The notes: a model not told the origin generated them from the sequence alone. A DNA stretch of 64,000 bases from Butyricicoccaceae bacterium (GCA_052289195.1 DAWAJD010000005.1:12537-76536), one strand, 5' to 3'. Shown: positions 1 through 64,000, numbered from the stretch's first letter. Translations and numbers: made by a program.

Positions 1-1
1 C

Positions 2-259
2 TATATCTATGCCAGCAATGCGCTGTACGGTCAGGATCCGGAGGCCGCCCGGGCCCGGTCCCAGGCGCTGTGCAGCGCGGCAAAGCAGGATATCCGGGTT
101 CTGAACGCCAGTCTGGCGCGCTTTACGGGGCCGCTGCAGCAGGCGGGCAGCGCCATCAACAATGCCTATATCAAATCCACCGGCCAGCCGGAGGGCGTTC
201 GCAGCTATGGCCGGGTGGTGGATCTGCTGCTGGCATATCATTTTGCCGGGCAGCCCTGA
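2..259 (+). CDS. 3' end of an upstream gene (last 85 aa; DUF3810-like tail)
   Basis: Frame 2 is open from the window edge to TGA 257-259 and translates to ...NNAYIKSTGQPEGVRSYGRVVDLLLAYHFAGQP. Codon usage is GC3-rich like the neighbours. A terminator hairpin follows. The family name rests only on my recollection of DUF3810 C-termini. Confidence 0.45.
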   Translation, partial: YIYASNALYGQDPEAARARSQALCSAAKQDIRVLNASLARFTGPLQQAGSAINNAYIKSTGQPEGVRSYGRVVDLLLAYHFAGQP

Positions 260-290
260 GCGCAGGGGCAGCGGCATAACGGATATACTA

Positions 291-353
291 AAAAAATCCA
301 TGCGGCGCACTGTGATTTTATGGAAACGGTGCATTGCATGGATTTCTTTTTTT
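291..353 (+). terminator. Rho-independent terminator of the upstream gene
   Basis: The outer stem is AAATCCATGC (294-303) paired with GCATGGATTT (336-345). It encloses an inner GCAC/GTGC helix and is followed by CTTTTTTTT. Confidence 0.6.
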
Positions 354-362
354 GCGTATAAT
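334..362 (+). promoter_or_regulatory. Candidate sigma-A promoter with no recognisable gene behind it
   Basis: TTGCAT (334-339), a 17-nt spacer, then TATAAT (357-362). The -35 element sits in the 3' arm of the preceding terminator. Confidence 0.4.
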
Positions 363-664
363 TATTCTAAGCTGCTGTCCGGGCGGAAAAATGCCGCAAG
401 GACGCGCGAATTTCTTCAGAAGTCACTGTTTCACTACTTTCTTCCGCCGGGGAGCTGGTCGCCGCCAGCTTCCCGGCACTTCCTTTGTGGAAAAATCCCG
501 GATGGCGGAGCCGAAGAATATGCATAAGACCAAACGCCTTATGCGGCAAAAAACGCGGGCAGATCCTGCGGAAACGGCGGGGATCCGGAAGCGCAACGCC
601 AGCTTTTGTGCAGAGCATACAAAAGCATCCTATGATTTTTTGGAAGGTTCGTGAAGGCTGCGTA

Positions 665-693
665 TTGCATATAAATCCAAAAGTTCGTATAAT
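665..693 (+). promoter_or_regulatory. Sigma-A promoter of the amino-acid ABC transporter operon
   Basis: TTGCAT (665-670), a 17-nt spacer, then TATAAT (688-693), about 40 nt upstream of the ATG at 732. Confidence 0.55.
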
Positions 694-731
694 TATCCCA
701 TCACAAAACGAAAGAAACGAGGAACCTTCTT

Positions 732-1670
732 ATGAAAAAAACAACGAAGATCATCGCCCTTCTGATGGCGGTCATGATGATGACTCTGCTCTGTGCCTGC
801 GGCAACCAGGAGAACGGAGCAGCCAAGAACAACAGCGAGGACAGCCAGAACAACGGCGAAGCAAACCAGAGCGGCCAGCAGGCGGAAGCGCCTAAGACGC
901 CCGCCAACGCGCTGGAGCAGATCAAGGCCGACGGCGTCCTGACCGTGGCCCTCTCTCCCGACTTCACCCCCATGGAGTTTGTAGACTCCTCCAAGGAGGG
1001 CCAGGAGCAGTATGTGGGCTTTGATGTGTCTCTGGCCAACTTCATTGCCCAGGAGCTGGGCGTCAGCCTGGAGATCCAGGCCATGAACTTTGATGCCTGC
1101 CAGACCGCCGTTTATACCGGCTCCGTGCCCATGGCTATCTCCGGCTTCAGCTGGACAGAGGATCGCGCAGAGAACTATGAGATGTCTGATTATTACTATG
1201 CCGGCGAAAACGAGACCGAGCAGGTTCTGCTGATCCGCAAGGACGACGCCGAGACCTATACCAAGGCGGAGGATTTTGCCGGCAAGGATGTGGGCGCGCA
1301 GGTCTCCTCTTTGCAGATGCAGCTGGTGCAGGATCAGCTGGCCGGAGCCAATCCCATCACCATCGGCACCATCGACACCGGCGTTTTGGAGCTGAAGAGC
1401 GGCAACATCGAGGCACTGGCCGTGGCCACCGGCAACGGCGAAATGATCTGCCAGAACAACCCTGATCTGATGGTCTGCGCATGGAAGTTTGATGTGAAGG
1501 CAGAATATGAGGCCAATGTCATCATCATGCAGAAGGGTGAGACCGAGCTGCTGGAGGCCGTCAACGCCGCGCTGGCCAAGGCTTATGAGGCCGGCTACTA
1601 CGGCGAATGGTACGAGGCCGCTGTGGAGCTGGGCAAGTCTGCAGCCGCCACCGAGGTCACCCTCGACTGA
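732..1670 (+). CDS. Polar amino-acid ABC transporter substrate-binding lipoprotein
   Basis: 312 aa. It has a signal peptide with lipobox LLCACGN and a low-complexity N/Q/E linker. The rest is a type 3 periplasmic-binding-protein-like sequence (LTVALSPDFTPMEFVD..., GFDVSLANFIAQELG). It is first in an SBP-permease-ATPase operon. Confidence 0.9.
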   Translation: MKKTTKIIALLMAVMMMTLLCACGNQENGAAKNNSEDSQNNGEANQSGQQAEAPKTPANALEQIKADGVLTVALSPDFTPMEFVDSSKEGQEQYVGFDVSLANFIAQELGVSLEIQAMNFDACQTAVYTGSVPMAISGFSWTEDRAENYEMSDYYYAGENETEQVLLIRKDDAETYTKAEDFAGKDVGAQVSSLQMQLVQDQLAGANPITIGTIDTGVLELKSGNIEALAVATGNGEMICQNNPDLMVCAWKFDVKAEYEANVIIMQKGETELLEAVNAALAKAYEAGYYGEWYEAAVELGKSAAATEVTLD

Positions 1671-1737
1671 GCATCCCAAACGAAAAAATAAACCCGGGCC
1701 GGATACCGCAAAAGGCGTCCGGCCCTGCTGACTGGAG

Positions 1738-2469
1738 ATGAAACCTATGAATATGACGCCGCTTTTTCTGGCGTCCACCGGCTTCAAATTTATCGACTGG
1801 CAGAAGCTTTGGGCGATCCTGTTGAAATATTGGGACAAATTTCTCATTGAGGGTGTGAAATACACCCTGCTGATCTCCGCCATCACCGTGTTTTTCGGCG
1901 CGATCCTTGCGGCGGCGCTGGCGCTGATGAAGATGTCCAAGATCCTGCCTTTGCGGTGGCTTTCGGCCATCTATGTGGAGGTTATCCGCGGCACGCCAAT
2001 GCTGCTGCAGCTGTATTTCTTCTATTTCGGGCTGCCCATGCTGATCCCGGCGCTGAACAAGCAGAAGCTTTTGTGCATCTGCATCGCCCTGATCTGCAAC
2101 AGCGCGGCTTATGTTTCTGAGGTGATCCGTTCCGGCATCCAGGCGGTGGATCCCGGTCAGACGGAGGCCGCCCTGAGCCTGGGCTTCAATAAGAAGCAGA
2201 CCATGTGGTATATTGTTCTGCCTCAGGCGGTGAAAAACATCCTGCCGGCGCTGGGCAATGAGTTTATCATGATCGTCAAGGATACTTCGCTGGCCTCCAC
2301 CTTCTTCGTGGGCGAGCTGATGACCCAGTATCTGCTGGTGAAGGGCACCACCATGCTGCCCATTGAGCCGCTGGTGATCGTGGGCGTAGTCTATTTCATT
2401 CTGACCTTTGTCTTGAGCAAGGTCTTCGGAAAGCTGGAAAGGAGGATGAGCCGCGGTGACCGGACATGA
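1738..2469 (+). CDS. Amino-acid ABC transporter permease (His/Glu/Gln/Arg/opine family)
   Basis: 243 aa, multi-pass membrane protein. It has the EAA-type loop motif ([30 protein letters not shown]) and sits between the SBP and the ATPase. Confidence 0.9.
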
Positions 2470-3199
2470 GCTGATCCAGGTAAAGGACCTGAAGAAATAT
2501 TATCATAAAGGGGCCATCAAGGCGCTGGACGGCGTTACGGTAGACATCGAAAAGGGCGATGTGGCCGTGGTCATCGGCCCCTCCGGCGGCGGAAAGAGCA
2601 CCTTTCTCCGCTCGCTGAACCTGCTGGAAACGCCCACCTCCGGCAGCATCATCTTTGACGGCGAGGATATCACCGGGAAAAAGGTGGATCTGCCGCTGCA
2701 CCGGCAGAAAATGGGCATGGTCTTCCAGCATTTCAATCTCTTTCCCCATAAGACGATCCTGGAAAATCTGACGCTGGCCCCCATGAAGGTCAAGCACATC
2801 TCCGAGGCGGAGGCCAAAGCCAAGGCCATGGCGCTTCTGGAGCGGGTGGGCTTGGCAGACCGGGCCGGGGCTTATCCGGCCCAGCTTTCCGGCGGACAGA
2901 AGCAGCGGGTGGCCATTGTCCGCGCGCTGTGCATGGAGCCGGAGGTCATGCTCTTTGACGAGCCGACCTCTGCGCTGGACCCGGAAATGGTGGGCGAGGT
3001 TCTGGAGGTCATGAAGGAGCTGGCGCGGGACGGCATGACCATGGTGGTGGTCACCCATGAGATGGGCTTTGCTCGGGAGGTGGCCAGCCGCGTGCTGTTC
3101 ATCGCTCAGGGCCAGCTGCTGGAGCAGGGGTCGCCGGAGGAGGTTTTCGGAAATCCCCAGCATCCCCGTTTGAAGGAATTCCTCAGTAAGGTTTTATAA
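2456..3199 (+). CDS. Amino-acid ABC transporter ATP-binding protein (GlnQ-like)
   Basis: 247 aa with Walker [10 protein letters not shown], signature [11 protein letters not shown] and Walker [12 protein letters not shown]. The GTG start overlaps the permease stop, and GGAGGA lies upstream. Confidence 0.93.
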
Positions 3200-3214
3200 A
3201 GATTGGGTCGCAAA

Positions 3215-3456
3215 AGGCCCGGCGAGCGGTTCGCCGGGCCTGAGACTGTCGAAAAACCGCTTCGCTGGGTTTTTCTCGACAGTTTGGCTCCGGCCTGCGG
3301 GCCGGTTTCGCCAAATTTTTGCGAAAATTTGGCGGGTTACGGTGTTTTTTCCCGGCACATGTCCGTGAAAAAACATCCCATAGGAAAAAGCCTGCAGTTC
3401 TGCAGGCTTTTTCGACAAGCTGAGGCCCGGCGAGCATTCGCCGGGCCTTTTGTTTT
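3215..3456. repeat. Array of seven consecutive stem-loops bounded by two near-identical 26-27-bp palindromes
   Basis: H1 is 3215-3241 (AGGCCCGGCGA-GCGGT-TCGCCGGGCCT). H2 is 3246-3282. H3 is 3290-3305. H4 is 3310-3333 (GCCAAATTTT-TGCG-AAAATTTGGC). H5 is 3343-3375. H6 is 3385-3412 (AAAAAGCCTGCA..TGCAGGCTTTTT). H7 is 3423-3448 (AGGCCCGGCGA-GCAT-TCGCCGGGCCT) followed by a T-run. The array lies between convergent genes. Confidence 0.6.
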
Positions 3457-3471
3457 GTGGGTTTTCCAGGG

Positions 3472-4926
3472 TCAGTCTGCCATGCAGAGCCCCTCCAGCA
3501 CCTCGCTGCCGAAGCGCGGGCCATCGGGCGTTTCCAGCGCAAAGGCGTCGGAAAGCTTCAGCCAGCGGGAAGTGCCCCCTTCCTCCCGGGCCCGGACCCA
3601 GAGCAGATCGTCCGTCCCAACCAGCGTCAGCGTTTCGCCGGGCTGGGCGGCGCCGGTGGCGGGCGCGCCGGCGTCCTTGTCTGCGCCGGACCAGAGGAAT
3701 ATCGGCTGCAGCACCGTTACGGGAAACTCCTGCGTGGCGGCATATTCCGTCTGGGGCTGCCGCACCAGCCAGCCCCGGCTGTTCAGCGCATATTCCGCGT
3801 CGGCAAACCAGGTCTGCAAAACGCTGAGACGGAAATAGCTCTTCACCGTACCGCTGCCGGAGAATTCCATGTCTGACCAGTCCAGCACGGGGCTGAAGAT
3901 CAGTCCCTCCAGCTTGCCGATGCAGCGGAGCGTCGTGCCGTCAAAGCGGAAGAAGGTGGTGGCGTAGTCGTCGCTGGGACCCCATTCCTGAAGGGCGATC
4001 TCCAGATAGCCGTCGGTCTCGTCCAGATCCGTGATGGCGTAGGCCGGGTCCGGATGCTCAAAATAGACGCCTGCTTCGGTAAGGGCCGGGGCGTAGTCCA
4101 TGCCGTTGATGACGAAATGCGCCAGCGCTTGCTCCGGCTCCGCTTCGTCGCTTTCCGGCGGCAGCGCCGCCAGGACCGTGTCGCCTGTGCTGCCGGGATA
4201 CAGGGGACAAAGCACCGCCTTGCCGCATTCCACGATGAGGGGATAGACCTGGGGATCGTCCACAAAGGTCAGCCCGTCCAGCGCGATCTCCGTGCCGCCG
4301 CCGATGGCAAAGGAAAGCTCCGGCGTGCAGCGGAAAAGATAGCGCGCCGCGCCGGAATAAAGGGGCTGCTGCCAGAGGGCGGTCAGCTCGTAAATGCGCT
4401 TTTCAAAGGCCGAGTAGTCCAGCGTCAGCAGCGTCCCCTGAACGGAGCCCTCCATGGGATCGGAGGGGAGGATGCCCCAGCCGGCCTCGTCCCAGCTGCG
4501 GACGGTGAGCGTGTCCGGCGGGACGGCAAAGTCCAGCGCCAGCGTTTCCTGCCGGGTGGGCAGCTGCGGGATGTCCTCCAGCGGGATGGCGGTGGTTTCT
4601 GCGGAGAGAAGATCTGTCCCGGCGGTGCTTCCGCCGGCGGTGGCATAGCTCCAGCGGTCCGGCTGGAGCAGCGCAGTGACCGTGCCGCCGTCTGCCTGCA
4701 GCGTCAGCGCCGGCGGGGCAGAAAGGGCGCCCTCCGCAGGATCGGTGGGCTTGGGGCCGGGGGCTTCCGGGGCCTCCGGCGTCTCCGGCGGGGTCTCCGG
4801 CGTCGGGCTGGGCTGGGCGGGGCCTTCCGCCGTGTCGCCGGGCGTGGGCTTGCTTCCGCAGGAGGAAAGCAGCGCCAAAACCAGCATCAGGGCCAAAAAC
4901 AGGGAAAAAACCGCTCTTTTTTTCAT
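3472..4926 (-). CDS. Hypothetical secreted lipoprotein with a Pro/Glu/Thr-rich linker
   Basis: 484 aa. It has a signal peptide with lipobox LLSSCGS followed by a PTPETPPETPEAPEAPGPKP linker. I recognise no family. Codon usage is GC3-rich and genome-like. Confidence 0.75.
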   Translation of the reverse strand: MKKRAVFSLFLALMLVLALLSSCGSKPTPGDTAEGPAQPSPTPETPPETPEAPEAPGPKPTDPAEGALSAPPALTLQADGGTVTALLQPDRWSYATAGGSTAGTDLLSAETTAIPLEDIPQLPTRQETLALDFAVPPDTLTVRSWDEAGWGILPSDPMEGSVQGTLLTLDYSAFEKRIYELTALWQQPLYSGAARYLFRCTPELSFAIGGGTEIALDGLTFVDDPQVYPLIVECGKAVLCPLYPGSTGDTVLAALPPESDEAEPEQALAHFVINGMDYAPALTEAGVYFEHPDPAYAITDLDETDGYLEIALQEWGPSDDYATTFFRFDGTTLRCIGKLEGLIFSPVLDWSDMEFSGSGTVKSYFRLSVLQTWFADAEYALNSRGWLVRQPQTEYAATQEFPVTVLQPIFLWSGADKDAGAPATGAAQPGETLTLVGTDDLLWVRAREEGGTSRWLKLSDAFALETPDGPRFGSEVLEGLCMAD

Positions 4927-5080
4927 AAAACCGCTCCTTTCGGATGGATCTTTCGCTTTATTTTACCACGAAAGCCCGGGTTTATCAACGGTCAGGCGCT
5001 GCCGGGGCTTCCTTTTTGCGGCGGACTGTGCTATACTGCGAAAAGATACGAAAGCTGTAGAAAAGCGGAGGACGGAGCGT

Positions 5081-6736
5081 ATGGAAGCAGTGTTTGAGCG
5101 GATCTGGAAGGTCATGGAGGCAGATCCGGGCAACCGGGGCCTGACTCGGGATGTGCCCCGGCCTGATCTGGCCGCCCTTGGACGGAGCCTGCTGGAGGCG
5201 GGCGAGGTGTTCATCCTTTCGGGCTTCCCGGTGCAGAAGGCCGGCGGCGCGGGGGAGACGGACGGCCCGGTGGGCGCCTGCGATCTGGCGGCGGTGCTCT
5301 GCAGTCTGGACAAAAAGGTCACCGTGCTCACCGACGAGCCCTCCTGCGCCGCGCTGCTGACCGCCTGCGAGCAATATGCGCCCGGCGCGGAGGTGCTGTG
5401 CGTGCCCCGGCGGGGCGGCCCGGCCTTTTGCTACCGTCTGCTGAAGCAGCGCCGGCCAACACATATTATCGCCATCGAGCGCCCCGGCAAGGGCCGGGAC
5501 GGCCATTACCATAATTTCCGGGGAGAATGGATCGACGAGCTGCTTTCCGACACCGACCTGCTGATGCAGGCGGAAAACGCGGTAAAGATCGGCATCGGCG
5601 ACGGCGGCAACGAGCTTGGCATGGGCGCGCTGCGCAGCCAGATCGAGCGGCAGGTGGAGCGGGGCGACCTGATCTGCGCCGAGGCAAAGGCGGATTTCAC
5701 GCTGACCTCCGGCGTGTCCAACTGGTGGGGCTGGGGCATCCGGGCGGTGCTCACCGCGCTCACCGGGCGGGATCTCATGCCCACAGAGCAGCAGGAATGG
5801 GCGCTGCTGCGGGCCATCGTGGCGCAGGGCTGCGTAGACGGCGTCACGGGGCAGGCGGAGCTGACGGTGGATCATCTTTCGCAGGAGGAAAATCTTGCAG
5901 TCCTGCGGGCCCTGCGGGAGGCAGTGCGCCTGCCGGATTATGGAAGGATGGAGCCGGCGCAGGCCCGGCGGCTGTTTCGGGCAGACGCGCTGGTGCGGCC
6001 CACGGCAGGGATGTGCGCAGGCTATGCCCAGTGCAATCTGCTGGCGCTGCCCTCGGCGCTGGCGGCGGACTTCCGGGAGTTTGCCCGGCGAAATCCCTTT
6101 TCCTGCCCGGTGCTGGAGGAAAGCGAGCGGGGCAGCCGCAGCCTGAAGCTGCTGGGGCGCGATCTGGATCTTGCCCGGGATTTTCCTCGCTACCGGATCT
6201 GGAAGGACGGCGTGCTGACAGATCAGCCCCTGGATCTGGAGGAGTATTGGAACGAGGATCTGGTGGCCTTCCTCATCGGCTGCAGCTTTTCCTTTGAAGA
6301 CGCGCTGCTGCAGGCCGGCGTGCCGGTGCGGCACATTGAGGAGGGGCGCAATGTGCCCATGTTCCGCACCTCCATCGACTGCGAGCCCTATGGGGCGTTT
6401 TCCGGCAAAATGGTGGTGAGCATGCGCCCCATGACGCCGGAGAAGGCGGAACAGGCCCGGGAGATCACGGCCCGGATGCCCCGCGTCCATGGCGCCCCGG
6501 TGCAGATCGGCCATCCGGAGCGCATTGGCGTCCGGGATATTCTCCGTCCGGATTTCGGCGACGCCGTCACGGTAAAGGCGGGGGAGATCCCCGTGTTCTG
6601 GCCCTGCGGCGTGACGCCACAGTCGGTGGTGATGCAGGTGCGTCCGCCCTTCGCCATCACCCATGCGCCGGGACATATGCTCATCACCGATGTGAAAAAC
6701 AGCGACCTGATGACGCCGCCGCAGGAAAAGCGCTGA
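5081..6736 (+). CDS. Two-domain protein: DUF4392-like N-terminal half fused to a DUF1445 (UPF0317 putative hydro-lyase / D-glutamate cyclase-like) C-terminal half
   Basis: The start was moved to the ATG at 5081 (MEAVFERIW...), which is preceded by GGAGGACGGAG. The upstream part of the 686-aa track ORF overlaps the divergent lipoprotein gene. The N-terminal half contains ILSGFPV...ETDGPVGA...IIAIERPGKG...IGDGGNELGMG. The C-terminal half contains TAGMCAGYAQCNLLALP...VAFLIGCSFSFE...MVVSMRP...VHGAPVQIG...VFWPCGVTPQ...ITHAPGHMLITD. Confidence 0.7.
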   Translation: MEAVFERIWKVMEADPGNRGLTRDVPRPDLAALGRSLLEAGEVFILSGFPVQKAGGAGETDGPVGACDLAAVLCSLDKKVTVLTDEPSCAALLTACEQYAPGAEVLCVPRRGGPAFCYRLLKQRRPTHIIAIERPGKGRDGHYHNFRGEWIDELLSDTDLLMQAENAVKIGIGDGGNELGMGALRSQIERQVERGDLICAEAKADFTLTSGVSNWWGWGIRAVLTALTGRDLMPTEQQEWALLRAIVAQGCVDGVTGQAELTVDHLSQEENLAVLRALREAVRLPDYGRMEPAQARRLFRADALVRPTAGMCAGYAQCNLLALPSALAADFREFARRNPFSCPVLEESERGSRSLKLLGRDLDLARDFPRYRIWKDGVLTDQPLDLEEYWNEDLVAFLIGCSFSFEDALLQAGVPVRHIEEGRNVPMFRTSIDCEPYGAFSGKMVVSMRPMTPEKAEQAREITARMPRVHGAPVQIGHPERIGVRDILRPDFGDAVTVKAGEIPVFWPCGVTPQSVVMQVRPPFAITHAPGHMLITDVKNSDLMTPPQEKR

Positions 6737-6752
6737 AATCGCGGAAAAATAC

Positions 6753-6781
6753 TTGATTTTTTCCCCGGAATCAGTTATACT
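6753..6781 (+). promoter_or_regulatory. Candidate promoter for tRNA-Thr
   Basis: TTGATT (6753-6758), a 17-nt spacer, then TATACT (6776-6781), about 40 nt upstream of the tRNA. Confidence 0.4.
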
Positions 6782-6783
6782 AT

Positions 6784-6815
6784 ACGGGCGGTGGAAAAAT
6801 TCGCCGCCCGTTTTG
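6784..6815 (+). terminator. Hairpin plus short T-run between the DUF4392/DUF1445 gene and the tRNA
   Basis: ACGGGCGG (6784-6791) pairs with CCGCCCGT (6804-6811) and is followed by TTTT. It would lie inside the tRNA leader if the candidate promoter is real, so its role is ambiguous. Confidence 0.4.
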
Positions 6816-6821
6816 ACCTCT

Positions 6822-6897
6822 GCTGGAATAGCTCAGTCGGTAGAGCAGCTGATTCGTAATCAGCAGGTCGCGTGTTCAAGTCACGTTTCCAGCTCCA
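6822..6897 (+). tRNA. tRNA-Thr (anticodon CGT), CCA encoded
   Basis: The cloverleaf was read by hand. The acceptor is GCTGGAA/TTCCAGC. The D arm is GCTC-AGTCGGTA-GAGC. The anticodon stem GCTGA/TCAGC carries loop TTCGTAA. The T arm is GCGTG-TTCAAGT-CACGT. The discriminator is T, followed by CCA. Confidence 0.93.
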
Positions 6898-6994
6898 GAA
6901 GCACCGAAAGCCATTCGGAGTGTGTCGATAAAGAAGTCCCTTAAAAGCATTGAGAATACTAACTTTATTGACAGACGCCAAAAGTGACAGGTCG

Positions 6995-7032
6995 AAAAAG
7001 GACACTATCTGAAAAAGATGGTGTCCTTTTTT
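6995..7032 (+). terminator. Rho-independent terminator-like hairpin
   Basis: AAAAAGGACACTATC, loop TGAAAAA, then GATGGTGTCCTTTTTT (one G-U pair). Confidence 0.5.
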
Positions 7033-7064
7033 CATGCTCTTTTCTGGCTGTAAGGAGGAAAAAC

Positions 7065-7826
7065 ATGGCGGAGAACATGATATATGACTATTACTATGGA
7101 GACGAGAGCAGCCAATTTTCTTTTTATCGCATCCCCCGCCAGCTTATCACGGGGCAGCATTTCAAAAAAGTATCCACTGATGCAAAGCTGCTATACGGCC
7201 TCCTGCTTGACCGAATGGGCTTATCTGCCCGGAATGGCTGGTATGATGACGCTGGCCGGGTCTATATTTTTTACACGCTGGATGAGATTCAGGAGGACTT
7301 GAGCTGCGGCCACGAAAAAGCTGTCAAGCTGCTGTCCGAACTGGACGCAGACAAAGGCTGTGGGCTGATCGAGCGCGTGAAACAAGGGCAAGGAAGGCCG
7401 GCAAAAATCTATGTCAAGCGCTTCACCACACGCCAGATAACCGCTGAATCCCTTGCGCCGCAGGAGCTTCCCAGACTTCCGAAAATCGGAAGTCAAGAAG
7501 TCGGAAAATCAGAAGTCAAGGCTTCCGAAAAACAGAAGTCAAGACTTCCGGTTTTCAGAAGTGCAGACTTTGGAAAATCGGACGGTAATTATATTGAATC
7601 TAATCAAACTGATTTCAGCTATAAAAATCAATCTATCCATCCATCCATCACCTTCCGCTTCCTTCATCGCTACCCGGACAATTTCCATGCAGGCATCGTC
7701 TGCGGCAGAGCCGAGGACGGCAGCCTGCTGGTGATCCACTGCGCCAGCGGATACAACAATGTGGTCATCACGGGAACGGACGGCTTTGCAGTTGCTGCAA
7801 GGCCGGGCTGCTTTTCGGGTCATTGA
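7065..7826 (+). pseudogene. Chimeric ORF: RepA_N-type replication initiator N-terminus joined in frame to the C-terminal tail of an NlpC/P60 (C40) peptidase
   Basis: The ATG at 7065 is preceded by AAGGAGG. The N-terminal part (YDYYYGDESSQFSFYRIPRQLI...STDAKLLYGLLLDRMGLS...YIFYTLDEIQEDL...RPAKIYVKRF) is a typical RepA_N of clostridial ICEs. After ...SDGNYIESNQTDFSY the sequence switches to HAGIVCGRAEDGSLLVIHCASGYNNVVITG, a typical C40 peptidase C-terminus. Confidence 0.6.
7474..7588. repeat. Five tandem imperfect 23-bp repeats (iteron-like) inside the RepA_N ORF
   Basis: The units start at 7474, 7497, 7520, 7543 and 7566. They read GACTTCCGAAAATCGGAAGTCAA, GAAGTCGGAAAATCAGAAGTCAA, GGCTTCCGAAAAACAGAAGTCAA, GACTTCCGGTTTTCAGAAGTGCA and GACTTTGGAAAATCGGACGGTAA. 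Unit 1 is internally palindromic (ACTTCCGA-AAA-TCGGAAGT). The 23-bp period is not a multiple of 3. Confidence 0.85.
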
Positions 7827-7848
7827 CTTTTTTCGACGGAGAAATATA

Positions 7849-7877
7849 TTGCAAATCAAAGAGCCATCCTATATACT
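7849..7877 (+). promoter_or_regulatory. Sigma-A promoter of the two-gene VapD-like module
   Basis: TTGCAA (7849-7854), a 17-nt spacer, then TATACT (7872-7877). The predicted transcription start lies downstream of the ATG at 7878, which supports the start at 7923. Confidence 0.5.
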
Positions 7878-7922
7878 ATGGGTGTAGAAGATGGTATTTT
7901 TCAGGCGACAGGAGGCGATACC

Positions 7923-8258
7923 ATGCTGAAGCTGGAAATCAAATTCAATGATGCACAGATGCAAGCGGATCATAAGTATGCCCCGGAGTCCATTTATGCC
8001 GCACTGGATAAATCCTTTGCCAAGTATCATTTCCGCAGAGAGACACTTTCTGACGGGACGATCTGCTACTATGGAAACGGGATGGCGCGTGATTATGGCA
8101 CCTTTGGCCGACTTATCACCACCTTGAAGGACAAGGAGTGGTTTATGGCCTATCTCATCAAGTGGCTTTGGTACAACAGTGATGACGGAGAAAACGAAGC
8201 AGACTTCACCGTGGAGGATGTTCTCTATCATTATGCCCACCGCGAGAGTGCTGCGTAA
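7923..8258 (+). CDS. Hypothetical 111-aa protein, putative partner of the VapD-like protein
   Basis: The ATG at 7923 lies 7 nt after AGGAGG (7910-7915). The protein is MLKLEIKFNDAQMQADHKYAPESIYAALDKSF... Its stop overlaps the next start (TAATG at 8256-8260). I recognise no family. Confidence 0.7.
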   Translation: MLKLEIKFNDAQMQADHKYAPESIYAALDKSFAKYHFRRETLSDGTICYYGNGMARDYGTFGRLITTLKDKEWFMAYLIKWLWYNSDDGENEADFTVEDVLYHYAHRESAA

Positions 8259-8593
8259 TGGCGAGAAAAGAGGCCAAGCGCTTTAAGGCTCTTTATTTTG
8301 ATTTACGGATCAAGGATTTGGAAGAACACTATTCCAAATCCCGCCCCAAAGGCGCTTATGAGAAGATACAGAAATTCTTGATCAGGCGCAGCTTCTCACA
8401 TGAGCAGTATTCCGGCTATCATTCTCTATATAAAACCACAGACTTGGAGATTTTCGATCTGATCCGGGATATGAGCGATACCTTCCCGTGGCTTCAGCAC
8501 TGCGTCAACCATTTTGAAGTAACCAATGTTGGAGCCAACCATGACCTGATGGATCTGTTCATGGAGGATGTGGAAGATCCCATCGCTCTGTAA
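8258..8593 (+). CDS. VapD-like (Cas2-fold endoribonuclease family) protein
   Basis: 111 aa. ALYFDLRIKDLEEHYSKSRPKGAYEKIQKFLIRRSFSHEQYSGY...WLQHCVNHFEVTNVGANHDLMDLF aligns by eye to the VapD pattern A-x-FDL-x2-KD ... AY-x2-I-x3-L-x3-F-x3-QxS-Y ... W-x5-V ... D. Confidence 0.65.
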   Translation: MARKEAKRFKALYFDLRIKDLEEHYSKSRPKGAYEKIQKFLIRRSFSHEQYSGYHSLYKTTDLEIFDLIRDMSDTFPWLQHCVNHFEVTNVGANHDLMDLFMEDVEDPIAL

Positions 8594-8633
8594 GCGCTGT
8601 CGAAATTCGTCTCAAATCGAGACACATTGTTTC

Positions 8634-8680
8634 AGGCCCACACTGCCGTATCGGTAGTGTGGGCCTGCTTTTTCTTTTCC
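8634..8680 (+). terminator. Rho-independent terminator after the VapD-like gene
   Basis: AGGCCCACACT (8634-8644) pairs with AGTGTGGGCCT (8656-8666) and is followed by GCTTTTTCTTTT. Confidence 0.7.
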
Positions 8681-8765
8681 TAAAGTGACAGCGACCGCCG
8701 GTGCAGATGCCAACAACTGATGCGATATGTAAAGCAGATACAGCTGTTGGCGCGTAAAGCGTCGA

Positions 8766-8794
8766 AAAATGCGTCTCATTTTGAGACGCATTTT
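8766..8794. terminator. Bidirectional terminator hairpin at the 3' end of the XRE gene
   Basis: Perfect 12-bp stem AAAATGCGTCTC-ATTTT-GAGACGCATTTT. A/T runs on both sides allow it to work on either strand. Confidence 0.6.
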
Positions 8795-8797
8795 GGC

Positions 8798-9070
8798 TCA
8801 TTTCGATTTCAATATCCTGTCGGGGAATACAGATGCGTTGATAAGATCGGCAGGATCGACCTCCAGGGCATCGGCAATATCATAGAACACATCCAGTGAA
8901 AAGCTGTGCGCCAGATTAGGCGCTTCAATCGTGCTGATGAGAGAACGGCTGACACCGGCCTTTTCCGCCAGCTTCTCCTGTGACAGGCCGCGCATTTTGC
9001 GAAGCGCGGCAATAGCGATCCCAAGCTGTATGAATCGGTCACGATTCTTGAAGGATACTTCTTTGCTCAT
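8798..9070 (-). CDS. XRE-family helix-turn-helix transcriptional regulator
   Basis: 90 aa. The HTH core is LRKMRGLSQEKLAEKAGVSRSLISTIE. It is transcribed divergently from the SLOG gene. Confidence 0.85.
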   Translation of the reverse strand: MSKEVSFKNRDRFIQLGIAIAALRKMRGLSQEKLAEKAGVSRSLISTIEAPNLAHSFSLDVFYDIADALEVDPADLINASVFPDRILKSK

Positions 9071-9145
9071 ACAGTGTCCTGCCTTTCTGATGATAAGAAA
9101 ATTATACGGGTTCCCGCTGTTCTTTTCTGTATATATCAGAAAGCT

Positions 9146-9175
9146 ATTGCTTTAATTAGTAAGCAATAGTATAGT
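9146..9175 (+). promoter_or_regulatory. Promoter of the SLOG gene overlapped by a palindromic operator candidate
   Basis: TTGCTT (9147-9152), a 17-nt spacer, then TATAGT (9170-9175). The palindrome ATTGCTT-N8-AAGCAAT (9146-9167) covers the -35 element and spacer. A second inverted repeat, CTTTCTGAT (9083-9091) / ATCAGAAAG (9135-9143), flanks the XRE-proximal side. Confidence 0.45.
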
Positions 9176-9222
9176 ATAAGAGAGCAGATGACGGAAACCG
9201 AGAGAGAAAGCAGGTGGGCGTG

Positions 9223-9777
9223 ATGATTCATCGCTGTGCAGTCATTGGCCAGCATCCTCTGCGCTTTCCGTGGGGCTTTGACGAGGAGGACACTCAATGC
9301 CGCCGCATGAAGCTGGAGCTGGCACAGCGCATCATGGAGCTGCACCAATGCGGGATAACAGAGTTTCAGGTGGCTTGCGATCATGGTGTGGGGCTGTACG
9401 CCGCAGAGATCGTCAACACGCTGCGGGAGAATGACCAGGCCCTTCGTTTGATCTGTGTCCTGCCCCACGAAGGGCAGGCGACCAAATGGACGCCGCAGCT
9501 CCGTGACCGCTATTTTGCGATGCTGGCAAGCTGCACGGATATAGACTGTATCTCACCCTATGAGCAGCCGGATGCTCAGTTTTCAGCTTATCAGCGGATC
9601 ATCGAGCGGTCGGATATGGTGCTGGCAGTTCACGATCTGAGCGCAAATGCTGACCGGGCGGAGGATCGCGCGCTGCGCTATGCGCTGGAAGAGTTGAAAA
9701 AACCTGTTCTTGTTCTGCATCCCCAAAAGCTGACCGTGCAGGTCTTTCCGCAAGGCTCTGAAAAAACAAACGGATAA
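9223..9777 (+). CDS. SLOG-superfamily protein, DUF1273 / YpsA-like
   Basis: The ATG at 9223 follows AGGTGG. The segments FQVACDHGVGLYAAEIV, LICVLPHEGQATKWTPQLRDRYFAMLA and IIERSDMVLAVHD match, in the same order, B. subtilis YpsA ISGQLGVELWAAEAA, VITPFYEQEKNWKEPNKEQYEAVLA and FIDKSDGLLLLYD. Confidence 0.7.
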   Translation: MIHRCAVIGQHPLRFPWGFDEEDTQCRRMKLELAQRIMELHQCGITEFQVACDHGVGLYAAEIVNTLRENDQALRLICVLPHEGQATKWTPQLRDRYFAMLASCTDIDCISPYEQPDAQFSAYQRIIERSDMVLAVHDLSANADRAEDRALRYALEELKKPVLVLHPQKLTVQVFPQGSEKTNG

Positions 9778-9787
9778 ACCAATGTTG

Positions 9788-9817
9788 AAATGCGTCCCGC
9801 CGTGGGGCGCATTTTTT
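9788..9817 (+). terminator. Rho-independent terminator after the SLOG gene
   Basis: AAATGCGTCCC-GCCGT-GGGGCGCATTT (one G-U pair) followed by TTTT. Confidence 0.6.
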
Positions 9818-9895
9818 ATCGCGCGGGCGTTTCTGCCCCGTATCGTACAATACCTCTGTGAGCAAGCTAAGAAAAACGATACGGAGGACGACACC

Positions 9896-10606
9896 ATGAA
9901 CGAGCTGCAAGCCTTTGAAAAGCACCTGCGCGAAAACGAGAAAAGCCCCGCCACGATAGAAAAATACCTGCGCGACGCCCGCGCCTTTCTGTGCTGGCTG
10001 GACGGGCGCAAGCCCACCAAGGAGCTGACTGTCTGCTACAAGGAAGGACTGACAGAGCGATACGAGGCCGCCAGCGTCAACTCCATGCTGGCGGGGATCA
10101 ACAGCTACCTGTCCTTTTCCGGCCGCGCAGACTGCCGCGTGAAGCCCCTGCGCGTCCAGCGGACGCTGTTCGGGAGCGAGGAACGGGAGCTCTCCCGCGA
10201 GGAATACGCCCGCCTTGTCCGCGCCGCCGTCCGCAACAAGGGGAAAACCCGCGTGATCCTCATTCCCGCCGCGCTGCGAAGGCTCCTGCTGGGCTATATG
10301 AAAAAGGCCAGCGTCACCACCGGCAGCGTGTTCCTCTCGAAAAACAAAACGCCGCTGGACCGCAGCACGGTCTGGCGGCGCATGAAAGCCCTGTGTGAGC
10401 GGGCGGGGGTGGACCCACGCAAGGTCTTTCCCCATTCTCTGCGGCATCTGTTCGCCCGCGTTTTTTACAGCGTGGAAAAGGACCTTCTGCGGCTTGCGGA
10501 CATCCTCGGCCACGCCAGCGTGAACACCACGCGCATCTACACGATGGAAACCGGACGGCAGCACATGAAGCTGCTGGAGCGCGTCAGCCGCGTGCTGCTG
10601 ACATAA
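9896..10606 (+). CDS. Tyrosine recombinase/integrase, unusually short (236 aa), apparently lacking the box I Arg segment
   Basis: The ATG at 9896 follows ACGGAGGA. It has an N-terminal SAM-like domain (SPATIEKYLRDARAFLCWL). The C-terminal catalytic motifs HSLRHLFA (HxxR) and LGHASVNTTRIY (His/Tyr) are present. No TGxRxSE-type box I lies between ...ARLVRAAVRN and KGKTRVILIPAAL. Confidence 0.75.
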   Translation: MNELQAFEKHLRENEKSPATIEKYLRDARAFLCWLDGRKPTKELTVCYKEGLTERYEAASVNSMLAGINSYLSFSGRADCRVKPLRVQRTLFGSEERELSREEYARLVRAAVRNKGKTRVILIPAALRRLLLGYMKKASVTTGSVFLSKNKTPLDRSTVWRRMKALCERAGVDPRKVFPHSLRHLFARVFYSVEKDLLRLADILGHASVNTTRIYTMETGRQHMKLLERVSRVLLT

Positions 10607-10653
10607 TGACAATTCTGTTGCGGCACGGGCGCACATAATGACAATTCTGTTGC
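10601..10653 (+). repeat. Two perfect 21-bp direct repeats, 32 bp apart start to start
   Basis: ACATAATGACAATTCTGTTGC occurs at 10601-10621 (containing the recombinase stop codon) and again at 10633-10653. Confidence 0.9.
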
Positions 10654-10687
10654 AAAGGGTACAGTAACCCTACGATACGCCGCCATC

Positions 10688-11308
10688 TTGCAGGTGCTGA
10701 CCGATGCAGGCGTTGACTGGGCGGATGTGCGCTCTGCACTTGCGGCGCATAGCAGCGAGGGCATCTATTACCGTACTGACCATCATTGGACGAGCCTTGG
10801 GGCCTACTATGCCTATTGTGCGTGGCGCGGTATTGAGCCTACGGCGGGCGAATGGACGCAGGAAGTACTCTGCGATGATTTCTACGGTACAACTTGGAAT
10901 AAAGTCCCGCTGCCCTCTGTCCCCGCCGAGGAGATCACCGCATGGTATAAGCACATAAATAGAAGTGTGTCCTACAACAACGGTCAGTATGAGACGGACA
11001 GCATCTACGAGCGGAAATACCTGTCCGGCAGCGACCAATACGCCGTATTTCTCAACTCCAATCAGGCGCAGACTGTCATTGAGGGCAGCAGCAAGAGCGG
11101 CAAGCTACTGCTCATTAAAGATTCCTACGGCAACACCTTTTCCCAATTCCCCGTGGAGGACTATGCGGAAGTCCATGTGATCGACCTCCGCTTTTTCAAG
11201 GGTGATGTGGTGGAATACGCCAAGGAAAACAGCATTACCGATACGCTGGTGCTGTATGGTGCGCAGGGGTTTGCGGGAGATAAGAACCTGCAGGCTGCTA
11301 AAGGCTAA
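10688..11308 (+). pseudogene. 5'-truncated DHHW-family (AlgJ/AlgX-like SGNH acyl-esterase) gene
   Basis: The 206-aa frame carries the family motif IYYRTDHHWTSLGAYYAY near its start. It lacks the N-terminal membrane anchor and roughly 150 aa expected from my recollection of the family. It has no RBS. The frame is open back to 10610, across the second 21-bp repeat. Confidence 0.65.
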
Positions 11309-11471
11309 TTTGTTTGGCCCGTTTCAGGCCGTGTACCGATAGCCACAAGACCGCTTACATTTCTTTGTCATCGCATTGTCGGCTCCGAGGGCATCTGCGA
11401 TCTTCGTTGTGCTTCCGCCTTTTTAAAGCGTATAGCAACGCAGGCAAAGCAAAAGATTTTTTATAAACTAT

Positions 11472-11528
11472 AGCGGCGCAGAATATGACTGGACAGTAAA
11501 TGAATTTCCAGTTATACTCTGCGCCGCT
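11472..11528. other. Long near-perfect hairpin (22-bp stem, 13-nt loop) in an AT-rich 360-bp spacer
   Basis: AGCGGCGCAGAATATGACTGGA (11472-11493), loop CAGTAAATGAATT, then TCCAGTTATACTCTGCGCCGCT (11507-11528). 20 of 22 positions pair. No adjacent U-tract on either strand. Confidence 0.8.
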
Positions 11529-11668
11529 GAATACGATCGTTAAAAATAGCCGTGTATGGGAAGGGCTTGAACCGCGGTACTGGCCCATATAGGGAAGCAA
11601 GCACACGGAAAGAATGGAATAGGTAGAGCGAAATATACGCAATATGCCGGGTGAAAAGAATCTAATTG

Positions 11669-13723
11669 CTATTTGAACTCGAAAATTATTGGATCATCCA
11701 GAGGAATCCATTCTGTTGTCAGATAGAGCAGCTTCAGTTTTACGGCACCAAGGCAGCACTTGACAAAGGTGTTGATTTGGTTTGGAGACTGGGAACTGAT
11801 ATCCTGCAAAGCCAGCATTTTTCCGGCGCTGCCATAGACGGCCAACAACATTTTCCCTTCGCAGATATCGTCATCCGAAACTGAGCCAAAAAAGTGCAGC
11901 GTTCCGTCCGTGGAAATCGTCGCAGAAACCATGGGTCCGGTGGCAGGGATTACCGCCTGCGCGACCAGGATCTTCCGGCAAACTGCACAGTGCTTTCCTT
12001 CTGTTAGTCCGGTTTTGGTGCAGGTAGGTGCGACGGCCTCATCTATGACCTCTTGATGCCCTGCCGCCGGAACGGCGACCTGTTTGACCAGCACGGTCCC
12101 GCACTCGGCACAGTGCTGGCCGCGGGTCAAGCCCGGAACCGTGCAGGAAGGCGCGACGGCGTCATCATCGACCGCCCGATGTCCCACCGCTGGAATTTCC
12201 ACATAAGTGGAATAGCTGCAGCGAGTGCAGGCGTCGTATTCGTTCCACCCGATCTGGGTGCAGGCGGCGGGCTGGGCCGCGTGAGAAACGAGGTCATGCC
12301 CAAGCGCGCCCCGCTCGGCTTGCGGCTTGAGGATCAGTCCGCAGGAGCATTGCAACCCTTCGGTCAACCCGTGCTCCACGCAAGTGGGTTCTACGGCGGG
12401 AAGGACCGTGGCTATATGCACGGAGATCGTTTTTGGAACGGCTTCTACTGTTAGCGGGGTTTCCTGAGCGGAAATGGCACTGTCCATGATCGGCGTAACG
12501 ACGGTTTCCGCGGGGCAATCGCCTTTGGCCTTGAAACGCAGTGCCAGCGTGGTGAACGCTTCTGTTAGCGCACTTCCTGCATAAGCTAAGCGTACCGTCC
12601 CCGGCGTTTCACTATTGATCAAAAAGACCCCATTGCCGACGGTTGGCGCGGTACCGCTAAGATATTCCAACACATCTGTGTCATAGAACACATCCAACAC
12701 CATCGCTGCGATACCACTGTTTTCAGATAGGACAGCTGCGAGATCAAATGCATCGCCGGCGCGGATATGCGTCGCGGAAAGTTGGAGCTCAAGGGAATGC
12801 TGTTCCTTGGGCTCGGCAGGACGGAGGATATGTATCTGTGCAAAACCGCCGCTGCTTACCAGCGAATTCCTGCGGGTGTCGATCAATTCTTGTACAGAGA
12901 AATTGATTTGTGCCGTACCCGATTCTTTTGCGGCAAAGGTCAGCGTCATCAGTGTTCCGCAGGAGAGCGCATCTGTTGTAAGATAAGTCACAGAGACATA
13001 CCCTTCCGTTTCTCGGTTGACTTGAAAAAGCGCGTTCAGCTCCTTCAAGGCTCCGGCGGGCTGAATGTCCTGCAAAGACAGCAGGCATTCATCATACTGG
13101 AAACGGATAGTCCCACCCGCCATGTCTTTGGAATCTGTGGTGCTGAGCGACAATGTTATTGTAGCACCCACATCAATCATCGTTTCGGACAAGCGGGGGG
13201 TTAGCCGCACGACCGGGGCTTGTGGTTTTTGGATCGAGATACTGCCGGAGCGGGCGTTGATTTCCAGAGGATATCTGCTTTTGTCCAGGGCATCACCCAC
13301 CAGAAGCTCCAGCGGATAGGTTTTGCATTCAGCTGTTCCAGCCGCCTCAAAGGTCAGCCGAAGCAGCACGCCGGAACTGGAAATCCCGCTGCTGCAGATT
13401 AGCGACAGATGAAGCAAGCCGGGAGCTTCTTCGCTGCAAAGCAGCAATGTGCCCTCTCCAGAGACTAAGGACGCCTTAGAACTGCTTAAAAAGGTTAAAT
13501 TTTCACTGTCATAGCGAATATAAGCTTCCAGCGCCGCCAGGTTGGATGCATTGTCTACGCGAAGGGCCACATTGATGCTGCTGCCTTGAAATACCGTTCC
13601 GCCGGAAAGCGACAAGACTACATCGGCGGCCGCCGCAGCCCTGGGCGCTGCACAAAGCAGCGCCCCAAGGCAGAGCAGTAGAGAAAAAATCCGCCGAAAA
13701 TGCAGGTGAATCATCTGTTTCAT
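11669..13723 (-). CDS. Secreted scaffoldin-like protein: three cohesin-like modules, four Cys-rich repeats and an unknown C-terminal domain
   Basis: 684 aa with a signal peptide (LLCLGALLCAAPRAAAA). Three modules of about 130 aa (aa 34-166, 171-300, 309-436) show the cohesin-type pattern, for example NLAALEAYIRYDSENLTFLS, MAGGTIRFQYDECLLSLQ and IAAMVLDVFYDTDVLEYL. It starts 3 nt after the stop of the dockerin-bearing protease gene. Confidence 0.7.
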   Translation of the reverse strand: MKQMIHLHFRRIFSLLLCLGALLCAAPRAAAAADVVLSLSGGTVFQGSSINVALRVDNASNLAALEAYIRYDSENLTFLSSSKASLVSGEGTLLLCSEEAPGLLHLSLICSSGISSSGVLLRLTFEAAGTAECKTYPLELLVGDALDKSRYPLEINARSGSISIQKPQAPVVRLTPRLSETMIDVGATITLSLSTTDSKDMAGGTIRFQYDECLLSLQDIQPAGALKELNALFQVNRETEGYVSVTYLTTDALSCGTLMTLTFAAKESGTAQINFSVQELIDTRRNSLVSSGGFAQIHILRPAEPKEQHSLELQLSATHIRAGDAFDLAAVLSENSGIAAMVLDVFYDTDVLEYLSGTAPTVGNGVFLINSETPGTVRLAYAGSALTEAFTTLALRFKAKGDCPAETVVTPIMDSAISAQETPLTVEAVPKTISVHIATVLPAVEPTCVEHGLTEGLQCSCGLILKPQAERGALGHDLVSHAAQPAACTQIGWNEYDACTRCSYSTYVEIPAVGHRAVDDDAVAPSCTVPGLTRGQHCAECGTVLVKQVAVPAAGHQEVIDEAVAPTCTKTGLTEGKHCAVCRKILVAQAVIPATGPMVSATISTDGTLHFFGSVSDDDICEGKMLLAVYGSAGKMLALQDISSQSPNQINTFVKCCLGAVKLKLLYLTTEWIPLDDPIIFEFK

Positions 13724-13726
13724 AGA

Positions 13727-16700
13727 TCACGCTTTCGGGGCAGTGCGAACGCTGGAGATCTCTCCGTTGACATACTGCATGACCCGCAGCACATCCGCAA
13801 TATCAATCATGCCATTTCCATTGATATCCCCCCGCGCAGTCTGTTCTGCTGTGGGCGTATCCAGACTCACGGCGATCCGCAGCATCTGCAGCGCATCCTT
13901 GAGGGTGATCAGTCCGTCGCCGTCCAGATCGCCCAGAGAATCCACATCCGCGCCCTGCTGCACGGTGATGACATAGGGCCGGGTCTCATCCCGCCCGCCG
14001 GCATAGGTCGTGCTGACGCCGTCGGTCGCCGCGATATAATATTCCAGCCCCGCCAGAGTGACGGCATCTGCCGGGAGATAGGCAAAATACTTGTCGTTGC
14101 TGGAGGCCATCTCTAGCGTGTTCCAGCTCGCTGCCCCAACGGTGCGGTAATGCAGCGTCACGCCGGTGACGGCCACATTGTCGGTGACCAGGGCGCTGAT
14201 CTCCAGCTTTTTGCCGGTGACGGCAGAGAAGACCGGCGTATGCACCACCTGGGGCGCTTCCACATCCTTCGCCACTACGCTCACCCGGCCGGAGGGCTGA
14301 GACTCCGCCGCGCCCACATCGGTGGGGACCACGGTGAAGCTGTAGTAATACCGTTTCCCGCCTTCCACATCCGAATCGACGAAGGCGCCCAGGGTGCGGC
14401 CCTCGGCCGTGGGATCCTCCTCCGGAAGGATGACGGAGCTGTTCAGTTTGCGGGTCTCGCCGTTTTCGCTGTCGGCCCGATAAACATTGTAGCCGGCCAG
14501 CGTGCCGTAATCGTCCTGGGTCCAGGTCAGATGGACGCCGTCGGCCTCCGCAGCACCCTGCATGATCATCGCTTGGGCGGAACTGGTGTCGATCCGGAAG
14601 GAGAAGCGGCCCCAATCCTGATAGAGCTTGAGGTGGCTGCCGTCCTCCGCCGCGGCCGAGCGGCCGTTTCCGATGGACCAGAACTGATAGCCGTTTTCGA
14701 TGATGGTGCGCAGAGTGGTGGTCCCCTGCCAGGTGCGGGCATCGGTGTAGGCTCCCGGGACCTCATAGTCGGCATAGGGATAGGCGCTGCCGAAGCGCAC
14801 CTCCAGCGGGATGTCCGTGTCCATATCCCGGTTGAAGCGGACGGTGAAAGTCACCTCCTCGTTGGCGACCACTGAGACAGGTTTGCCGCTTTTGTCCGTC
14901 AGACTGACGCCGGCCACGCAGGGCCAGACATCCTCGGGAATGGTCTCCAAAATCGTCCCCTCGTTGATGCGCGCCAGCGTTTTGAAATCGCGGTTGTCGA
15001 TGATCTGCTTGTCGATCGCCGCTTTTTTGGCGCTTTCGCTCATGCCGTCTGTGCCCCAATAGTTGCCGCCGAGGCCGATGACGGTATCGGAGTTCCCGTC
15101 CGGAGCCTGGATGCGCAGCCATTTTTCCACATCGGTCTCGGTAAAGCGGTTGAGGATGGCATTGTGCCAGAAGGTGGTGTTATAGCCCTGGGCGCAGAAA
15201 TCATCCCAGCGGGCCAGGATCTTTTCCGCGGTCCAGGTGCGCGCGGCCACGGCATCGTCATCGGTGACAGCGCCGGAGGGCAGCGTGCTCTGGGTCTGCA
15301 GCAGCAGGGACTGCGCCGTATAGGTCAGCGGCAGCTCCTCCTGCGCCGAGAAGGTGAAGGTGACGGTGATCGCGCCGTTTCCGTCGCCAAACTTGGTCAC
15401 CAGGGCGTTTTGGGGGATCGTCAGGGTATATTCCACCCCTTCTTCAAAGCCCAGGGCGGCGGTGACGGTCAGCTTGTCCAGCCGGAGCTCCGCCTTCCCC
15501 AGGGAAACGCTGTTCCCGTCCCCATCCCGGAGAGTGATGGACCGGAAATTGCTCCCCCGGATCAGATATTCGTTGAAATCCAGCACCAGCTCCTGTTCAG
15601 TCAGCACATCGCCTGCGCCCGTGTTGGTGCCCGTCAGGGCAAAGGGCTCTTCGTTGGGCTGCAGACCCAGCAGCACCCGCACGGGGGTGTAGCGGTCCTC
15701 GGTGGAGAGGTCGGCCAGCTGGCGCTGATTATTCCGACCCATGCCGTAGAGTTTCCCGTCCGCGGTCTGGATAAAGGTGTTGTCATCAAACATGAAGATG
15801 GATTCCGCATTTTCGATGCCCGGGAGGGCGGTGTATTCCGAAACGGAATCGACATCAGCTCCCAGACCCAAGGCACCATAGTTGTTTCTGCCCTTGCCGT
15901 AGACGATGCCATCTTCCAAGTAGAAGCTCCGGTAATCGTTCACCAACTCATGCTCCGCTGTCTTTGCCACAGTTTTCCGACAACTGGTCCTGTTGTAAAC
16001 TGCATAAGAATCCTCGAATTCGACGGTATAATTGCTGGAATCATGATTTTTTTCAAGTCCCACTGCGTCGCTGCAGACCAGCATTGGGTCGGTATCATAG
16101 TCGGCATAATAGACCTCGCCCGACTGGGTGAGCATGGCCACACCCTCATAGCTGGAAACAATCTTCGTCACTTGGGAAACACCGAGAATTTGTCGAGGCG
16201 CGTTCATGTATCTCCATGTCCAAACGCTCCCATCGGCCTTTAGTGCACAATTGTAATCATTATAGTACCCAACAACTTCCGCGACATCCGTCAAAAAAGC
16301 TGTTTGCTTAACTGCGCCCTGACTAGAATAACAATCCAACGCCCCGTCCGAGTGGAGGACAAAAAGATCATTCCACACTGCCACACCCCTCGCATCTTCA
16401 ACGGGCAGCTGCTCCGGAACGATCAATTTGTCACCCCAGCGCCACAGACTCCCGTCATCTAAAATGCAATAATAATTAGAATGGTTTTTGAATATATCCA
16501 CCACCCGAGACCTGGATTCCCCTTCCGTGACGCAGACGGTGATTTCCGCATATAGATCCGTCCCGTGGGCCGTGGCGCGGAGGGTGGCGCTGCCGGTTTT
16601 TTCCTTGATCAGTGTGCCGGTCTCATCCACATAGCAGATCTCCGGGTTGGAGGATTCCCAGATCACCGTCTGGTCGGTGGCGTTGGCCGGTTCAATGACC

Positions 16701-19700
16701 AGGCCCAGGTCATCCTCTTCCGCGCCCAGGGCCGTAAAATAGATGTTTTCCGCAAAGCGGATATCCGTGACCGGGCACACGACCTCCACCTCCACCTGGG
16801 CGAAGACCTCCGGCGCCGTTTCCGATGCCACTGTCACGGTGGCGGCACCGGGGGCCACGGCGGTGAGCATCCCGCGGGAGTCCACGGTCACCACATCCTC
16901 GTCATCGGAAGAGAAGGAGATGCCGGTCCGGGTGGTGTTTGCCGGCTCCAGCCGGCAGGTCAGTTTCTGCCGGGTCCCAACATTCATCCGGAGCGCGGTT
17001 TGGGTCGGGACGATGGCCGTGATGTCCACCAGGTCCACCACATGGACGGTGACGTCCCGCCAAACCGACCCGTCGGGAGAGGAGATGCGGATAACAGCGT
17101 CTCCCTGGGCCAGAGGCTGAATCCGCCCCTCGGCGCTGACCTGGGCGATCTCCGGGTTGAGGGATTCATAGCACAGCTGCAGCGCGTTGGCCGTCTCGCT
17201 GGGCTGGACCGTGGGCTGCAGCCCATAGGTCATCCCGGTGTCCAGGGTCAGCTCGTCCTGCTCCACCAAAATATCTGTGATCTCGGCGCAGGGAAGAATA
17301 ATATCATAATAAAAATTATCAATCAGCGCAAGCGCACCGCCCAACGATTCGGCGAATCGGCGCAGAACAGGTTCGGACACCCCATAAACACGAACCCTGG
17401 TGGTCCCGGTGTCCGGGTCATAGCGGACCTGCTGCACTGAAAGATAGGAGTTTCCGCTGCTTGCCTTGTAGCTGCTAGTGACGGTATCTCCACTCTTGTC
17501 CCGGTTGTTGTTGCCGTAGAAAACGCAGTCTTCATAGCGGCCCGCAAATTGGATTCCACAATCTACGAAGATACAGCTTTCGTAGTTGCCGTAGCTGCGG
17601 TCGGAAAAATAAGTGTCCCCTAACTTATAGAATGCGCAGCATTCTGCCGTTGTGATGCGAAAAGTCAGAGAGCCATAACTTGTGCGCACCGTTCCGCCGT
17701 CCAGATAGCGATAATAGACTTGCCGATCATTATAATTCCTGCGAAATTCGCATCCGTAAGCCGCGGAGATGCTGCGATAAGTACTATACGGATTGTCGTT
17801 GCTGGAAAAATACCCGTTCACCACATCCGTATAGCGCAGGCTGACATAGCCTTTACCGGATTCATAGATCTCTACGCGGTAGTTGCTCATGAGTTCGCTG
17901 GGGAAGAGACGCACATGGTCCTCCTCCGTGCCCTCACACAGGAGCGTGCCGCGGACATTGAGGTAGGTGATGGCCGTATCGGCATAGGCGTCGTGGGGAT
18001 CGTCGGACCAGAACTGGATCTGGGTCCCGGCCTCCACCGTCACGGTGACGCCGGGCTTGATCTCCGTGGCGTTGGGGATGATGTAATAATTTTCCCGGGT
18101 GAGGGTCATGTCGTGGTCGATGACATCCGGCAGGATGACGCCCCGGCGCACATCCAGCGTGATGGCGCTAAAGCTGGTGTAATCGGCGTCGTCCTTTTCA
18201 TTCAGCCCATTTTTCGCCGAGATGCGGACATTGACCTTGAGGATGTAATCATTGGGGCAGTCCTTGGTCACCCGCATCAGGAAGGGGTGCTCCCAATCCA
18301 GAATGAACTCGCCATCCTGGATTTTGCCGCAGTCCTGGGTGGAATAGGTCCCCACGCTGCCATAATTCATGACGGCGCTTTCGCCCCAGGTCTCACCATC
18401 GGCAGAAAACTGCACATAATTGCAGGGGAGACCGGCCTCGCTGTAGGTGTCCACCGTCACCATGGTGTCCCGGCTCATGCCCCAGCGGTTGCGCAGGGTG
18501 AAGCCCAGGGCGACGGTCTCTCCCGCGTCGATAACGCCATCGCCGTTGTTGGCCTCGCTGTATTTGGACAGGTCAAAGACCATGTAGTCCGAAAGACTGA
18601 TCTCCGGCTGGGGGAGCCTGGTGAAGGCCTCGTAGAGATTGACGATGGCCGGGAGGTTGTGCGAGCCGTGTCCGGACGGCGTCGGGTCATAGCACTGAGC
18701 GTGCTTTTCCGAAGTGGCGGCCAGCTGCCCATAGATAAATTTGGTGGGATATTTCCCCGGGTCGCTGTAATACCCTCGCAGCAGCGCCGCCATGCCGGAG
18801 ACCAGAGGCGCGGCCATGGAGGTCCCGCTCCAGGTGGCATAGCGGTCGCCGGGGATGGTGGAAACGATGTTTTCACCGGGGGCATAGAGCTCATATTCCA
18901 CATTGTTGTAGGCGATGCTGTCGTAGTTCGTGAAACTGGACTCCACGCCGCTGCGGTCCACGCTCATGACGCCCAGAACATAGGGCAGCGCGGCGGGATA
19001 ACTGGGTACCGCTCCGTTGGGCAGCCCATCATTCCCCGCGCTGGCCACCAGGACGCAGCGGGTATAGGCCTTTTCCAGCGCGTCCTGCACCGCGATGGAA
19101 CAGGCCGAGCCGCCAAAGGACATGTTGATCACATCCGCGCCATTGTTATAGGCATAGAGGATCGCCTTTGCGATGGCGTCCTGGTGGAAATATCCGCTGG
19201 ACATGCCGGCCTTGACAGACATGATCCTGGTGTTGAAAGCCACGCCGATGATGCCCTTAAAATTGTTGTCCGCGGCGATGACGCCGGCCACATGGGTGCC
19301 GTGACCGTGGTCGTCGCTGCCGCTGCCGCGGCCCGCCACGATGTCCACACCATAGACATCGTCAACATAGCCGTTGCCGTCGTCATCGATGCCGTTCCCG
19401 GGGATCTCCTTTTCATTGACCCACATATTGTCCCGCAGGTCCTCGTGGGTATCATCCACACCGGTGTCGATGACGGCCACCACCACATCGGATTTGCCGC
19501 CGGGGTTTTCTCCGTGAGCCAGCAGCCAGGCCCAAGACTGCTGCACCCCGCAGTTCAGCAGGTTCCATTGGCTTTCGATCCTGGGGTTCTGAAAGAGCTT
19601 GAACTGCTCGTTGACAGCAGAATCCAGTTGGGTCTCTTCATACTGCCCCTCGGTCTGGTAGATGTAATTGTACTCCGCCGTCACCATCTGGTCCAGTTGG

Positions 19701-20050
19701 CGCAGCGCTTCCAGCGCCTGGGGCGGCAGCACGCCGCTTTCCAGGTGCGCGGTGAACCAGCGGCCTTCGTCGGTGTCAAACAGATGCTCCAGCCGAGCCA
19801 CGCCGCACTGGGCCAGCGCGGGCGTGACTGCGTCTCCGCTGTCCGGCGACAGCTTGACCAGAACATTGTCCGACGCATAGGGGAACTCTTCCGGATCAAA
19901 GCTGTCTTCCTGAGCCAGGTCAAATGGCTCAGTCAGAACATTTTTTGCGGTCTGCGCGGGTTCTGCATTTTCGGCGTGACCGGCGAAAATCGGCGTTGCC
20001 AGGGAAAAAAGCAGAGTGACGGTTAAAAGCAAAGAGATTGCTTTTTTCAT
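13727..20050 (-). CDS. Giant secreted S8 (subtilisin-family) serine peptidase with a C-terminal dockerin
   Basis: 2107 aa with a signal peptide and an I9-like propeptide. The catalytic motifs are VVAVIDTGVD (Asp195), HGHGTHVAG (His250), SAGN (Asn340) and GTSMAAPLVSG (Ser411). These are followed by beta-helix-like, three Big_2-like, RCC1-like, SbsA-Ig-like and Fn3-like segments. The C-terminus carries two Ca-binding dockerin repeats, DLDGDGLITLKD and DINGNGMIDIAD (nt about 13745-13930). Confidence 0.9.
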   Translation of the reverse strand: MKKAISLLLTVTLLFSLATPIFAGHAENAEPAQTAKNVLTEPFDLAQEDSFDPEEFPYASDNVLVKLSPDSGDAVTPALAQCGVARLEHLFDTDEGRWFTAHLESGVLPPQALEALRQLDQMVTAEYNYIYQTEGQYEETQLDSAVNEQFKLFQNPRIESQWNLLNCGVQQSWAWLLAHGENPGGKSDVVVAVIDTGVDDTHEDLRDNMWVNEKEIPGNGIDDDGNGYVDDVYGVDIVAGRGSGSDDHGHGTHVAGVIAADNNFKGIIGVAFNTRIMSVKAGMSSGYFHQDAIAKAILYAYNNGADVINMSFGGSACSIAVQDALEKAYTRCVLVASAGNDGLPNGAVPSYPAALPYVLGVMSVDRSGVESSFTNYDSIAYNNVEYELYAPGENIVSTIPGDRYATWSGTSMAAPLVSGMAALLRGYYSDPGKYPTKFIYGQLAATSEKHAQCYDPTPSGHGSHNLPAIVNLYEAFTRLPQPEISLSDYMVFDLSKYSEANNGDGVIDAGETVALGFTLRNRWGMSRDTMVTVDTYSEAGLPCNYVQFSADGETWGESAVMNYGSVGTYSTQDCGKIQDGEFILDWEHPFLMRVTKDCPNDYILKVNVRISAKNGLNEKDDADYTSFSAITLDVRRGVILPDVIDHDMTLTRENYYIIPNATEIKPGVTVTVEAGTQIQFWSDDPHDAYADTAITYLNVRGTLLCEGTEEDHVRLFPSELMSNYRVEIYESGKGYVSLRYTDVVNGYFSSNDNPYSTYRSISAAYGCEFRRNYNDRQVYYRYLDGGTVRTSYGSLTFRITTAECCAFYKLGDTYFSDRSYGNYESCIFVDCGIQFAGRYEDCVFYGNNNRDKSGDTVTSSYKASSGNSYLSVQQVRYDPDTGTTRVRVYGVSEPVLRRFAESLGGALALIDNFYYDIILPCAEITDILVEQDELTLDTGMTYGLQPTVQPSETANALQLCYESLNPEIAQVSAEGRIQPLAQGDAVIRISSPDGSVWRDVTVHVVDLVDITAIVPTQTALRMNVGTRQKLTCRLEPANTTRTGISFSSDDEDVVTVDSRGMLTAVAPGAATVTVASETAPEVFAQVEVEVVCPVTDIRFAENIYFTALGAEEDDLGLVIEPANATDQTVIWESSNPEICYVDETGTLIKEKTGSATLRATAHGTDLYAEITVCVTEGESRSRVVDIFKNHSNYYCILDDGSLWRWGDKLIVPEQLPVEDARGVAVWNDLFVLHSDGALDCYSSQGAVKQTAFLTDVAEVVGYYNDYNCALKADGSVWTWRYMNAPRQILGVSQVTKIVSSYEGVAMLTQSGEVYYADYDTDPMLVCSDAVGLEKNHDSSNYTVEFEDSYAVYNRTSCRKTVAKTAEHELVNDYRSFYLEDGIVYGKGRNNYGALGLGADVDSVSEYTALPGIENAESIFMFDDNTFIQTADGKLYGMGRNNQRQLADLSTEDRYTPVRVLLGLQPNEEPFALTGTNTGAGDVLTEQELVLDFNEYLIRGSNFRSITLRDGDGNSVSLGKAELRLDKLTVTAALGFEEGVEYTLTIPQNALVTKFGDGNGAITVTFTFSAQEELPLTYTAQSLLLQTQSTLPSGAVTDDDAVAARTWTAEKILARWDDFCAQGYNTTFWHNAILNRFTETDVEKWLRIQAPDGNSDTVIGLGGNYWGTDGMSESAKKAAIDKQIIDNRDFKTLARINEGTILETIPEDVWPCVAGVSLTDKSGKPVSVVANEEVTFTVRFNRDMDTDIPLEVRFGSAYPYADYEVPGAYTDARTWQGTTTLRTIIENGYQFWSIGNGRSAAAEDGSHLKLYQDWGRFSFRIDTSSAQAMIMQGAAEADGVHLTWTQDDYGTLAGYNVYRADSENGETRKLNSSVILPEEDPTAEGRTLGAFVDSDVEGGKRYYYSFTVVPTDVGAAESQPSGRVSVVAKDVEAPQVVHTPVFSAVTGKKLEISALVTDNVAVTGVTLHYRTVGAASWNTLEMASSNDKYFAYLPADAVTLAGLEYYIAATDGVSTTYAGGRDETRPYVITVQQGADVDSLGDLDGDGLITLKDALQMLRIAVSLDTPTAEQTARGDINGNGMIDIADVLRVMQYVNGEISSVRTAPKA

Positions 20051-20263
20051 GGTGACCCCTCCTCATCCTTATAAGCTACCTTAAACATACACTTATTTTT
20101 GAAAAAAACAATATGCTGGCTGCATAGTGTTTTGAAAAAGCTGCAGGGCCGCTGTCATAGAAACTTTAGAAATTCTTTTGCTGCAGCACCTTTTCATTCC
20201 CGTTTTGTCCGTGTATAATGGAAATAACTATAAACAGAAAAACTGATACAGGGGGATTGGAAT

Positions 20264-20572
20264 ATGCTGAACCGCGTGATCGTGAACATCGACGATTTTG
20301 ATTATACCGTGGTCTCGGAGGATCCTGAGGAATATATTCGCAAAAATGCCGCACTGGTGGACCAGACCATCCGGGAGATCAAGGCCTCCACGCCTTTCTC
20401 CGCCATGACCTCCGCCGTGCTGGCTGCCATGAACCTTTCGGACAAGTATTACAAGGCCCAGGACTCCGCTGACGGGCTGCGGGTGCAGATCAAGGACTAT
20501 GCGGAGGAATGCGCCCGGCTGCGGGCGGAGGTGGCACGGCTGAACAAAGAGCTCAAGGAAGCCAAGCGCTGA
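20264..20572 (+). CDS. zapA: Cell division protein ZapA
   Basis: 102 aa. The N-terminus VIVNIDDFDYTVVSEDPEEYIRKNAALVDQTIREIK is followed by a coiled-coil tail. It has the typical position upstream of the U32 peptidase gene. Confidence 0.8.
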   Translation: MLNRVIVNIDDFDYTVVSEDPEEYIRKNAALVDQTIREIKASTPFSAMTSAVLAAMNLSDKYYKAQDSADGLRVQIKDYAEECARLRAEVARLNKELKEAKR

Positions 20573-20585
20573 GAGGAGACCGCTC

Positions 20586-22676
20586 ATGCCTATGGAACTG
20601 ATGAGCCCTGCCGGCTCGCTGGAGGGCGTGATCGCCGCCGTCCGCGGAGGAGCAGACGCCGTTTATTTTGGAACAGGCGACTTCAACGCCCGCCGCAACG
20701 CCAAAAATCTGGAGGGCGACGATCTGGCGGAGGCCCTGCGGTATTGCCGCCTGCGGGGCGTGCGAACCTATGTCACCGTCAACACGCTGGTCACGGACCG
20801 GGAGCTTTCCCGGGCAAGGGAGCTGATCCTGCAGCTGAACCGGCTGGGAGCCGATGCTCTGATCGTGCAGGATCTGGGTATGGCCCGGATGATCCGTGCA
20901 TTGGCACCGGACCTGCCCATCCATGCCTCTACCCAGATGACCATCCACAATATCGGCGGCGTTTTGCAGGCACACAGGCTGGGCTTTTCCCGGGTGGTGC
21001 TTTCCCGGGAGCTGCCGCTGGAGGAGATTGCCTTTATTTGTAAAAACAGCCCGGTGGAGATCGAGGTCTTCGTCCATGGGGCGCTTTGTATGTGCTATTC
21101 CGGTCAATGCTATCTTTCCGCAGCTATCGGCGGAAGGTCAGGCAACCGGGGCCTGTGCGCCCAGCCCTGCCGGATGTCCTACAGCCTTCCCGGCGAGGGC
21201 ATGGAGCATCCGCTGAGTCTGAAGGATCTTTCGCTGGCGGAGCATCTTTCCCAGCTGGAGCAGGCCGGCGTCCACACTTTGAAGATCGAGGGCCGCATGA
21301 AGCGGCCGGAATATACCGCGCTGGTCACCAGCATTTATAAAAGGGCACTGACGGAGCGCCGCGCGCCCACGGCGGAGGAGCTTTCCCGGCTGCAGGCGGT
21401 TTTTTCCCGGGAGGGCTTTACGGACGGCTATTTTACCGGGCACAAGGGCCCGGAGATGTTCGGCACCCGGCAAGAGGAAAACGGCCGGGAGACCCGGGAG
21501 CTTTATAAGCAGGCGCAGACCATCTATCAATCCCAGCCGGAGCCGCCCACGGTCCCGGTGGAGCTGCGGTTTTCCGCCCATGCGGAGCAGCCCATGGTTC
21601 TTCTGGCGGAGGATCGGGACGGACACCGGTATGAGACGGTGGGTATTCCTGCGGAGCCTGCCCTGCGGCGGGCCACCACGGAGGAGGAGGTGCGCTCCGC
21701 TCTGAGCAAGACCGGCGGGACTGTTTTTTTCCCCGAAACGGTGGATGTCGACCTGGAGGAGGGCCTGCGGGCCTCTGCCGCCGCCATCAACGCCATGCGC
21801 CGGCAATGTCTGGAGGGCCTTGCCCTGCAGCGGAAAAAGCCGCCCCAGCGCCGGCAGGGTCCGTGGCAGCCCGGCGTCCAGCGGCTGCAGCGGCAGCAGC
21901 CCCCGGGCTATATTTTCTCCTTCCTTTCCGTGGACCAGCTCACCTCCCCCATCCTGCGGGCCGGGGCGGAGATGCTCTGGCTGCCCCTGCGGGAGCTGGC
22001 GGAAAACGCCCAGCTGGTCCGTGCGCTGACGGAGCAGGGCCTGCGCTTTGCCGCCGTGCCGGACCGGATCATTTTTGACGGACAGTGGGCGGAGACGCTG
22101 GCGCAGCTGCGGCAGGTCCGGGCGGCGGGCGTTTCCGATCTGGTGTGCAGCAATCTGGGGCAGATCCCCATCGTGCACCGGCTGAACATGGCGCTGCACG
22201 GGGATTTTGGCCTGAACATCATGAACTCCCAGTCTGTGCGGGAGCTTTCCCGGCTGGGGCTTTCCTCCTGCACGCTTTCCTTTGAAATGAATCTGGCCCA
22301 GATCCGGGATATGAGCCTGGGCATGGACTGCCAGCTGCTGGCCTATGGCCGCCTGCCCCTGATGATCACGGAAAACACCATCCTCCCGCCGGACCGGCAG
22401 GGCAAGCCCGGCAAGGCGGCGCTGATGGACAAGACAGGCCGCGCCTTCCCGATCCTGCCGGAGAGCCACGGACGCGCCACGCTTTACAACGCGGAGACCC
22501 TCTGGCTGGCGGACAAGAAGGAGGAGCTATCCGGGCTGGGCCTGCGGTGGCTGCGGCTGAGCTTCACCACCGAGACGCCCCGGGAGATCGAGGCGGTCAT
22601 CCGGGCGTATCAGACCGGCGACGGGCCCATGCCTGCCCGGGCCACAAGAGGACTTTATTACCGAGGTGTATTATGA
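20586..22676 (+). CDS. U32-family peptidase (long form with C-terminal extension)
   Basis: 696 aa. It begins MELMSPAGS...AVYFG and carries the U32 signature region EIEVFVHGALCMCYSGQCYLS...GRSGNRGLCAQPCR. Confidence 0.9.
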   Translation: MPMELMSPAGSLEGVIAAVRGGADAVYFGTGDFNARRNAKNLEGDDLAEALRYCRLRGVRTYVTVNTLVTDRELSRARELILQLNRLGADALIVQDLGMARMIRALAPDLPIHASTQMTIHNIGGVLQAHRLGFSRVVLSRELPLEEIAFICKNSPVEIEVFVHGALCMCYSGQCYLSAAIGGRSGNRGLCAQPCRMSYSLPGEGMEHPLSLKDLSLAEHLSQLEQAGVHTLKIEGRMKRPEYTALVTSIYKRALTERRAPTAEELSRLQAVFSREGFTDGYFTGHKGPEMFGTRQEENGRETRELYKQAQTIYQSQPEPPTVPVELRFSAHAEQPMVLLAEDRDGHRYETVGIPAEPALRRATTEEEVRSALSKTGGTVFFPETVDVDLEEGLRASAAAINAMRRQCLEGLALQRKKPPQRRQGPWQPGVQRLQRQQPPGYIFSFLSVDQLTSPILRAGAEMLWLPLRELAENAQLVRALTEQGLRFAAVPDRIIFDGQWAETLAQLRQVRAAGVSDLVCSNLGQIPIVHRLNMALHGDFGLNIMNSQSVRELSRLGLSSCTLSFEMNLAQIRDMSLGMDCQLLAYGRLPLMITENTILPPDRQGKPGKAALMDKTGRAFPILPESHGRATLYNAETLWLADKKEELSGLGLRWLRLSFTTETPREIEAVIRAYQTGDGPMPARATRGLYYRGVL

Positions 22677-23146
22677 TACCGGAATGTTTGGAAGCGCTGG
22701 CGCTGCCGGTCTGCCGGCTGGAGCGCTGCGGAAAAAAGCCTTCCCTGCCTGCCCGGCAGACGGAGGACGCTGCCGGCGTGGATCTGGCGGCCTTTCTGCC
22801 GGAGGGTGAGCTTGTGATCCCCGCCGGAGGACGGGCACTGGTCCCCACGGGACTGACCATGGCCGTTCCCCGGGGATGGGGCGGCTTTGTGCTGGCCCGG
22901 TCCAGCATGGGCGTCAAATACGGCGTCAATCTTTCCAACGGCGTGGGCCTCATCGACCCGGACTACCGGGGCGAGGTCAAGGTGGCCCTGATCAATCATT
23001 CCGATGCGGCCTTCACCGTGCGCGACGGCGACCGCATCGCCCAGCTGGTGCTGCTGCCGGCGCCCTGCGTGTCGCTTGTGGAAAAAGACGCGCTGGAGGA
23101 GACCGCCCGGGGGACCGGCGGCTTCGGCAGCACCGGCCGCCGCTGA
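22673..23146 (+). CDS. dut: dUTP diphosphatase
   Basis: The ATG at 22673 overlaps the U32 stop (ATGA). Motifs are AAGVDL, GLIDPDYRGEV and RIAQLVL, with a C-terminal GGFGSTG. Confidence 0.88.
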   Translation: MIPECLEALALPVCRLERCGKKPSLPARQTEDAAGVDLAAFLPEGELVIPAGGRALVPTGLTMAVPRGWGGFVLARSSMGVKYGVNLSNGVGLIDPDYRGEVKVALINHSDAAFTVRDGDRIAQLVLLPAPCVSLVEKDALEETARGTGGFGSTGRR

Positions 23147-23167
23147 CCGCGGCAGAAAGGGGAGCCT

Positions 23168-23752
23168 ATGCTCATTCTCGCTTCTCAGTCGCCCCGGCGC
23201 AGGGCGCTGCTTTCTCAGATCACCGATGATTTTGTCGTCCGGCCCACCGGCTGCGACGAGACGCTCTGCTGCGCCGATCCGGCGGAGCATGTGCGCCTTT
23301 TGGCCTGCCGCAAGGCGGAGGCGGCCCTGCACGAGCAGGCCCCCGGCCCGGCAGACGCCATCGTGGCGGCGGATACGGTGGTCTATCTGGACGGGGATAT
23401 TCTGGAAAAGCCCGTCTCCGCCGAAGATGCCGCCGCCATGCTGCGCCGGCTCTCCGGGCGGGAAAATACCGTCTGCACCGGCGTGGCCGTGGTCTATCAG
23501 GGCCGGCTGCATTCCTTCACCTGTAAAACGGAGGTCCGCTTTTATGACCTGACGGAGACGGAGATCGCCGAATATGTGGCCTCCGGCGAGCCCATGGACA
23601 AGGCCGGCGCCTACGCCATTCAGGGCAGGGGCGCGCTGCTGGTGCGGGAGATCCGGGGAGATTATTGCAATGTGGTGGGTCTGCCCGTGGCGCCGCTGTT
23701 CCGGCTGCTGCGGGAGCTGGGCGTGCCGCTGAAGGAGGGGGGCCGGGCATGA
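23168..23752 (+). CDS. maf: Maf-family nucleoside triphosphate pyrophosphatase
   Basis: 194 aa. LILASQSPRR..LL, DTVV and AGAYAIQG are typical of Maf. Confidence 0.88.
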   Translation: MLILASQSPRRRALLSQITDDFVVRPTGCDETLCCADPAEHVRLLACRKAEAALHEQAPGPADAIVAADTVVYLDGDILEKPVSAEDAAAMLRRLSGRENTVCTGVAVVYQGRLHSFTCKTEVRFYDLTETEIAEYVASGEPMDKAGAYAIQGRGALLVREIRGDYCNVVGLPVAPLFRLLRELGVPLKEGGRA

Positions 23753-24576
23753 AGCTGCTGCGCTCCAAGCTGTTTTGGTTCACTGCGCTGCTGGTGGCGG
23801 TCTGTCTGGCGCTGATGCTCTGGTCCGGCGTCACCGGAAAGCCGTCGTTTCTGTCCAACATCACCGGCGCGGTGGTGACGCCGCTGCAGAACGGGCTTTC
23901 CCGGGCGGCGGACTGGTTCGGCGATCTGTTTGGCTATTTTTACCGCTACGACGCGCTGGTGGCGGAAAACGAAGATCTGAAGGAGCAGCTCCGGCAATAT
24001 CAGGCGCTGGAGGACCGTTATTACGCCTCCGTGGACCAGAATACGGCCCTGCGGGAGGCGGCTGGCATCAAAAAACGCCACGCGGATTATGAGCTGGAGC
24101 TTTGCGCCGTGGTCTCCGTGGCGGGCAGCGGCTTTCAGAGCGCTCTTACCCTCAGCCGGGGCAGCCTGGCGGGCATCGAAGAGGGCGATCCGGTGATCAC
24201 CGGAGACGGGCTGGTGGGCTTTGTCTCTGAGGTGGGGTCGAATTACTGCACCGTCACCACCGTCATCAATGCAGATTTTACCGCTGCGGCCATGGTCTCC
24301 CGTACCCGGGAGGTGGTGGTCACGGAGGGAAGCTTTGAGCTGGCGGCGGAGGGGTCGCTGAAGGTGGCCTATCTGGAAAACGATGCGGATCTGGTCCCTG
24401 GCGACCGGATCATCACCAGCGGCGGAGCCTATCCGCCGGAGCTGATCATCGGGACGGTCCGCTCCGTCCAGCCGGAGCGCCACGGCGTGTGCAGCTATGC
24501 CGCGCTGGAGCCGGCGGTGGCGCTGGATTCCCTGAGCACAGTGTTTGTCATTAAAGATTTTGATGTGGAGAGCTGA
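23749..24576 (+). CDS. mreC: Rod shape-determining protein MreC
   Basis: The ATG at 23749 overlaps the maf stop. It has an N-terminal TM segment, a coiled coil (ENEDLKEQLRQYQ) and a beta-rich C-terminus (VITGDGLVGFVSEV, DRIITSG). It lies upstream of mreD. Confidence 0.85.
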   Translation: MKLLRSKLFWFTALLVAVCLALMLWSGVTGKPSFLSNITGAVVTPLQNGLSRAADWFGDLFGYFYRYDALVAENEDLKEQLRQYQALEDRYYASVDQNTALREAAGIKKRHADYELELCAVVSVAGSGFQSALTLSRGSLAGIEEGDPVITGDGLVGFVSEVGSNYCTVTTVINADFTAAAMVSRTREVVVTEGSFELAAEGSLKVAYLENDADLVPGDRIITSGGAYPPELIIGTVRSVQPERHGVCSYAALEPAVALDSLSTVFVIKDFDVES

Positions 24577-24579
24577 ACC

Positions 24580-25104
24580 ATGCTGCAATCCCGTTCCCAG
24601 CGTTATGCCTTGTTGAAATACGGCGGCTACGCCCTGCTTTTGCTGGGCGTGTTTCTGCTGCAGTCCTCCCGGGGGACGGCGCTTTTTCTCTGGGGCGCTT
24701 CGCCCAATGCGCTGCCCTTTTTTTTGGCGGCGGTGGCGCTGGTGGAGGGGCCCTATGCCGGCGGCAGCTTCGGCTTTGTCTGCGGTATGCTGCTGACGCT
24801 GAACAGCACCGGGCTGGAGGGGCTGCAGGCGCTGTATCTGGCGCTGTTTGGCGTGCTGTTTGGCCTGTTCGGCGCGGAATATCTTCGTCCGGTGATCCCC
24901 TCGGCCCTCGCCGGAGGGCTGCTTTGCCTGGGGATCCAGGCGGTGTTCCGCTATGTTTTTGTTTATCTGCTGATCTATCGCGCCGGCCCCGGCTATGCTC
25001 TGCGCCAATTCTGCGGCGAGCTGCTTTTGTCGCTGCCGCTGGGAGCGGCGGTCTGGCTGGCGGTCCGGCGGATCCACCGGCGCTTTACGGAGGAGACCCT
25101 ATGA
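24580..25104 (+). CDS. mreD: Rod shape-determining protein MreD
   Basis: 174 aa, polytopic hydrophobic protein. It sits directly between mreC and the PBP2 gene with overlapping stop and start. Confidence 0.7.
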   Translation: MLQSRSQRYALLKYGGYALLLLGVFLLQSSRGTALFLWGASPNALPFFLAAVALVEGPYAGGSFGFVCGMLLTLNSTGLEGLQALYLALFGVLFGLFGAEYLRPVIPSALAGGLLCLGIQAVFRYVFVYLLIYRAGPGYALRQFCGELLLSLPLGAAVWLAVRRIHRRFTEETL

Positions 25105-27164
25105 GCACCCGTTCCCGCCGTATTCTGGCCATGTGCGTTTTGCTGATGCTGCTGCTGAGCGGCATCACCTACCGCCTGATCCAGCTGCAGCTGGTGGAGG
25201 GCGGCGAGATTTCTCAGGAGGTCAACGCCAACATCATCCGAAAATATACCGAGCCTGCCTCCCGGGGCGAGATCCTGGATGCGGACGGCAATGTTCTTGC
25301 GGGCAACGCGCTGGGCTTTTCCGTTCAGGTGGATTATTATAATTGGGATAAGGAGCAGCAGAACGAAGTTTTGCAGAAGCTCTGGACGCTGCTCTCTGCA
25401 GCGAGCATCCCCTGCAACGATGTGCTGCCTCTGACCACCGACTGGCCCACCCGCTACACCTACGATTCTCTGGAAAGCGGCGCGGGCAAAAAGCTGGCCG
25501 CCTTTATGGAGGCGCGGGAATGGGGCACGCCGGAGACGGTGAACGCCGGTCGGCTGCTCAATCTTCTCTGCGAATACTATGCGCTGGACCCTAACCTGCC
25601 GCTGGAGGAGCGCCGCCATCTCATCGGCCTGCGCTATTATCTGGACGACTGCCAGTTTTCCGCCTATAATACGCCGCTGACGCTGGCGCCCAGCGTGGAG
25701 ATCTCCGTGGTGGCGGAGCTGGCGGAATATGCCGGCGAGCTGCCGGGCGTGGAGGTTCAGGTGGTGGACAGCCGCAAATATCCCACCACGCTGGCGACCC
25801 ATGTGCTGGGGCGGATCGGCTCCATTGACCGGGAGGAATATGAAGCGCTGAAGGAGAAGGATTACAGCCTGAACGATGTGCTGGGCAAAAACGGCATGGA
25901 GAAGGCGCTGGAGACCTATCTGCGGGGGGAGGACGGCGTCCGGGCCGTGGAGGTGGACCGCAGGACCGGCCAGGTGGTGACGGAATATATGGTGGAGGAG
26001 ACCCAGCCGGGCAACGATTGCTATCTCACCATCCGCTCCGATCTGCAGCAGCGGGCGGAGACTGCGCTGGCGGAGACGCTGGCCTCCATTAAGGAAAAGG
26101 GTGCGCAGTCCAAGAACAAGGACGGCGCCGATGTGGAGGGAGGCGCGGTGGTGGTGCTTCAGGTGGACACCGGCGAGGTGCTTGCCATGGCAAGCTGGCC
26201 CACCTACAGTCTGGCCACCTTTCAGGCGGACTACTCGCAGAATGCCACCGATCCCCTGCGCCCCTTCTGGAACCGGGCGGCACAGGGCACCTATTCTCCC
26301 GGCTCCACCTTCAAGATGGCCACCGCGTTGGCTTCGCTGGAGGAGGGCATCATCACGCCCCGCACCAAGATCACCGACAAGGGCCGCTATGAGCGCTACA
26401 GCGATTATCAGCCCAAGTGCTGGATCTACCGGCAGCACGGCCGCACCCACGGCACCATCAATGTGAGCGAGGCGCTGAAATATTCCTGCAACTATTTCTT
26501 TTATGAGATGGGCTATCAGCTGGGCATCGAGCGGCTGGAACGCTATGCCTCGCAGCTGGGTCTGGGGCAGCGCACCGGCATCGAGATCGAGGAGAACGCC
26601 GGCATTCTGGCCGGGCCGGAGGAGCGGGAGGCCCGGGGCGGTGCGCCATGGTATCCCGCCGATGTGCTCATGGCGGCCATCGGACAGGGGGATCATCTGT
26701 TTTCCCCTCTGCAGCTGGCCAACTATGTGGCAACGCTGGTCAACGGCGGCACACGCTACCGGCCCCATCTGCTGAAAAAGATCACGGATTACACCAACAC
26801 CAAAACGCTGCTGGAGATTCAGCCCACCGTTTTGAACACCGTGGACATCTCCGATGCCTCGCTGGAGGCCATCAAGCAGGGAATGAAGGGCGTCGTTACC
26901 GAAGACGGCACCGCCAGCTCCTATTTCCGGGATTTCCCCATCAGCGTCGGCGGCAAGACCGGCTCCGCACAGATGGTGAACCATAGCGCCACCGGCGTGT
27001 TCGTTTCCTTCGCCCCCTATGATGAGCCGGAGATCGCCGTTTGCGTGGTGGGAGAATATGCATCCTCCGGCGGCAGCCTGGCTCCCGTTGCCATTGCCAT
27101 TTACGATGAATATTTTGGCTTGGGCCTTTCTTCTGCGGAGCGCGAAGGAGAATCCGTCAATTAG
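25101..27164 (+). CDS. mrdA: Penicillin-binding protein 2 (class B transpeptidase)
   Basis: The ATG at 25101 overlaps the mreD stop. It has an N-terminal TM segment. The transpeptidase motifs are STFK (PGSTFKMA), SxN (KYSCN) and KTG (GGKTGSAQ). Confidence 0.88.
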   Translation: MSTRSRRILAMCVLLMLLLSGITYRLIQLQLVEGGEISQEVNANIIRKYTEPASRGEILDADGNVLAGNALGFSVQVDYYNWDKEQQNEVLQKLWTLLSAASIPCNDVLPLTTDWPTRYTYDSLESGAGKKLAAFMEAREWGTPETVNAGRLLNLLCEYYALDPNLPLEERRHLIGLRYYLDDCQFSAYNTPLTLAPSVEISVVAELAEYAGELPGVEVQVVDSRKYPTTLATHVLGRIGSIDREEYEALKEKDYSLNDVLGKNGMEKALETYLRGEDGVRAVEVDRRTGQVVTEYMVEETQPGNDCYLTIRSDLQQRAETALAETLASIKEKGAQSKNKDGADVEGGAVVVLQVDTGEVLAMASWPTYSLATFQADYSQNATDPLRPFWNRAAQGTYSPGSTFKMATALASLEEGIITPRTKITDKGRYERYSDYQPKCWIYRQHGRTHGTINVSEALKYSCNYFFYEMGYQLGIERLERYASQLGLGQRTGIEIEENAGILAGPEEREARGGAPWYPADVLMAAIGQGDHLFSPLQLANYVATLVNGGTRYRPHLLKKITDYTNTKTLLEIQPTVLNTVDISDASLEAIKQGMKGVVTEDGTASSYFRDFPISVGGKTGSAQMVNHSATGVFVSFAPYDEPEIAVCVVGEYASSGGSLAPVAIAIYDEYFGLGLSSAEREGESVN

Positions 27165-27267
27165 ACTGTATAACTCCAAAAAGATTCTGCATTTTGACTC
27201 TTGAGATTTTTCAAAAAAGCGTTTATACTATATTATTGGTAAAATATTCAGCGAAAGGACGGGCGCT

Positions 27268-28032
27268 ATGGGCTGTGTCATTGCGGTGGCCTCCGGCAAG
27301 GGCGGGACGGGGAAGACCTCCTTCTGCGCCAATGTTGCCGTCTCCCTGTGCGCCCTGGGCGAAAAGGTCCTGCTCATCGATGCAGATTCCGGGCTGCGCA
27401 GTCTGGATCTGGTGCTTGGTATGAGCGACAGCCTGCTGTTTTCCTATGGCGATGTGATCCGGGGCAACGCCGGCCTGAAGGAGGCGGCCGTGCCCCATCC
27501 GGAGGTGAGCAGCCTGCGGGTGCTGACGGCGCCGGGCCAGCCTGGCGTGGGCGAGATCTATGCGCCAAAGGATATTACAGCGCTGCTGCAGCGGGCCCGG
27601 GCCCATTTTACCTTTACGCTGGTGGACTGCGCCGCGGGGCTGGGCAGCGATGTGCTTTCCTTTGCCGCCGCGGCAGACCGGGCTGTCATCGTCTCCACCT
27701 CGGATTATACCGCCCTGCGGGGCGCGCAGAGCACGGCCAGCGTCTTTTCCCGCATCGGGCAGGACCGCTGCGCCATCGTGGTCAACCGGCTGCGGCCGGG
27801 CATGATCCAGCAGGGCTCTGCCGCCAATGTGGACCGGGCGATGGACGCCTCCGGGCTGTCTCTTTTGGGCGTGGTCCCGGAGGACGAGAGCGTCATTGCC
27901 TGCGGCAACCGGGGGAAGATCCTGGCGCTGGAGGATTATGGCGCGGCAGCGCAGGCTTATATGAATATTGCGAAACGGCTCCTTGGCCGGCGGGTCCGCC
28001 TGTTGGACCAGATCCCGGGAAAATGGAGCTGA
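27268..28032 (+). CDS. minD: MinD-type septum site-determining ATPase
   Basis: 254 aa. It has the deviant Walker A SGKGGTGKTS, LLIDADSGLRSLDLVLGM and GVVPEDESV. No minC or minE lies adjacent. Confidence 0.78.
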   Translation: MGCVIAVASGKGGTGKTSFCANVAVSLCALGEKVLLIDADSGLRSLDLVLGMSDSLLFSYGDVIRGNAGLKEAAVPHPEVSSLRVLTAPGQPGVGEIYAPKDITALLQRARAHFTFTLVDCAAGLGSDVLSFAAAADRAVIVSTSDYTALRGAQSTASVFSRIGQDRCAIVVNRLRPGMIQQGSAANVDRAMDASGLSLLGVVPEDESVIACGNRGKILALEDYGAAAQAYMNIAKRLLGRRVRLLDQIPGKWS

Positions 28033-28087
28033 AGAAATAAAGAAAAGGCCGAAACAGGCGGCCTGAGGACACAGATAAGGAGGAACC

Positions 28088-28495
28088 ATGAATATCGCGA
28101 TCATTGCGCAAAACCGGAAAAAGGAACTGATGGTGCAGTTTTGCATCGCTTACTGCGGCCTTCTGGCCAAGCATAATCTCTGCGCCACCGCAACTACAGG
28201 CAAAATGATCATGGACGCCACGGGACTGAAGATCGACTGCCTGCTGCCCGGCTCCACCGGCGGCGAACAGCAGATCGCGGCCCGGGTCTCTTATAACGAG
28301 ATCGACCTGGTGTTCTTCTTCCGGGATCCGCTGGAAAAATATCAGAACGACGCGCAGATCAACGATCTGCTGCGCTCCTGCGACCAGAACTGCATCCCTG
28401 TCGCCACCAATGTGGCCACGGCGGAGGTCCTGATCCAGGGGCTGGCCAGAGGGGATCTGGCCTGGCGGGAGATCAACCCCAACGCCACCTTCTGA
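28088..28495 (+). CDS. mgsA: Methylglyoxal synthase
   Basis: 135 aa. IAIIAQNRKK..., ATATTG and VFFFRDPL are typical of MgsA. Confidence 0.88.
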   Translation: MNIAIIAQNRKKELMVQFCIAYCGLLAKHNLCATATTGKMIMDATGLKIDCLLPGSTGGEQQIAARVSYNEIDLVFFFRDPLEKYQNDAQINDLLRSCDQNCIPVATNVATAEVLIQGLARGDLAWREINPNATF

Positions 28496-28509
28496 CCGCC
28501 GGAAGGGCC

Positions 28510-28795
28510 TTGACTTTTCAAGGGTTCCATGCCATAATGAACCGTGTTCCGCGAAGAGGGAGCAGGAGTACGCAAGGGCCGCGCCCACAGGGAAGGATGC
28601 CTGAGACTGGAAGCATCCGGCAGACGGGCCTTGCGGAAGACAGCGCCGGAGCGGGCGCATAAGGCAGCTTTGCCGAAAGCGCGGCAGGCCCCGCCGCCAT
28701 GGGGCAGAAAAAAGGGCGCGTTTGCGCCGAACATGGGTGGCACCACGAAGCGAAGCTCGCTCTCGTCCCATTGCAGGGACGGGAGCGTTTTTTTA
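28510..28795 (+). promoter_or_regulatory. Promoter plus T-box leader (probably His-specific) with intrinsic terminator, controlling hisS-aspS
   Basis: The promoter is TTGACT (28510-28515), a 17-nt spacer, then CATAAT (28533-28538). The conserved T-box sequence AACATGGGTGGCACCACG lies at about 28730-28747. The terminator is GCTCTCGTCCC-ATTGCA-GGGACGGGAGC followed by TTTTTTT (28757-28795). A possible specifier is CAC followed by A (in GCCCACAGGG). Confidence 0.8.
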
Positions 28796-28855
28796 GACGA
28801 ATTTCCGGATTTTTTGTAATATTTTGATATTTGAATACAGAAAGGAATCAGAATT

Positions 28856-30214
28856 ATGGAGAAGATCAAGCCCCGCACCCTCTCCGGCTTCATGGAGCTG
28901 CTGCCTGCCCGGCAGATGCAGATGGAGCGCTTTTTGCAGGTGCTGCGGGAGACCTACAGCCTTTATGGCTTCACACCGCTGGACACGCCGGTGATCGAGG
29001 CGGCGGAGGTCCTGCTGGCCAAGGGCGGCGGCGAAACGGAAAAGCAGATCTACCGCTTTGAAAAGGGCGGCAGCGATCTGGCACTGCGCTTTGACCTGAC
29101 GGTGCCGCTGGCCAAATATGTGGCCCAGAATTACGGCGTCCTCAGCTTTCCCTTCCGCCGGTTCCAGATCGGCAAGGTCTACCGGGGCGAACGGGCTCAG
29201 CGGGGCCGGTTCCGGGAGTTTTATCAGGCGGATATCGATGTGATCGGCGACGGCCAGCTGGACATCGTCAACGAGGCGGAGATCCCCGCCATTATTTACC
29301 GGACCTTTACAGCCCTTGGGCTGCAGCGGTTTCAGATCCGCGTCAACAACCGGAAGATCCTGGGCGGCTTTTATTCCATGCTGGGCCTTGGCGAAAAGGC
29401 CGGCGACATCATGCGCACGGTGGACAAGTTGGAAAAGATCGGGCCGGAGAAGGTCACGGAGATCCTGACGGAGGATCTGGGCGTCTCAGACGCCGATGCG
29501 GAGGCCATTTTGTCCTTCATTTCCATCCGCGGCTCCAACGGACAGGTGCTGGAGGCGCTGGAGGCCTGGCGCGGCCGGGACGCGCTGTTTGATCAGGGCC
29601 TGGAGGAGCTGAAGGCCGTTGCGGGCTATCTCAGCGCCTTTGGCGTTCCCGAGCGCAATTTTGCCGTGGATCTGACCATCGCCCGGGGCCTGGATTATTA
29701 TACCGGCACCGTCTATGAGACCGCCATGCTGGATCATCCGGAGATCGGCTCCATCTGCTCCGGCGGCCGCTACGATAATCTGGCGGAATATTACACTGAC
29801 AAAAAGCTCCCCGGCGTGGGCATCTCCATCGGCGTGACCCGGCTGTTTTATGTGCTGGAGGAGCAGGGGATGCTCAGCGACCAGATGGTCACCGCGCCGG
29901 CGGATGTGCTGGTGATCCCCATGTCCGATGATCTGCAGGCCGCCATCCAGACGGCCACCGCCCTGCGGGACGCGGGCATCCGCACCCAGCTTTATACCGA
30001 AAAGAAAAAGTTCAAGGCCCGCATCGGCTATGCCGCAAAGCTGGGCATTCCCTACGCCGTTTTCCTGGGGGAGGACGAGATCGCGCAGGGCGTGGTCAGC
30101 TGCAAGGACCTTGCCGCCGGCCAGCAGCAGACGCTGCCCGTGGAGCAGCTAATCCCCCAGCTGAAGGCCGCGCTGGCCGCCCGCAGCAGCGGAACGGTGA
30201 TCCGGGAAGACTGA
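28856..30214 (+). CDS. hisS: Histidine--tRNA ligase
   Basis: 452 aa with class II motifs: LRFDLTVPLAKY, FRRFQIGKVYRGERAQRGRFREFYQ and GGGRYDNL. Confidence 0.93.
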   Translation: MEKIKPRTLSGFMELLPARQMQMERFLQVLRETYSLYGFTPLDTPVIEAAEVLLAKGGGETEKQIYRFEKGGSDLALRFDLTVPLAKYVAQNYGVLSFPFRRFQIGKVYRGERAQRGRFREFYQADIDVIGDGQLDIVNEAEIPAIIYRTFTALGLQRFQIRVNNRKILGGFYSMLGLGEKAGDIMRTVDKLEKIGPEKVTEILTEDLGVSDADAEAILSFISIRGSNGQVLEALEAWRGRDALFDQGLEELKAVAGYLSAFGVPERNFAVDLTIARGLDYYTGTVYETAMLDHPEIGSICSGGRYDNLAEYYTDKKLPGVGISIGVTRLFYVLEEQGMLSDQMVTAPADVLVIPMSDDLQAAIQTATALRDAGIRTQLYTEKKKFKARIGYAAKLGIPYAVFLGEDEIAQGVVSCKDLAAGQQQTLPVEQLIPQLKAALAARSSGTVIRED

Positions 30215-30256
30215 CATTGGAATATCAAAAAAACAGAACATAGGAGTGGAACAGTT

Positions 30257-32029
30257 ATGATGCAATCCAGAACCCATACCTGCGGCGAGCTGCGGCTGGC
30301 CAATGCGGGCCAGACGGTGACGCTGGCCGGCTTTATGGAAAATGTCCGCGAGGTGGGCGGAAGCCTGGCCTTTGTGGTGCTGCGGGACTTTTACGGCACG
30401 ACCCAGCTTTTGGTGGAGGACGCCGCGCTGCTGGCCCAGATCAAGGGCCTGAACAAGGAAACGACCCTGCAGGTCACCGGCGTGGTGCGGGAGCGCTCCA
30501 GCAAAAATCCCAAGCTGCCCACCGGCGAGATCGAGGTCGTCCCCTCCGAGATTCGCGTTTTGGGCCGCTGCCGCAACAACGAGCTGCCCTTTGAGATCAA
30601 TCACAGCCGGGAGGCCGACGAGACCCAGCGGCTGAAATACCGCTATCTGGACCTGCGCAACCCCGCCGTCAAGGGCAATATCATCCTGCGCTGCCAGGTG
30701 GTGGCCGCCATCCGCAAGGCCATGATGGACCATGATTTCCTGGAGATCACCACCCCCATCCTCACCGCCTCCTCTCCCGAGGGCGCCCGGGACTATCTGG
30801 TTCCCGCACGGAAGCATCCCGGCAAGTTTTATGCCCTGCCCCAGGCACCCCAGCAGTTCAAGCAGCTGCTGATGGCCTCCGGCTTCGACCGTTATTTCCA
30901 GATCGCGCCCTGCTTCCGGGATGAGGACGCCCGGGGCGACCGCTCTCCCGGCGAGTTTTATCAGCTGGATATGGAGATGGCCTTCGCCACGCAGGAGGAT
31001 GTGTTCTCCGTCATCGAGGATGTCTTCCCCCCCATCTTTGCAAAATACGGCAAGTACAATATTGCCTCCCAGCCGCCCTTCCGCCGCATCGCCTACAATG
31101 ACGCGCTGGAGCTTTACGGCTCCGACAAGCCTGATCTGCGCATCGATCTTCTGATCCAGGACGCCACGGCGCTGCTCTCCGGCTGCGGCTTCGGCCCCTT
31201 CGAGGGCAATACGGTGAAGGCCGTAGTGGTCACGGATTTCTCCGCCACCCGCAAGCACATCGACGCTCTGTGCAATGATGTGGAGGTCCAGGCCGGCAGC
31301 AAGCCCTACTGGTTCCGCTATGATGAGACCGGCGAGATCGTGGGCGGCATCGCCAAGTTCATCGCGCCCATCAAGGATCAGGTGGTGGAAGCGCTGGGCC
31401 TGAAGCCCGGCTGCTTCGTGGGTCTGGCCGCAGGCAAGAAGTCTGCCGCCCAGAAGACCGCCGGCGTCCTGCGCAATAAGCTGGGCGCGCTCTGCCCCAA
31501 CCATATGGACAGGGAGCGCTATGCGTTCTGCTGGATCGTGGATTTCCCCATGTATGAGATCGGCGAGGAATCTGGCCAGCTGGAGTTTTGCCACAATCCC
31601 TTCTCCATGCCCAAGGGCGGCATCGAGCCGCTGCTGCAGGCGGAGCGGGGCCAGCTGGATCCTCTGACCATCACTGCGGATCAGTATGATCTGGTGGTCA
31701 ACGGCGTGGAGCTTTCCTCCGGCGCGGTCCGCAACCACGATCCCGAGATCATGATCAAGGCCTTTGAAATGGTCCGTCTGGGCGAGGAGGATGTGAAGTC
31801 CAAATTCCCCGCCATGTATAACGCCTTCTGCTACGGCGCACCGCCGCACGCGGGCATCGCCCCCGGCATCGACCGGATCGTCATGCTGCTGGCCGGAGAG
31901 GATTCCATCCGGGAGATCATTCCCTTCCCCATGAACAAAAACGCGCAGGATATCATGATGGGCGCGCCCTCCGAGGTGACGCAGAAGCAGCTGGATGAGC
32001 TGCATCTGAAGATCGAGCTGGGAGAATAA
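30257..32029 (+). CDS. aspS: Aspartate--tRNA ligase (bacterial type)
   Basis: 590 aa with an OB-fold N-terminus. Motifs are FLEITTPIL, QSPQ-like LPQAPQQFKQLLM, FQIAPCFRDED and GLDRIVMLL-like GIDRIVMLL. Confidence 0.95.
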   Translation: MMQSRTHTCGELRLANAGQTVTLAGFMENVREVGGSLAFVVLRDFYGTTQLLVEDAALLAQIKGLNKETTLQVTGVVRERSSKNPKLPTGEIEVVPSEIRVLGRCRNNELPFEINHSREADETQRLKYRYLDLRNPAVKGNIILRCQVVAAIRKAMMDHDFLEITTPILTASSPEGARDYLVPARKHPGKFYALPQAPQQFKQLLMASGFDRYFQIAPCFRDEDARGDRSPGEFYQLDMEMAFATQEDVFSVIEDVFPPIFAKYGKYNIASQPPFRRIAYNDALELYGSDKPDLRIDLLIQDATALLSGCGFGPFEGNTVKAVVVTDFSATRKHIDALCNDVEVQAGSKPYWFRYDETGEIVGGIAKFIAPIKDQVVEALGLKPGCFVGLAAGKKSAAQKTAGVLRNKLGALCPNHMDRERYAFCWIVDFPMYEIGEESGQLEFCHNPFSMPKGGIEPLLQAERGQLDPLTITADQYDLVVNGVELSSGAVRNHDPEIMIKAFEMVRLGEEDVKSKFPAMYNAFCYGAPPHAGIAPGIDRIVMLLAGEDSIREIIPFPMNKNAQDIMMGAPSEVTQKQLDELHLKIELGE

Positions 32030-32032
32030 GCC

Positions 32033-32479
32033 ATGAAGCGCGTGGAGCTGTATACCGACGGCAGCTGCAGCGGAAACCCCGGCCCCGGCGGCTGGGGGGC
32101 GATCCTGATCTATCAGGGGTTGGAAAAGGAGCTTTCCGGCGGCGCAGCCGCCACCACCAACAACCGCATGGAGCTTACCGGCGCAATTCAGGGCCTTGCC
32201 GCCCTGAAGGAGCCCTGCCAGGTGGAGCTTTATACCGACAGCCAGTATATCGCCTCCGCCATCAACCAGCATTGGCTGGAGAACTGGAAAAAACGGGGCT
32301 GGAGAAAGGCGGATAAGTCTCCCGTGCTCAATCAGGAGCTGTGGCAGCAGCTGGATGAGCAGCTGAGCCGCCATCAGGTGACCTTCCACTGGGTCAAGGG
32401 CCATGCGGATAATGTCTATAACAACCGCTGCGACGCGCTGGCCGTGGCCCAGACGCAGAAATACCGCTCCCTTCGCTGA
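32033..32479 (+). CDS. rnhA: Ribonuclease HI
   Basis: 148 aa. Motifs are [33 protein letters not shown] and [15 protein letters not shown]. Confidence 0.9.
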
Positions 32480-32492
32480 AAAGGAGTCTTGT

Positions 32493-32630
32493 ATGCTGAC
32501 ACAATATACCGTAGACGCGTTTACCGATCAGGCCTTCCGGGGCGGAGAGCTGCTGTGCCGGATGGAGGGCGATACCGTCTGTCTGGCCGGCCGGGCCGCC
32601 CTTTACGCAAAGTCCGAGCTTTATCTTTAA
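32493..32630 (+). pseudogene. 45-codon remnant of a PhzF-family isomerase gene (N- and C-termini fused in frame)
   Basis: AAGGAG lies 7 nt upstream. MLTQYTVDAFTDQAFRG resembles a PhzF N-terminus. It is joined directly to GELLCRMEGDTVCLAGRAALYAKSELYL, which resembles a PhzF C-terminus. About 250 internal codons are missing. Confidence 0.5.
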
Positions 32631-32638
32631 GATGTCTC

Positions 32639-32675
32639 CGGCCGCCGCGGGGTGTTCTGCGGCGGCCGCTTTTTT
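32639..32675 (+). terminator. Rho-independent terminator
   Basis: CGGCCGCCGC (32639-32648) pairs with GCGGCGGCCG (32659-32668) and is followed by CTTTTTT. Confidence 0.7.
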
Positions 32676-32874
32676 GCGCCGGCCGGAAGGCTGCGGCGCC
32701 CGCCGGCGGGAGGGGCGGGAGATCCGGCAGAACGGGGCGGTTTTCGGCGGAAAAGCCTGAAAATTCACGGAAAAATTTACATTTGCCACTTGTAAAGGCC
32801 ACTAAAAAGGTGTATATTATACCTGAAATCAAAAGAACGGGCCCAAGGCCCGCCGAAAGGAGCAACACAACCCC

Positions 32875-34050
32875 ATGGAAGATCGTTTTGTCTATGCGGA
32901 CAACGCGGCGACCACCCCCATCCACGCCGATGTCCTGAATAAAATGATGCCCTTCCTCACCACGGAATACGGCAACGCCAGCACCCTTTACCGTCTGGGC
33001 CAGAGCAGCCACAAGGCGCTGGAGAATGCCCGGCAGGAGGTGGCGCTGCTGATGAACGCCGAGCCCGCGGAGATCACCTTCACCGGCTGCGGCAGCGAAT
33101 CCGACAATCTGGCGCTGCGGGGCTATCTCCATTCCCGTCAGGCCAAGGGCAGGAAGCATCTTATCATCTCCACCATCGAGCACCACGCCATTCTCTACAC
33201 CGCGCAGGCGCTGGAGAAGGAGGGCTTTGCGGTCACCTATCTGCCGGTGAATCAATACGGCCAGGTGGAGCCGCAGGCGCTGGAGCAGGCGATCCGGCCG
33301 GATACCGCGCTGGTCTCCATCATGTTTGCCAACAACGAGATCGGCACCATCAATCCCGTGGCGGAGCTGGGCCGGGTCTGTCATGAAAAGGGCGTTGTGT
33401 TCCATACCGACGCCGTTCAGGCCTACGGTCATGTGCCCATCGATGTGAAGGCCATGAACATTGATATGCTTTCCCTCTCCGGCCATAAGATCAACGCCCC
33501 CAAGGGCGTGGGCGCCATCTATGTCCGCAAGGGCATCCGGCTGGAGCCTCAGCTCACCGGCGGCGGACAGGAGCGGGGCCTCCGCTCCGGCACGGAGAAT
33601 ATCGCCTCCATCGTGGGTCTGGGCGAAGCCGCCCGCCTGAAGCGGGTGAATATGGAGCGGGAGACCGCCTATATCGGCGCGCTGTCCCGCAAGCTCATCG
33701 ACGGCGTCCTGCAGCTGCCTCAGACCATCCTGACGGGCCATCCCACCCAGCGTCTGCCGGGCACCTGCTCCTTCTGCATCAACGCCATTGAGGGCGAGAG
33801 CCTGGTTTTGCGGCTGGACATGAACGGCATCTGCGCCAGCACCGGCTCCGCCTGCTCCACCGGCAGCCTGGATCCCAGCCATGTGCTGCTGGGCATCGGC
33901 CTGAGCCACGAGATCTCCCACGGCTCCCTGCGCCTGACGCTTGGGCCGCAGAACACGGAAGAGGATGTGGATTATATTTTGGAGCGCCTGAAGGGCGTCG
34001 TGGAGACGCTGCGGGCCATGTCTCCCATTTGGGATCCCAAACAGAACTGA
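32875..34050 (+). CDS. nifS: Cysteine desulfurase NifS
   Basis: 391 aa, class V aminotransferase fold. It has the PLP-Lys motif SLSGHKINAPKGVG and the active-site Cys region STGSACS. It lies upstream of nifU. Confidence 0.9.
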   Translation: MEDRFVYADNAATTPIHADVLNKMMPFLTTEYGNASTLYRLGQSSHKALENARQEVALLMNAEPAEITFTGCGSESDNLALRGYLHSRQAKGRKHLIISTIEHHAILYTAQALEKEGFAVTYLPVNQYGQVEPQALEQAIRPDTALVSIMFANNEIGTINPVAELGRVCHEKGVVFHTDAVQAYGHVPIDVKAMNIDMLSLSGHKINAPKGVGAIYVRKGIRLEPQLTGGGQERGLRSGTENIASIVGLGEAARLKRVNMERETAYIGALSRKLIDGVLQLPQTILTGHPTQRLPGTCSFCINAIEGESLVLRLDMNGICASTGSACSTGSLDPSHVLLGIGLSHEISHGSLRLTLGPQNTEEDVDYILERLKGVVETLRAMSPIWDPKQN

Positions 34051-34062
34051 GGAGGAACGAGC

Positions 34063-34545
34063 ATGGATTATTCTGCAAAAGTCATGGATCATTTTGCCCA
34101 TCCCCGCAATGTGGGCGACCTGCCGGACGCCAACGCCGTTGGCGTGGTGGGCAATCAGAAGTGCGGCGATATTATGAAAATGATGATGAGGATCGAGGAT
34201 GGCATCATCAAGGATGTGAAATTCCAGACCTTCGGCTGCGGCGCTGCCGTGGCCACCTCCTCCATGGCCACGGAGCTGGTGAAGGGCAAGTCCATTCAGG
34301 AGGCGCTCCAGCTCACCAACAAGGCCGTCATGGAAGCGCTGGACGGTCTGCCCCCCGTGAAGGTCCACTGCTCCGTTCTGGCGGAGGAGGCCATCCGGGC
34401 CGCGCTGGCGGATTATTATCAGCGGCAGGGCATCGACCCCAAGCCCATCGTGGGCTGCGACGCCAACTGCAGCAGCTGCCATGAGGACCACGGCCACGGC
34501 CATGAGGAGCCCCAGCCCTCTGAGCACTGCGACCCCGCCAAATAA
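34063..34545 (+). CDS. nifU: NifU/IscU-type Fe-S cluster scaffold with a Cys/His-rich C-terminal tail
   Basis: 160 aa. Motifs are NPRNVG, GNQKCGDIM, FQTFGCGAAVA and VHCSVLA. The tail is GCDANCSSCHEDHGHGHEEPQPSEHCD. Confidence 0.88.
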   Translation: MDYSAKVMDHFAHPRNVGDLPDANAVGVVGNQKCGDIMKMMMRIEDGIIKDVKFQTFGCGAAVATSSMATELVKGKSIQEALQLTNKAVMEALDGLPPVKVHCSVLAEEAIRAALADYYQRQGIDPKPIVGCDANCSSCHEDHGHGHEEPQPSEHCDPAK

Positions 34546-34554
34546 CAAAGACAT

Positions 34555-34590
34555 GAAAAAAGAGCCTGCCCTGCGGCAGGCTCTTTTTTT
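34555..34590. terminator. Bidirectional terminator between nifU and the HMA gene
   Basis: AAAAAAGAGCCTGCC-CTGC-GGCAGGCTCTTTTTTT. Confidence 0.75.
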
Positions 34591-34595
34591 CTTTG

Positions 34596-34856
34596 TCAGC
34601 GCTTTTTCCCAAGGCCAAACAGGCCCTTTTTTTCATAAGGATGGCTTTCCAGCCCCAAAAAGGTATAGCCGGTCTTTTCGATGGCGGCCTTCAGGGCGGC
34701 CTCGTCCGGCTGCTGCTGGCTGATCACCACAGTCTGCCCCTTTCCGTGGGACGCAGAGACCTTTTTCACCGGAACAGCGCTGCGGATGGCATTGCAGATG
34801 TGGGCTTCACACATGCCGCACATCATGCCGTCAATGCGGATAACGGTTTCAAACAT
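34596..34856 (-). CDS. Heavy-metal-associated (HMA) domain protein / metallochaperone
   Basis: The start was set at the ATG at 34856 (MFETVIRIDGMMCGMCEAHI...), which lies 5-6 nt after AGGAGGAGGA. The MxCxxC motif is GMMCGMC. The protein is 86 aa. Confidence 0.8.
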   Translation of the reverse strand: MFETVIRIDGMMCGMCEAHICNAIRSAVPVKKVSASHGKGQTVVISQQQPDEAALKAAIEKTGYTFLGLESHPYEKKGLFGLGKKR

Positions 34857-35037
34857 GGGATCCTCCTCCTGATGCTCCGACAAGCGGTTAAATTGCTCTA
34901 ATCAACCGCAGTTTACCACTTCCCGCCGCCGTTGTCAAGCGCGCAAAAAACGGCAGCAGGAGCCCGGGGGCTTGCGCCTGCCCGGACTCCTGCCGCTGTA
35001 TTATGAAGAAAGAAGCGAAAACGCGGGATCTGCCTTG

Positions 35038-35751
35038 TCAGCCGCCCAGATAGGCCTTGCGTACTGCGTCGCTGGCCATCAGCTCCGCTCCCGTGCCGGA
35101 GAGGGAGATGCTGCCTGTCTCCAGGACATAGGCCCGGTCTGCTACGGAAAGCGCCGCCTGGGCGTTTTGCTCCACCAGAAGGATCGTGGTGCCTGCCGCA
35201 TGGAGCTCGCGGATGATATCGAAGATCTGCTGCACCAAAATGGGCGCAAGGCCCATGGAGGGCTCGTCCAGCATCAGCAGCCTTGGCCTGGATATCAGCG
35301 CCCGGCCCATGGCCAGCATCTGCTGCTCGCCGCCGGATAGCGTCCCGGCCACCTGCTTATGCCGCTCCGCCAGACGGGGAAAGCGGCGATACACATCCTC
35401 GATGCCGGCCTGAATGGAGGAGGAGGGCTGGGTATAGGCGCCCATCTCCAGATTCTCCTCCACCGTCATTTCCAAAAACACATGCCGCCCCTCGGGGACC
35501 TGTGCCAGGCCGCGCTTGACGATCTTGTGGGGCGGAACGCCATGGAGGTCGTGACCGTCGAAGATCACGCTGCCGCTCTGAGGATGGAGCAGGCCGGAGA
35601 CCGTGTTGAGCACGGTGGATTTTCCCGCGCCGTTGGCGCCGATGAGGGTGACGATCTCCCCCTCCCGGACCGCAAAGGAGACGCCCTTGACCGCGTGGAT
35701 GCTGCCGTAATAGACCTGCAGGTCCTTCACCTGAAGCAATGCCTCGCTCAT
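35038..35751 (-). CDS. livF: Branched-chain amino-acid ABC transporter ATP-binding protein LivF
   Basis: 237 aa with GANGAGKST, LSGGEQQMLA and LMLDEPSMGLAP. It is last in the LivJHMGF-order operon. Confidence 0.9.
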   Translation of the reverse strand: MSEALLQVKDLQVYYGSIHAVKGVSFAVREGEIVTLIGANGAGKSTVLNTVSGLLHPQSGSVIFDGHDLHGVPPHKIVKRGLAQVPEGRHVFLEMTVEENLEMGAYTQPSSSIQAGIEDVYRRFPRLAERHKQVAGTLSGGEQQMLAMGRALISRPRLLMLDEPSMGLAPILVQQIFDIIRELHAAGTTILLVEQNAQAALSVADRAYVLETGSISLSGTGAELMASDAVRKAYLGG

Positions 35752-36593
35752 GCCTGCACCTCCTTGCTTTTGCCCAGATAGGCCTCAATGACCTGAGGAT
35801 CGGACTGGATATCCTCCGGCGAGCCCTTGGCGATGAGCTTTCCAAAATTGAGAACGGCGATGCCCTCGCAGATGTTCATCACCAGATTCATATCGTGCTC
35901 GATGAGCAGGACGGCGATGCCGAAGGTGTCCCGGATGGTACGGATGTTTTCCATCAGCTCCGCCGTTTCTGAGGGGTTCATGCCCGCCGCCGGCTCGTCC
36001 AGCAGCAGCAGGCAGGGGTTGGTGGCCAGCGCACGGAGGATCTCCAGCCGGCGCTGGGCGCCGTAAGGAAGGCTGCCCGCCTTGTCCTCGGCGTATTTTT
36101 CCATGTGGAAGATGGAAAGCAGCTCCATGGCCCGCTCGTGGGCCACCCGCTCGCCTCTCCAGAAGGAGGGAAGACGGAAAATGCCGCTGAACATATTGTA
36201 TTCGATCTGACTGTTCATGGCGACGGTGATGTTTTCTTCCACCGTCAGCTGGGAAAACAGCCGGATGTTCTGAAAGGTGCGGGCGATGCCCGCCCGGTTC
36301 ACCTGGGCGGTGTTCAGGTCGTGGATGTCACGACCGTCCAGCAGGATGGTGCCGTGGGTGGGCTGATAGACCTTGGTGAGCAGGTTGAAGATGGTGGTCT
36401 TGCCTGCGCCGTTGGGGCCGATCAGGCCGGCAATCTCCGTGCGGCCCACGGTGATGTTCAGATTATCCACCGCCTTGAGGCCGCCGAAGGTGATACCCAG
36501 ATCGATGCACTCCAGAATGGGGGTCTTGTTCACATCCCGCTCCGGCAGCAGCGCCGTGCGCACCACCGGGATCAGCTTGGTTCGTTTCGACAT
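35748..36593 (-). CDS. livG: Branched-chain amino-acid ABC transporter ATP-binding protein LivG
   Basis: 281 aa with GPNGAGKTT, LPYGAQRRLEI and LLLDEPAAGMNP. Confidence 0.9.
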   Translation of the reverse strand: MSKRTKLIPVVRTALLPERDVNKTPILECIDLGITFGGLKAVDNLNITVGRTEIAGLIGPNGAGKTTIFNLLTKVYQPTHGTILLDGRDIHDLNTAQVNRAGIARTFQNIRLFSQLTVEENITVAMNSQIEYNMFSGIFRLPSFWRGERVAHERAMELLSIFHMEKYAEDKAGSLPYGAQRRLEILRALATNPCLLLLDEPAAGMNPSETAELMENIRTIRDTFGIAVLLIEHDMNLVMNICEGIAVLNFGKLIAKGSPEDIQSDPQVIEAYLGKSKEVQA

Positions 36594-37604
36594 TTACGCC
36601 GCCTCCCTTCCGGAGCGTTTCTTTTCCCGCTGCCGCTCGGCGATCCGCGCAGGATGCAGGGATTCTGCCAGCGCGCGGAGCTTGGGATTGTTGGTCACCA
36701 GCATCACCAGGATCAGCACCACGGCATAGACCAGCATCCGGTAATCCGCAAACTCCCGCATGGCCTCCGGCAGCGCCTGCAGCACCACCGCAGCCAGAAT
36801 AGAGCCGGGAACGCTGCCCATGCCGCCCAGCACCACGATAACCAGGATCTCGATGGACATATTATAATCAAAGGCCGCGGCCTTCACATTGGCGAAGCAA
36901 TGGCCGTAGAGCGCGCCGGCCGCGCCGGCAAAAAAGGCAGACAGCATGAAAACCGTCAGCTTATAGCGGGTCACATTGATGCCCACGCTTTCTGCGGCGA
37001 TGCGATTGTCCCGGATGGCCATAATGGCCCGGCCATGCTTGGAGCGCTTCAAATGCATCATCACCAGCACCGTCAGCAGCACCAGCACCGCGCCATAGGG
37101 CAGCAGCATGGCTGCCTTGGAATAGATGGCGCCGGTATCCAGGCCCAAAGCGCCGCCGGTGACATTCAGATTCGTAATGATATTCTTCACGATCTCGCCG
37201 CAGGCCAGCGTTACGATGGCCAGATAGTCGCCCTTCAGCCGCAGGGCCGGCAGACCCACCAAAAGGCCAAACAGCGACGCCGTCAGCCCGCCCAGCAGCA
37301 TGGAAAGGGGCAGCCGCACAAAAAGCGGCAGGCTGCCGCTGAGGGCGATGGACAGCAGACAGCCGCTGAACAGGCCGACGGACATAAAGCCCGCATGGCC
37401 CAGGGAAAGCTCGCCCAGCAGACCGACCACCAGATTCAGCGAGACGGCCAGCACGATATAAACAGAAATAGGAAGCAGCATATTGGAGACCTGCCGGGTC
37501 AGACTGCCGCTGCTGAGCAGCAGACCCGCCGCCAGAAACGCGGCGGCGGTGAGCGCGAAGGTCACAAGATCGCCCACGCTTTTGCGCTTTTTACCTTTTG
37601 CCAT
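36594..37604 (-). CDS. livM: Branched-chain amino-acid ABC transporter permease LivM
   Basis: 336 aa, polytopic. It has GELSLGHAGFM and GGMGS motifs. Confidence 0.88.
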   Translation of the reverse strand: MAKGKKRKSVGDLVTFALTAAAFLAAGLLLSSGSLTRQVSNMLLPISVYIVLAVSLNLVVGLLGELSLGHAGFMSVGLFSGCLLSIALSGSLPLFVRLPLSMLLGGLTASLFGLLVGLPALRLKGDYLAIVTLACGEIVKNIITNLNVTGGALGLDTGAIYSKAAMLLPYGAVLVLLTVLVMMHLKRSKHGRAIMAIRDNRIAAESVGINVTRYKLTVFMLSAFFAGAAGALYGHCFANVKAAAFDYNMSIEILVIVVLGGMGSVPGSILAAVVLQALPEAMREFADYRMLVYAVVLILVMLVTNNPKLRALAESLHPARIAERQREKKRSGREAA

Positions 37605-37609
37605 AGCCG

Positions 37610-38488
37610 TTACACCTTCTCGCTGATTTTTTTGCCCAGCAGACCCGTGGGCCGGACCACCAGCACCAGCACCAGAACGCCAAAAACGATGGCATCGGCC
37701 CAGAGGGTGGAGATATAGGTCTTGGAAAGCTGCTCGATGAGGCCCAGCAGGATGCCGCCCAGCATGGCTCCGGGGATGGAGCCGATGCCGCCGAACACGG
37801 CCGCCGTAAAGGCCTTGATGCCGGGCATGGCGCCGGTGGTGGGCTTGATATAGACATAGGACATTCCGTAGAAGATGCTGGCAAAGGCGGCCAGCGCAGA
37901 GCCGATGACAAAGGTCAGGGTGATGGTGCGATTGACGCTGATGCCCATCAGCGAGGCCGCCGCCTTATCCTCCGAGACGGCCCGCATCGCCTTGCCCAGC
38001 TTGGTCCTGTTGATAAACAGCGTCAGCCCCACCATAATGAGCGCGGTGGTGGCCAGCGTCAGAAGCGTGATGCCGCTCACCGTCACCGGCCCAAGCCGCA
38101 GCTCGGGCAGCGAGACCAGCGTGGGATAGGCCTTCTGCTGGGAGCCGAAGATCAGCAGCGCCAGATTTTGCAGCAGATAGCTGACGCCGATGGCCGTGAT
38201 CAATACGCTGAGGGCCGGCGCCTGCCGCAGGGGCTTATAGGCAAAATGCTCGATGGTCATGCCCAGAAGGGCGCATACAGCCACACTGAGCACAATGGCG
38301 ATCACCGGCGGCAGGCCAAGCTGCGTCACAGTCACAATGCCGGCGTAGGCGCCGATCATAATGATATCGCCATGGGCGAAGTTCAGCATCTTTGCGATGC
38401 CATAGACCATGGTATAGCCCAAAGCGATGAGGGCATAGATGCTTCCAAGGCTCAGGCCGCTGATCAGGGTCTGGATCAGTTTGATCAT
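37610..38488 (-). CDS. livH: Branched-chain amino-acid ABC transporter permease LivH
   Basis: The start was set at the ATG at 38488 (MIKLIQTLISGLSLGSIYALIALGYTMVYG). It contains NFAHGD and GGIGS motifs. The protein is 292 aa. Confidence 0.88.
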   Translation of the reverse strand: MIKLIQTLISGLSLGSIYALIALGYTMVYGIAKMLNFAHGDIIMIGAYAGIVTVTQLGLPPVIAIVLSVAVCALLGMTIEHFAYKPLRQAPALSVLITAIGVSYLLQNLALLIFGSQQKAYPTLVSLPELRLGPVTVSGITLLTLATTALIMVGLTLFINRTKLGKAMRAVSEDKAAASLMGISVNRTITLTFVIGSALAAFASIFYGMSYVYIKPTTGAMPGIKAFTAAVFGGIGSIPGAMLGGILLGLIEQLSKTYISTLWADAIVFGVLVLVLVVRPTGLLGKKISEKV

Positions 38489-38587
38489 AATGAGATCCTT
38501 TCTTCCGGGCGCGTATATGCCCCGGGACCCGGAGGCCCCGGAGGCATCACGCAAATGATAAGAGGGGGAAAAGAGAGAAGCTGCAGA

Positions 38588-39772
38588 TTATTTTGCGAAG
38601 GTGGTACCAACGCCGTCGCGGTACAGGATGGCGCTGGCCGCCTTCTGGGTGTTGCCGTCGGCTGTCCAGGTCATGGTGCCGGTAACGCCTTCCACGGTGA
38701 TCTGGGTCATGGCCTGAGCCAGCGCCGCGCCGGATACATCGCCGCCGGCCTTTTCCACAGCGGCCTTCACGGCATAGACGGCGTCGTAGCCATCGGCGGC
38801 AAACTGATCGGGGGTCTCGTCGTTATAAGCGGCCTTGTAGGCGCTGACGAAGGCCTGGACCTTTTCATCGGAGGAATCGGCGGCAAAGGGCGTGAGCATC
38901 AGCACATTGTTTGCGATGGTGGGATCCTGCTCTACCTTGCCAAGGATGCCGTCCAGACCGTCGGCGCCGAAGAAGTAAACATCATCAGCAAACTTGCCCT
39001 TGGCCTGGGTCAGGAAGGTGGAAGCCTCCTCTGCGTAGATGGGGATAAAGACGACCTTGACGCCGGAAGCGACCAGTGCGTCGATCTGGGTGGAAAAGTC
39101 GGTGGCGGTGGTGGTGGTAAAGGTCTGGGTCTCCTTGATGGTCAGGTTCAGCTCTCCGGCCTTTTCCACAAAGGCGTTGTAGAGGCCCACGGAATAGTCG
39201 TAATCGCTCTCATAGAGGACGCCCACCTCGGTGGCCAGCTGATTGTCGCAGATATATTCCGCAGCAGCAGCGCCCTGATAGGAATCGTAGAAGCAGACGC
39301 GGAAGGCCTTGTCGTTGCCGTCGATGCACTTGTCGTTGGAGCCGGAGGGGGTCAGCAGAAGGATGTCGTCCTCCCGGGCCGCCGCCGTGACGGAGGCCAT
39401 CTCACCGGAAAAGACCGTGCCCAGAGAGACCTGCATGCCATCGTCCATCAGCTTGCCGTAGGCGTTGACGGCGCTCTCGGGATCGCCCTGAGAATCCTGG
39501 AACTCCAGGGTCAGCTGCTTGCCGCCGACGCCGCCGTTCTGATTGATCTCTTCCACGGCCAGCTTGATGCCGTTCTGAACAGACAGGCCGTAGTTGGCAT
39601 AGCCGCCGGTGAGGGGGCCGATGCAGCCCAGCTTCAGCGTGTCGCCGGAGGCTTGGGCGCCGCCGTTGGCGCTGCCGTTATTGTTTGTGTTGCCGTTGTT
39701 GTTCTGTCCGCAGGCAGCCAGGACAAATACCATGGCCGCGGCGAGGACTGCGCACAATACTTTCTTTTTCAT
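38588..39772 (-). CDS. livJ: Branched-chain amino-acid ABC transporter substrate-binding lipoprotein (LivJ/K-like)
   Basis: The ATG at 39772 follows AAAGGAGAA. It has lipobox LAACGQ and an N/G-rich linker. The rest is a type 1 PBP sequence (KLGCIGPLTGGYANYG). Confidence 0.88.
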   Translation of the reverse strand: MKKKVLCAVLAAAMVFVLAACGQNNNGNTNNNGSANGGAQASGDTLKLGCIGPLTGGYANYGLSVQNGIKLAVEEINQNGGVGGKQLTLEFQDSQGDPESAVNAYGKLMDDGMQVSLGTVFSGEMASVTAAAREDDILLLTPSGSNDKCIDGNDKAFRVCFYDSYQGAAAAEYICDNQLATEVGVLYESDYDYSVGLYNAFVEKAGELNLTIKETQTFTTTTATDFSTQIDALVASGVKVVFIPIYAEEASTFLTQAKGKFADDVYFFGADGLDGILGKVEQDPTIANNVLMLTPFAADSSDEKVQAFVSAYKAAYNDETPDQFAADGYDAVYAVKAAVEKAGGDVSGAALAQAMTQITVEGVTGTMTWTADGNTQKAASAILYRDGVGTTFAK

Positions 39773-39822
39773 GTTTCCGTTCTCCTTTTGTTTCAAAAAA
39801 TATCATCATGAAGTATATATAC

Positions 39823-39858
39823 AAAAAAGCGGCTCCGCCTTCCCCGGCGGAACCGCTC
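39823..39858 (-). terminator. Rho-independent terminator of the small membrane-protein gene
   Basis: On the minus strand, GAGCGGTTCCGCC-GGGGA-AGGCGGAGCCGC is followed by TTTTTT. Confidence 0.6.
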
Positions 39859-39874
39859 TACTGTATCGAAGCAA

Positions 39875-40138
39875 TCATTCTTCCAACAGCAGACTTTTCC
39901 AACCAAGGGCATTGTTCCAGGCCAGCGTAATAATATACAGGCCAACCAGAATCAGCGCCAGTACCAGAATGGACAGGCGCAGGTTGAAAATCATGCAAAT
40001 AGAAACGGACGCCAGAAGCATGGCGTCCATCAGCAGGAAAAAGCGGGCGGAGGAAGCGCAGCAGCAGGAAGCCTCCGCGCACTGAGCGGAAGCAAAAGAA
40101 GACTTGGTATTGCAGGCTTTTTCAGCAAAACGCTTCAT
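39875..40138 (-). CDS. Small hypothetical membrane protein with a Cys-rich N-terminus
   Basis: The ATG at 40138 follows AAGGAGGA. The 87-aa protein has SAQCAEASCCCASSA followed by two hydrophobic helices. It lies downstream of hsp20 on the same strand. Confidence 0.45.
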   Translation of the reverse strand: MKRFAEKACNTKSSFASAQCAEASCCCASSARFFLLMDAMLLASVSICMIFNLRLSILVLALILVGLYIITLAWNNALGWKSLLLEE

Positions 40139-40345
40139 GCTTCCGTCCTCCTTCCGAAAAACTGTTTCAAAAATGATGGTGCTATTGTAGCGCCGTCGGT
40201 GCGGAAAGTCAATGTGCAAGCTTGACGAAACTTCGGCGAGGGCCCCTTTCGTTTTATATGATATTTTATACAGCGCCGTGGAAGAGACTGGCGCTGCATA
40301 CAAAAAGCCCCGGCTCCGAAGAGCCGGGGCAGGCCGGTCTGGCGG

Positions 40346-40789
40346 TCATTCAATGGTGACGGAAGAGCTTTCCGGCAGCTGCTTCTGGGCTGCCTTGGGA
40401 ACAGACAGCCGCAGGATGCCGTCTTCATACCGGGCGCCGATGTCCTCCGGACGCACATCGCGGCCCACATAGAAGGTCCTGCTGCAGGCGCCGGCATAGC
40501 GCTCCTGCCGGATGTATTTGCCCTTCTTGTCGCTTTCGTCCTTATCCACGCCCTTGGCGGCGCTGATGGTCAGATAGCCGTCCTTCAGGTCTACGCTGAC
40601 TTCGTCCTTCTTGAAGCCGGGCAGGTCGATATCCAGCTCATAGGAGCTTTCGTTTTCCCGCACATCGGTCTTCATCAGGTTCTTGCCGTGCTTGCCGTAA
40701 AGGGCATTGCGGGTCTGAGGAACCATCATGTCAAAGGGATCAGAGAAGAAGTCTTCAAAAAGGTTTTCACCAAAGATGCTGGGCAACAT
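40346..40789 (-). CDS. Hsp20/alpha-crystallin small heat-shock protein
   Basis: 147 aa. MKTDVRENESSYELDIDLPGFKKDEVSVDLKDGYLTISA...GILRLSVPK is a classic alpha-crystallin domain. Confidence 0.9.
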   Translation of the reverse strand: MLPSIFGENLFEDFFSDPFDMMVPQTRNALYGKHGKNLMKTDVRENESSYELDIDLPGFKKDEVSVDLKDGYLTISAAKGVDKDESDKKGKYIRQERYAGACSRTFYVGRDVRPEDIGARYEDGILRLSVPKAAQKQLPESSSVTIE

Positions 40790-40914
40790 AATTCATTCCT
40801 CCGTTTCAATTTGATCTCCGCCGGGGGAAGCCTCCCTGCGGCGGCAGGTGATCGAATGACATTTGTTCGTTCTCTTTCGGGGGATCCTTGCGTCCCTCTC
40901 TTAAGAACAGCTTC

Positions 40915-40956
40915 AGTATACCACGATTTTTAGCACTGTCAACGGGAGAGCGCTAA
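40915..40956 (-). promoter_or_regulatory. hsp20 promoter overlapped by a CIRCE (HrcA operator) inverted repeat
   Basis: On the minus strand, TTGACA (40942-40937) is followed by a 16-nt spacer ending TGG and then TATACT (40920-40915). The CIRCE-like element TTAGCACTG-N9-GAGCGCTAA lies at 40930-40956, against the consensus TTAGCACTC-N9-GAGTGCTAA. Confidence 0.65.
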
Positions 40957-41098
40957 TGTTCATAAATGCAGTACAGTCTGTTTACAAATCATCCGATTTT
41001 TCGCCGCCGAAGCCTGCCGCCGAAGGAATTCGATTGACAAACTACCGTTCGGAAGCTACAATAAAAGAAAATCGGGCAGGGAGGAGGCGGAAGGCCGC

Positions 41099-41716
41099 AT
41101 GGAAAAAGGCAATACCCGGCAGCAGATCCTGCAGGCCGCGCTGGAGCTGTTTTCCACCCAGGGCTTTGAGGCCACTTCGATGTCGCAGATCGCAGACGCC
41201 GTTGGCATCCGCAAGGCCTCGGTATACAGCCATTTTGAAAGCAAGCAGGCCCTTTTGGACGCGCTGCTGCAGGAGACGCTGGAACAATATGACCGGCACT
41301 CCCTGTTTGCCGGGGCAGACTGGGACGATCCGGCCTTTACCGCCGCGCGGCAGGATATCCCGCCGGACCGGGCGGTGGAGAAGATCCTGCAGCAGGTGCG
41401 CTATATCCTGCACGATCCCCAGATCAGCCGCTCCCGGAAGATGCTGACCATCGAGCAGTTCCGCAACCCCACGCTGAAGGCCCTGCGGACCCGGCAGAAC
41501 TATACGGAGGTGCTGCGCTATTTTACCGGCCTGGTGCGCTTTCTCATCCGCCGGGGCAAGCTGGCGGAAGGCGATGCGGAGGCCATGGCGGCGCAGCTCT
41601 GCCTGCCCGTTTCCGTATGGATCGAACTCTGTGACCGGGAGCCGGAGCGGGAGGAAGCGGTGATGGCGCTGATCGAGCGGCATATCCGGCAGTTTTTTGA
41701 AATCTATGGGAGGTGA
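41099..41716 (+). CDS. TetR/AcrR-family transcriptional regulator
   Basis: 205 aa. The HTH region is RQQILQAALELFSTQGFEATSMSQIADAVGIRKASVYSHFESKQALL. Confidence 0.88.
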   Translation: MEKGNTRQQILQAALELFSTQGFEATSMSQIADAVGIRKASVYSHFESKQALLDALLQETLEQYDRHSLFAGADWDDPAFTAARQDIPPDRAVEKILQQVRYILHDPQISRSRKMLTIEQFRNPTLKALRTRQNYTEVLRYFTGLVRFLIRRGKLAEGDAEAMAAQLCLPVSVWIELCDREPEREEAVMALIERHIRQFFEIYGR

Positions 41717-41722
41717 CCTGCT

Positions 41723-42463
41723 ATGGATTACATCCGAATCACCAGAGAAAACATCGACAAGGAGCATATCTGCTGCGCCATGTCCGGCAAGCAGAGCCTT
41801 GCGAAGAAGGAATGGCTCAAGCAGCGCTTTGACGAGGGCCTTGTCTTTTATCGAAGCCAGGAGCGGGGCAAGTGCTTTATCGAATATCTTCCGGCCGAAA
41901 ACGCATGGGTCCCCATTCAGGCGGAGGGCTGGCTCTATATCGACTGTCTGTGGATCGCCGGCGCCATGAAGGGCCACGGCTATGCAAACGATCTGCTGGA
42001 GGAATGTATCCGCGACGCCCGGGCCCAGGGAAAGAAGGGCCTCTGCATCCTTTCTGCGGAGGGGCGCAAGCGGGAGTTTCTGGCAGACCCCAAATTTCTG
42101 GCCCACAAGGGCTTTGCCCTGGCCGATACCTCCGACTGCGGCATCACCCTGATGTATCTGCCGCTGGATCCTGCGGCTGCGCCGCCGCAGTTTCGGGAAT
42201 GTGCCAGACATCCCATGACCCAGGGGGAGGGCTTTGTCCTTTATTATACCGACCAGTGTCCCTTCACTTATTACTGGGTCCCCCGGGTGGAGCAGGCCGC
42301 CAGAGAACAGGGCATCCCCTTCCGGGCGATCCATATCACCGACCGGGAAGCCGCCCAGAGCGTCCCCGCGCCGGTGACCACCTACGCCCTGTTCCGGGAC
42401 GGTAAGTTCGTGACCCAGAGCATCCAGTCGGATAAAAAATTTCTTGCGCTGGCGGCAAAGTAA
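41723..42463 (+). CDS. GNAT N-acetyltransferase with a YoaP-like C-terminal domain
   Basis: 246 aa. The acetyl-CoA-binding-like segment is LWIAGAMKGHGYANDLLEECI. The C-terminal half (YYTDQCPFTYYWVPRVEQAA...TTYALFRDGKFVT) resembles the YoaP-like domain. Confidence 0.65.
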   Translation: MDYIRITRENIDKEHICCAMSGKQSLAKKEWLKQRFDEGLVFYRSQERGKCFIEYLPAENAWVPIQAEGWLYIDCLWIAGAMKGHGYANDLLEECIRDARAQGKKGLCILSAEGRKREFLADPKFLAHKGFALADTSDCGITLMYLPLDPAAAPPQFRECARHPMTQGEGFVLYYTDQCPFTYYWVPRVEQAAREQGIPFRAIHITDREAAQSVPAPVTTYALFRDGKFVTQSIQSDKKFLALAAK

Positions 42464-42508
42464 AGCCGCAGCGCCACACCATACCATCAACAGGAGGAAA
42501 CAGATCCT

Positions 42509-43219
42509 ATGCTGCGCATTGAACACCTGACCAAGACCTTCGGAGAGAAGAAGGCTGTAGACGATCTGAGCCTGCACATCGCGCCGGGCGAGATCTATGG
42601 CTTTATCGGCCACAACGGCGCGGGCAAGACCACCACGCTGAAAGCCGTGGCGGGCATTCTGCGGTTCGATTCCGGCGAGATCCGGATCGACGGCTGCTCC
42701 GTTGCCGAGCAGCCGCTGGAATGCAAGCGCCGTCTGGCCTATATCCCCGACAACCCGGATCTTTATGATTACATGACGGGCATCCAGTATCTGAACTTCA
42801 TCGCGGATATTTTCGGCGTCTCCGCCGCAGACCGGCAGGCCCGCATCCGGGATCTGGCCCAGCGCTTTGAGCTCACCGCCGACCTGGCCCAGCCCATCGC
42901 TGCCTATTCCCACGGCATGAAGCAGAAGCTGGCCATCATCTCCGCCTGGCTGCACCAGCCCAAGCTCATCATCATGGACGAGCCCTTCGTGGGGCTGGAC
43001 CCCAAGGCGGCCCATCTGCTGAAGGGCATGATGCGGGAGCACTGCGACGCGGGCGGCGCCATTTTCTTCTCCACCCATGTGCTGGAGGTGGCGGAAAAGC
43101 TCTGCGACAAGGTCGCCATCATCAAGGCCGGCGCGCTGATCCGTTCCGGCACCATGGAGGAGGTCAAGGGCGACGATTCGCTGGAGGAAGTGTTCCTGGA
43201 GCTGGAGGAGGATGCATAA
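42509..43219 (+). CDS. ABC transporter ATP-binding protein (ABC-2 exporter type)
   Basis: 236 aa with GHNGAGKTT, YSHGMKQKLAI and IIMDEPFVGLDP. Confidence 0.9.
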   Translation: MLRIEHLTKTFGEKKAVDDLSLHIAPGEIYGFIGHNGAGKTTTLKAVAGILRFDSGEIRIDGCSVAEQPLECKRRLAYIPDNPDLYDYMTGIQYLNFIADIFGVSAADRQARIRDLAQRFELTADLAQPIAAYSHGMKQKLAIISAWLHQPKLIIMDEPFVGLDPKAAHLLKGMMREHCDAGGAIFFSTHVLEVAEKLCDKVAIIKAGALIRSGTMEEVKGDDSLEEVFLELEEDA

Positions 43220-44821
43220 ATGATCAGGCTGCTGGTAAAAAAGCAGCTGTGGGAGATCTTCCGCAGCTACTTTTATGACGCAAAGAAGAACAAGGCCCGT
43301 TCCCGCCTGGGGACGGCCGCCTATATCCTGCTCTTTGCCGTTTTGATGCTGGGCGTCATCGGCGGTATGTTCACCTTCGTGGCCAAAAGCATTTGCGGCG
43401 CGCTGGCGGCGGCGGGTATGGACTGGCTGTATTTCACGCTGATGGGGCTGATGGCGATCCTGCTGGGGACCTTCGGCAGCGTGTTCAACACCTATTCCGG
43501 CCTGTATCTGGCCCGGGACAACGACCTGCTGCTTTCCATGCCCATCCCGGTGCGGGCCATCATGACGGCCCGGCTGCTGGGCGTTTATCTCATGGGCCTG
43601 ATGTATTCCGGCGTGGTGATCCTGCCCGCCGTGATCGTTTACTGGTTCACCGTCTCGGCTGCGCCGGGGGCCGTGGCCGGCGGGCTGATCCTGACGCTGA
43701 TGATCTCGCTGCTGGTACTGACGCTGTCCTGTGCGCTGGGCTGGGTGGTGGCAAAGATCAGCCTGAAGCTGAAAAACAGGAGCTTCATCACGGTATTGGT
43801 GTCGCTGGTCTTCTTCGGCGCTTACTATTTCTTCTATTTTAAGGCCCAGAGCATGATCCAGGCGCTGGTGCAGCACGCGGCGGAATACGGCGCGAAGATC
43901 AAAAGCGCGGCCTATCCCCTTTATGTCTTCGGACAGGCCGGCGCCGGCGACGGCGCTTCCATGGCCATCCTTTCCGCGGTCACGCTGGCGGCGCTGGCGC
44001 TGGTCTGGTATCTGATCGCCCGGAGCTTCCTGCAGATCGCCACGGCCACGGGGGCCACGGAAAAGCGGGTCTACCGGGAACGGGCCGCAAAAAAGGCCAG
44101 TCCCTCTGCCGCGCTGCTGCGGAAGGAGCTGGGCCGCTTCACCTCCAGCCCCAGCTATATGCTCAACACCGGTCTGGGCGTTTTGCTGCTGACGGCGGCG
44201 GGGGTTGGCCTGCTGATCAAGGGCGGCGCTCTGGTGGCCGTGCTGAACGAGATATTTGCGGAGTGGGAGGGCTGCACGCCGCTGATGCTCTGCGCCGGTA
44301 TCTGTATGCTGGCGGGGCTTTCCTTTCCTGCCGCCCCCTCCGTCTCGCTGGAGGGCAAATATATCTGGCAGATGCATGTCCTGCCGGTGACGCCCTGGCA
44401 GGCGCTGCGGGCCAAGCTGCAGCTGCAGCTGCTGCTGACGGCCGTCCCCGCGGCCTTCTGCCTGCTGTGCGCCATGATCGTATATCCCTTCTCTGCGGCG
44501 GAGCTTGCGCTGACCGTGTTGGTGACGCTGACCTATACGCTGTTTTACGGGCTGGCGGCGCTGGCACTGGGGGTGCGGATGCCTGTGATGACCTGGTCCT
44601 CCGAGATCACGCCCATCAAGCAGAACGCCTGCGTTCTGCTGGTCAGTCTGCTGAGCTTTGTGCATCCGCTGCTGCTGTGCGGCGGCTATCTGCTGCTGTC
44701 TGGCTGGAAGCTTGGCTATGCAGGCTATATGGGCTGCTTTTTGGCGGCGGAGCTGCTGCTCTCCGGTCTGCTCTGGTGCTGGCTCCGGAAGCGGGGCAGC
44801 GCCCGCTTCGCAGCGCTGTAA
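43220..44821 (+). CDS. Large polytopic putative ABC exporter permease
   Basis: 533 aa with about 10-12 hydrophobic segments. It starts 1 nt after the ATPase stop codon. Confidence 0.7.
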   Translation: MIRLLVKKQLWEIFRSYFYDAKKNKARSRLGTAAYILLFAVLMLGVIGGMFTFVAKSICGALAAAGMDWLYFTLMGLMAILLGTFGSVFNTYSGLYLARDNDLLLSMPIPVRAIMTARLLGVYLMGLMYSGVVILPAVIVYWFTVSAAPGAVAGGLILTLMISLLVLTLSCALGWVVAKISLKLKNRSFITVLVSLVFFGAYYFFYFKAQSMIQALVQHAAEYGAKIKSAAYPLYVFGQAGAGDGASMAILSAVTLAALALVWYLIARSFLQIATATGATEKRVYRERAAKKASPSAALLRKELGRFTSSPSYMLNTGLGVLLLTAAGVGLLIKGGALVAVLNEIFAEWEGCTPLMLCAGICMLAGLSFPAAPSVSLEGKYIWQMHVLPVTPWQALRAKLQLQLLLTAVPAAFCLLCAMIVYPFSAAELALTVLVTLTYTLFYGLAALALGVRMPVMTWSSEITPIKQNACVLLVSLLSFVHPLLLCGGYLLLSGWKLGYAGYMGCFLAAELLLSGLLWCWLRKRGSARFAAL

Positions 44822-44835
44822 GCATAATTGGGTTC

Positions 44836-44870
44836 AAAAAAGGGCCGGCAAGCCTTGCTTGCCGGCCCTT
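44836..44870. terminator. Hairpin terminator between convergent genes
   Basis: AAAAAA-GGGCCGGCAAG-CCTTG-CTTGCCGGCCC-TT. The U-run is strong for the minus-strand gene. Confidence 0.6.
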
Positions 44871-44949
44871 GCTGCTTCCAAAAGGGCGGTTTTCCTGATT
44901 TACCTGCCGCCGGGTGATGGAACGGGCGGAAAAGATGCCGGGTCTTGCG

Positions 44950-46830
44950 TCAGTCCACCAGCTCCTGCAGCAGACGGAAGGCACCGCCGTCGTAGACCTG
45001 CAGGCCCCAGCTCGAGACCAGATACAGATCGCCCCGGATCAGCAGGCCCCGCAGGTGATAGGTGTCGTAAAACGCCTCCGGCAGCGGCAGCGCCGCCAGC
45101 TGGACGAAGGCGCCGTCCTGATAGGCAAATACCAGATATTCCGTATCGGTGGCAAAGCCGATGCGGTTCTGCTCCGGCAGGATCAGCAGGGCCTTGTGGT
45201 CATCCAGCGCGGGAGAATACCAGCAGTCCTCCAAAAGAAGCAGATCCAGCTCCCGCAGCTCCGCCGGATCGGAGGAATCATACATGGCCAGCTTGAGCGC
45301 CTGGGCGAAGCCGGTCTCCTCATCGGCCCACTGGCCCAGACCGAAGAGCAGGCCGTCGCCGTAGACATGAAGATAGGAGGAGAAGCCGGGCAGCTTCAGC
45401 GCGGAAAGGATCACCGGCCGGGCCGGGTCGCTGAGGTCGGCGGCAAACAGCGGATCCGTCTGCCGGAAGGTGACAAAGTAGCACAGATCCCCGTCGAACC
45501 GGACGGAATAGATCTGCTCGTCCTGCCCCAGACCGGTAAGGCTGCCCACGATGTTCAGCCCGCCGTCCAGAATATACAGGCTGCTGGACTGCTGCCCTTC
45601 GCCCCAGCGGTAATTGACGAAATCATAGACGGGATCGGTATAAACGCTCCACTGATCGGTGTTTTCCGTGACGGCAAGGCGGAGATAGCCGTCCTTCTCG
45701 TCCAGCGAAAACTGATTCAGCAGCCGGCCCGGGAGCTCGCCGGAGGCCCGCAGGGCCAGCCCGCCCGCCAGATCAAAGGCTGTGATGCCGGTGACTGCGC
45801 CGGAGGAATAGTCCACCACCGTATACTGGTTTTCCGAGCGGGGGGCGCTCTCCGTCTCCGCATAGCGGTCGGCGCAGAGATACAGGCTGGTCTTGCTCAT
45901 GTAGACGGTGGAGACGCTGTCCAGCACCGTATAGGAGTCCAGCCGCCGGCCCGCCGCCACATCGATGGCGGAGACCACGGTATAGCTTGCCCCCTCCGGC
46001 AGCGTCTCCGGCAGCAGGATGCAGTCCGGCTCCGGCAGGCCGGAGGCTTCATTGGTATAAAGCGCGGGAATATAGCGCTCCGGCGCGTCGCCCTCCGCAT
46101 AGTCCCAGATGAAATAGTCCGAGATCAGATACAAAACGCCGCCCATCAGGCGGGAATCGTGATAATTGCCGTCTTGTCCAAGACATTCGCCGAAGCGCAC
46201 CTTTTCCGGGTCGGAAACATCCAGCAGCTGCACGCTGGTGCGAGCAGAGCCTCCCGTTTCCTCGTCCCAGCGGAAGTCGCTGCATAAAACGGCCAGCGTG
46301 CTTCCGAAGAGATACAGCTCCGAGATCTCACGGGAGCCGTCGCTGTCTTTGCCGGAGAGCTCCGCCCGGCCGATCAGGCGGCTGTCTGCGCCGGCGGCTT
46401 CATAGATCCGCAGCTGGGAGCCGGAGGCGGCGTAGATATACTGCCCGTCGGTCTTGACGATATCTGCCTCGTCCACGCCCGCCACCTGGGAAGCGGTGGA
46501 ATAATCCGCCATGGGAGCGCTGTCCGCCGCGGCGGAATACTGGGCGTTCTCTGCCATGGGCGCTTCCGTCAGGGAGGCTTCCGGGACGGCTGCACCGTCG
46601 AAGGCCAGATCGTCCCGCAGAGCGGAGCCCGGCCCCCGGCCGCTCCGGGCGGAGAGCAGCCGGGAAAGCACATCCTCATAGGAGCCGGCCGGGGTCAGCT
46701 GGCCTGCGCGGGTGGCGCGGGCATCGTCCAGTCCCTGGGAAAGCACCTTGCCGCAGGCCACCAGCAAAACACACAGGCAGAGCAGCAGCCCCGTCAGCGG
46801 CAGCACCAGCTTTTTCATCATGAAAGACAC
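44950..46830 (-). CDS. Secreted beta-propeller-domain lipoprotein
   Basis: 626 aa with lipobox LLVACGK. VAGVDEADIVKTDGQYIYAAS... and repeated blade-like segments match my recollection of the bacterial/archaeal Beta_propel family. Confidence 0.65.
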   Translation of the reverse strand: MSFMMKKLVLPLTGLLLCLCVLLVACGKVLSQGLDDARATRAGQLTPAGSYEDVLSRLLSARSGRGPGSALRDDLAFDGAAVPEASLTEAPMAENAQYSAAADSAPMADYSTASQVAGVDEADIVKTDGQYIYAASGSQLRIYEAAGADSRLIGRAELSGKDSDGSREISELYLFGSTLAVLCSDFRWDEETGGSARTSVQLLDVSDPEKVRFGECLGQDGNYHDSRLMGGVLYLISDYFIWDYAEGDAPERYIPALYTNEASGLPEPDCILLPETLPEGASYTVVSAIDVAAGRRLDSYTVLDSVSTVYMSKTSLYLCADRYAETESAPRSENQYTVVDYSSGAVTGITAFDLAGGLALRASGELPGRLLNQFSLDEKDGYLRLAVTENTDQWSVYTDPVYDFVNYRWGEGQQSSSLYILDGGLNIVGSLTGLGQDEQIYSVRFDGDLCYFVTFRQTDPLFAADLSDPARPVILSALKLPGFSSYLHVYGDGLLFGLGQWADEETGFAQALKLAMYDSSDPAELRELDLLLLEDCWYSPALDDHKALLILPEQNRIGFATDTEYLVFAYQDGAFVQLAALPLPEAFYDTYHLRGLLIRGDLYLVSSWGLQVYDGGAFRLLQELVD

Positions 46831-47068
46831 AACCTTTCTTTCGATAAATCCAATTTACTTGATTAGACGGCGAAAAAAGAAAAAAGTTTCACGATTTTTC
46901 AAAAAAATTGAAGAATGGTGGGAGCGGCCGCAGGGAGGACCGCAGAGATTGTGAAGGGTTTCTGAAAACGGCACGATGCAGACGATTGTGGTTGTGCACC
47001 GGGCAAAAGAATGATATAATGGGACAAAATGCAGTTTGCAGCCTGAAAAGAAAATGCGGGGTGGAGCC

Positions 47069-47671
47069 ATGTTTTATTATATTTCCGGAAAGGTCGCGGC
47101 GGCGGAGGCGGGACTGGTGGTCCTTGATGCCGGCGGCGTGGGCTACGCCATCAATACCTCCTATCCTTCCGCGCGCACGGTAAAGGTGGGAGAGCAGGCG
47201 CTGTTTTATACCTTCCTGCGGGTGGCGGAAAATATTTTTGAGCTGTATGGTTTCGTCCGGCGGGATGAGCTGGACTGCTTCAAGCAGCTGGTCACCATCT
47301 CCGGCGTGGGGCCCCGGGTGGCGCTGGCCATCCTCGGCACGGTGACGCCGGAAAAGCTGGCGCTCTGCGTGATCTCCGGCGACGAAAAGGCGCTGACGGC
47401 GGCGCCGGGCGTGGGCAAAAAGCTGGCCCAGCGGATCCTGCTGGAGCTGAAGGACAAAATGTCCCGGGATCAGCTGGAATCCGCCGCGCAGGGAAGCGGG
47501 ACGGAGCTGCCCCAGACCGGGGCCGGAGCCTCCGCCATGGAGGATGCGCTGGCGGCGCTGGCCGTTTTGGGCTATCCCCGGGCGGCGGCCATGGCGGCGC
47601 TGGCCGGCGTAAAGGCAGAGGGCATGGGCACCGACGAGCTGGTCCGGGCCGCGCTGAAGCGACTGTTTTAA
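47069..47671 (+). CDS. ruvA: Holliday junction DNA helicase RuvA
   Basis: The ATG at 47069 gives MFYYISGKV... It has HhH motifs (LVTISGVGPRVALAIL and APGVGKKLAQRILLELKDK). An upstream extended -10 element is TGATATAAT. Confidence 0.9.
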   Translation: MFYYISGKVAAAEAGLVVLDAGGVGYAINTSYPSARTVKVGEQALFYTFLRVAENIFELYGFVRRDELDCFKQLVTISGVGPRVALAILGTVTPEKLALCVISGDEKALTAAPGVGKKLAQRILLELKDKMSRDQLESAAQGSGTELPQTGAGASAMEDALAALAVLGYPRAAAMAALAGVKAEGMGTDELVRAALKRLF

Positions 47672-47683
47672 GGGGGTGCGCCT

Positions 47684-48718
47684 GTGGCGATCGAATTCGG
47701 ACAGCAAATGGAGGAGGAGCGTATCGTCTCCTCCACGCTCCGCACGGAGGATGCGCAGGAGCCGGCGCTGCGGCCCCATGTTTTAACGGAATATACCGGC
47801 CAGGAAAAGGCCAAGGAAAATCTTCGGATCTATATTCAGGCGGCCCGGCTCCGGGGGGAGCCGCTGGATCATGTTCTGCTTTACGGCCCGCCGGGCCTGG
47901 GCAAGACCACGCTGGCGGGCATCATCGCCAACGAGATGGGGGTCAATATCCGCATCACCTCCGGCCCCGCCATCGAAAAGGCGGGGGATCTGGCGGCGCT
48001 GCTCACCAATCTGAATGAGAACGATGTGCTCTTCATCGACGAGATCCACCGGCTCAACCGCAGCGTGGAGGAGGTGCTCTATCCCGCCATGGAGGACTAT
48101 GCGCTGGATATCATCATCGGCAAGGGGCCGGCGGCCCGGTCGATCCGGCTGGATCTGCCCCGCTTCACGCTGATCGGCGCCACCACCCGGGCGGGCCAGC
48201 TTTCCTCGCCTCTGCGGGATCGCTTTGGCGTGCAGCTGCGGCTGGAGCTTTATTCGCCGGAGGAGCTGCAGGCCATCGTCACCCGGACGGCGGCCATTCT
48301 GGGCGTGGATATCGTCCCCTCCGGTGCGCTGGAGATCGCGTGCCGCTCCCGCGGGACGCCCCGCATCGCCAACCGCATTCTGAAGCGGGTGCGGGATTTT
48401 GCGCAGGTGAAGGGCGATGGGCGGGTAGACGCCGCCACGGCCGATCTGGCCCTGCGGGCGCTGGAGATCGACGGGCTTGGACTGGACCGCACCGACCGGC
48501 GGATGCTGGAGAGCATCATCAAAAACTTCCGCGGCGGCCCCGTGGGGCTGGAGACCCTTGCCGCCACCATCGGCGAGGAGAGCGTCACGCTGGAGGATGT
48601 TTACGAGCCGTATCTGCTGCAGATCGGGCTTTTGAACCGCACGCCCCGGGGCCGCTGCGTCACGCCCCGGGCCTATGAGCATCTGGGCATCCCGTTTTCC
48701 GGGCAGATGGAGCTTTAA
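47684..48718 (+). CDS. ruvB: Holliday junction DNA helicase RuvB
   Basis: 344 aa with [23 protein letters not shown] and GATTRAG. Confidence 0.95.
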
Positions 48719-48742
48719 TTCAGGAAAAGAGGAAGGATCATT

Positions 48743-50092
48743 ATGAAATATTTTGGAACAGACGGCATCCGTGGCAAGGCCAATGTGGAGCTGGATGCAA
48801 AGCTGGCGTATCGCGCCGGGCTGGCGCTGGGCGCGGTGCTGCGGAAGGAGCTGGGCCGCAAGCCGCTGGTCTTCATCGGCAGAGATACCCGCATCTCCGG
48901 CGGCATGCTGGAAGCGGCGCTGACGGCGGGTCTCTGCACCGCCGGGACGGATGTGACCGATCTGGGCGTCATGCCGACGCCCGCCGTGGCCTATCTGACG
49001 GCAAACACCCCCGCCGCCGACGCGGGCATCGTCATCTCCGCCAGCCACAATCCCTTTGAGGACAACGGCATCAAGATCTTCGGCAGCCGGGGCTATAAGC
49101 TCACGGACAGCGAGGAGGCGCAGATCGAGGCCTATATCGATGCGCCCCCTGCGCTGCACATGACCGGCGGGCAGCTGGGCGCCGTCCGGCCCTTTGAAGG
49201 AGACCCGGTGCAGGCCTATGTATGCCATGTGGCCTCCACTGCGCCCTGCCGGCTCACCGGCATGCGCATCGCCGTGGACTGCGCCAACGGCGCCGCCTCC
49301 GCCACGGCAGAGGCTCTGTTCTGCAGGATGGGGGCGGACGCTGTCATCCTACACCAGTCGCCCGATGGCACCAACATCAACGCCGGCTGCGGCAGCACCC
49401 ATATCGAGGGCCTGCAGGAGCTGGTGCGCAGCGGCAATTTTGCCGCCGGCGCGGCTTTTGACGGCGACGCAGACCGCTGCCTGATGGTAGACGAGACCGG
49501 CGAGCTGATCGACGGCGATCATCTGATCGGGCTGTTGGCGGAGGACATGAAGCGCCATGGCCGTCTGAAGGGCGGCGTGGTGGGGACGATCCTCACCAAT
49601 CTGGGGCTCCATGCCTTTTTGGAGGAGCGGCAGATCCCTGTCTGGTCTGCCAAGGTGGGCGACCGGTATGTGCTGGAGGCCATGCGGGAAAAGGGCTGGA
49701 ACATCGGCGGCGAGCAGTCCGGCCATGTGATCCTTTCCGACTATGCCACCACCGGCGACGGCCAGCTCACCGCCGTGCAGTTCCTGTGCGCCCTGAAGGC
49801 CTCCGGCGCTGCCGCCAGTCAGCTGAATCGGCGCATCGAGAGCTTCCCCCAGGTGTCCATCAATGTTCCGGTGGCCAACGACCGCAAGCATCAGGTGGCG
49901 GCGCTGCCCGCCGTGGAGCAGGTGGGCCGGGAGATCGCGGAATATTTCGGCGGCCAGGGCCGGGTGGTCATCCGTCCCTCCGGGACGGAGCCGAAGGTCC
50001 GGGTCATGGTAGAGGGCCGGGATCCCGAGCAGGTGCAGCAGCAGGCGCAGCGGGCAGCCCAGGTGGTAAAGGCTGCGGTGGAAGCGCTGTAA
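48743..50092 (+). CDS. glmM: Phosphoglucosamine mutase
   Basis: 449 aa with MKYFGTDGIRGKAN, the active-site motif SASHNPFEDNGIK and FDGDADR. Confidence 0.95.
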   Translation: MKYFGTDGIRGKANVELDAKLAYRAGLALGAVLRKELGRKPLVFIGRDTRISGGMLEAALTAGLCTAGTDVTDLGVMPTPAVAYLTANTPAADAGIVISASHNPFEDNGIKIFGSRGYKLTDSEEAQIEAYIDAPPALHMTGGQLGAVRPFEGDPVQAYVCHVASTAPCRLTGMRIAVDCANGAASATAEALFCRMGADAVILHQSPDGTNINAGCGSTHIEGLQELVRSGNFAAGAAFDGDADRCLMVDETGELIDGDHLIGLLAEDMKRHGRLKGGVVGTILTNLGLHAFLEERQIPVWSAKVGDRYVLEAMREKGWNIGGEQSGHVILSDYATTGDGQLTAVQFLCALKASGAAASQLNRRIESFPQVSINVPVANDRKHQVAALPAVEQVGREIAEYFGGQGRVVIRPSGTEPKVRVMVEGRDPEQVQQQAQRAAQVVKAAVEAL

Positions 50093-50157
50093 AGCCCATG
50101 CCAATTCTCCGGCAGGCGCCGGTTTTGATAAGCCAAAGCAGGAAAGGAGGAGCATAG

Positions 50158-50318
50158 AAGCGCCGGAGCCGGGCGGGATGCGCCGGCTGACGAGGATGGA
50201 GGTTGCGCAAAAGCGCGAAAATCGAAGGGTTCGGCGGATGCCTCCCGTCTGCCGTGAGGCGAAAGGATCGCAGAAAAACCGCGGGGCGACCTGCGGGACA
50301 AAGGGCGATCCGCACGGA
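50158..50318 (+). ncRNA. glmS ribozyme: glmS ribozyme (GlcN6P-responsive)
   Basis: The cleavage-site context is A-GCGCC at about 50159-50164. The conserved core segments are GACGAGGATGGAGGTT, ATCGAAGGGTTCGGCGGATGCCTCCCG and GGGACAAAGG. It lies immediately upstream of glmS. Confidence 0.85.
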
Positions 50319-50371
50319 ATTTAAATACATTTTGTCATTTTTTGTCGAGATATTAAGGAGTGTTATCATAT

Positions 50372-52201
50372 ATGTGCGGAATTGTTGGATATGTGGGCAA
50401 ACGGCAGGCCGTCCCTGTGCTGCTGCAGGGCCTGCACAAGCTGGAATACCGGGGCTATGATTCCTCCGGCGTGGCGCTGCTGGAGCAGGGCCGACTGAAG
50501 GTGGTCAAGGCCCGGGGCCGCATCCGGAACATGGAGGAGCTGCTGCAGGCGCAGGGCCCCTTTACGGCCACCTGCGGCATCGGCCATACCCGCTGGGCCA
50601 CCCACGGAGAACCGTCGGACATCAACGCCCACCCTCATGTGAGCGAAAACGGACGCATCGCTCTGGTGCACAACGGCATCATCGAAAACTATATGGAGCT
50701 GCGGGAAATGCTGAAAAAGGCCGGCTTTTCCATTCGGACAGAAACGGACAGCGAGCTGGCGGCGCATCTGTTTCAGCTTCATTACCATGGCGACGCCCTT
50801 GCGGCCCTGCGGGAGACGACCCGGCAGCTGCGGGGGTCCTATGCGCTGGCGGTCATCAACGCCGACGCCCCGGGCGAGCTGCTCTGCGCCCGGCGGGATA
50901 ATCCGCTGATCCTGGGCGTGGGGGAGGGCGAAAACATGATCGCCTCGGACATCCCCGCGATTCTGGCGCTGACAAAGCGCTATATCGTCATGGCAGACGG
51001 CCAGACGGCCCGCGTCACGGCAGACGGCGTGGAGCTTTACGACGGCGTTGGCAACCGGATCCAGCCGAAGATCGAGACGGTCACCTGGGATCTTTCCGCC
51101 GCAGAGAAGGGCGGCTATGAGCATTTCATGATCAAGGAGATCTTTGAGCAGCCCAAGGCCGTGCGGGATACCGTCCTGCCCCGGCTGAAGGACGGGCTGC
51201 CCGTGCTGGACAGCGACGGGTTTTCCGACGCGCTGCTGCGGGAGGTCAAAAGCATCCATATTACCGCCTGCGGCAGCGCGCTGCACGCAGGTCTGGTGGG
51301 AAAAACGGTGATCGAGCGGCTGGCCCGGGTGCCGGTGATCCCTCATATCGCCTCGGAGTTCCGGTATGAGGACCCCATCATCGGGCCGGGAGACCTGTGC
51401 CTGGTGATCAGCCAGTCCGGCGAGACCGCCGACACGCTGGCCGCCATGCGGGAGGCCAAACGCAAGGGCGCACGGACGGTAGCCATCGTCAATGTGGTGT
51501 CCTCCAGCATCGCCCGGGAGGCGGACGCCGTGCTTTACACCTGGGCCGGCCCGGAGATCGCCGTAGCCACCACCAAGGCCTATTCCGCCCAGCTGGCGGC
51601 GCTGTATCTGGTGGCGATCCGGGCGGCTTATGTGCGTGGGACCGTTTCGGAGGAGCAGGCCCGGGTGCTTTGCCGGGAGGTGGCCGCCCTGCCGGAGCAG
51701 ATCGAAAAAACGCTGGAATGCCGCAGCCAGATGCAGCATCTTGCCAGCCTTTACGCCAACCGCCAGAGCGTCTTTTTCATTGGCCGGGGCATGGATCATG
51801 CCGCCGGACAGGAGGCGTCCCTGAAGCTCAAGGAGATCTCCTACATCCACAGCGAGGCCTACGCCGCCGGCGAGCTGAAGCATGGCACCATCTCTCTGGT
51901 GGAGGAGGGGACCATGGTGGTGGCGCTGGCCTGCGATCCGGCGCTGCTGGAAAAGACCGTCTCCAATGTGAAATCGGTCAAGGCCCGGGGGGCCAGCGTG
52001 GTGCTGGTCACCAGCGACCAGCGCTTGCAGGAGGATCCGGAGATCTGCGACCATCTGGTGCGCATCCCCGCGGTCAGCCCGCAGTTCAGCGCCAGCCTTT
52101 CCATCCTGCCCATGCAGCTGCTGGCCTATTATACCGCCGTTATCCGGGGCTGTGATGTGGATAAGCCCCGCAATCTGGCAAAAAGCGTCACCGTGGAATA
52201 A
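50372..52201 (+). CDS. glmS: Glutamine--fructose-6-phosphate aminotransferase
   Basis: The start is MCGIVGY (Cys2 nucleophile). It has two SIS domains and the C-terminus ...DVDKPRNLAKSVTVE. Confidence 0.96.
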   Translation: MCGIVGYVGKRQAVPVLLQGLHKLEYRGYDSSGVALLEQGRLKVVKARGRIRNMEELLQAQGPFTATCGIGHTRWATHGEPSDINAHPHVSENGRIALVHNGIIENYMELREMLKKAGFSIRTETDSELAAHLFQLHYHGDALAALRETTRQLRGSYALAVINADAPGELLCARRDNPLILGVGEGENMIASDIPAILALTKRYIVMADGQTARVTADGVELYDGVGNRIQPKIETVTWDLSAAEKGGYEHFMIKEIFEQPKAVRDTVLPRLKDGLPVLDSDGFSDALLREVKSIHITACGSALHAGLVGKTVIERLARVPVIPHIASEFRYEDPIIGPGDLCLVISQSGETADTLAAMREAKRKGARTVAIVNVVSSSIAREADAVLYTWAGPEIAVATTKAYSAQLAALYLVAIRAAYVRGTVSEEQARVLCREVAALPEQIEKTLECRSQMQHLASLYANRQSVFFIGRGMDHAAGQEASLKLKEISYIHSEAYAAGELKHGTISLVEEGTMVVALACDPALLEKTVSNVKSVKARGASVVLVTSDQRLQEDPEICDHLVRIPAVSPQFSASLSILPMQLLAYYTAVIRGCDVDKPRNLAKSVTVE

Positions 52202-52214
52202 ACGGAAACCAGAC

Positions 52215-52256
52215 AAAAAACAGCGCCGCCCGGAGCTTTTCCGGGCGGCGCTTTCG
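52215..52256. terminator. Bidirectional terminator after glmS
   Basis: AAAAAAC-AGCGCCGCCCGG-AGCTTTT-CCGGGCGGCGCT-TTCG. Confidence 0.7.
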
Positions 52257-52294
52257 TATGGATTTTTATCTGTTCGGATCGGACCCCGGGGGCG

Positions 52295-53218
52295 TCATGC
52301 GTCGTAAACGCCCAGGATCACGATGCCCAGGACCACCGCGGCGATGGTGAGATAATGCTTCCAGCTGAGCTTTTCCTTCAGGAAAATGCGGCTCCAGAGG
52401 ACGGACACCGCGCAGTAGGAGGAGATCATGGGAGCCGCCGCCGCCGGATTGGCGGAGAGGGCAAAGATATAGGCGAACTGACCGGCCGTCTCAAAGCAGG
52501 CGCCGATGAGCTTGGGGCCCTCGCTGCGCACAGACAGCCGCTTTTTCTTCCAAAGGCAGACATAAAGGAAGCACACCACGCCCGCAAACAGGAAGGTCAG
52601 CTCGTAGGCCACATTGGCGGTGGCCTCGTAGTTTTCGATGGTCAGGGAGAGCTTGTCCAGCACCAGCCCGTCGCAGAAGGAGCCCGCCGCGTCCAAAACG
52701 CAGTAAAGCACCGGCAGCGCCAGCGCCAGCAGGCTCTTGGCATATTTCCGGTTGGAGGCCTCCTGCCGCCGGGCGCGGAGCTCCTCGTCCTCCCGGGCGT
52801 CTACGATGGCCAGCGAGATCACGCCCAGACAAACGCACAGGACGCCCACATACTGCATTTTTTCCAGCCGCTCGCCGGAGATCAGATAGAGGATCGCCGC
52901 CAGCGCGCCGGAGGAATTGCAGATGGGAGAGGAGATGGAAAGCTCGATGTAGCGCAGGCCCACATAGCCCAGCACCATGGAGCTGATATACAGCAGGGAG
53001 ACGGGGAGATAGGTCCAGATCACGCCCAGGGAGATGCGCACGCCGCCGATGAAGATCTCATACGCCGCGTGCAGCCCCATCACAAGGCCCACCATCATGA
53101 CCATTTTCAAATGGCTGTCCCGATCGTCGGGGTCGGAGCAGCCGATCTTGGAGAACAGGTCGGAACCGCTCCAGCAGAGCAGCGCCGCCAGCGCCAGCCA
53201 AAACCACATAACATTCAC
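52295..53218 (-). CDS. EamA/DMT-superfamily transporter
   Basis: 307 aa with 10 predicted TM helices in two EamA-like halves. Confidence 0.8.
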   Translation of the reverse strand: MNVMWFWLALAALLCWSGSDLFSKIGCSDPDDRDSHLKMVMMVGLVMGLHAAYEIFIGGVRISLGVIWTYLPVSLLYISSMVLGYVGLRYIELSISSPICNSSGALAAILYLISGERLEKMQYVGVLCVCLGVISLAIVDAREDEELRARRQEASNRKYAKSLLALALPVLYCVLDAAGSFCDGLVLDKLSLTIENYEATANVAYELTFLFAGVVCFLYVCLWKKKRLSVRSEGPKLIGACFETAGQFAYIFALSANPAAAAPMISSYCAVSVLWSRIFLKEKLSWKHYLTIAAVVLGIVILGVYDA

Positions 53219-53315
53219 CAGCTTTCTGAAAAATTAAAAAGACACGGAAAACGGGTGAAGGGAGGGCGGCGGACGGCGCAGAGGACGGAAGGGGTGGCAG
53301 GAACGGAACACAGGC

Positions 53316-54020
53316 TCAGTCCTTCAGCGCATAGCCGCAGAACAGAATGGCGGCCTTTGCCAGCTCGGCGGTGGGGTCGATGAAGCTGCCCGGCAGGGCC
53401 AGCTCCTGCTGGACGATGGGCAGCTCCGTGCAGCCTAAAATGAAATAATCCGCGCCGCGGCGGGTCAGCCCGTCCAGCAGCTGCTCCATGGGCCGGCGCA
53501 CCAGCTCCAGCGGCTTTCCGCCCTTGACGCAGTCGTAGATGGCCGTCATAAGCACATCCCGCTGAGGCTCGTCGGGCAGGATGCAGGCGACGCCTTCCTT
53601 CTCTAGCGCTGTTTCATAAAGGCCGGAGGCCAGCGTGCCCCGGGTGGCCAAAACGCAGGCGGTCTTTCCCGGGAAGCGGGCGGCGCAGGCCTTGGCGGTG
53701 GCCTCCAGCATGCTGAGGAAGGGGATGCTCGTCTGGCTCTGGAGCCGGGGCAGGAAATAGTGGGCCGTGTTGCAGGGCATGATGATGCAGTCCGCCCCGC
53801 AGGCCTCCAGATGGCGCAGCGCGTCGGACATTTCGGGGACGGGATCGGCGCCGCCCTGCAGGATGGCGGCCGTCCGGTCCGGGATCCGGCAGTTATTATC
53901 AATATAGATGCGGATATGCTCGTTGTCGCAGCCGGCGCGGGTCATCAGAACGATCTTGCGGAACAGATCGGCCGTGGCCAGCGGGCCCATGCCGCCCAGG
54001 ATACCGATGGTCTTTTTCAT
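53316..54020 (-). CDS. Aspartate/glutamate racemase family protein (aspartate racemase-like)
   Basis: The ATG at 54020 follows AAGGAG. Motifs are IGILGGMGPLAT, the first catalytic Cys in MPCNTAHYF and the second in ILGCTELP. The protein is 234 aa. Confidence 0.85.
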   Translation of the reverse strand: MKKTIGILGGMGPLATADLFRKIVLMTRAGCDNEHIRIYIDNNCRIPDRTAAILQGGADPVPEMSDALRHLEACGADCIIMPCNTAHYFLPRLQSQTSIPFLSMLEATAKACAARFPGKTACVLATRGTLASGLYETALEKEGVACILPDEPQRDVLMTAIYDCVKGGKPLELVRRPMEQLLDGLTRRGADYFILGCTELPIVQQELALPGSFIDPTAELAKAAILFCGYALKD

Positions 54021-54094
54021 ATGCAGGCTCCTTTTCAGGATATTCTCACAATTAATCACTATAGCGAAAGCGGGAGAAAAAAGCAAGAAAAAGT

Positions 54095-54133
54095 CGCAAA
54101 AAAAGAAAACGGCTCCCGCTTCCGCGGGAGCCG
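54095..54133 (-). terminator. Rho-independent terminator of the ferredoxin gene
   Basis: On the minus strand, CGGCTCCCGC-GGAA-GCGGGAGCCG is followed by TTTTCTTTTTTT. Confidence 0.65.
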
Positions 54134-54150
54134 CTCTTGCTTGTCTGTAA

Positions 54151-54318
54151 TTATTCAGAGATGGCGCCAACGGGGCAAGCGCCGGCACAAGCGCCGCAGC
54201 TCACGCAGGTGTTTTCGTCGATCTCGAACTTACCGCCGGCGTCCTTGATCGCGCTCATGGGGCAAGCGCTGGCACAGGAACCGCAAGCGATGCAAGCGTC
54301 AGAAATTTTGTAGGCCAT
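54151..54318 (-). CDS. fdx: 2[4Fe-4S] clostridial-type ferredoxin (55 aa; below the ORF-track size cutoff)
   Basis: Hand translation gives MAYKISDACIACGSCASACPMSAIKDAGGKFEIDENTCVSCGACAGACPVGAISE. It has two CxxCxxCxxxCP motifs. The RBS AGGAGGTG lies upstream. Confidence 0.85.
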   Translation of the reverse strand: MAYKISDACIACGSCASACPMSAIKDAGGKFEIDENTCVSCGACAGACPVGAISE

Positions 54319-54448
54319 AATAAAGCACCTCCTGTAGATTCTCCCTCTATTCTAACAGATAATCTGAAAAAAGCAATGCCTAATTCAACAAATCGGGAGA
54401 TAAATAATCCGCTTTATTTTGGAAAAGATAGCAAGCGGAGGCGATGGT

Positions 54449-54547
54449 ATGAAAAAAACACGGAGAAAGGTCACGCTGGAGGACGGCAACACATTGGAGA
54501 TGTCCGTCTCCCATGAGGGGAGATTCGGCTCCGGGGTGGACGCATGA
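54449..54547 (+). CDS. Possible 32-codon upstream ORF translationally coupled to the Clp ATPase gene
   Basis: GGAGG (54437-54441) lies 7 nt before the ATG at 54449. The product is [32 protein letters not shown]. Its stop overlaps the Clp start (ATGA at 54544-54547). There is no family support. Confidence 0.2.
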
Positions 54548-56754
54548 CGGAGCCGCGGTTTTCTCAGAGCGGGCGCAGCGCGCTGCTCCGGGCCTATCAG
54601 CTGGCCCGGGGCGCCTGCCACAGCTGGGTAGGGCCGGAGCATCTGCTGCTGGGGGCCATGCTGGAGGAATGCGGCCCCGGGCGGCTGCTGGAGCATCCGG
54701 AGGAGCTCGGCAAAAAGGCGGAGCAGCTGGCGCAGCAGCAGATGGGCCGGGGAAAAAGCGCCTCTCTGCCGGTGGTGCTGAGCCAGACGGCGGCCGACGC
54801 CATCCAGCGGGCGGCGCAGCTGGCGGAGGGGAGCGTTGCCGCCCGGGATCTGCTTTTGGCGCTGCTGGAGAGCGGCGACCCTGCCGTCTCCGCCATTTTG
54901 CAGCAGTGCGGCTGCGACGGAGAGACCCTGCGCCGCCGTCTGCGGCTGCGTCCCGCCGCGCCCAGAGCCGCCGCCAGGCGCTGCGAGCTGAAGCTGACCC
55001 TGCAGTTCGGCGAGGACATGACCGCCCGGGCGCTGGCCCACGGCTATGATCCCGTGGCCTGCCGGGACCGGGAGATCGCCCGGGTGATGCAGATCCTGGC
55101 CCGGCGGCAGAAGAGCAACCCCGTTTTGCTGGGCGAGGCCGGCGTGGGCAAGACGGCGGTGGTGGAGGGGCTGGCCCAGCGGATCGCCTTCGGCGAAGCG
55201 CCCGCCTGTCTGCTGGAGCGCAAGGTGATCGCCCTGCAGCTGGCTTCCATGGTGGCGGGGACGAAATACCGGGGCGAATTTGAAGAGCGGGTGGGCGCGA
55301 TCCTTTCGGAGGTACGCGCCGCCGGCAATGTGATCCTGTTTCTGGACGAGCTGCACACCATCTGCGGCGCCGGCGCAGCGGAGGGCGCCATCGACCTGAG
55401 CAATCTGCTGAAGCCTGCGCTGGCCCGGGGCGGCCTGCAGGTCATCGGAGCCACCACCGGCGCGGAGTTCAAGAAATACATCAGCCGGGACGCGGCGCTT
55501 TCCCGCCGGTTCCAGCCGGTGCCTGTGGCGGAGCCCTCTCCCCGGGAGACCGAGCTGATCCTTCGTGCCCTGCGGCCAAGGTATGAGCGGTACCATGGGG
55601 TGCTTATCACGGAAGGCGCCCTGCAGAGCGCGGTGCGGCTCTCGCCCCGCTGTATGCCCGGCAGATACGACCCTGATCGGTCGGTGGATCTGCTGGATGA
55701 GGCGGCGGCCTGCGCCGCGCTGCAGCGGGATAGAAAGGCAGAGCGCCGCCATGTGGTTCAGGTGGCGCGGCAGCTGCAGGGGGAGGACTGGCAGACGGAG
55801 GAGCAGCAGACCCAGCGGCTTTTGGGACTGGAGGAGCAGCTGAAGCAGGCTGTGCTGGGGCAGGAGAGCGCCGTGGCCGCCGTGGCCCGGGCCATGGTGC
55901 GGCGGAGCGCCTTTCCGGAGGAGCGGCGGCCCCGGGCGGGCTTTTTGCTTTGCGGGCCCAGCGGCGTGGGAAAGACCAGCCTGGCCCGGGCGCTGGCGCA
56001 GGAGCTTTATCCCGGACAAAGCAGCGGGCTGATCCGGCTGGATATGAGCGAATATATGGAAAAGCACGCGGCGGCCAGGCTCATCGGCGCACCGCCGGGC
56101 TATGTCGGCTATGGCGAGGGCGGCCAGCTTACCGAGCGGGTACGGGCAAGGCCCTGCAGCGTGGTGCTGCTGGACGAGGTGGAAAAGGCCCATCCGGATG
56201 TGCTCAATCTGCTGCTGCAGATCCTGGAGGAGGGCTGTCTTACCGACGGCACCGGTCAGAGCGTCAGCTTTCGGGAGACGGTGCTGGTGCTCACCTCCAA
56301 TCTGGGGGCGGAGCACTGGATGGGGCGGCAGCAGGCGGGCTTTGTGCGGGAGGAGCGCGCCCGGGCCTGCGAGGAGCAGATCCGGAAGGAGCTGCGCCAG
56401 ACCCTGCGGCCGGAGCTTCTGGGCAGGCTGGACGGCGTCGTCATGTTCCGTCCGCTGGAGCGGGAGCAGCTGCGGGCCATCCTCCGGCTGGAGCTGGAGC
56501 GGCTGCGACAGGGCTGTCTGGCCCGGGGCGTGACCCTCTGCTGGACGGAGGACTGCGAGACGCTGCTGCTGGACCATGGAGCCGATCCGGCCCAGGGCGC
56601 CCGGCCGCTGCGCCGGGCGGTGGAGACGCTGGCGGAGGAACCGCTGGCGCTGGCGCTTTTGCAGAGCGGCGAAGCCGGAAGCGTTTGCCTGCAGGCGGAA
56701 AACGGACGGCTGATCCCCCATTGGCAGGAGAGCCGCCAGCCGGCGGCGCAGTAA
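54544..56754 (+). CDS. ClpA/ClpC-family AAA+ ATPase (two nucleotide-binding domains, short middle region)
   Basis: 736 aa with Clp_N repeats. The first Walker A is [13 protein letters not shown] and the second is [15 protein letters not shown]. It also has ILFLDELHT and the sensor region GARPLRR. Confidence 0.88.
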
Positions 56755-56815
56755 AGCGGGCCGGGGCGTTCCTGCCGGAAAAGCGCCCGGAAAAGCGGGC
56801 TTTCGGCGGCTGCCG

Positions 56816-56845
56816 GCGCATTTCCTTCGGGAAATGCGCTTTTTT
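56816..56845 (+). terminator. Rho-independent terminator after the Clp ATPase gene
   Basis: GCGCATTTCC-TTCG-GGAAATGCGC followed by TTTTTT. Confidence 0.75.
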
Positions 56846-56858
56846 GCGTTCCTTTCTC

Positions 56859-56887
56859 TTGCAACGGGCCGCGGAAGAAGCTATAAT
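56859..56887 (+). promoter_or_regulatory. Sigma-A promoter of gltX-glnS
   Basis: TTGCAA (56859-56864), a 17-nt spacer, then TATAAT (56882-56887). Confidence 0.5.
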
Positions 56888-56927
56888 AAAGTGATATCAT
56901 GTATTTTTATTTAGGAGTGACATAGAG

Positions 56928-58577
56928 ATGACCGATCCCATCCGTCTTGCCCAGCTTCTGTTTCCCCATGTGACCCAAACGCCGGAGCAGCTGCTGGAGA
57001 AGCAATTCCCGCCCAGAGACCTGAAGGAGGGCGCACAGGTGACCCGCTTCGCCCCCAGCCCCACGGGCTTTCTGCACATCGGCGGCGTTTTTTCCGCCAT
57101 GATTTCCGAGCGGGTGGCCCACACCACCGGCGGCAGGGTCATCCTGCGCATCGAGGACACCGATAAAAAGCGCGAGGTGGAGGGCGGCGTCCGGCTCATT
57201 GCTCAGGGCCTGCGGGATTTTGGCATTACCTTTGACGAGGGCGCGGTGGACGATGAGACGGAGACCGGCGCTTACGGCCCCTACACGCAGAGCCGCCGGG
57301 CGGAATACTACCATGTGTTCTGCAAGGCGCTGGTGGAGAAGGGCCTTGCCTATCCCTGCTTCTGCACGGCGGAGGAGATCGACGCCATTCGTCAGGCCCA
57401 GGAGGCGCAGGGCATTACGCCGGGCTATTGGGGCGAATATGCCCGCTGCCGGGAGCTGACGCTGGAGCAGGTGGAGGAACGGCTGCAGGCGGGCATGCCC
57501 TATGTGCTGCGGCTGCGCTCCCCGGGAAAGCCCGGCGGAAGAGTGAAGTTCCGGGACGCCATCCGCGGCGACATCGAGATGGAGGAAAACTTCGTGGATG
57601 TGGTGCTGCTCAAGAGCGACGGCATCCCCACCTATCATTTTGCCCATGTGGTGGACGATACGCTGATGCGGGTGACGCAGGTGGTCCGGGGCGACGAATG
57701 GATCGCTTCCGCGCCCATCCATCTGCAGCTGTTCTGGCTGTGCGGCCTGAAGGCCCCGAAATACGCCCATATCGCCCCCATCATGAAGGAGGAGGACGGC
57801 TCCCGGCGCAAGCTCTCCAAGCGGAAGGATCCGGAGGCGGCCGTCAGCTATTTCACTCAGGAGGGTTATCCGGCGGAGGCCGTGATGGAATATCTGCTCA
57901 CCATCGCCAATTCCAATTTTGAGGACTGGCGGCGGCAGAACAAGGACGCCCACTACACCCAGTTCCCCTTCAAGCTGAACAAGATGAGCGCCTCCGGCGC
58001 GCTGTTTGACCTGAAAAAGCTGCAGAGCGTCTCGGCGGAGGTCATCTCCCGGATGACTGCGGAGGAGGTGTATGTCCAGGCGCTGGCCTGGGCCCAGCGC
58101 TTCGACGCCCAGCTGGCCGGGCTGCTGCAGCAGGACGCGGACTATGCCAAAGGGCTGTTTTCCATCGACCGGGGCGGCAAAAAGCCCCGGAAGGATATCG
58201 TCCGCTGGAGCGATGTCCGCAGCTATGCCGCCTATTTCTACGATCCGCTGTTCTGCCGGGAGGAGACGCTGGAGCTGGAGCCCGCCCTGCAGAAGCAGGT
58301 GCTGGACGCATATCTGCCGGCGATGGACTGCGGCGACGACAAGGACGCCTGGTTCGGCAAAATGAAGGAGCTCTGCCCGGCGCTGGGCCTTTCCCCCGAT
58401 GTGAAGGCCTATAAGGCCGCGCCGGAGCAGTTCCGGGGGCATGTGGGCGATGTGAGCGCTGTGGTGCGCATGGCCGTCACCGGACGGAAAAACACCCCCG
58501 ATCTTCACGCGATCATGGCCCTTCTGGGGCAGGAGACCTGCGCCCGGCGCATCCGGGAATACCGGGACAGCCTGTAA
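56928..58577 (+). CDS. gltX: Glutamate--tRNA ligase (long form)
   Basis: 549 aa. Class I motifs are HIGG (PSPTGFLHIGG) and KLSKRK. Confidence 0.88.
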   Translation: MTDPIRLAQLLFPHVTQTPEQLLEKQFPPRDLKEGAQVTRFAPSPTGFLHIGGVFSAMISERVAHTTGGRVILRIEDTDKKREVEGGVRLIAQGLRDFGITFDEGAVDDETETGAYGPYTQSRRAEYYHVFCKALVEKGLAYPCFCTAEEIDAIRQAQEAQGITPGYWGEYARCRELTLEQVEERLQAGMPYVLRLRSPGKPGGRVKFRDAIRGDIEMEENFVDVVLLKSDGIPTYHFAHVVDDTLMRVTQVVRGDEWIASAPIHLQLFWLCGLKAPKYAHIAPIMKEEDGSRRKLSKRKDPEAAVSYFTQEGYPAEAVMEYLLTIANSNFEDWRRQNKDAHYTQFPFKLNKMSASGALFDLKKLQSVSAEVISRMTAEEVYVQALAWAQRFDAQLAGLLQQDADYAKGLFSIDRGGKKPRKDIVRWSDVRSYAAYFYDPLFCREETLELEPALQKQVLDAYLPAMDCGDDKDAWFGKMKELCPALGLSPDVKAYKAAPEQFRGHVGDVSAVVRMAVTGRKNTPDLHAIMALLGQETCARRIREYRDSL

Positions 58578-58630
58578 AGCCCGGAAAGCGTAAATAATCA
58601 AAAAACATCAATATTAAGGAGAGCTCCAAT

Positions 58631-60316
58631 ATGGAAGAAGAGATCAAGACCACCGGCGCAGCCGGCAATTTTATCGAAGAATTCATCAAGGAAGACCTCG
58701 CCCCCGGCGGACGCTTTGAAGGCAAAAAGGTCCACACCCGTTTTCCCCCGGAGCCCAACGGCTATCTGCACATCGGCCACTGCAAGGCCCTGTGTATCGA
58801 CTTTGGCACGGCGGAAAAGTTCGGCGGCCTGTGCAACCTGCGCTTTGACGATACCAACCCCGCCAAGGAGGATACCGAGTTTGTGGAGGCCATTCAGGAG
58901 GATATCCACTGGCTGGGCTTCGACTGGGGCGACCGGCTGTTTTACGGCTCCGATTATTTCGAGAAGGACTATGAATACGCCGTGGAGCTGATCCGAAAGG
59001 GCCTGGCCTATGTCTGCGAGCTGACGCCGGAGGAGTTTTCCAAATACCGGGGCGACACCCAGCATCCTGCCGTCAGCCCCTGGCGGGACCGGCCGGTGGA
59101 GGAGAGCCTGGAGCTGTTTGAGCGCATGAAAAACGGCGAGTTCCCCGAGGGAAAATATACCCTGCGGGCCAAGATCGACCTGGCCTCCGGCAACTTCAAT
59201 ATGCGGGACCCGGTGATCTACCGGATCCGCTACATCGAGCACCACCGGCAGGGCACCAAGTGGTGTATTTTCCCCATGTATGATTTTGCCCATCCCATTC
59301 AGGACGCGCTGGAGCATATCACCCATTCCCTTTGCTCACTGGAATATGAGGACCATCGCCCCCTGTACGATTGGGTCATCAACCATGTTTCCGTCCCCTC
59401 CAAGCCCCGGCAGATCGAGTTTGCCCGGCTGGGCATCGACCATACCGTCATGTCCAAGCGCAAGCTCCGCCAGCTGGTGGAGGAGAAGAAGGTCTCCGGC
59501 TGGGACGACCCCCGGATGCCAACCCTCTGCGGCCTGCGCCGGAGAGGCTATACCGCCGCCGCCATCCGCAATTTCTGCGAGCGCATCGGCGTGGCCAAGG
59601 TGTCCAGCACGGTGGAATACGCCTTTCTGGAGCACTGCCTGCGGGAGGATCTGAACGAGCACGCCCGCCGGGTGATGGCGGTGCTGCGGCCCGTCAAGCT
59701 GATCATCACCAACTATCCCGAGGGAAAGCGCGAGACCTTCGAGGTGGAAAACAACCCCAACCGCCCCGAGGACGGCACCCATACCGTCACCTTCTCCCGG
59801 GAGCTTTATGTGGAGCGCGAGGACTTTCTGGAGACGCCGGTGCCCAAATATAAGCGTCTGTTCCCCGGCGGCCCGGAATGCCGCCTGAAGGGCGCTTATC
59901 TCATCACCTGCACCGGCTGTAAAAAGAACGACGACGGCAGCATCGCGGAGATCTATGCAGAATACGATCCCGATTCCCGGGGCGGCGACCCGGCGGATGG
60001 CCGCAAGGTCAAGGGCGCAACGCTTCACTGGGTGGACGCCGCCACTGCGGTGGACGCAGAGGTGCGGCTTTATGACGAGCTGTTCTGCGACGCAAACCCC
60101 GACGCCTTTGAGGGCGGCTTCCTGGCCTGCCTGAACCCGGCTTCTCTGGAGATCCTCAGCGGCTGCAAGGTGGAAAAGAGCCTGGAAAACGCGCAGGCCC
60201 CGGCAGACTTCCAGTTCATGCGGCTGGGCTATTTCGCCGTGGACAATCAGGACAGCCGTCCCGGACATCTGGTGTTTAACCGGGCGGTGGCGCTGAAGGA
60301 CAGCTTTAAGAAATAA
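58631..60316 (+). CDS. glnS: Glutamine--tRNA ligase
   Basis: 561 aa. Motifs are RFPPEPNGYLHIGH, FDDTNP and VMSKRKL, with the C-terminal anticodon-binding beta-barrels typical of GlnRS. Confidence 0.93.
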   Translation: MEEEIKTTGAAGNFIEEFIKEDLAPGGRFEGKKVHTRFPPEPNGYLHIGHCKALCIDFGTAEKFGGLCNLRFDDTNPAKEDTEFVEAIQEDIHWLGFDWGDRLFYGSDYFEKDYEYAVELIRKGLAYVCELTPEEFSKYRGDTQHPAVSPWRDRPVEESLELFERMKNGEFPEGKYTLRAKIDLASGNFNMRDPVIYRIRYIEHHRQGTKWCIFPMYDFAHPIQDALEHITHSLCSLEYEDHRPLYDWVINHVSVPSKPRQIEFARLGIDHTVMSKRKLRQLVEEKKVSGWDDPRMPTLCGLRRRGYTAAAIRNFCERIGVAKVSSTVEYAFLEHCLREDLNEHARRVMAVLRPVKLIITNYPEGKRETFEVENNPNRPEDGTHTVTFSRELYVEREDFLETPVPKYKRLFPGGPECRLKGAYLITCTGCKKNDDGSIAEIYAEYDPDSRGGDPADGRKVKGATLHWVDAATAVDAEVRLYDELFCDANPDAFEGGFLACLNPASLEILSGCKVEKSLENAQAPADFQFMRLGYFAVDNQDSRPGHLVFNRAVALKDSFKK

Positions 60317-61428
60317 TGGAATATTATCTGGACAATGCCGCCACCACGGCTCCCATCCCCGCCGCCCGGGCGGCGGCGGAGCGGGCCATGGACGATTTCG
60401 GCAACCCCGGCTCGCTCCATGCGCCGGGCCGCAGGGCCCGCGCCCTGCTGGAGGAGAGCCGGGCGGCGGTGGCGGCGGCGCTGGGAACGGAGCCTGCCTG
60501 CATCACCTTTACCTCCGGCGGCACGGAGAGCATCAATACCGCCATCCGGTGCGGCGCGCGGAAAAACCGGCATCTGGGCCGGCAGCTGGTCTCCACCCAG
60601 ATCGAGCACGACGCCACGCTGAACACCCTCAAGGATCTGCGGCAGCAGGACTGGGAGGTGACGCTGGTCCCGCCGGAGCGGGACGGCCGGGTGACGCTCC
60701 CGGCGCTGCAGGCTGCGCTGCGGCCGGATACGGCGCTGGTCTCCGTCATGGGCGTCTGCAACGAGACGGGCGCCGTCCTGCCTGTCCGGGCGCTGAAGGA
60801 GGCCATGGGGGCGGTCTGTCCCCGGGCGCTGCTCCATGTGGACGGCGTGCAGGCCTTCTGCAAGATCCCCCTGCCGCTGGACTGCATCGACCTGCTGAGC
60901 CTTTCCGCCCACAAGATCGGCGGGCTCAAGGGCAGCGGGGCGCTATATATCCGCCGGGGGCTGACGCTGCCGCCGCTGCTGTTTGGCGGCGGGCAGGAAA
61001 ACGGTCTGCGCTCCGGCACGGAGGCCATGCCCCAGATCGCGGCCTTTGCTGCCGCCGCGCAGCAGAGAAGCGCGCATTTTGCGGAGGACCGGGCCCATAT
61101 GGCCGCCCTGCGGCAGCGGCTGCTGCAGGGGGCGGCGGCGCTGGGCTGCGCGGTGAATACGCCGGAGGACGGCGCGCCTCATGTGGTGAATCTTTCTCCC
61201 TGCAAGGGCCGCAGCGAGGTCTATATCCGCATCCTTTCCGACCGGGGCATCTATGTCTCCGGCGGCAGCGCCTGCGCCCGGGGAAAAAAATCCCATGTAC
61301 TGACCGCCATGCGCCTGCCGGGGAGCAATGTGGACGCGGCCCTGCGGGTGAGCTTTTGCCCGGAGACGCCGGCGGAGGCGGTGGACGCCTTTCTGGACGC
61401 GCTGCGGGAAGCGGAAAAGCTGTTTTGA
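60316..61428 (+). CDS. Cysteine desulfurase (NifS/IscS family), thiI-associated
   Basis: 370 aa with LDNAATT, the PLP-Lys motif SLSAHKIGGLKG and the active-site motif SGGSACA. It lies directly upstream of thiI. Confidence 0.88.
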   Translation: MEYYLDNAATTAPIPAARAAAERAMDDFGNPGSLHAPGRRARALLEESRAAVAAALGTEPACITFTSGGTESINTAIRCGARKNRHLGRQLVSTQIEHDATLNTLKDLRQQDWEVTLVPPERDGRVTLPALQAALRPDTALVSVMGVCNETGAVLPVRALKEAMGAVCPRALLHVDGVQAFCKIPLPLDCIDLLSLSAHKIGGLKGSGALYIRRGLTLPPLLFGGGQENGLRSGTEAMPQIAAFAAAAQQRSAHFAEDRAHMAALRQRLLQGAAALGCAVNTPEDGAPHVVNLSPCKGRSEVYIRILSDRGIYVSGGSACARGKKSHVLTAMRLPGSNVDAALRVSFCPETPAEAVDAFLDALREAEKLF

Positions 61429-61542
61429 CGGAAAGGGCGGAGGGCATTTTCCGGCTTTGGGCGCGCTTTTTCCGGGGCGCGGCAGGGCTTTGCCTTTTCG
61501 CAGGGTCTGGTATTTGAAAGATTTAAGGTGGGTTACCCAAAG

Positions 61543-62712
61543 ATGAGAGAAGTTTTGCTTTGTAAATGCGGCGAGCTGGTGCTTAAGGGCCTGAATCGCC
61601 GTAAATTTGAGGAGCGGCTCAACCGGACGCTCTACTGGCGGCTGAAAAAGGTGGGCGATTTCAAGATCCACAGCTGTCAGTCCACTATCTATGTGGAGCC
61701 GCAGGATGAGAATATCTCCATGGAGCGGGCGCTGGAGGTCTGCCGGAAGGTGTTCGGCGTGGTGGGCGTCTGCCGGGCGGCGGTCTGTGAAAAAAATATT
61801 GAGGATATCAAGCAGAAGGCCGGAGAATATCTCCGGGAGACGCTGGCGGGCGTCCGCACCTATAAGGTGGAGACCCGCCGGGCGGACAAGCGCTTTCCCC
61901 TGACCTCTCCGGAGATCAGCAGGGAGGTGGGCGGCTATCTCAGCGACCTTTATGACCATCTGCAGGCGCAGATGGAGGATCCCCAGATCACCGTCAAGGT
62001 GGAGATCCGGGAGGAGCATGCCTTTGTCAGCGCGGGGACTGTCCCCGGCGCCGGCGGCCTGCCGGTGGGAACCTCCGGACGGGGGATGCTGCTGCTCAGC
62101 GGCGGGATCGATTCCCCCGTGGCGGGCTGGATGATGGCAAAGCGGGGCATGGAGCTTTGCGGCGTGCATTTCTTCAGCTATCCCTACACCTCGCCGGAGG
62201 CAAAGCAGAAGGTGCTGGAGCTGGCGGAGGTGCTGGCGGGCTGGTGCGGCAGGATCAGCGTCACCGTCATCCCCTTCACCCATATCCAGACGGAGATCCG
62301 GGACAAGTGCAAGGAGGATTATTTTACGCTGGTGATGCGCCGCTTTATGATGCGGCTGGCGGAAAAGACTGCGCAGGCGCAGGAATGCCAGTGCCTGATC
62401 ACCGGCGAGAGCCTGGCCCAGGTAGCCAGCCAGACGGTGCAGGCCATTCACACCACCAACGCCGTCTGCACGCTGCCGGTGCTGCGGCCGGTGATCGGCA
62501 TGGACAAGGAGGAGATCATCACCGTGGCCCGCCGGGTCGGAACCATGGATATCTCTATCCTGCCCTATGAGGACTGCTGCACCGTCTTCACCCCCAAGCA
62601 TCCCCAGACCAAGCCAAGGCTGGAATATGTGGAGGAGGAAGAACGGAAGCTGGAGGTGGAGGCGCTGGTGGCGGAAGCGCTGGCTGGCGCGGAGACCCTC
62701 GTCATCGGATAA
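61543..62712 (+). CDS. thiI: tRNA 4-thiouridine(8) synthase ThiI
   Basis: The ATG at 61543 gives MREVLLCKCGELVLKGLNR. It has a THUMP region and the PP-loop LLLSGGIDSPVA. Confidence 0.9.
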   Translation: MREVLLCKCGELVLKGLNRRKFEERLNRTLYWRLKKVGDFKIHSCQSTIYVEPQDENISMERALEVCRKVFGVVGVCRAAVCEKNIEDIKQKAGEYLRETLAGVRTYKVETRRADKRFPLTSPEISREVGGYLSDLYDHLQAQMEDPQITVKVEIREEHAFVSAGTVPGAGGLPVGTSGRGMLLLSGGIDSPVAGWMMAKRGMELCGVHFFSYPYTSPEAKQKVLELAEVLAGWCGRISVTVIPFTHIQTEIRDKCKEDYFTLVMRRFMMRLAEKTAQAQECQCLITGESLAQVASQTVQAIHTTNAVCTLPVLRPVIGMDKEEIITVARRVGTMDISILPYEDCCTVFTPKHPQTKPRLEYVEEEERKLEVEALVAEALAGAETLVIG

Positions 62713-62759
62713 GCGGCGGGATCTTCTCCGCGCAAAAAACGAACGGGAGGCGGAAAAGC

Positions 62760-63995
62760 ATGAACTGTGAGCTGTTGGCCGTGGGGACGGAGCTGCTGCT
62801 GGGCGAGATCGCCAATACCGACGGTCAGATGATCGCCCAGGGGCTCAGCGAGCACGGCATCAATGTTTATTGGCAGACGGTGGTGGGGGATAACCCGGGC
62901 CGTCTGCGGCAGGCGCTGGACATCGCCCGGAGCCGGGCGGATATCATCATCACCACCGGCGGGCTGGGGCCCACGGCCGACGACCTCACCAAGGAGACCG
63001 TGGCCGCCGCCTTCGGCAAAAGGCTCTATACCGATCCGGAGCAGCTGGCCCGGCTGAAGGAGCGTATGGGCCCGCGGATGACGCCCAACAACCTGAAGCA
63101 GGCGGACCTGCCCGAGGGCTGCACCGTTTTGGAAAACGACTGGGGGACGGCGCCGGGCTGTGCCTTTGCGGCAAGCGGCATCCATGTGATCATGCTGCCC
63201 GGCCCGCCCCGGGAGTGCCGGCCCATGTTTCTTTACCGGGCGGTGCCCTATCTGGAAAAGCTTCAGGGCGGCGTTATCGGGAGCCGGTATGTGAAGATCT
63301 TCGGCGTGGGTGAAAGCTCCATGGAGACGCTGGTCAAGCCCCTGATGGATCGGCTGGAGGGCGTTACCATGGCCCCCTACGCCAAGGAGGGCGAATGTGA
63401 GCTTCGCATCACCGCCCGGGCGGAGACAAAGGAGGCCGCGCTGGCCCTCTGCGATCCGGTGGTGGCGCAGGTAAGGGATATTCTTGGAACGCATGTGTAT
63501 GGTGTGGATGTTTCCTCATTGGAGGAACGGGTGGTGCAGGGCCTGCGGCAGCAGGGCCTCACGATCGCGCTGGCGGAGAGCTGCACCGGCGGCCTGGTCG
63601 CCAAGCGCATCACGGATATCGCGGGGGCCTCGGAGGTGTTTGGCTTTGGCTGCGTCACCTATAGCAACGCGGCCAAGCAGCGGCTGCTGGGCGTCTCGGC
63701 GGAGACGCTGGAGCGCTGCACCGCCGTCAGCGAGCAGACGGCGCTGGAGATGGCAAGAGGCGTCCGGGCGCTCAGCGGCGCGGATATCGGCCTCAGCGTC
63801 ACCGGCTATGCGGGCCCGGGCGGCGGCACGGAGGAGCACCCGGTGGGAACGGTCTTCATCGGGCTCAGCTGGGCGGGCGGAGAACGGGTGGTCTGCCCGG
63901 AGCGGCGCTATATGCGCTCCCGGGAGCAGGTCCGCCGGTCTGCCGCCAGCCACGCGCTGGATCTGGTGCGGCGGGAGGTGCTGGAGCGGGCATGA
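62760..63995 (+). CDS. cinA: Competence/damage-inducible protein CinA (MoCF-binding plus PncC deamidase domains)
   Basis: 411 aa with AVGTELLLGEIANTDG, ITTGGLGPTADDLT and a C-terminal CinA domain (ESCTGGL...). The next gene starts at an overlapping ATGA at 63992. Confidence 0.9.
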   Translation: MNCELLAVGTELLLGEIANTDGQMIAQGLSEHGINVYWQTVVGDNPGRLRQALDIARSRADIIITTGGLGPTADDLTKETVAAAFGKRLYTDPEQLARLKERMGPRMTPNNLKQADLPEGCTVLENDWGTAPGCAFAASGIHVIMLPGPPRECRPMFLYRAVPYLEKLQGGVIGSRYVKIFGVGESSMETLVKPLMDRLEGVTMAPYAKEGECELRITARAETKEAALALCDPVVAQVRDILGTHVYGVDVSSLEERVVQGLRQQGLTIALAESCTGGLVAKRITDIAGASEVFGFGCVTYSNAAKQRLLGVSAETLERCTAVSEQTALEMARGVRALSGADIGLSVTGYAGPGGGTEEHPVGTVFIGLSWAGGERVVCPERRYMRSREQVRRSAASHALDLVRREVLERA

Positions 63996-64000
63996 GCCAC

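Follow-up and report, generated by a model that had tools for sequence, protein, structure and literature searches.

Two neighboring genes in a 64-kb stretch of Butyricicoccaceae DNA (64,000 nucleotides, hereafter the window) raise the question of whether a secreted protease that ends in a dockerin is meant for the three-cohesin protein encoded next to it, and where such a complex would be held. A first-pass annotation had read the locus as an operon pairing an S8 protease with an anchorless scaffoldin, a self-contained module that carries up to three copies of the protease. Our analysis retains the dockerin-bearing protease, the anchorless three-cohesin partner, and the pairing of the two, and speaks against the three equivalent copies and the self-containment. 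We consider it likely that the genes encode a dedicated, non-cellulosomal cohesin-dockerin pair in which the protease docks on its co-encoded partner. The assembly looks like a cellulosome-style one that serves a protease instead of enzymes that degrade sugars.

Translating the ORF and determining its Pfam architecture, we find that the protease gene (13727..20050, minus strand) encodes a secreted multidomain protein of 2107 aa with a C-terminal dockerin. A strong Shine-Dalgarno sequence, GAGGAGG, lies 5′ of its ATG. The protein begins with a predicted Sec signal peptide (19979..20050, minus strand; top Kyte-Doolittle 19-mer of 2.10 at residue 5), and the sequence suggests cleavage between MKKAISLLLTVTLLFSLATPIFA and GH. 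The Peptidase_S8 catalytic domain (residues 187-428; 18767..19492, minus strand) was recognized by Pfam with 172 bits (1.9e-50). It carries the motifs VIDTGVD (D195), HGHGTH (H250), SAGNDG (N340), and SGTSMAAP (S411), so that both the length of the ORF and the full Asp/His/Asn/Ser set had been annotated correctly. With the triad in Asp-His-Ser order and the oxyanion Asn both present, the domain is a predicted subtilase, and its best solved relative is the deseasin MCP-01 (3vv3, 1.1e-45). Further along the protein are three Big_2 bacterial Ig-like domains (approximately residues 925-1165; 16556..17278; three Pfam stretches, 4.5e-24, with approximate boundaries), an RCC1-like beta-propeller region (residues 1267-1459; 15674..16252), and a borderline Big_5-like Ig domain (residues 1477-1567; 15350..15622; 21.9 bits against a cut-off of 23.6), all on the minus strand. 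The propeller region matched Pfam WD40_RLD at 2.6e-13, which is under the cut-off of that family, and the RCC1 repeats at 5.5e-07, which is over theirs. The NCBIfam cell-envelope-proteinase families stayed far under their cut-offs on this protein (e.g., 23 bits against 1400 for the SGO_0316 family).

One Dockerin_1 module (PF00404; residues 2039-2095; 13766..13936, minus strand), with no more than two loops, is present in the protease. Against a Pfam cut-off of 22.9, its score is 28.4 bits in the context of the full-length protein and rises to 50 bits when the last 77 aa are scanned alone. Both Ca-binding segments that had been reported at this end were found, as the EF-hand-like loops DLDGDGLITLKD at residues 2041-2052 and DINGNGMIDIAD at residues 2075-2086; two such segments of ~22 residues, with a helix after each loop, and a profile match over threshold characterize a type I dockerin. 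Neither the protease nor the window holds a further dockerin loop motif, and no other cohesin or dockerin loop pair is encoded elsewhere in the 64 kb.

The scaffoldin gene (11669..13723, minus strand; from the ORF list and Pfam) encodes a secreted protein of 684 aa. Reading the junction directly, we see that it begins 3 nt past the protease stop on the same strand, as had been noted. The spacer (13724..13726, minus strand) lies within ...GCG TGA TCT ATG..., has no strong Shine-Dalgarno sequence, and leaves both genes in the same frame. The 3-nt gap and the lack of a strong ribosome-binding site for the second gene make coupled production from one transcript probable, and the junction suggests translational coupling of the scaffoldin to the protease gene.

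Like the protease, the scaffoldin has one N-terminal hydrophobic segment of the signal-peptide type, and three modules come after it. The whole protein matched Pfam Cohesin (PF00963) in three stretches with 86.7 bits. When the modules of ~135 aa were scanned singly, each passed the cut-off of 24.1 bits: module 1 (residues 33-168; 13220..13627) with 35.1, module 2 (residues 169-302; 12818..13219) with 31.1, and module 3 (residues 303-438; 12410..12817) with 32.9 bits, all on the minus strand. The Cohesin, Dockerin_1, and Peptidase_S8 profile HMMs were therefore all run and all exceeded threshold, and the signal peptide and three cohesin-type modules of the first-pass annotation stand. The PDB matches of all three module profiles are cohesins only. 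The nearest solved relatives are classical scaffoldin cohesins for module 1 (5nrk best at 9e-08, followed by 2xdh and 1g1k), the A. cellulolyticus adaptor scaffoldin ScaB for module 2 (3l8q, 7e-05), and the C. perfringens NagJ cohesin for module 3 (2jh2 and 2ozn, 1e-05). By family profile, the three modules are true cohesins.

Primary scaffoldins usually carry near-identical cohesin repeats, whereas the three modules here are mutually divergent, with pairwise identities of 24-29%. For modules 1 and 2, the nearest match in each of the other clades compared is the module at the corresponding position; module 3 has a positional match only in the nearest clade, and its best match elsewhere is module 1. 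This mutual divergence, the positional orthology, and the differing solved relatives suggest that the cohesins are probably non-equivalent sites and probably have different partners or roles. At least one of them may have a different binding partner or none. The earlier idea of up to three protease copies per scaffold presumes equivalent cohesins, and modules so dissimilar, with different nearest relatives, count against it. A dockerin-cohesin fusion modeled without an alignment gave a pLDDT of 32.6, too low to bear on binding or on the nine-stranded, flattened jelly-roll sandwich expected of cohesins.

Four Cys-rich repeats of ~38-41 aa each (11936..12409, minus strand), with the pattern H...C-x10-C-x2-C...PAxGH, were delineated after the cohesins by regex and self-similarity. 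They resemble each other and P0008, and a Pfam scan returned no family over threshold for them. The last repeat was modeled as small beta-hairpins with a pLDDT of 94-97. These repeats are probably metal- or disulfide-stabilized mini-modules that make a stalk. The protein ends in an Ig-like beta-sandwich of ~88 aa (11672..11935, minus strand; AlphaFold2 pLDDT of 94.6). Searching this model with Foldseek, we obtained no PDB match at E<=1e-3 and no resemblance to known wall-binding modules; the top matches were macroglobulin (MG), FnIII, and Epf-adhesin sandwiches. Of 1.84 billion representatives, only 16 are relatives of the terminal domain. The genuine ones have it C-terminally on secreted proteins that are otherwise unrelated (a BspA-type LRR protein and small proteins of ~245 aa), and the weaker matches are short, repeated, and inside Calx-beta and other repeat proteins. 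The modeled domain is a candidate tether or ligand-binding module.

Anchor families of Pfam and NCBIfam matched neither the protease nor the scaffoldin, and neither protein has SLH repeats, an LPXTG motif with a hydrophobic tail, a lipobox, or a transmembrane helix. The only hydrophobic 19-mers across both proteins are the two N-terminal signal peptides. Family scans, hydrophobicity, the LPXTG/lipobox search, and the generic C-terminal fold all agree with the scaffoldin's having no recognizable anchor, as first described.

The protease and tri-cohesin genes are kept together in at least five divergent clades, and the pair is a member of a large family, mostly from gut metagenomes, with more than 120 protease clusters and 371 scaffoldin relatives. 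It is not a one-off of this island. The scaffoldins of the five clades are 23-74% identical to that of the window. The window clade comprises L004, L091, and L092, and the L001 scaffoldin is 73% identical. Four loci at 42-45% identity (L002, L003, L085, and L086) occupy a core-genome site between Se-carrier and SMC genes, and five at ~25% (L087, L088, L093, L094, and L095), from human gut metagenomes, lie between RNase T and QueH. L089 and L090, and likewise L096, have the pair in the same order. Every locus read has the same gene order. The gap ranges from -4 to 14 nt except in L001, where it is 156 nt as called and the start call leaves out the signal peptide. The spacer is 3 nt in L002, L003, L085, and L086, 12 nt in L087, and 14 nt in L096, and the genes overlap by 4 nt in L089. 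The protease clades are 40-50% identical overall, and the dockerin stays at the extreme C-terminus with its loops and helices conserved. The same order and near-zero spacer in five clades with different genomic neighborhoods support the pairing proposed earlier, and the two genes behave as a functional pair.

Other members of the family carry what the window clade lacks. The scaffoldin of the most abundant sister clade has a probable dockerin at its C-terminus: these 706/788-aa proteins end in a CarboxypepD_reg-like domain with DVNGDG... and DVNEDGQVDILD segments, and Dockerin_1 reaches 18.3 bits on the tail, which is under threshold. SLH repeats (64.3 bits) are found at the N-terminus of P0036, the protease of another clade. 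With such tethers in sister clades, the family evidently plugs into something further, which makes the term self-contained doubtful. The probable dockerin argues that further cohesin/dockerin partners exist, at least in the clade whose scaffoldin has it.

The operon lies in an accessory island of 13.2 kb (6913..20137) that also holds mobile-element remnants, so its placement in such an island was correct. In DHMK01000014 ('Clostridiales bacterium UBA4644'), the closest genome, ~60 bp stands in place of the island. The flanks are 91-94% identical on both sides, and window positions 1-6912 and 20138-32542 are collinear, the comparison covering 1-32542. A tRNA-Thr(CGT) gene (6822..6897, plus strand; ARAGORN) is immediately left of the boundary, and comparison with L005 also puts the boundary at its 3′ side. 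Pfam identified a RepA_N gene (6984-7826), an HTH gene (8798-9070), a YpsA-like gene (9214-9777), a short phage-type integrase (9782-10606), and the C-terminal half of a DHHW gene (10688-11308). The GC content is 0.516 in the left part of the island, 0.578 in the operon, and 0.61-0.62 in the flanks. Presence and absence in close genomes, the tRNA-adjacent position, and the integrase and RepA_N genes identify an integrative genomic island.

Could the pair be something other than a dedicated one? A mutually specific pair would be expected to stay strictly adjacent with a near-zero spacer, as these genes do in five clades and different neighborhoods, and we find it improbable that the genes are instead parts of a genome-wide network, with the protease dockerin mainly on an anchored scaffoldin elsewhere and the three-cohesin protein mainly recruiting other dockerin proteins. 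As the island is wholly missing from the closest genome, a recipient would need a pre-existing network, and further cohesins or dockerins are missing from the 64 kb. What does favor such a network is that the cohesins diverge and differ in their solved relatives, and that the probable dockerin of the sister clade implies a further cohesin partner; the Limousia mucinolysome offers a precedent, with several scaffoldins, one of them sortase-anchored, and dockerin-bearing peptidase clients (PMC12997984). Less probable still is that the 'cohesins' are structural Ig-like or jelly-roll spacers past dockerin binding, with adjacency arising from a chaperone, inhibitor, or substrate-targeting relation. 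The modest module scores (31-35 bits each) and the precomputed Pfam matches of homologues, sometimes flagged weak, would fit spacers, but every module is over the curated threshold with profiles that match true cohesins only, and the well-conserved dockerin at the end of every partner gene would be difficult to account for if it had no cohesin as its ligand.

A different alternative accepts the binding and concerns the fate of the complex, which would be a released, cell-free multi-protease particle with the Cys-repeat and Ig-like tail as only a spacer or stabilizer. We regard this as possible but rather unlikely. Cell-free cellulosomes exist, neither protein has an anchor of a known kind, and the scaffoldin ends in an Ig-like sandwich of generic type; scaffoldins without an anchor are established in cellulosome producers (reviewed in PMC12484212). 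Yet the equivalent positions in sister clades are occupied by SLH repeats or a probable dockerin, and the conservation of the terminal domain and its C-terminal recurrence in unrelated secreted proteins suggest a function of its own.

In the dedicated pairing that we favor, the binding, stoichiometry, tethering, and substrate are proposed from sequence. Both proteins, whose synthesis is probably coupled on a single transcript, would be exported through their Sec signal peptides. Extracellularly, the Ca-binding dockerin of the protease would dock onto at least one of the three partner cohesins. These would be ancient paralogues and not interchangeable, and so the partner is better seen as a three-socket adaptor than as a rack for identical proteases. 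In the window clade, the Cys-rich stalk and Ig-like sandwich would connect the complex to something else. Non-covalent attachment, to a ligand of the cell envelope or of a substrate, seems to us somewhat likelier than free release, because sister clades place a recognized tether at the equivalent position. The complex is likely to serve a gut Oscillospiraceae bacterium in breaking down proteins outside the cell.

Cellulosomes (CipA of Acetivibrio/Clostridium thermocellum) likewise combine secreted enzymes bearing a C-terminal Ca-binding dockerin with a non-catalytic protein of tandem cohesins. In contrast, Pfam finds no CBM in this scaffoldin and no carbohydrate-active enzyme in the operon, neither protein has an SLH or sortase anchor, and the sole co-encoded client is the 2107-aa protease. 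Dockerin-bearing S8 proteases are already documented in cellulosome producers (PMC12484212); Clo1313_0689 of C. thermocellum has a tandem double dockerin, unlike the single one here. Among non-cellulosomal gut systems, the Ruminococcus bromii amylosome (PMC4611034) and the Limousia mucinolysome, which lists dockerin-bearing peptidases among its components (PMC12997984), are similarly gut-Clostridia cohesin-dockerin assemblies repurposed for a non-cellulose substrate. The mucinolysome cSca2, with three cohesins and a C-terminal dockerin, resembles the sister-clade scaffoldin (PMC12997984). Those are multi-scaffoldin networks with many CAZymes scattered over the genome and a sortase-anchored scaffoldin, whereas here a two-gene unit has the protease as its sole linked client and, in the window clade, a scaffoldin without dockerin or anchor.

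Pairwise non-cellulosomal contacts also join large secreted hydrolases of C. perfringens (NagJ cohesin/NagH dockerin, 2ozn), and cohesin module 3 is nearest to the NagJ cohesin by profile. There, one cohesin per protein sits on the enzymes themselves, in contrast to the separate non-catalytic partner with three. PrtP (lactocepin) and the streptococcal C5a peptidase may serve as functional analogues of the protease, being very large secreted subtilases with Ig/Fn-like domains past the catalytic domain that are displayed for extracellular protein breakdown. Unlike PrtP and ScpA, the protease has no PA-domain insert, LPXTG motif, or family-level match, and its attachment would run through the dockerin.

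The first-pass annotation had proposed an operon that pairs a dockerin-tagged S8 protease with a three-cohesin scaffoldin, and our ORF calls placed both genes at the same positions on one strand. The protease gene (13727..20050, minus strand) encodes 2107 aa, its ATG being preceded by GAGGAGG, and the scaffoldin gene (11669..13723, minus strand) encodes 684 aa. The junction reads GCG TGA TCT ATG, in agreement with the 3-nt stop-to-start spacing reported before, and no strong ribosome-binding site was seen upstream of the scaffoldin gene. Performing Pfam searches, we located Peptidase_S8 at protease residues 187-428 (1.9e-50), and the motifs give D195, H250, N340 and S411 as catalytic residues, which completes the subtilisin set. 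The nearest solved catalytic domain is that of the collagenolytic deseasin MCP-01 (3vv3, 1.1e-45). Three Big_2 domains, an RCC1-like propeller region and a borderline Big_5 domain were also assigned, while residues 441-1017 and 1461-2035, which are without a Pfam match, gave no significant PDB sequence match. Dockerin_1 covers residues 2039-2095 and, when the last 77 residues were scanned in isolation, scored 50 bits against a cut-off of 22.9; the two calcium loops lie at 2041-2052 and 2075-2086, as expected of the two-loop C-terminal dockerin first described.

The pair recurs across clades. Full-length relatives of the protease number more than 120 at the 90% cluster level, with lengths of 2100-2550 aa, and Dockerin_1 is recorded for nearly all of them. 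A cohesin-only profile retrieved 371 relatives of the scaffoldin; the full-length scaffoldin query returned 8 proteins only, because its Cys-rich repeats dominated the word index, and no relative was confirmed among the species-representative genomes of GTDB. In every genomic context read, a three-cohesin gene lies directly 3' of the dockerin-protease gene. These contexts are the window clade (loci L004, L091 and L092) and L001; a clade with scaffoldins 42-45% identical (L002, L003, L085 and L086), located in the core genome between the genes for the selenium carrier and SMC; a very abundant clade (L087, L088 and L093-L095), whose scaffoldins have 706/788 aa and whose site is between RNase T and QueH; L089 and L090; and a low-GC clade (L096). 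The contexts of the 706/788-aa clade include human gut samples, and one of its scaffoldin sequences appears in 79 blocks of the collection of metagenomes. Except at L001, the spacing of the two genes runs from an overlap of 4 nt up to a gap of 14 nt; at L001, 156 nt lie between the genes as called, and the start call leaves out the signal peptide. The C-terminal dockerin of the protease is conserved across clades, and the number of cohesins is exactly three in all scaffoldins examined. It is chiefly on this conserved pairing that we base the view that the dockerin would work together with the adjoining cohesins, and we consider it likely from the sequence comparisons that the dockerin and cohesin(s) of this operon bind each other. 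A dockerin-cohesin fusion modelled without an alignment reached a pLDDT of 32.6, too low to be informative about an interface.

Pfam Cohesin covers three stretches of the scaffoldin. Scanned singly, modules 1, 2 and 3 (N- to C-terminal, ~135 residues each) scored 35.1, 31.1 and 32.9 bits against a threshold of 24.1. We also made a profile for each module from its orthologues and ran it against all PDB sequences. All three profiles retrieved cohesins only: the matches of module 1 include 5nrk, 1g1k and 2vn5 (classical scaffoldin cohesins) and the Archaeoglobus cohesin 2xdh, module 2 matches 3l8q, the ScaB adaptor of A. cellulolyticus, and module 3 matches 2jh2 and 2ozn, the non-cellulosomal NagJ cohesin of C. 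perfringens. At the level of sequence profiles, the modules are therefore the cohesins they were taken for. They are mutually only 24-29% identical. For modules 1 and 2, the best match in every other clade compared is the module at the same position; module 3 behaves so in the nearest clade (L085) only, and its best match is module 1 when compared with L089 and L087. The low identity, the positional matches of modules 1 and 2 and the differing solved relatives together point to an old triplication whose positions have since diverged. In cellulosome biology, such divergence of modules accompanies differing specificities. Thus, loading of three proteases on one scaffold, as the annotation had it, is possible but is not the default expectation, and the protease may occupy one to three of the cohesin sites, with the remaining sites open to other partners. 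In summary, the proposed pairing stands, given the synteny in all contexts read, but an equivalent three-fold display is doubtful with modules so diverged, and the tethers found in sister clades (lineages with a homologous pair) make a self-contained module doubtful too.

The scaffoldin had been described as lacking a recognisable anchor, and scans of Pfam, NCBIfam, hydrophobicity, sorting signals and lipoboxes revealed none. Neither protein has an SLH, Gram-positive anchor, LysM, CWB or similar domain in Pfam or NCBIfam, an LPXTG with a hydrophobic tail, or a lipobox; the only strongly hydrophobic 19-mers in the two proteins are their N-terminal signal peptides. Module 3 is followed by four Cys-rich repeats of ~40 aa each (window 11936-12409, scaffoldin residues 439-596), which belong to no Pfam family and follow the pattern H...C-x10-C-x2-C...PAxGH. 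Their one His and three Cys suggest that the repeats may bind zinc. Between 1 and 4 copies occur in scaffoldin orthologues, and the same repeat is present in other secreted proteins of Clostridia (P0008, P0131-P0137). A sortase-like motif of the [ILV]PATG type (LPATGP, IPATGP, VPPTGP) is kept at the junction of the Cys repeats and the terminal domain in most family members. Here, it is IPATGP (window ~11933-11950, scaffoldin residues 592-597). We do not take it for a classical sorting signal: it coincides with the conserved end of the Cys repeat, which reads PAxGH in the internal copies, and what follows is a folded 88-aa domain and no hydrophobic tail. IPATGP is probably merely the end of the repeat.

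The last Cys repeat together with the 88-residue terminal domain was modelled by AlphaFold2 as an all-beta structure with a pLDDT of 94.6 (13-sequence alignment). Using Foldseek, we obtained no PDB match to the terminal-domain model at E<=1e-3; its nearest structures are macroglobulin MG, FnIII and Epf-adhesin sandwiches. With only such neighbours, the model is best taken as a generic Ig-like sandwich and not as a known wall-binding module. The domain is rare, with only 16 relatives among 1.84 billion representative proteins in an exhaustive HMMER search. It is always C-terminal in the relatives examined that bear it, which are another three-cohesin scaffoldin (with two copies), a set of secreted proteins of ~245 aa and a BspA-type LRR protein; the rest of the 16 are short repeated matches within Calx-beta and other repeat proteins. 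The N-terminal domain of the ~245-aa proteins was considered as a hidden cohesin and was rejected at an hhalign probability of 0.4-1.5%.

Sister clades carry other devices. The protease P0036 (L089 267-7214) combines two SLH repeats at its N-terminus (64.3 bits) with the dockerin at its C-terminus, so that a single enzyme bears attachment devices of two kinds. The three-cohesin protein downstream of it, truncated where the contig stops, differs in its Cys-rich tail, which is longer. Scaffoldins of the 706/788-aa type, the most abundant one, found in human gut metagenomes (L087 17354-19720; L093 10001-12121, the latter being the 706-aa P0218), have a CarboxypepD_reg-like domain near the C-terminus and, after it, the segments DVNGDG... 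and DVNEDGQVDILD. The Dockerin_1 score of these ends is 18.3 bits, which is below threshold, so we regard the C-terminus as a probable, atypical dockerin. Some ~45 aa are inserted between its two Ca loops, and in this type a Listeria-Bacteroides-repeat-like segment separates the cohesins from the Cys repeats. With three cohesins and a dockerin on one chain, such a protein could either form polymers or attach to another scaffoldin. The SLH repeats and the probable dockerin indicate that the family is evidently meant for attachment to something. One attachment element replaces another from lineage to lineage, and the Ig-like terminal domain holds the corresponding position in the window clade. 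For this reason, we moderately favor that the terminal domain tethers the complex or binds a ligand over the alternative of its free release.

Cohesin-dockerin assembly is understood almost wholly through carbohydrate degradation, in cellulosomes, amylosomes and recently mucinolysomes; toxin complexes of C. perfringens are a further non-cellulosomal use. Non-cellulosomal systems are described for the R. bromii amylosome (PMC4611034) and the Limousia mucinolysome, whose clients include dockerin-bearing peptidases (PMC12997984). Dockerin-bearing S8 proteases are known from cellulosome producers, where the double-dockerin Clo1313_0689 binds the cell-bound ScaD (PMC12484212). The principle is thus already known, and what is new here is an S8 protease paired with a three-cohesin partner that bears a rare C-terminal module; in the full-text literature searched, of which our coverage was not exhaustive, we found no description of such a dedicated operon. 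Tentatively, and with slightly more doubt than belief in the combination as a whole, we read the pair as a widespread, undescribed minimal two-gene "protease-some" of gut Oscillospirales. In this unit, the cohesin-dockerin pair would serve one giant subtilase, and three ancient, non-equivalent cohesins would join the protease with further partners. The tether would be swappable, namely the Ig-like terminal domain here and a dockerin or SLH repeats in other lineages, and the rare Ig-like domain with the Cys-rich repeats would make up a new surface- or ligand-attachment module. The unit would travel as island cargo in the window lineage. Both module types are encoded by 4333 human-gut (UHGG) genomes, most of them uninterpreted (PMC12997984), and a conserved protease/adaptor operon would account for part of that majority. 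The pair would indicate a common route of extracellular proteolysis in gut Clostridia, which bears on amino-acid fermentation and possibly on the breakdown of host or dietary proteins. For protein engineering, it would offer a small natural orthogonal cohesin-dockerin set with three distinct cohesins.

Comparing the window with the genome of 'Clostridiales bacterium UBA4644', we find that the flanks share 91-94% nucleotide identity and the neighboring U32 peptidase 96% protein identity, the latter placing the source organism among uncultured Oscillospiraceae near that genome. Directly after tRNA-Thr, ~60 bp in that genome, the species representative closest to the window, take the place of the island at window 6913-20137 (13.2 kb). 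The same island was found in other metagenome samples, and at L001 the operon again adjoins an integrase, at a different site. The operon is therefore mobile cargo in the window clade; in other clades it holds conserved chromosomal positions. The GC content of the island is below that of the flanks (0.516 in its left part). Its left part carries a RepA_N gene (6984-7826), an HTH gene of the XRE type (8798-9070, minus strand), a YpsA-like gene (9214-9777), a short integrase of phage type with 274 aa (9782-10606) and, from a DHHW/AlgX-like gene, only the C-terminal half (10688-11308; positions 223-385 of the 385 in the profile). As a whole, 6913-11668 resembles an integrative or plasmid-like element in decay. 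Plasmid databases, queried with the scaffoldin and the left part, returned only a 121-bp RepA match. A terminator hairpin 3' of tRNA-Thr in the related genome was apparently displaced by the insertion. Pattern scans for terminators gave nothing convincing above shuffled expectation, and promoter scans were likewise unconvincing. There is no further dockerin loop pair or cohesin within the 64-kb window. The island is followed directly on its right by a ZapA-like gene (20265-20572) and the 696-aa U32 (collagenase-type) peptidase with DUF3656 (within 20265-22676), both core genes common to related genomes. On the human-gut contig L093, a weak Viral_Rep-like gene and five ORFs of ~58 aa (18357-19382) lie 6 kb downstream of the operon and, as far as seen, seem unrelated to it.
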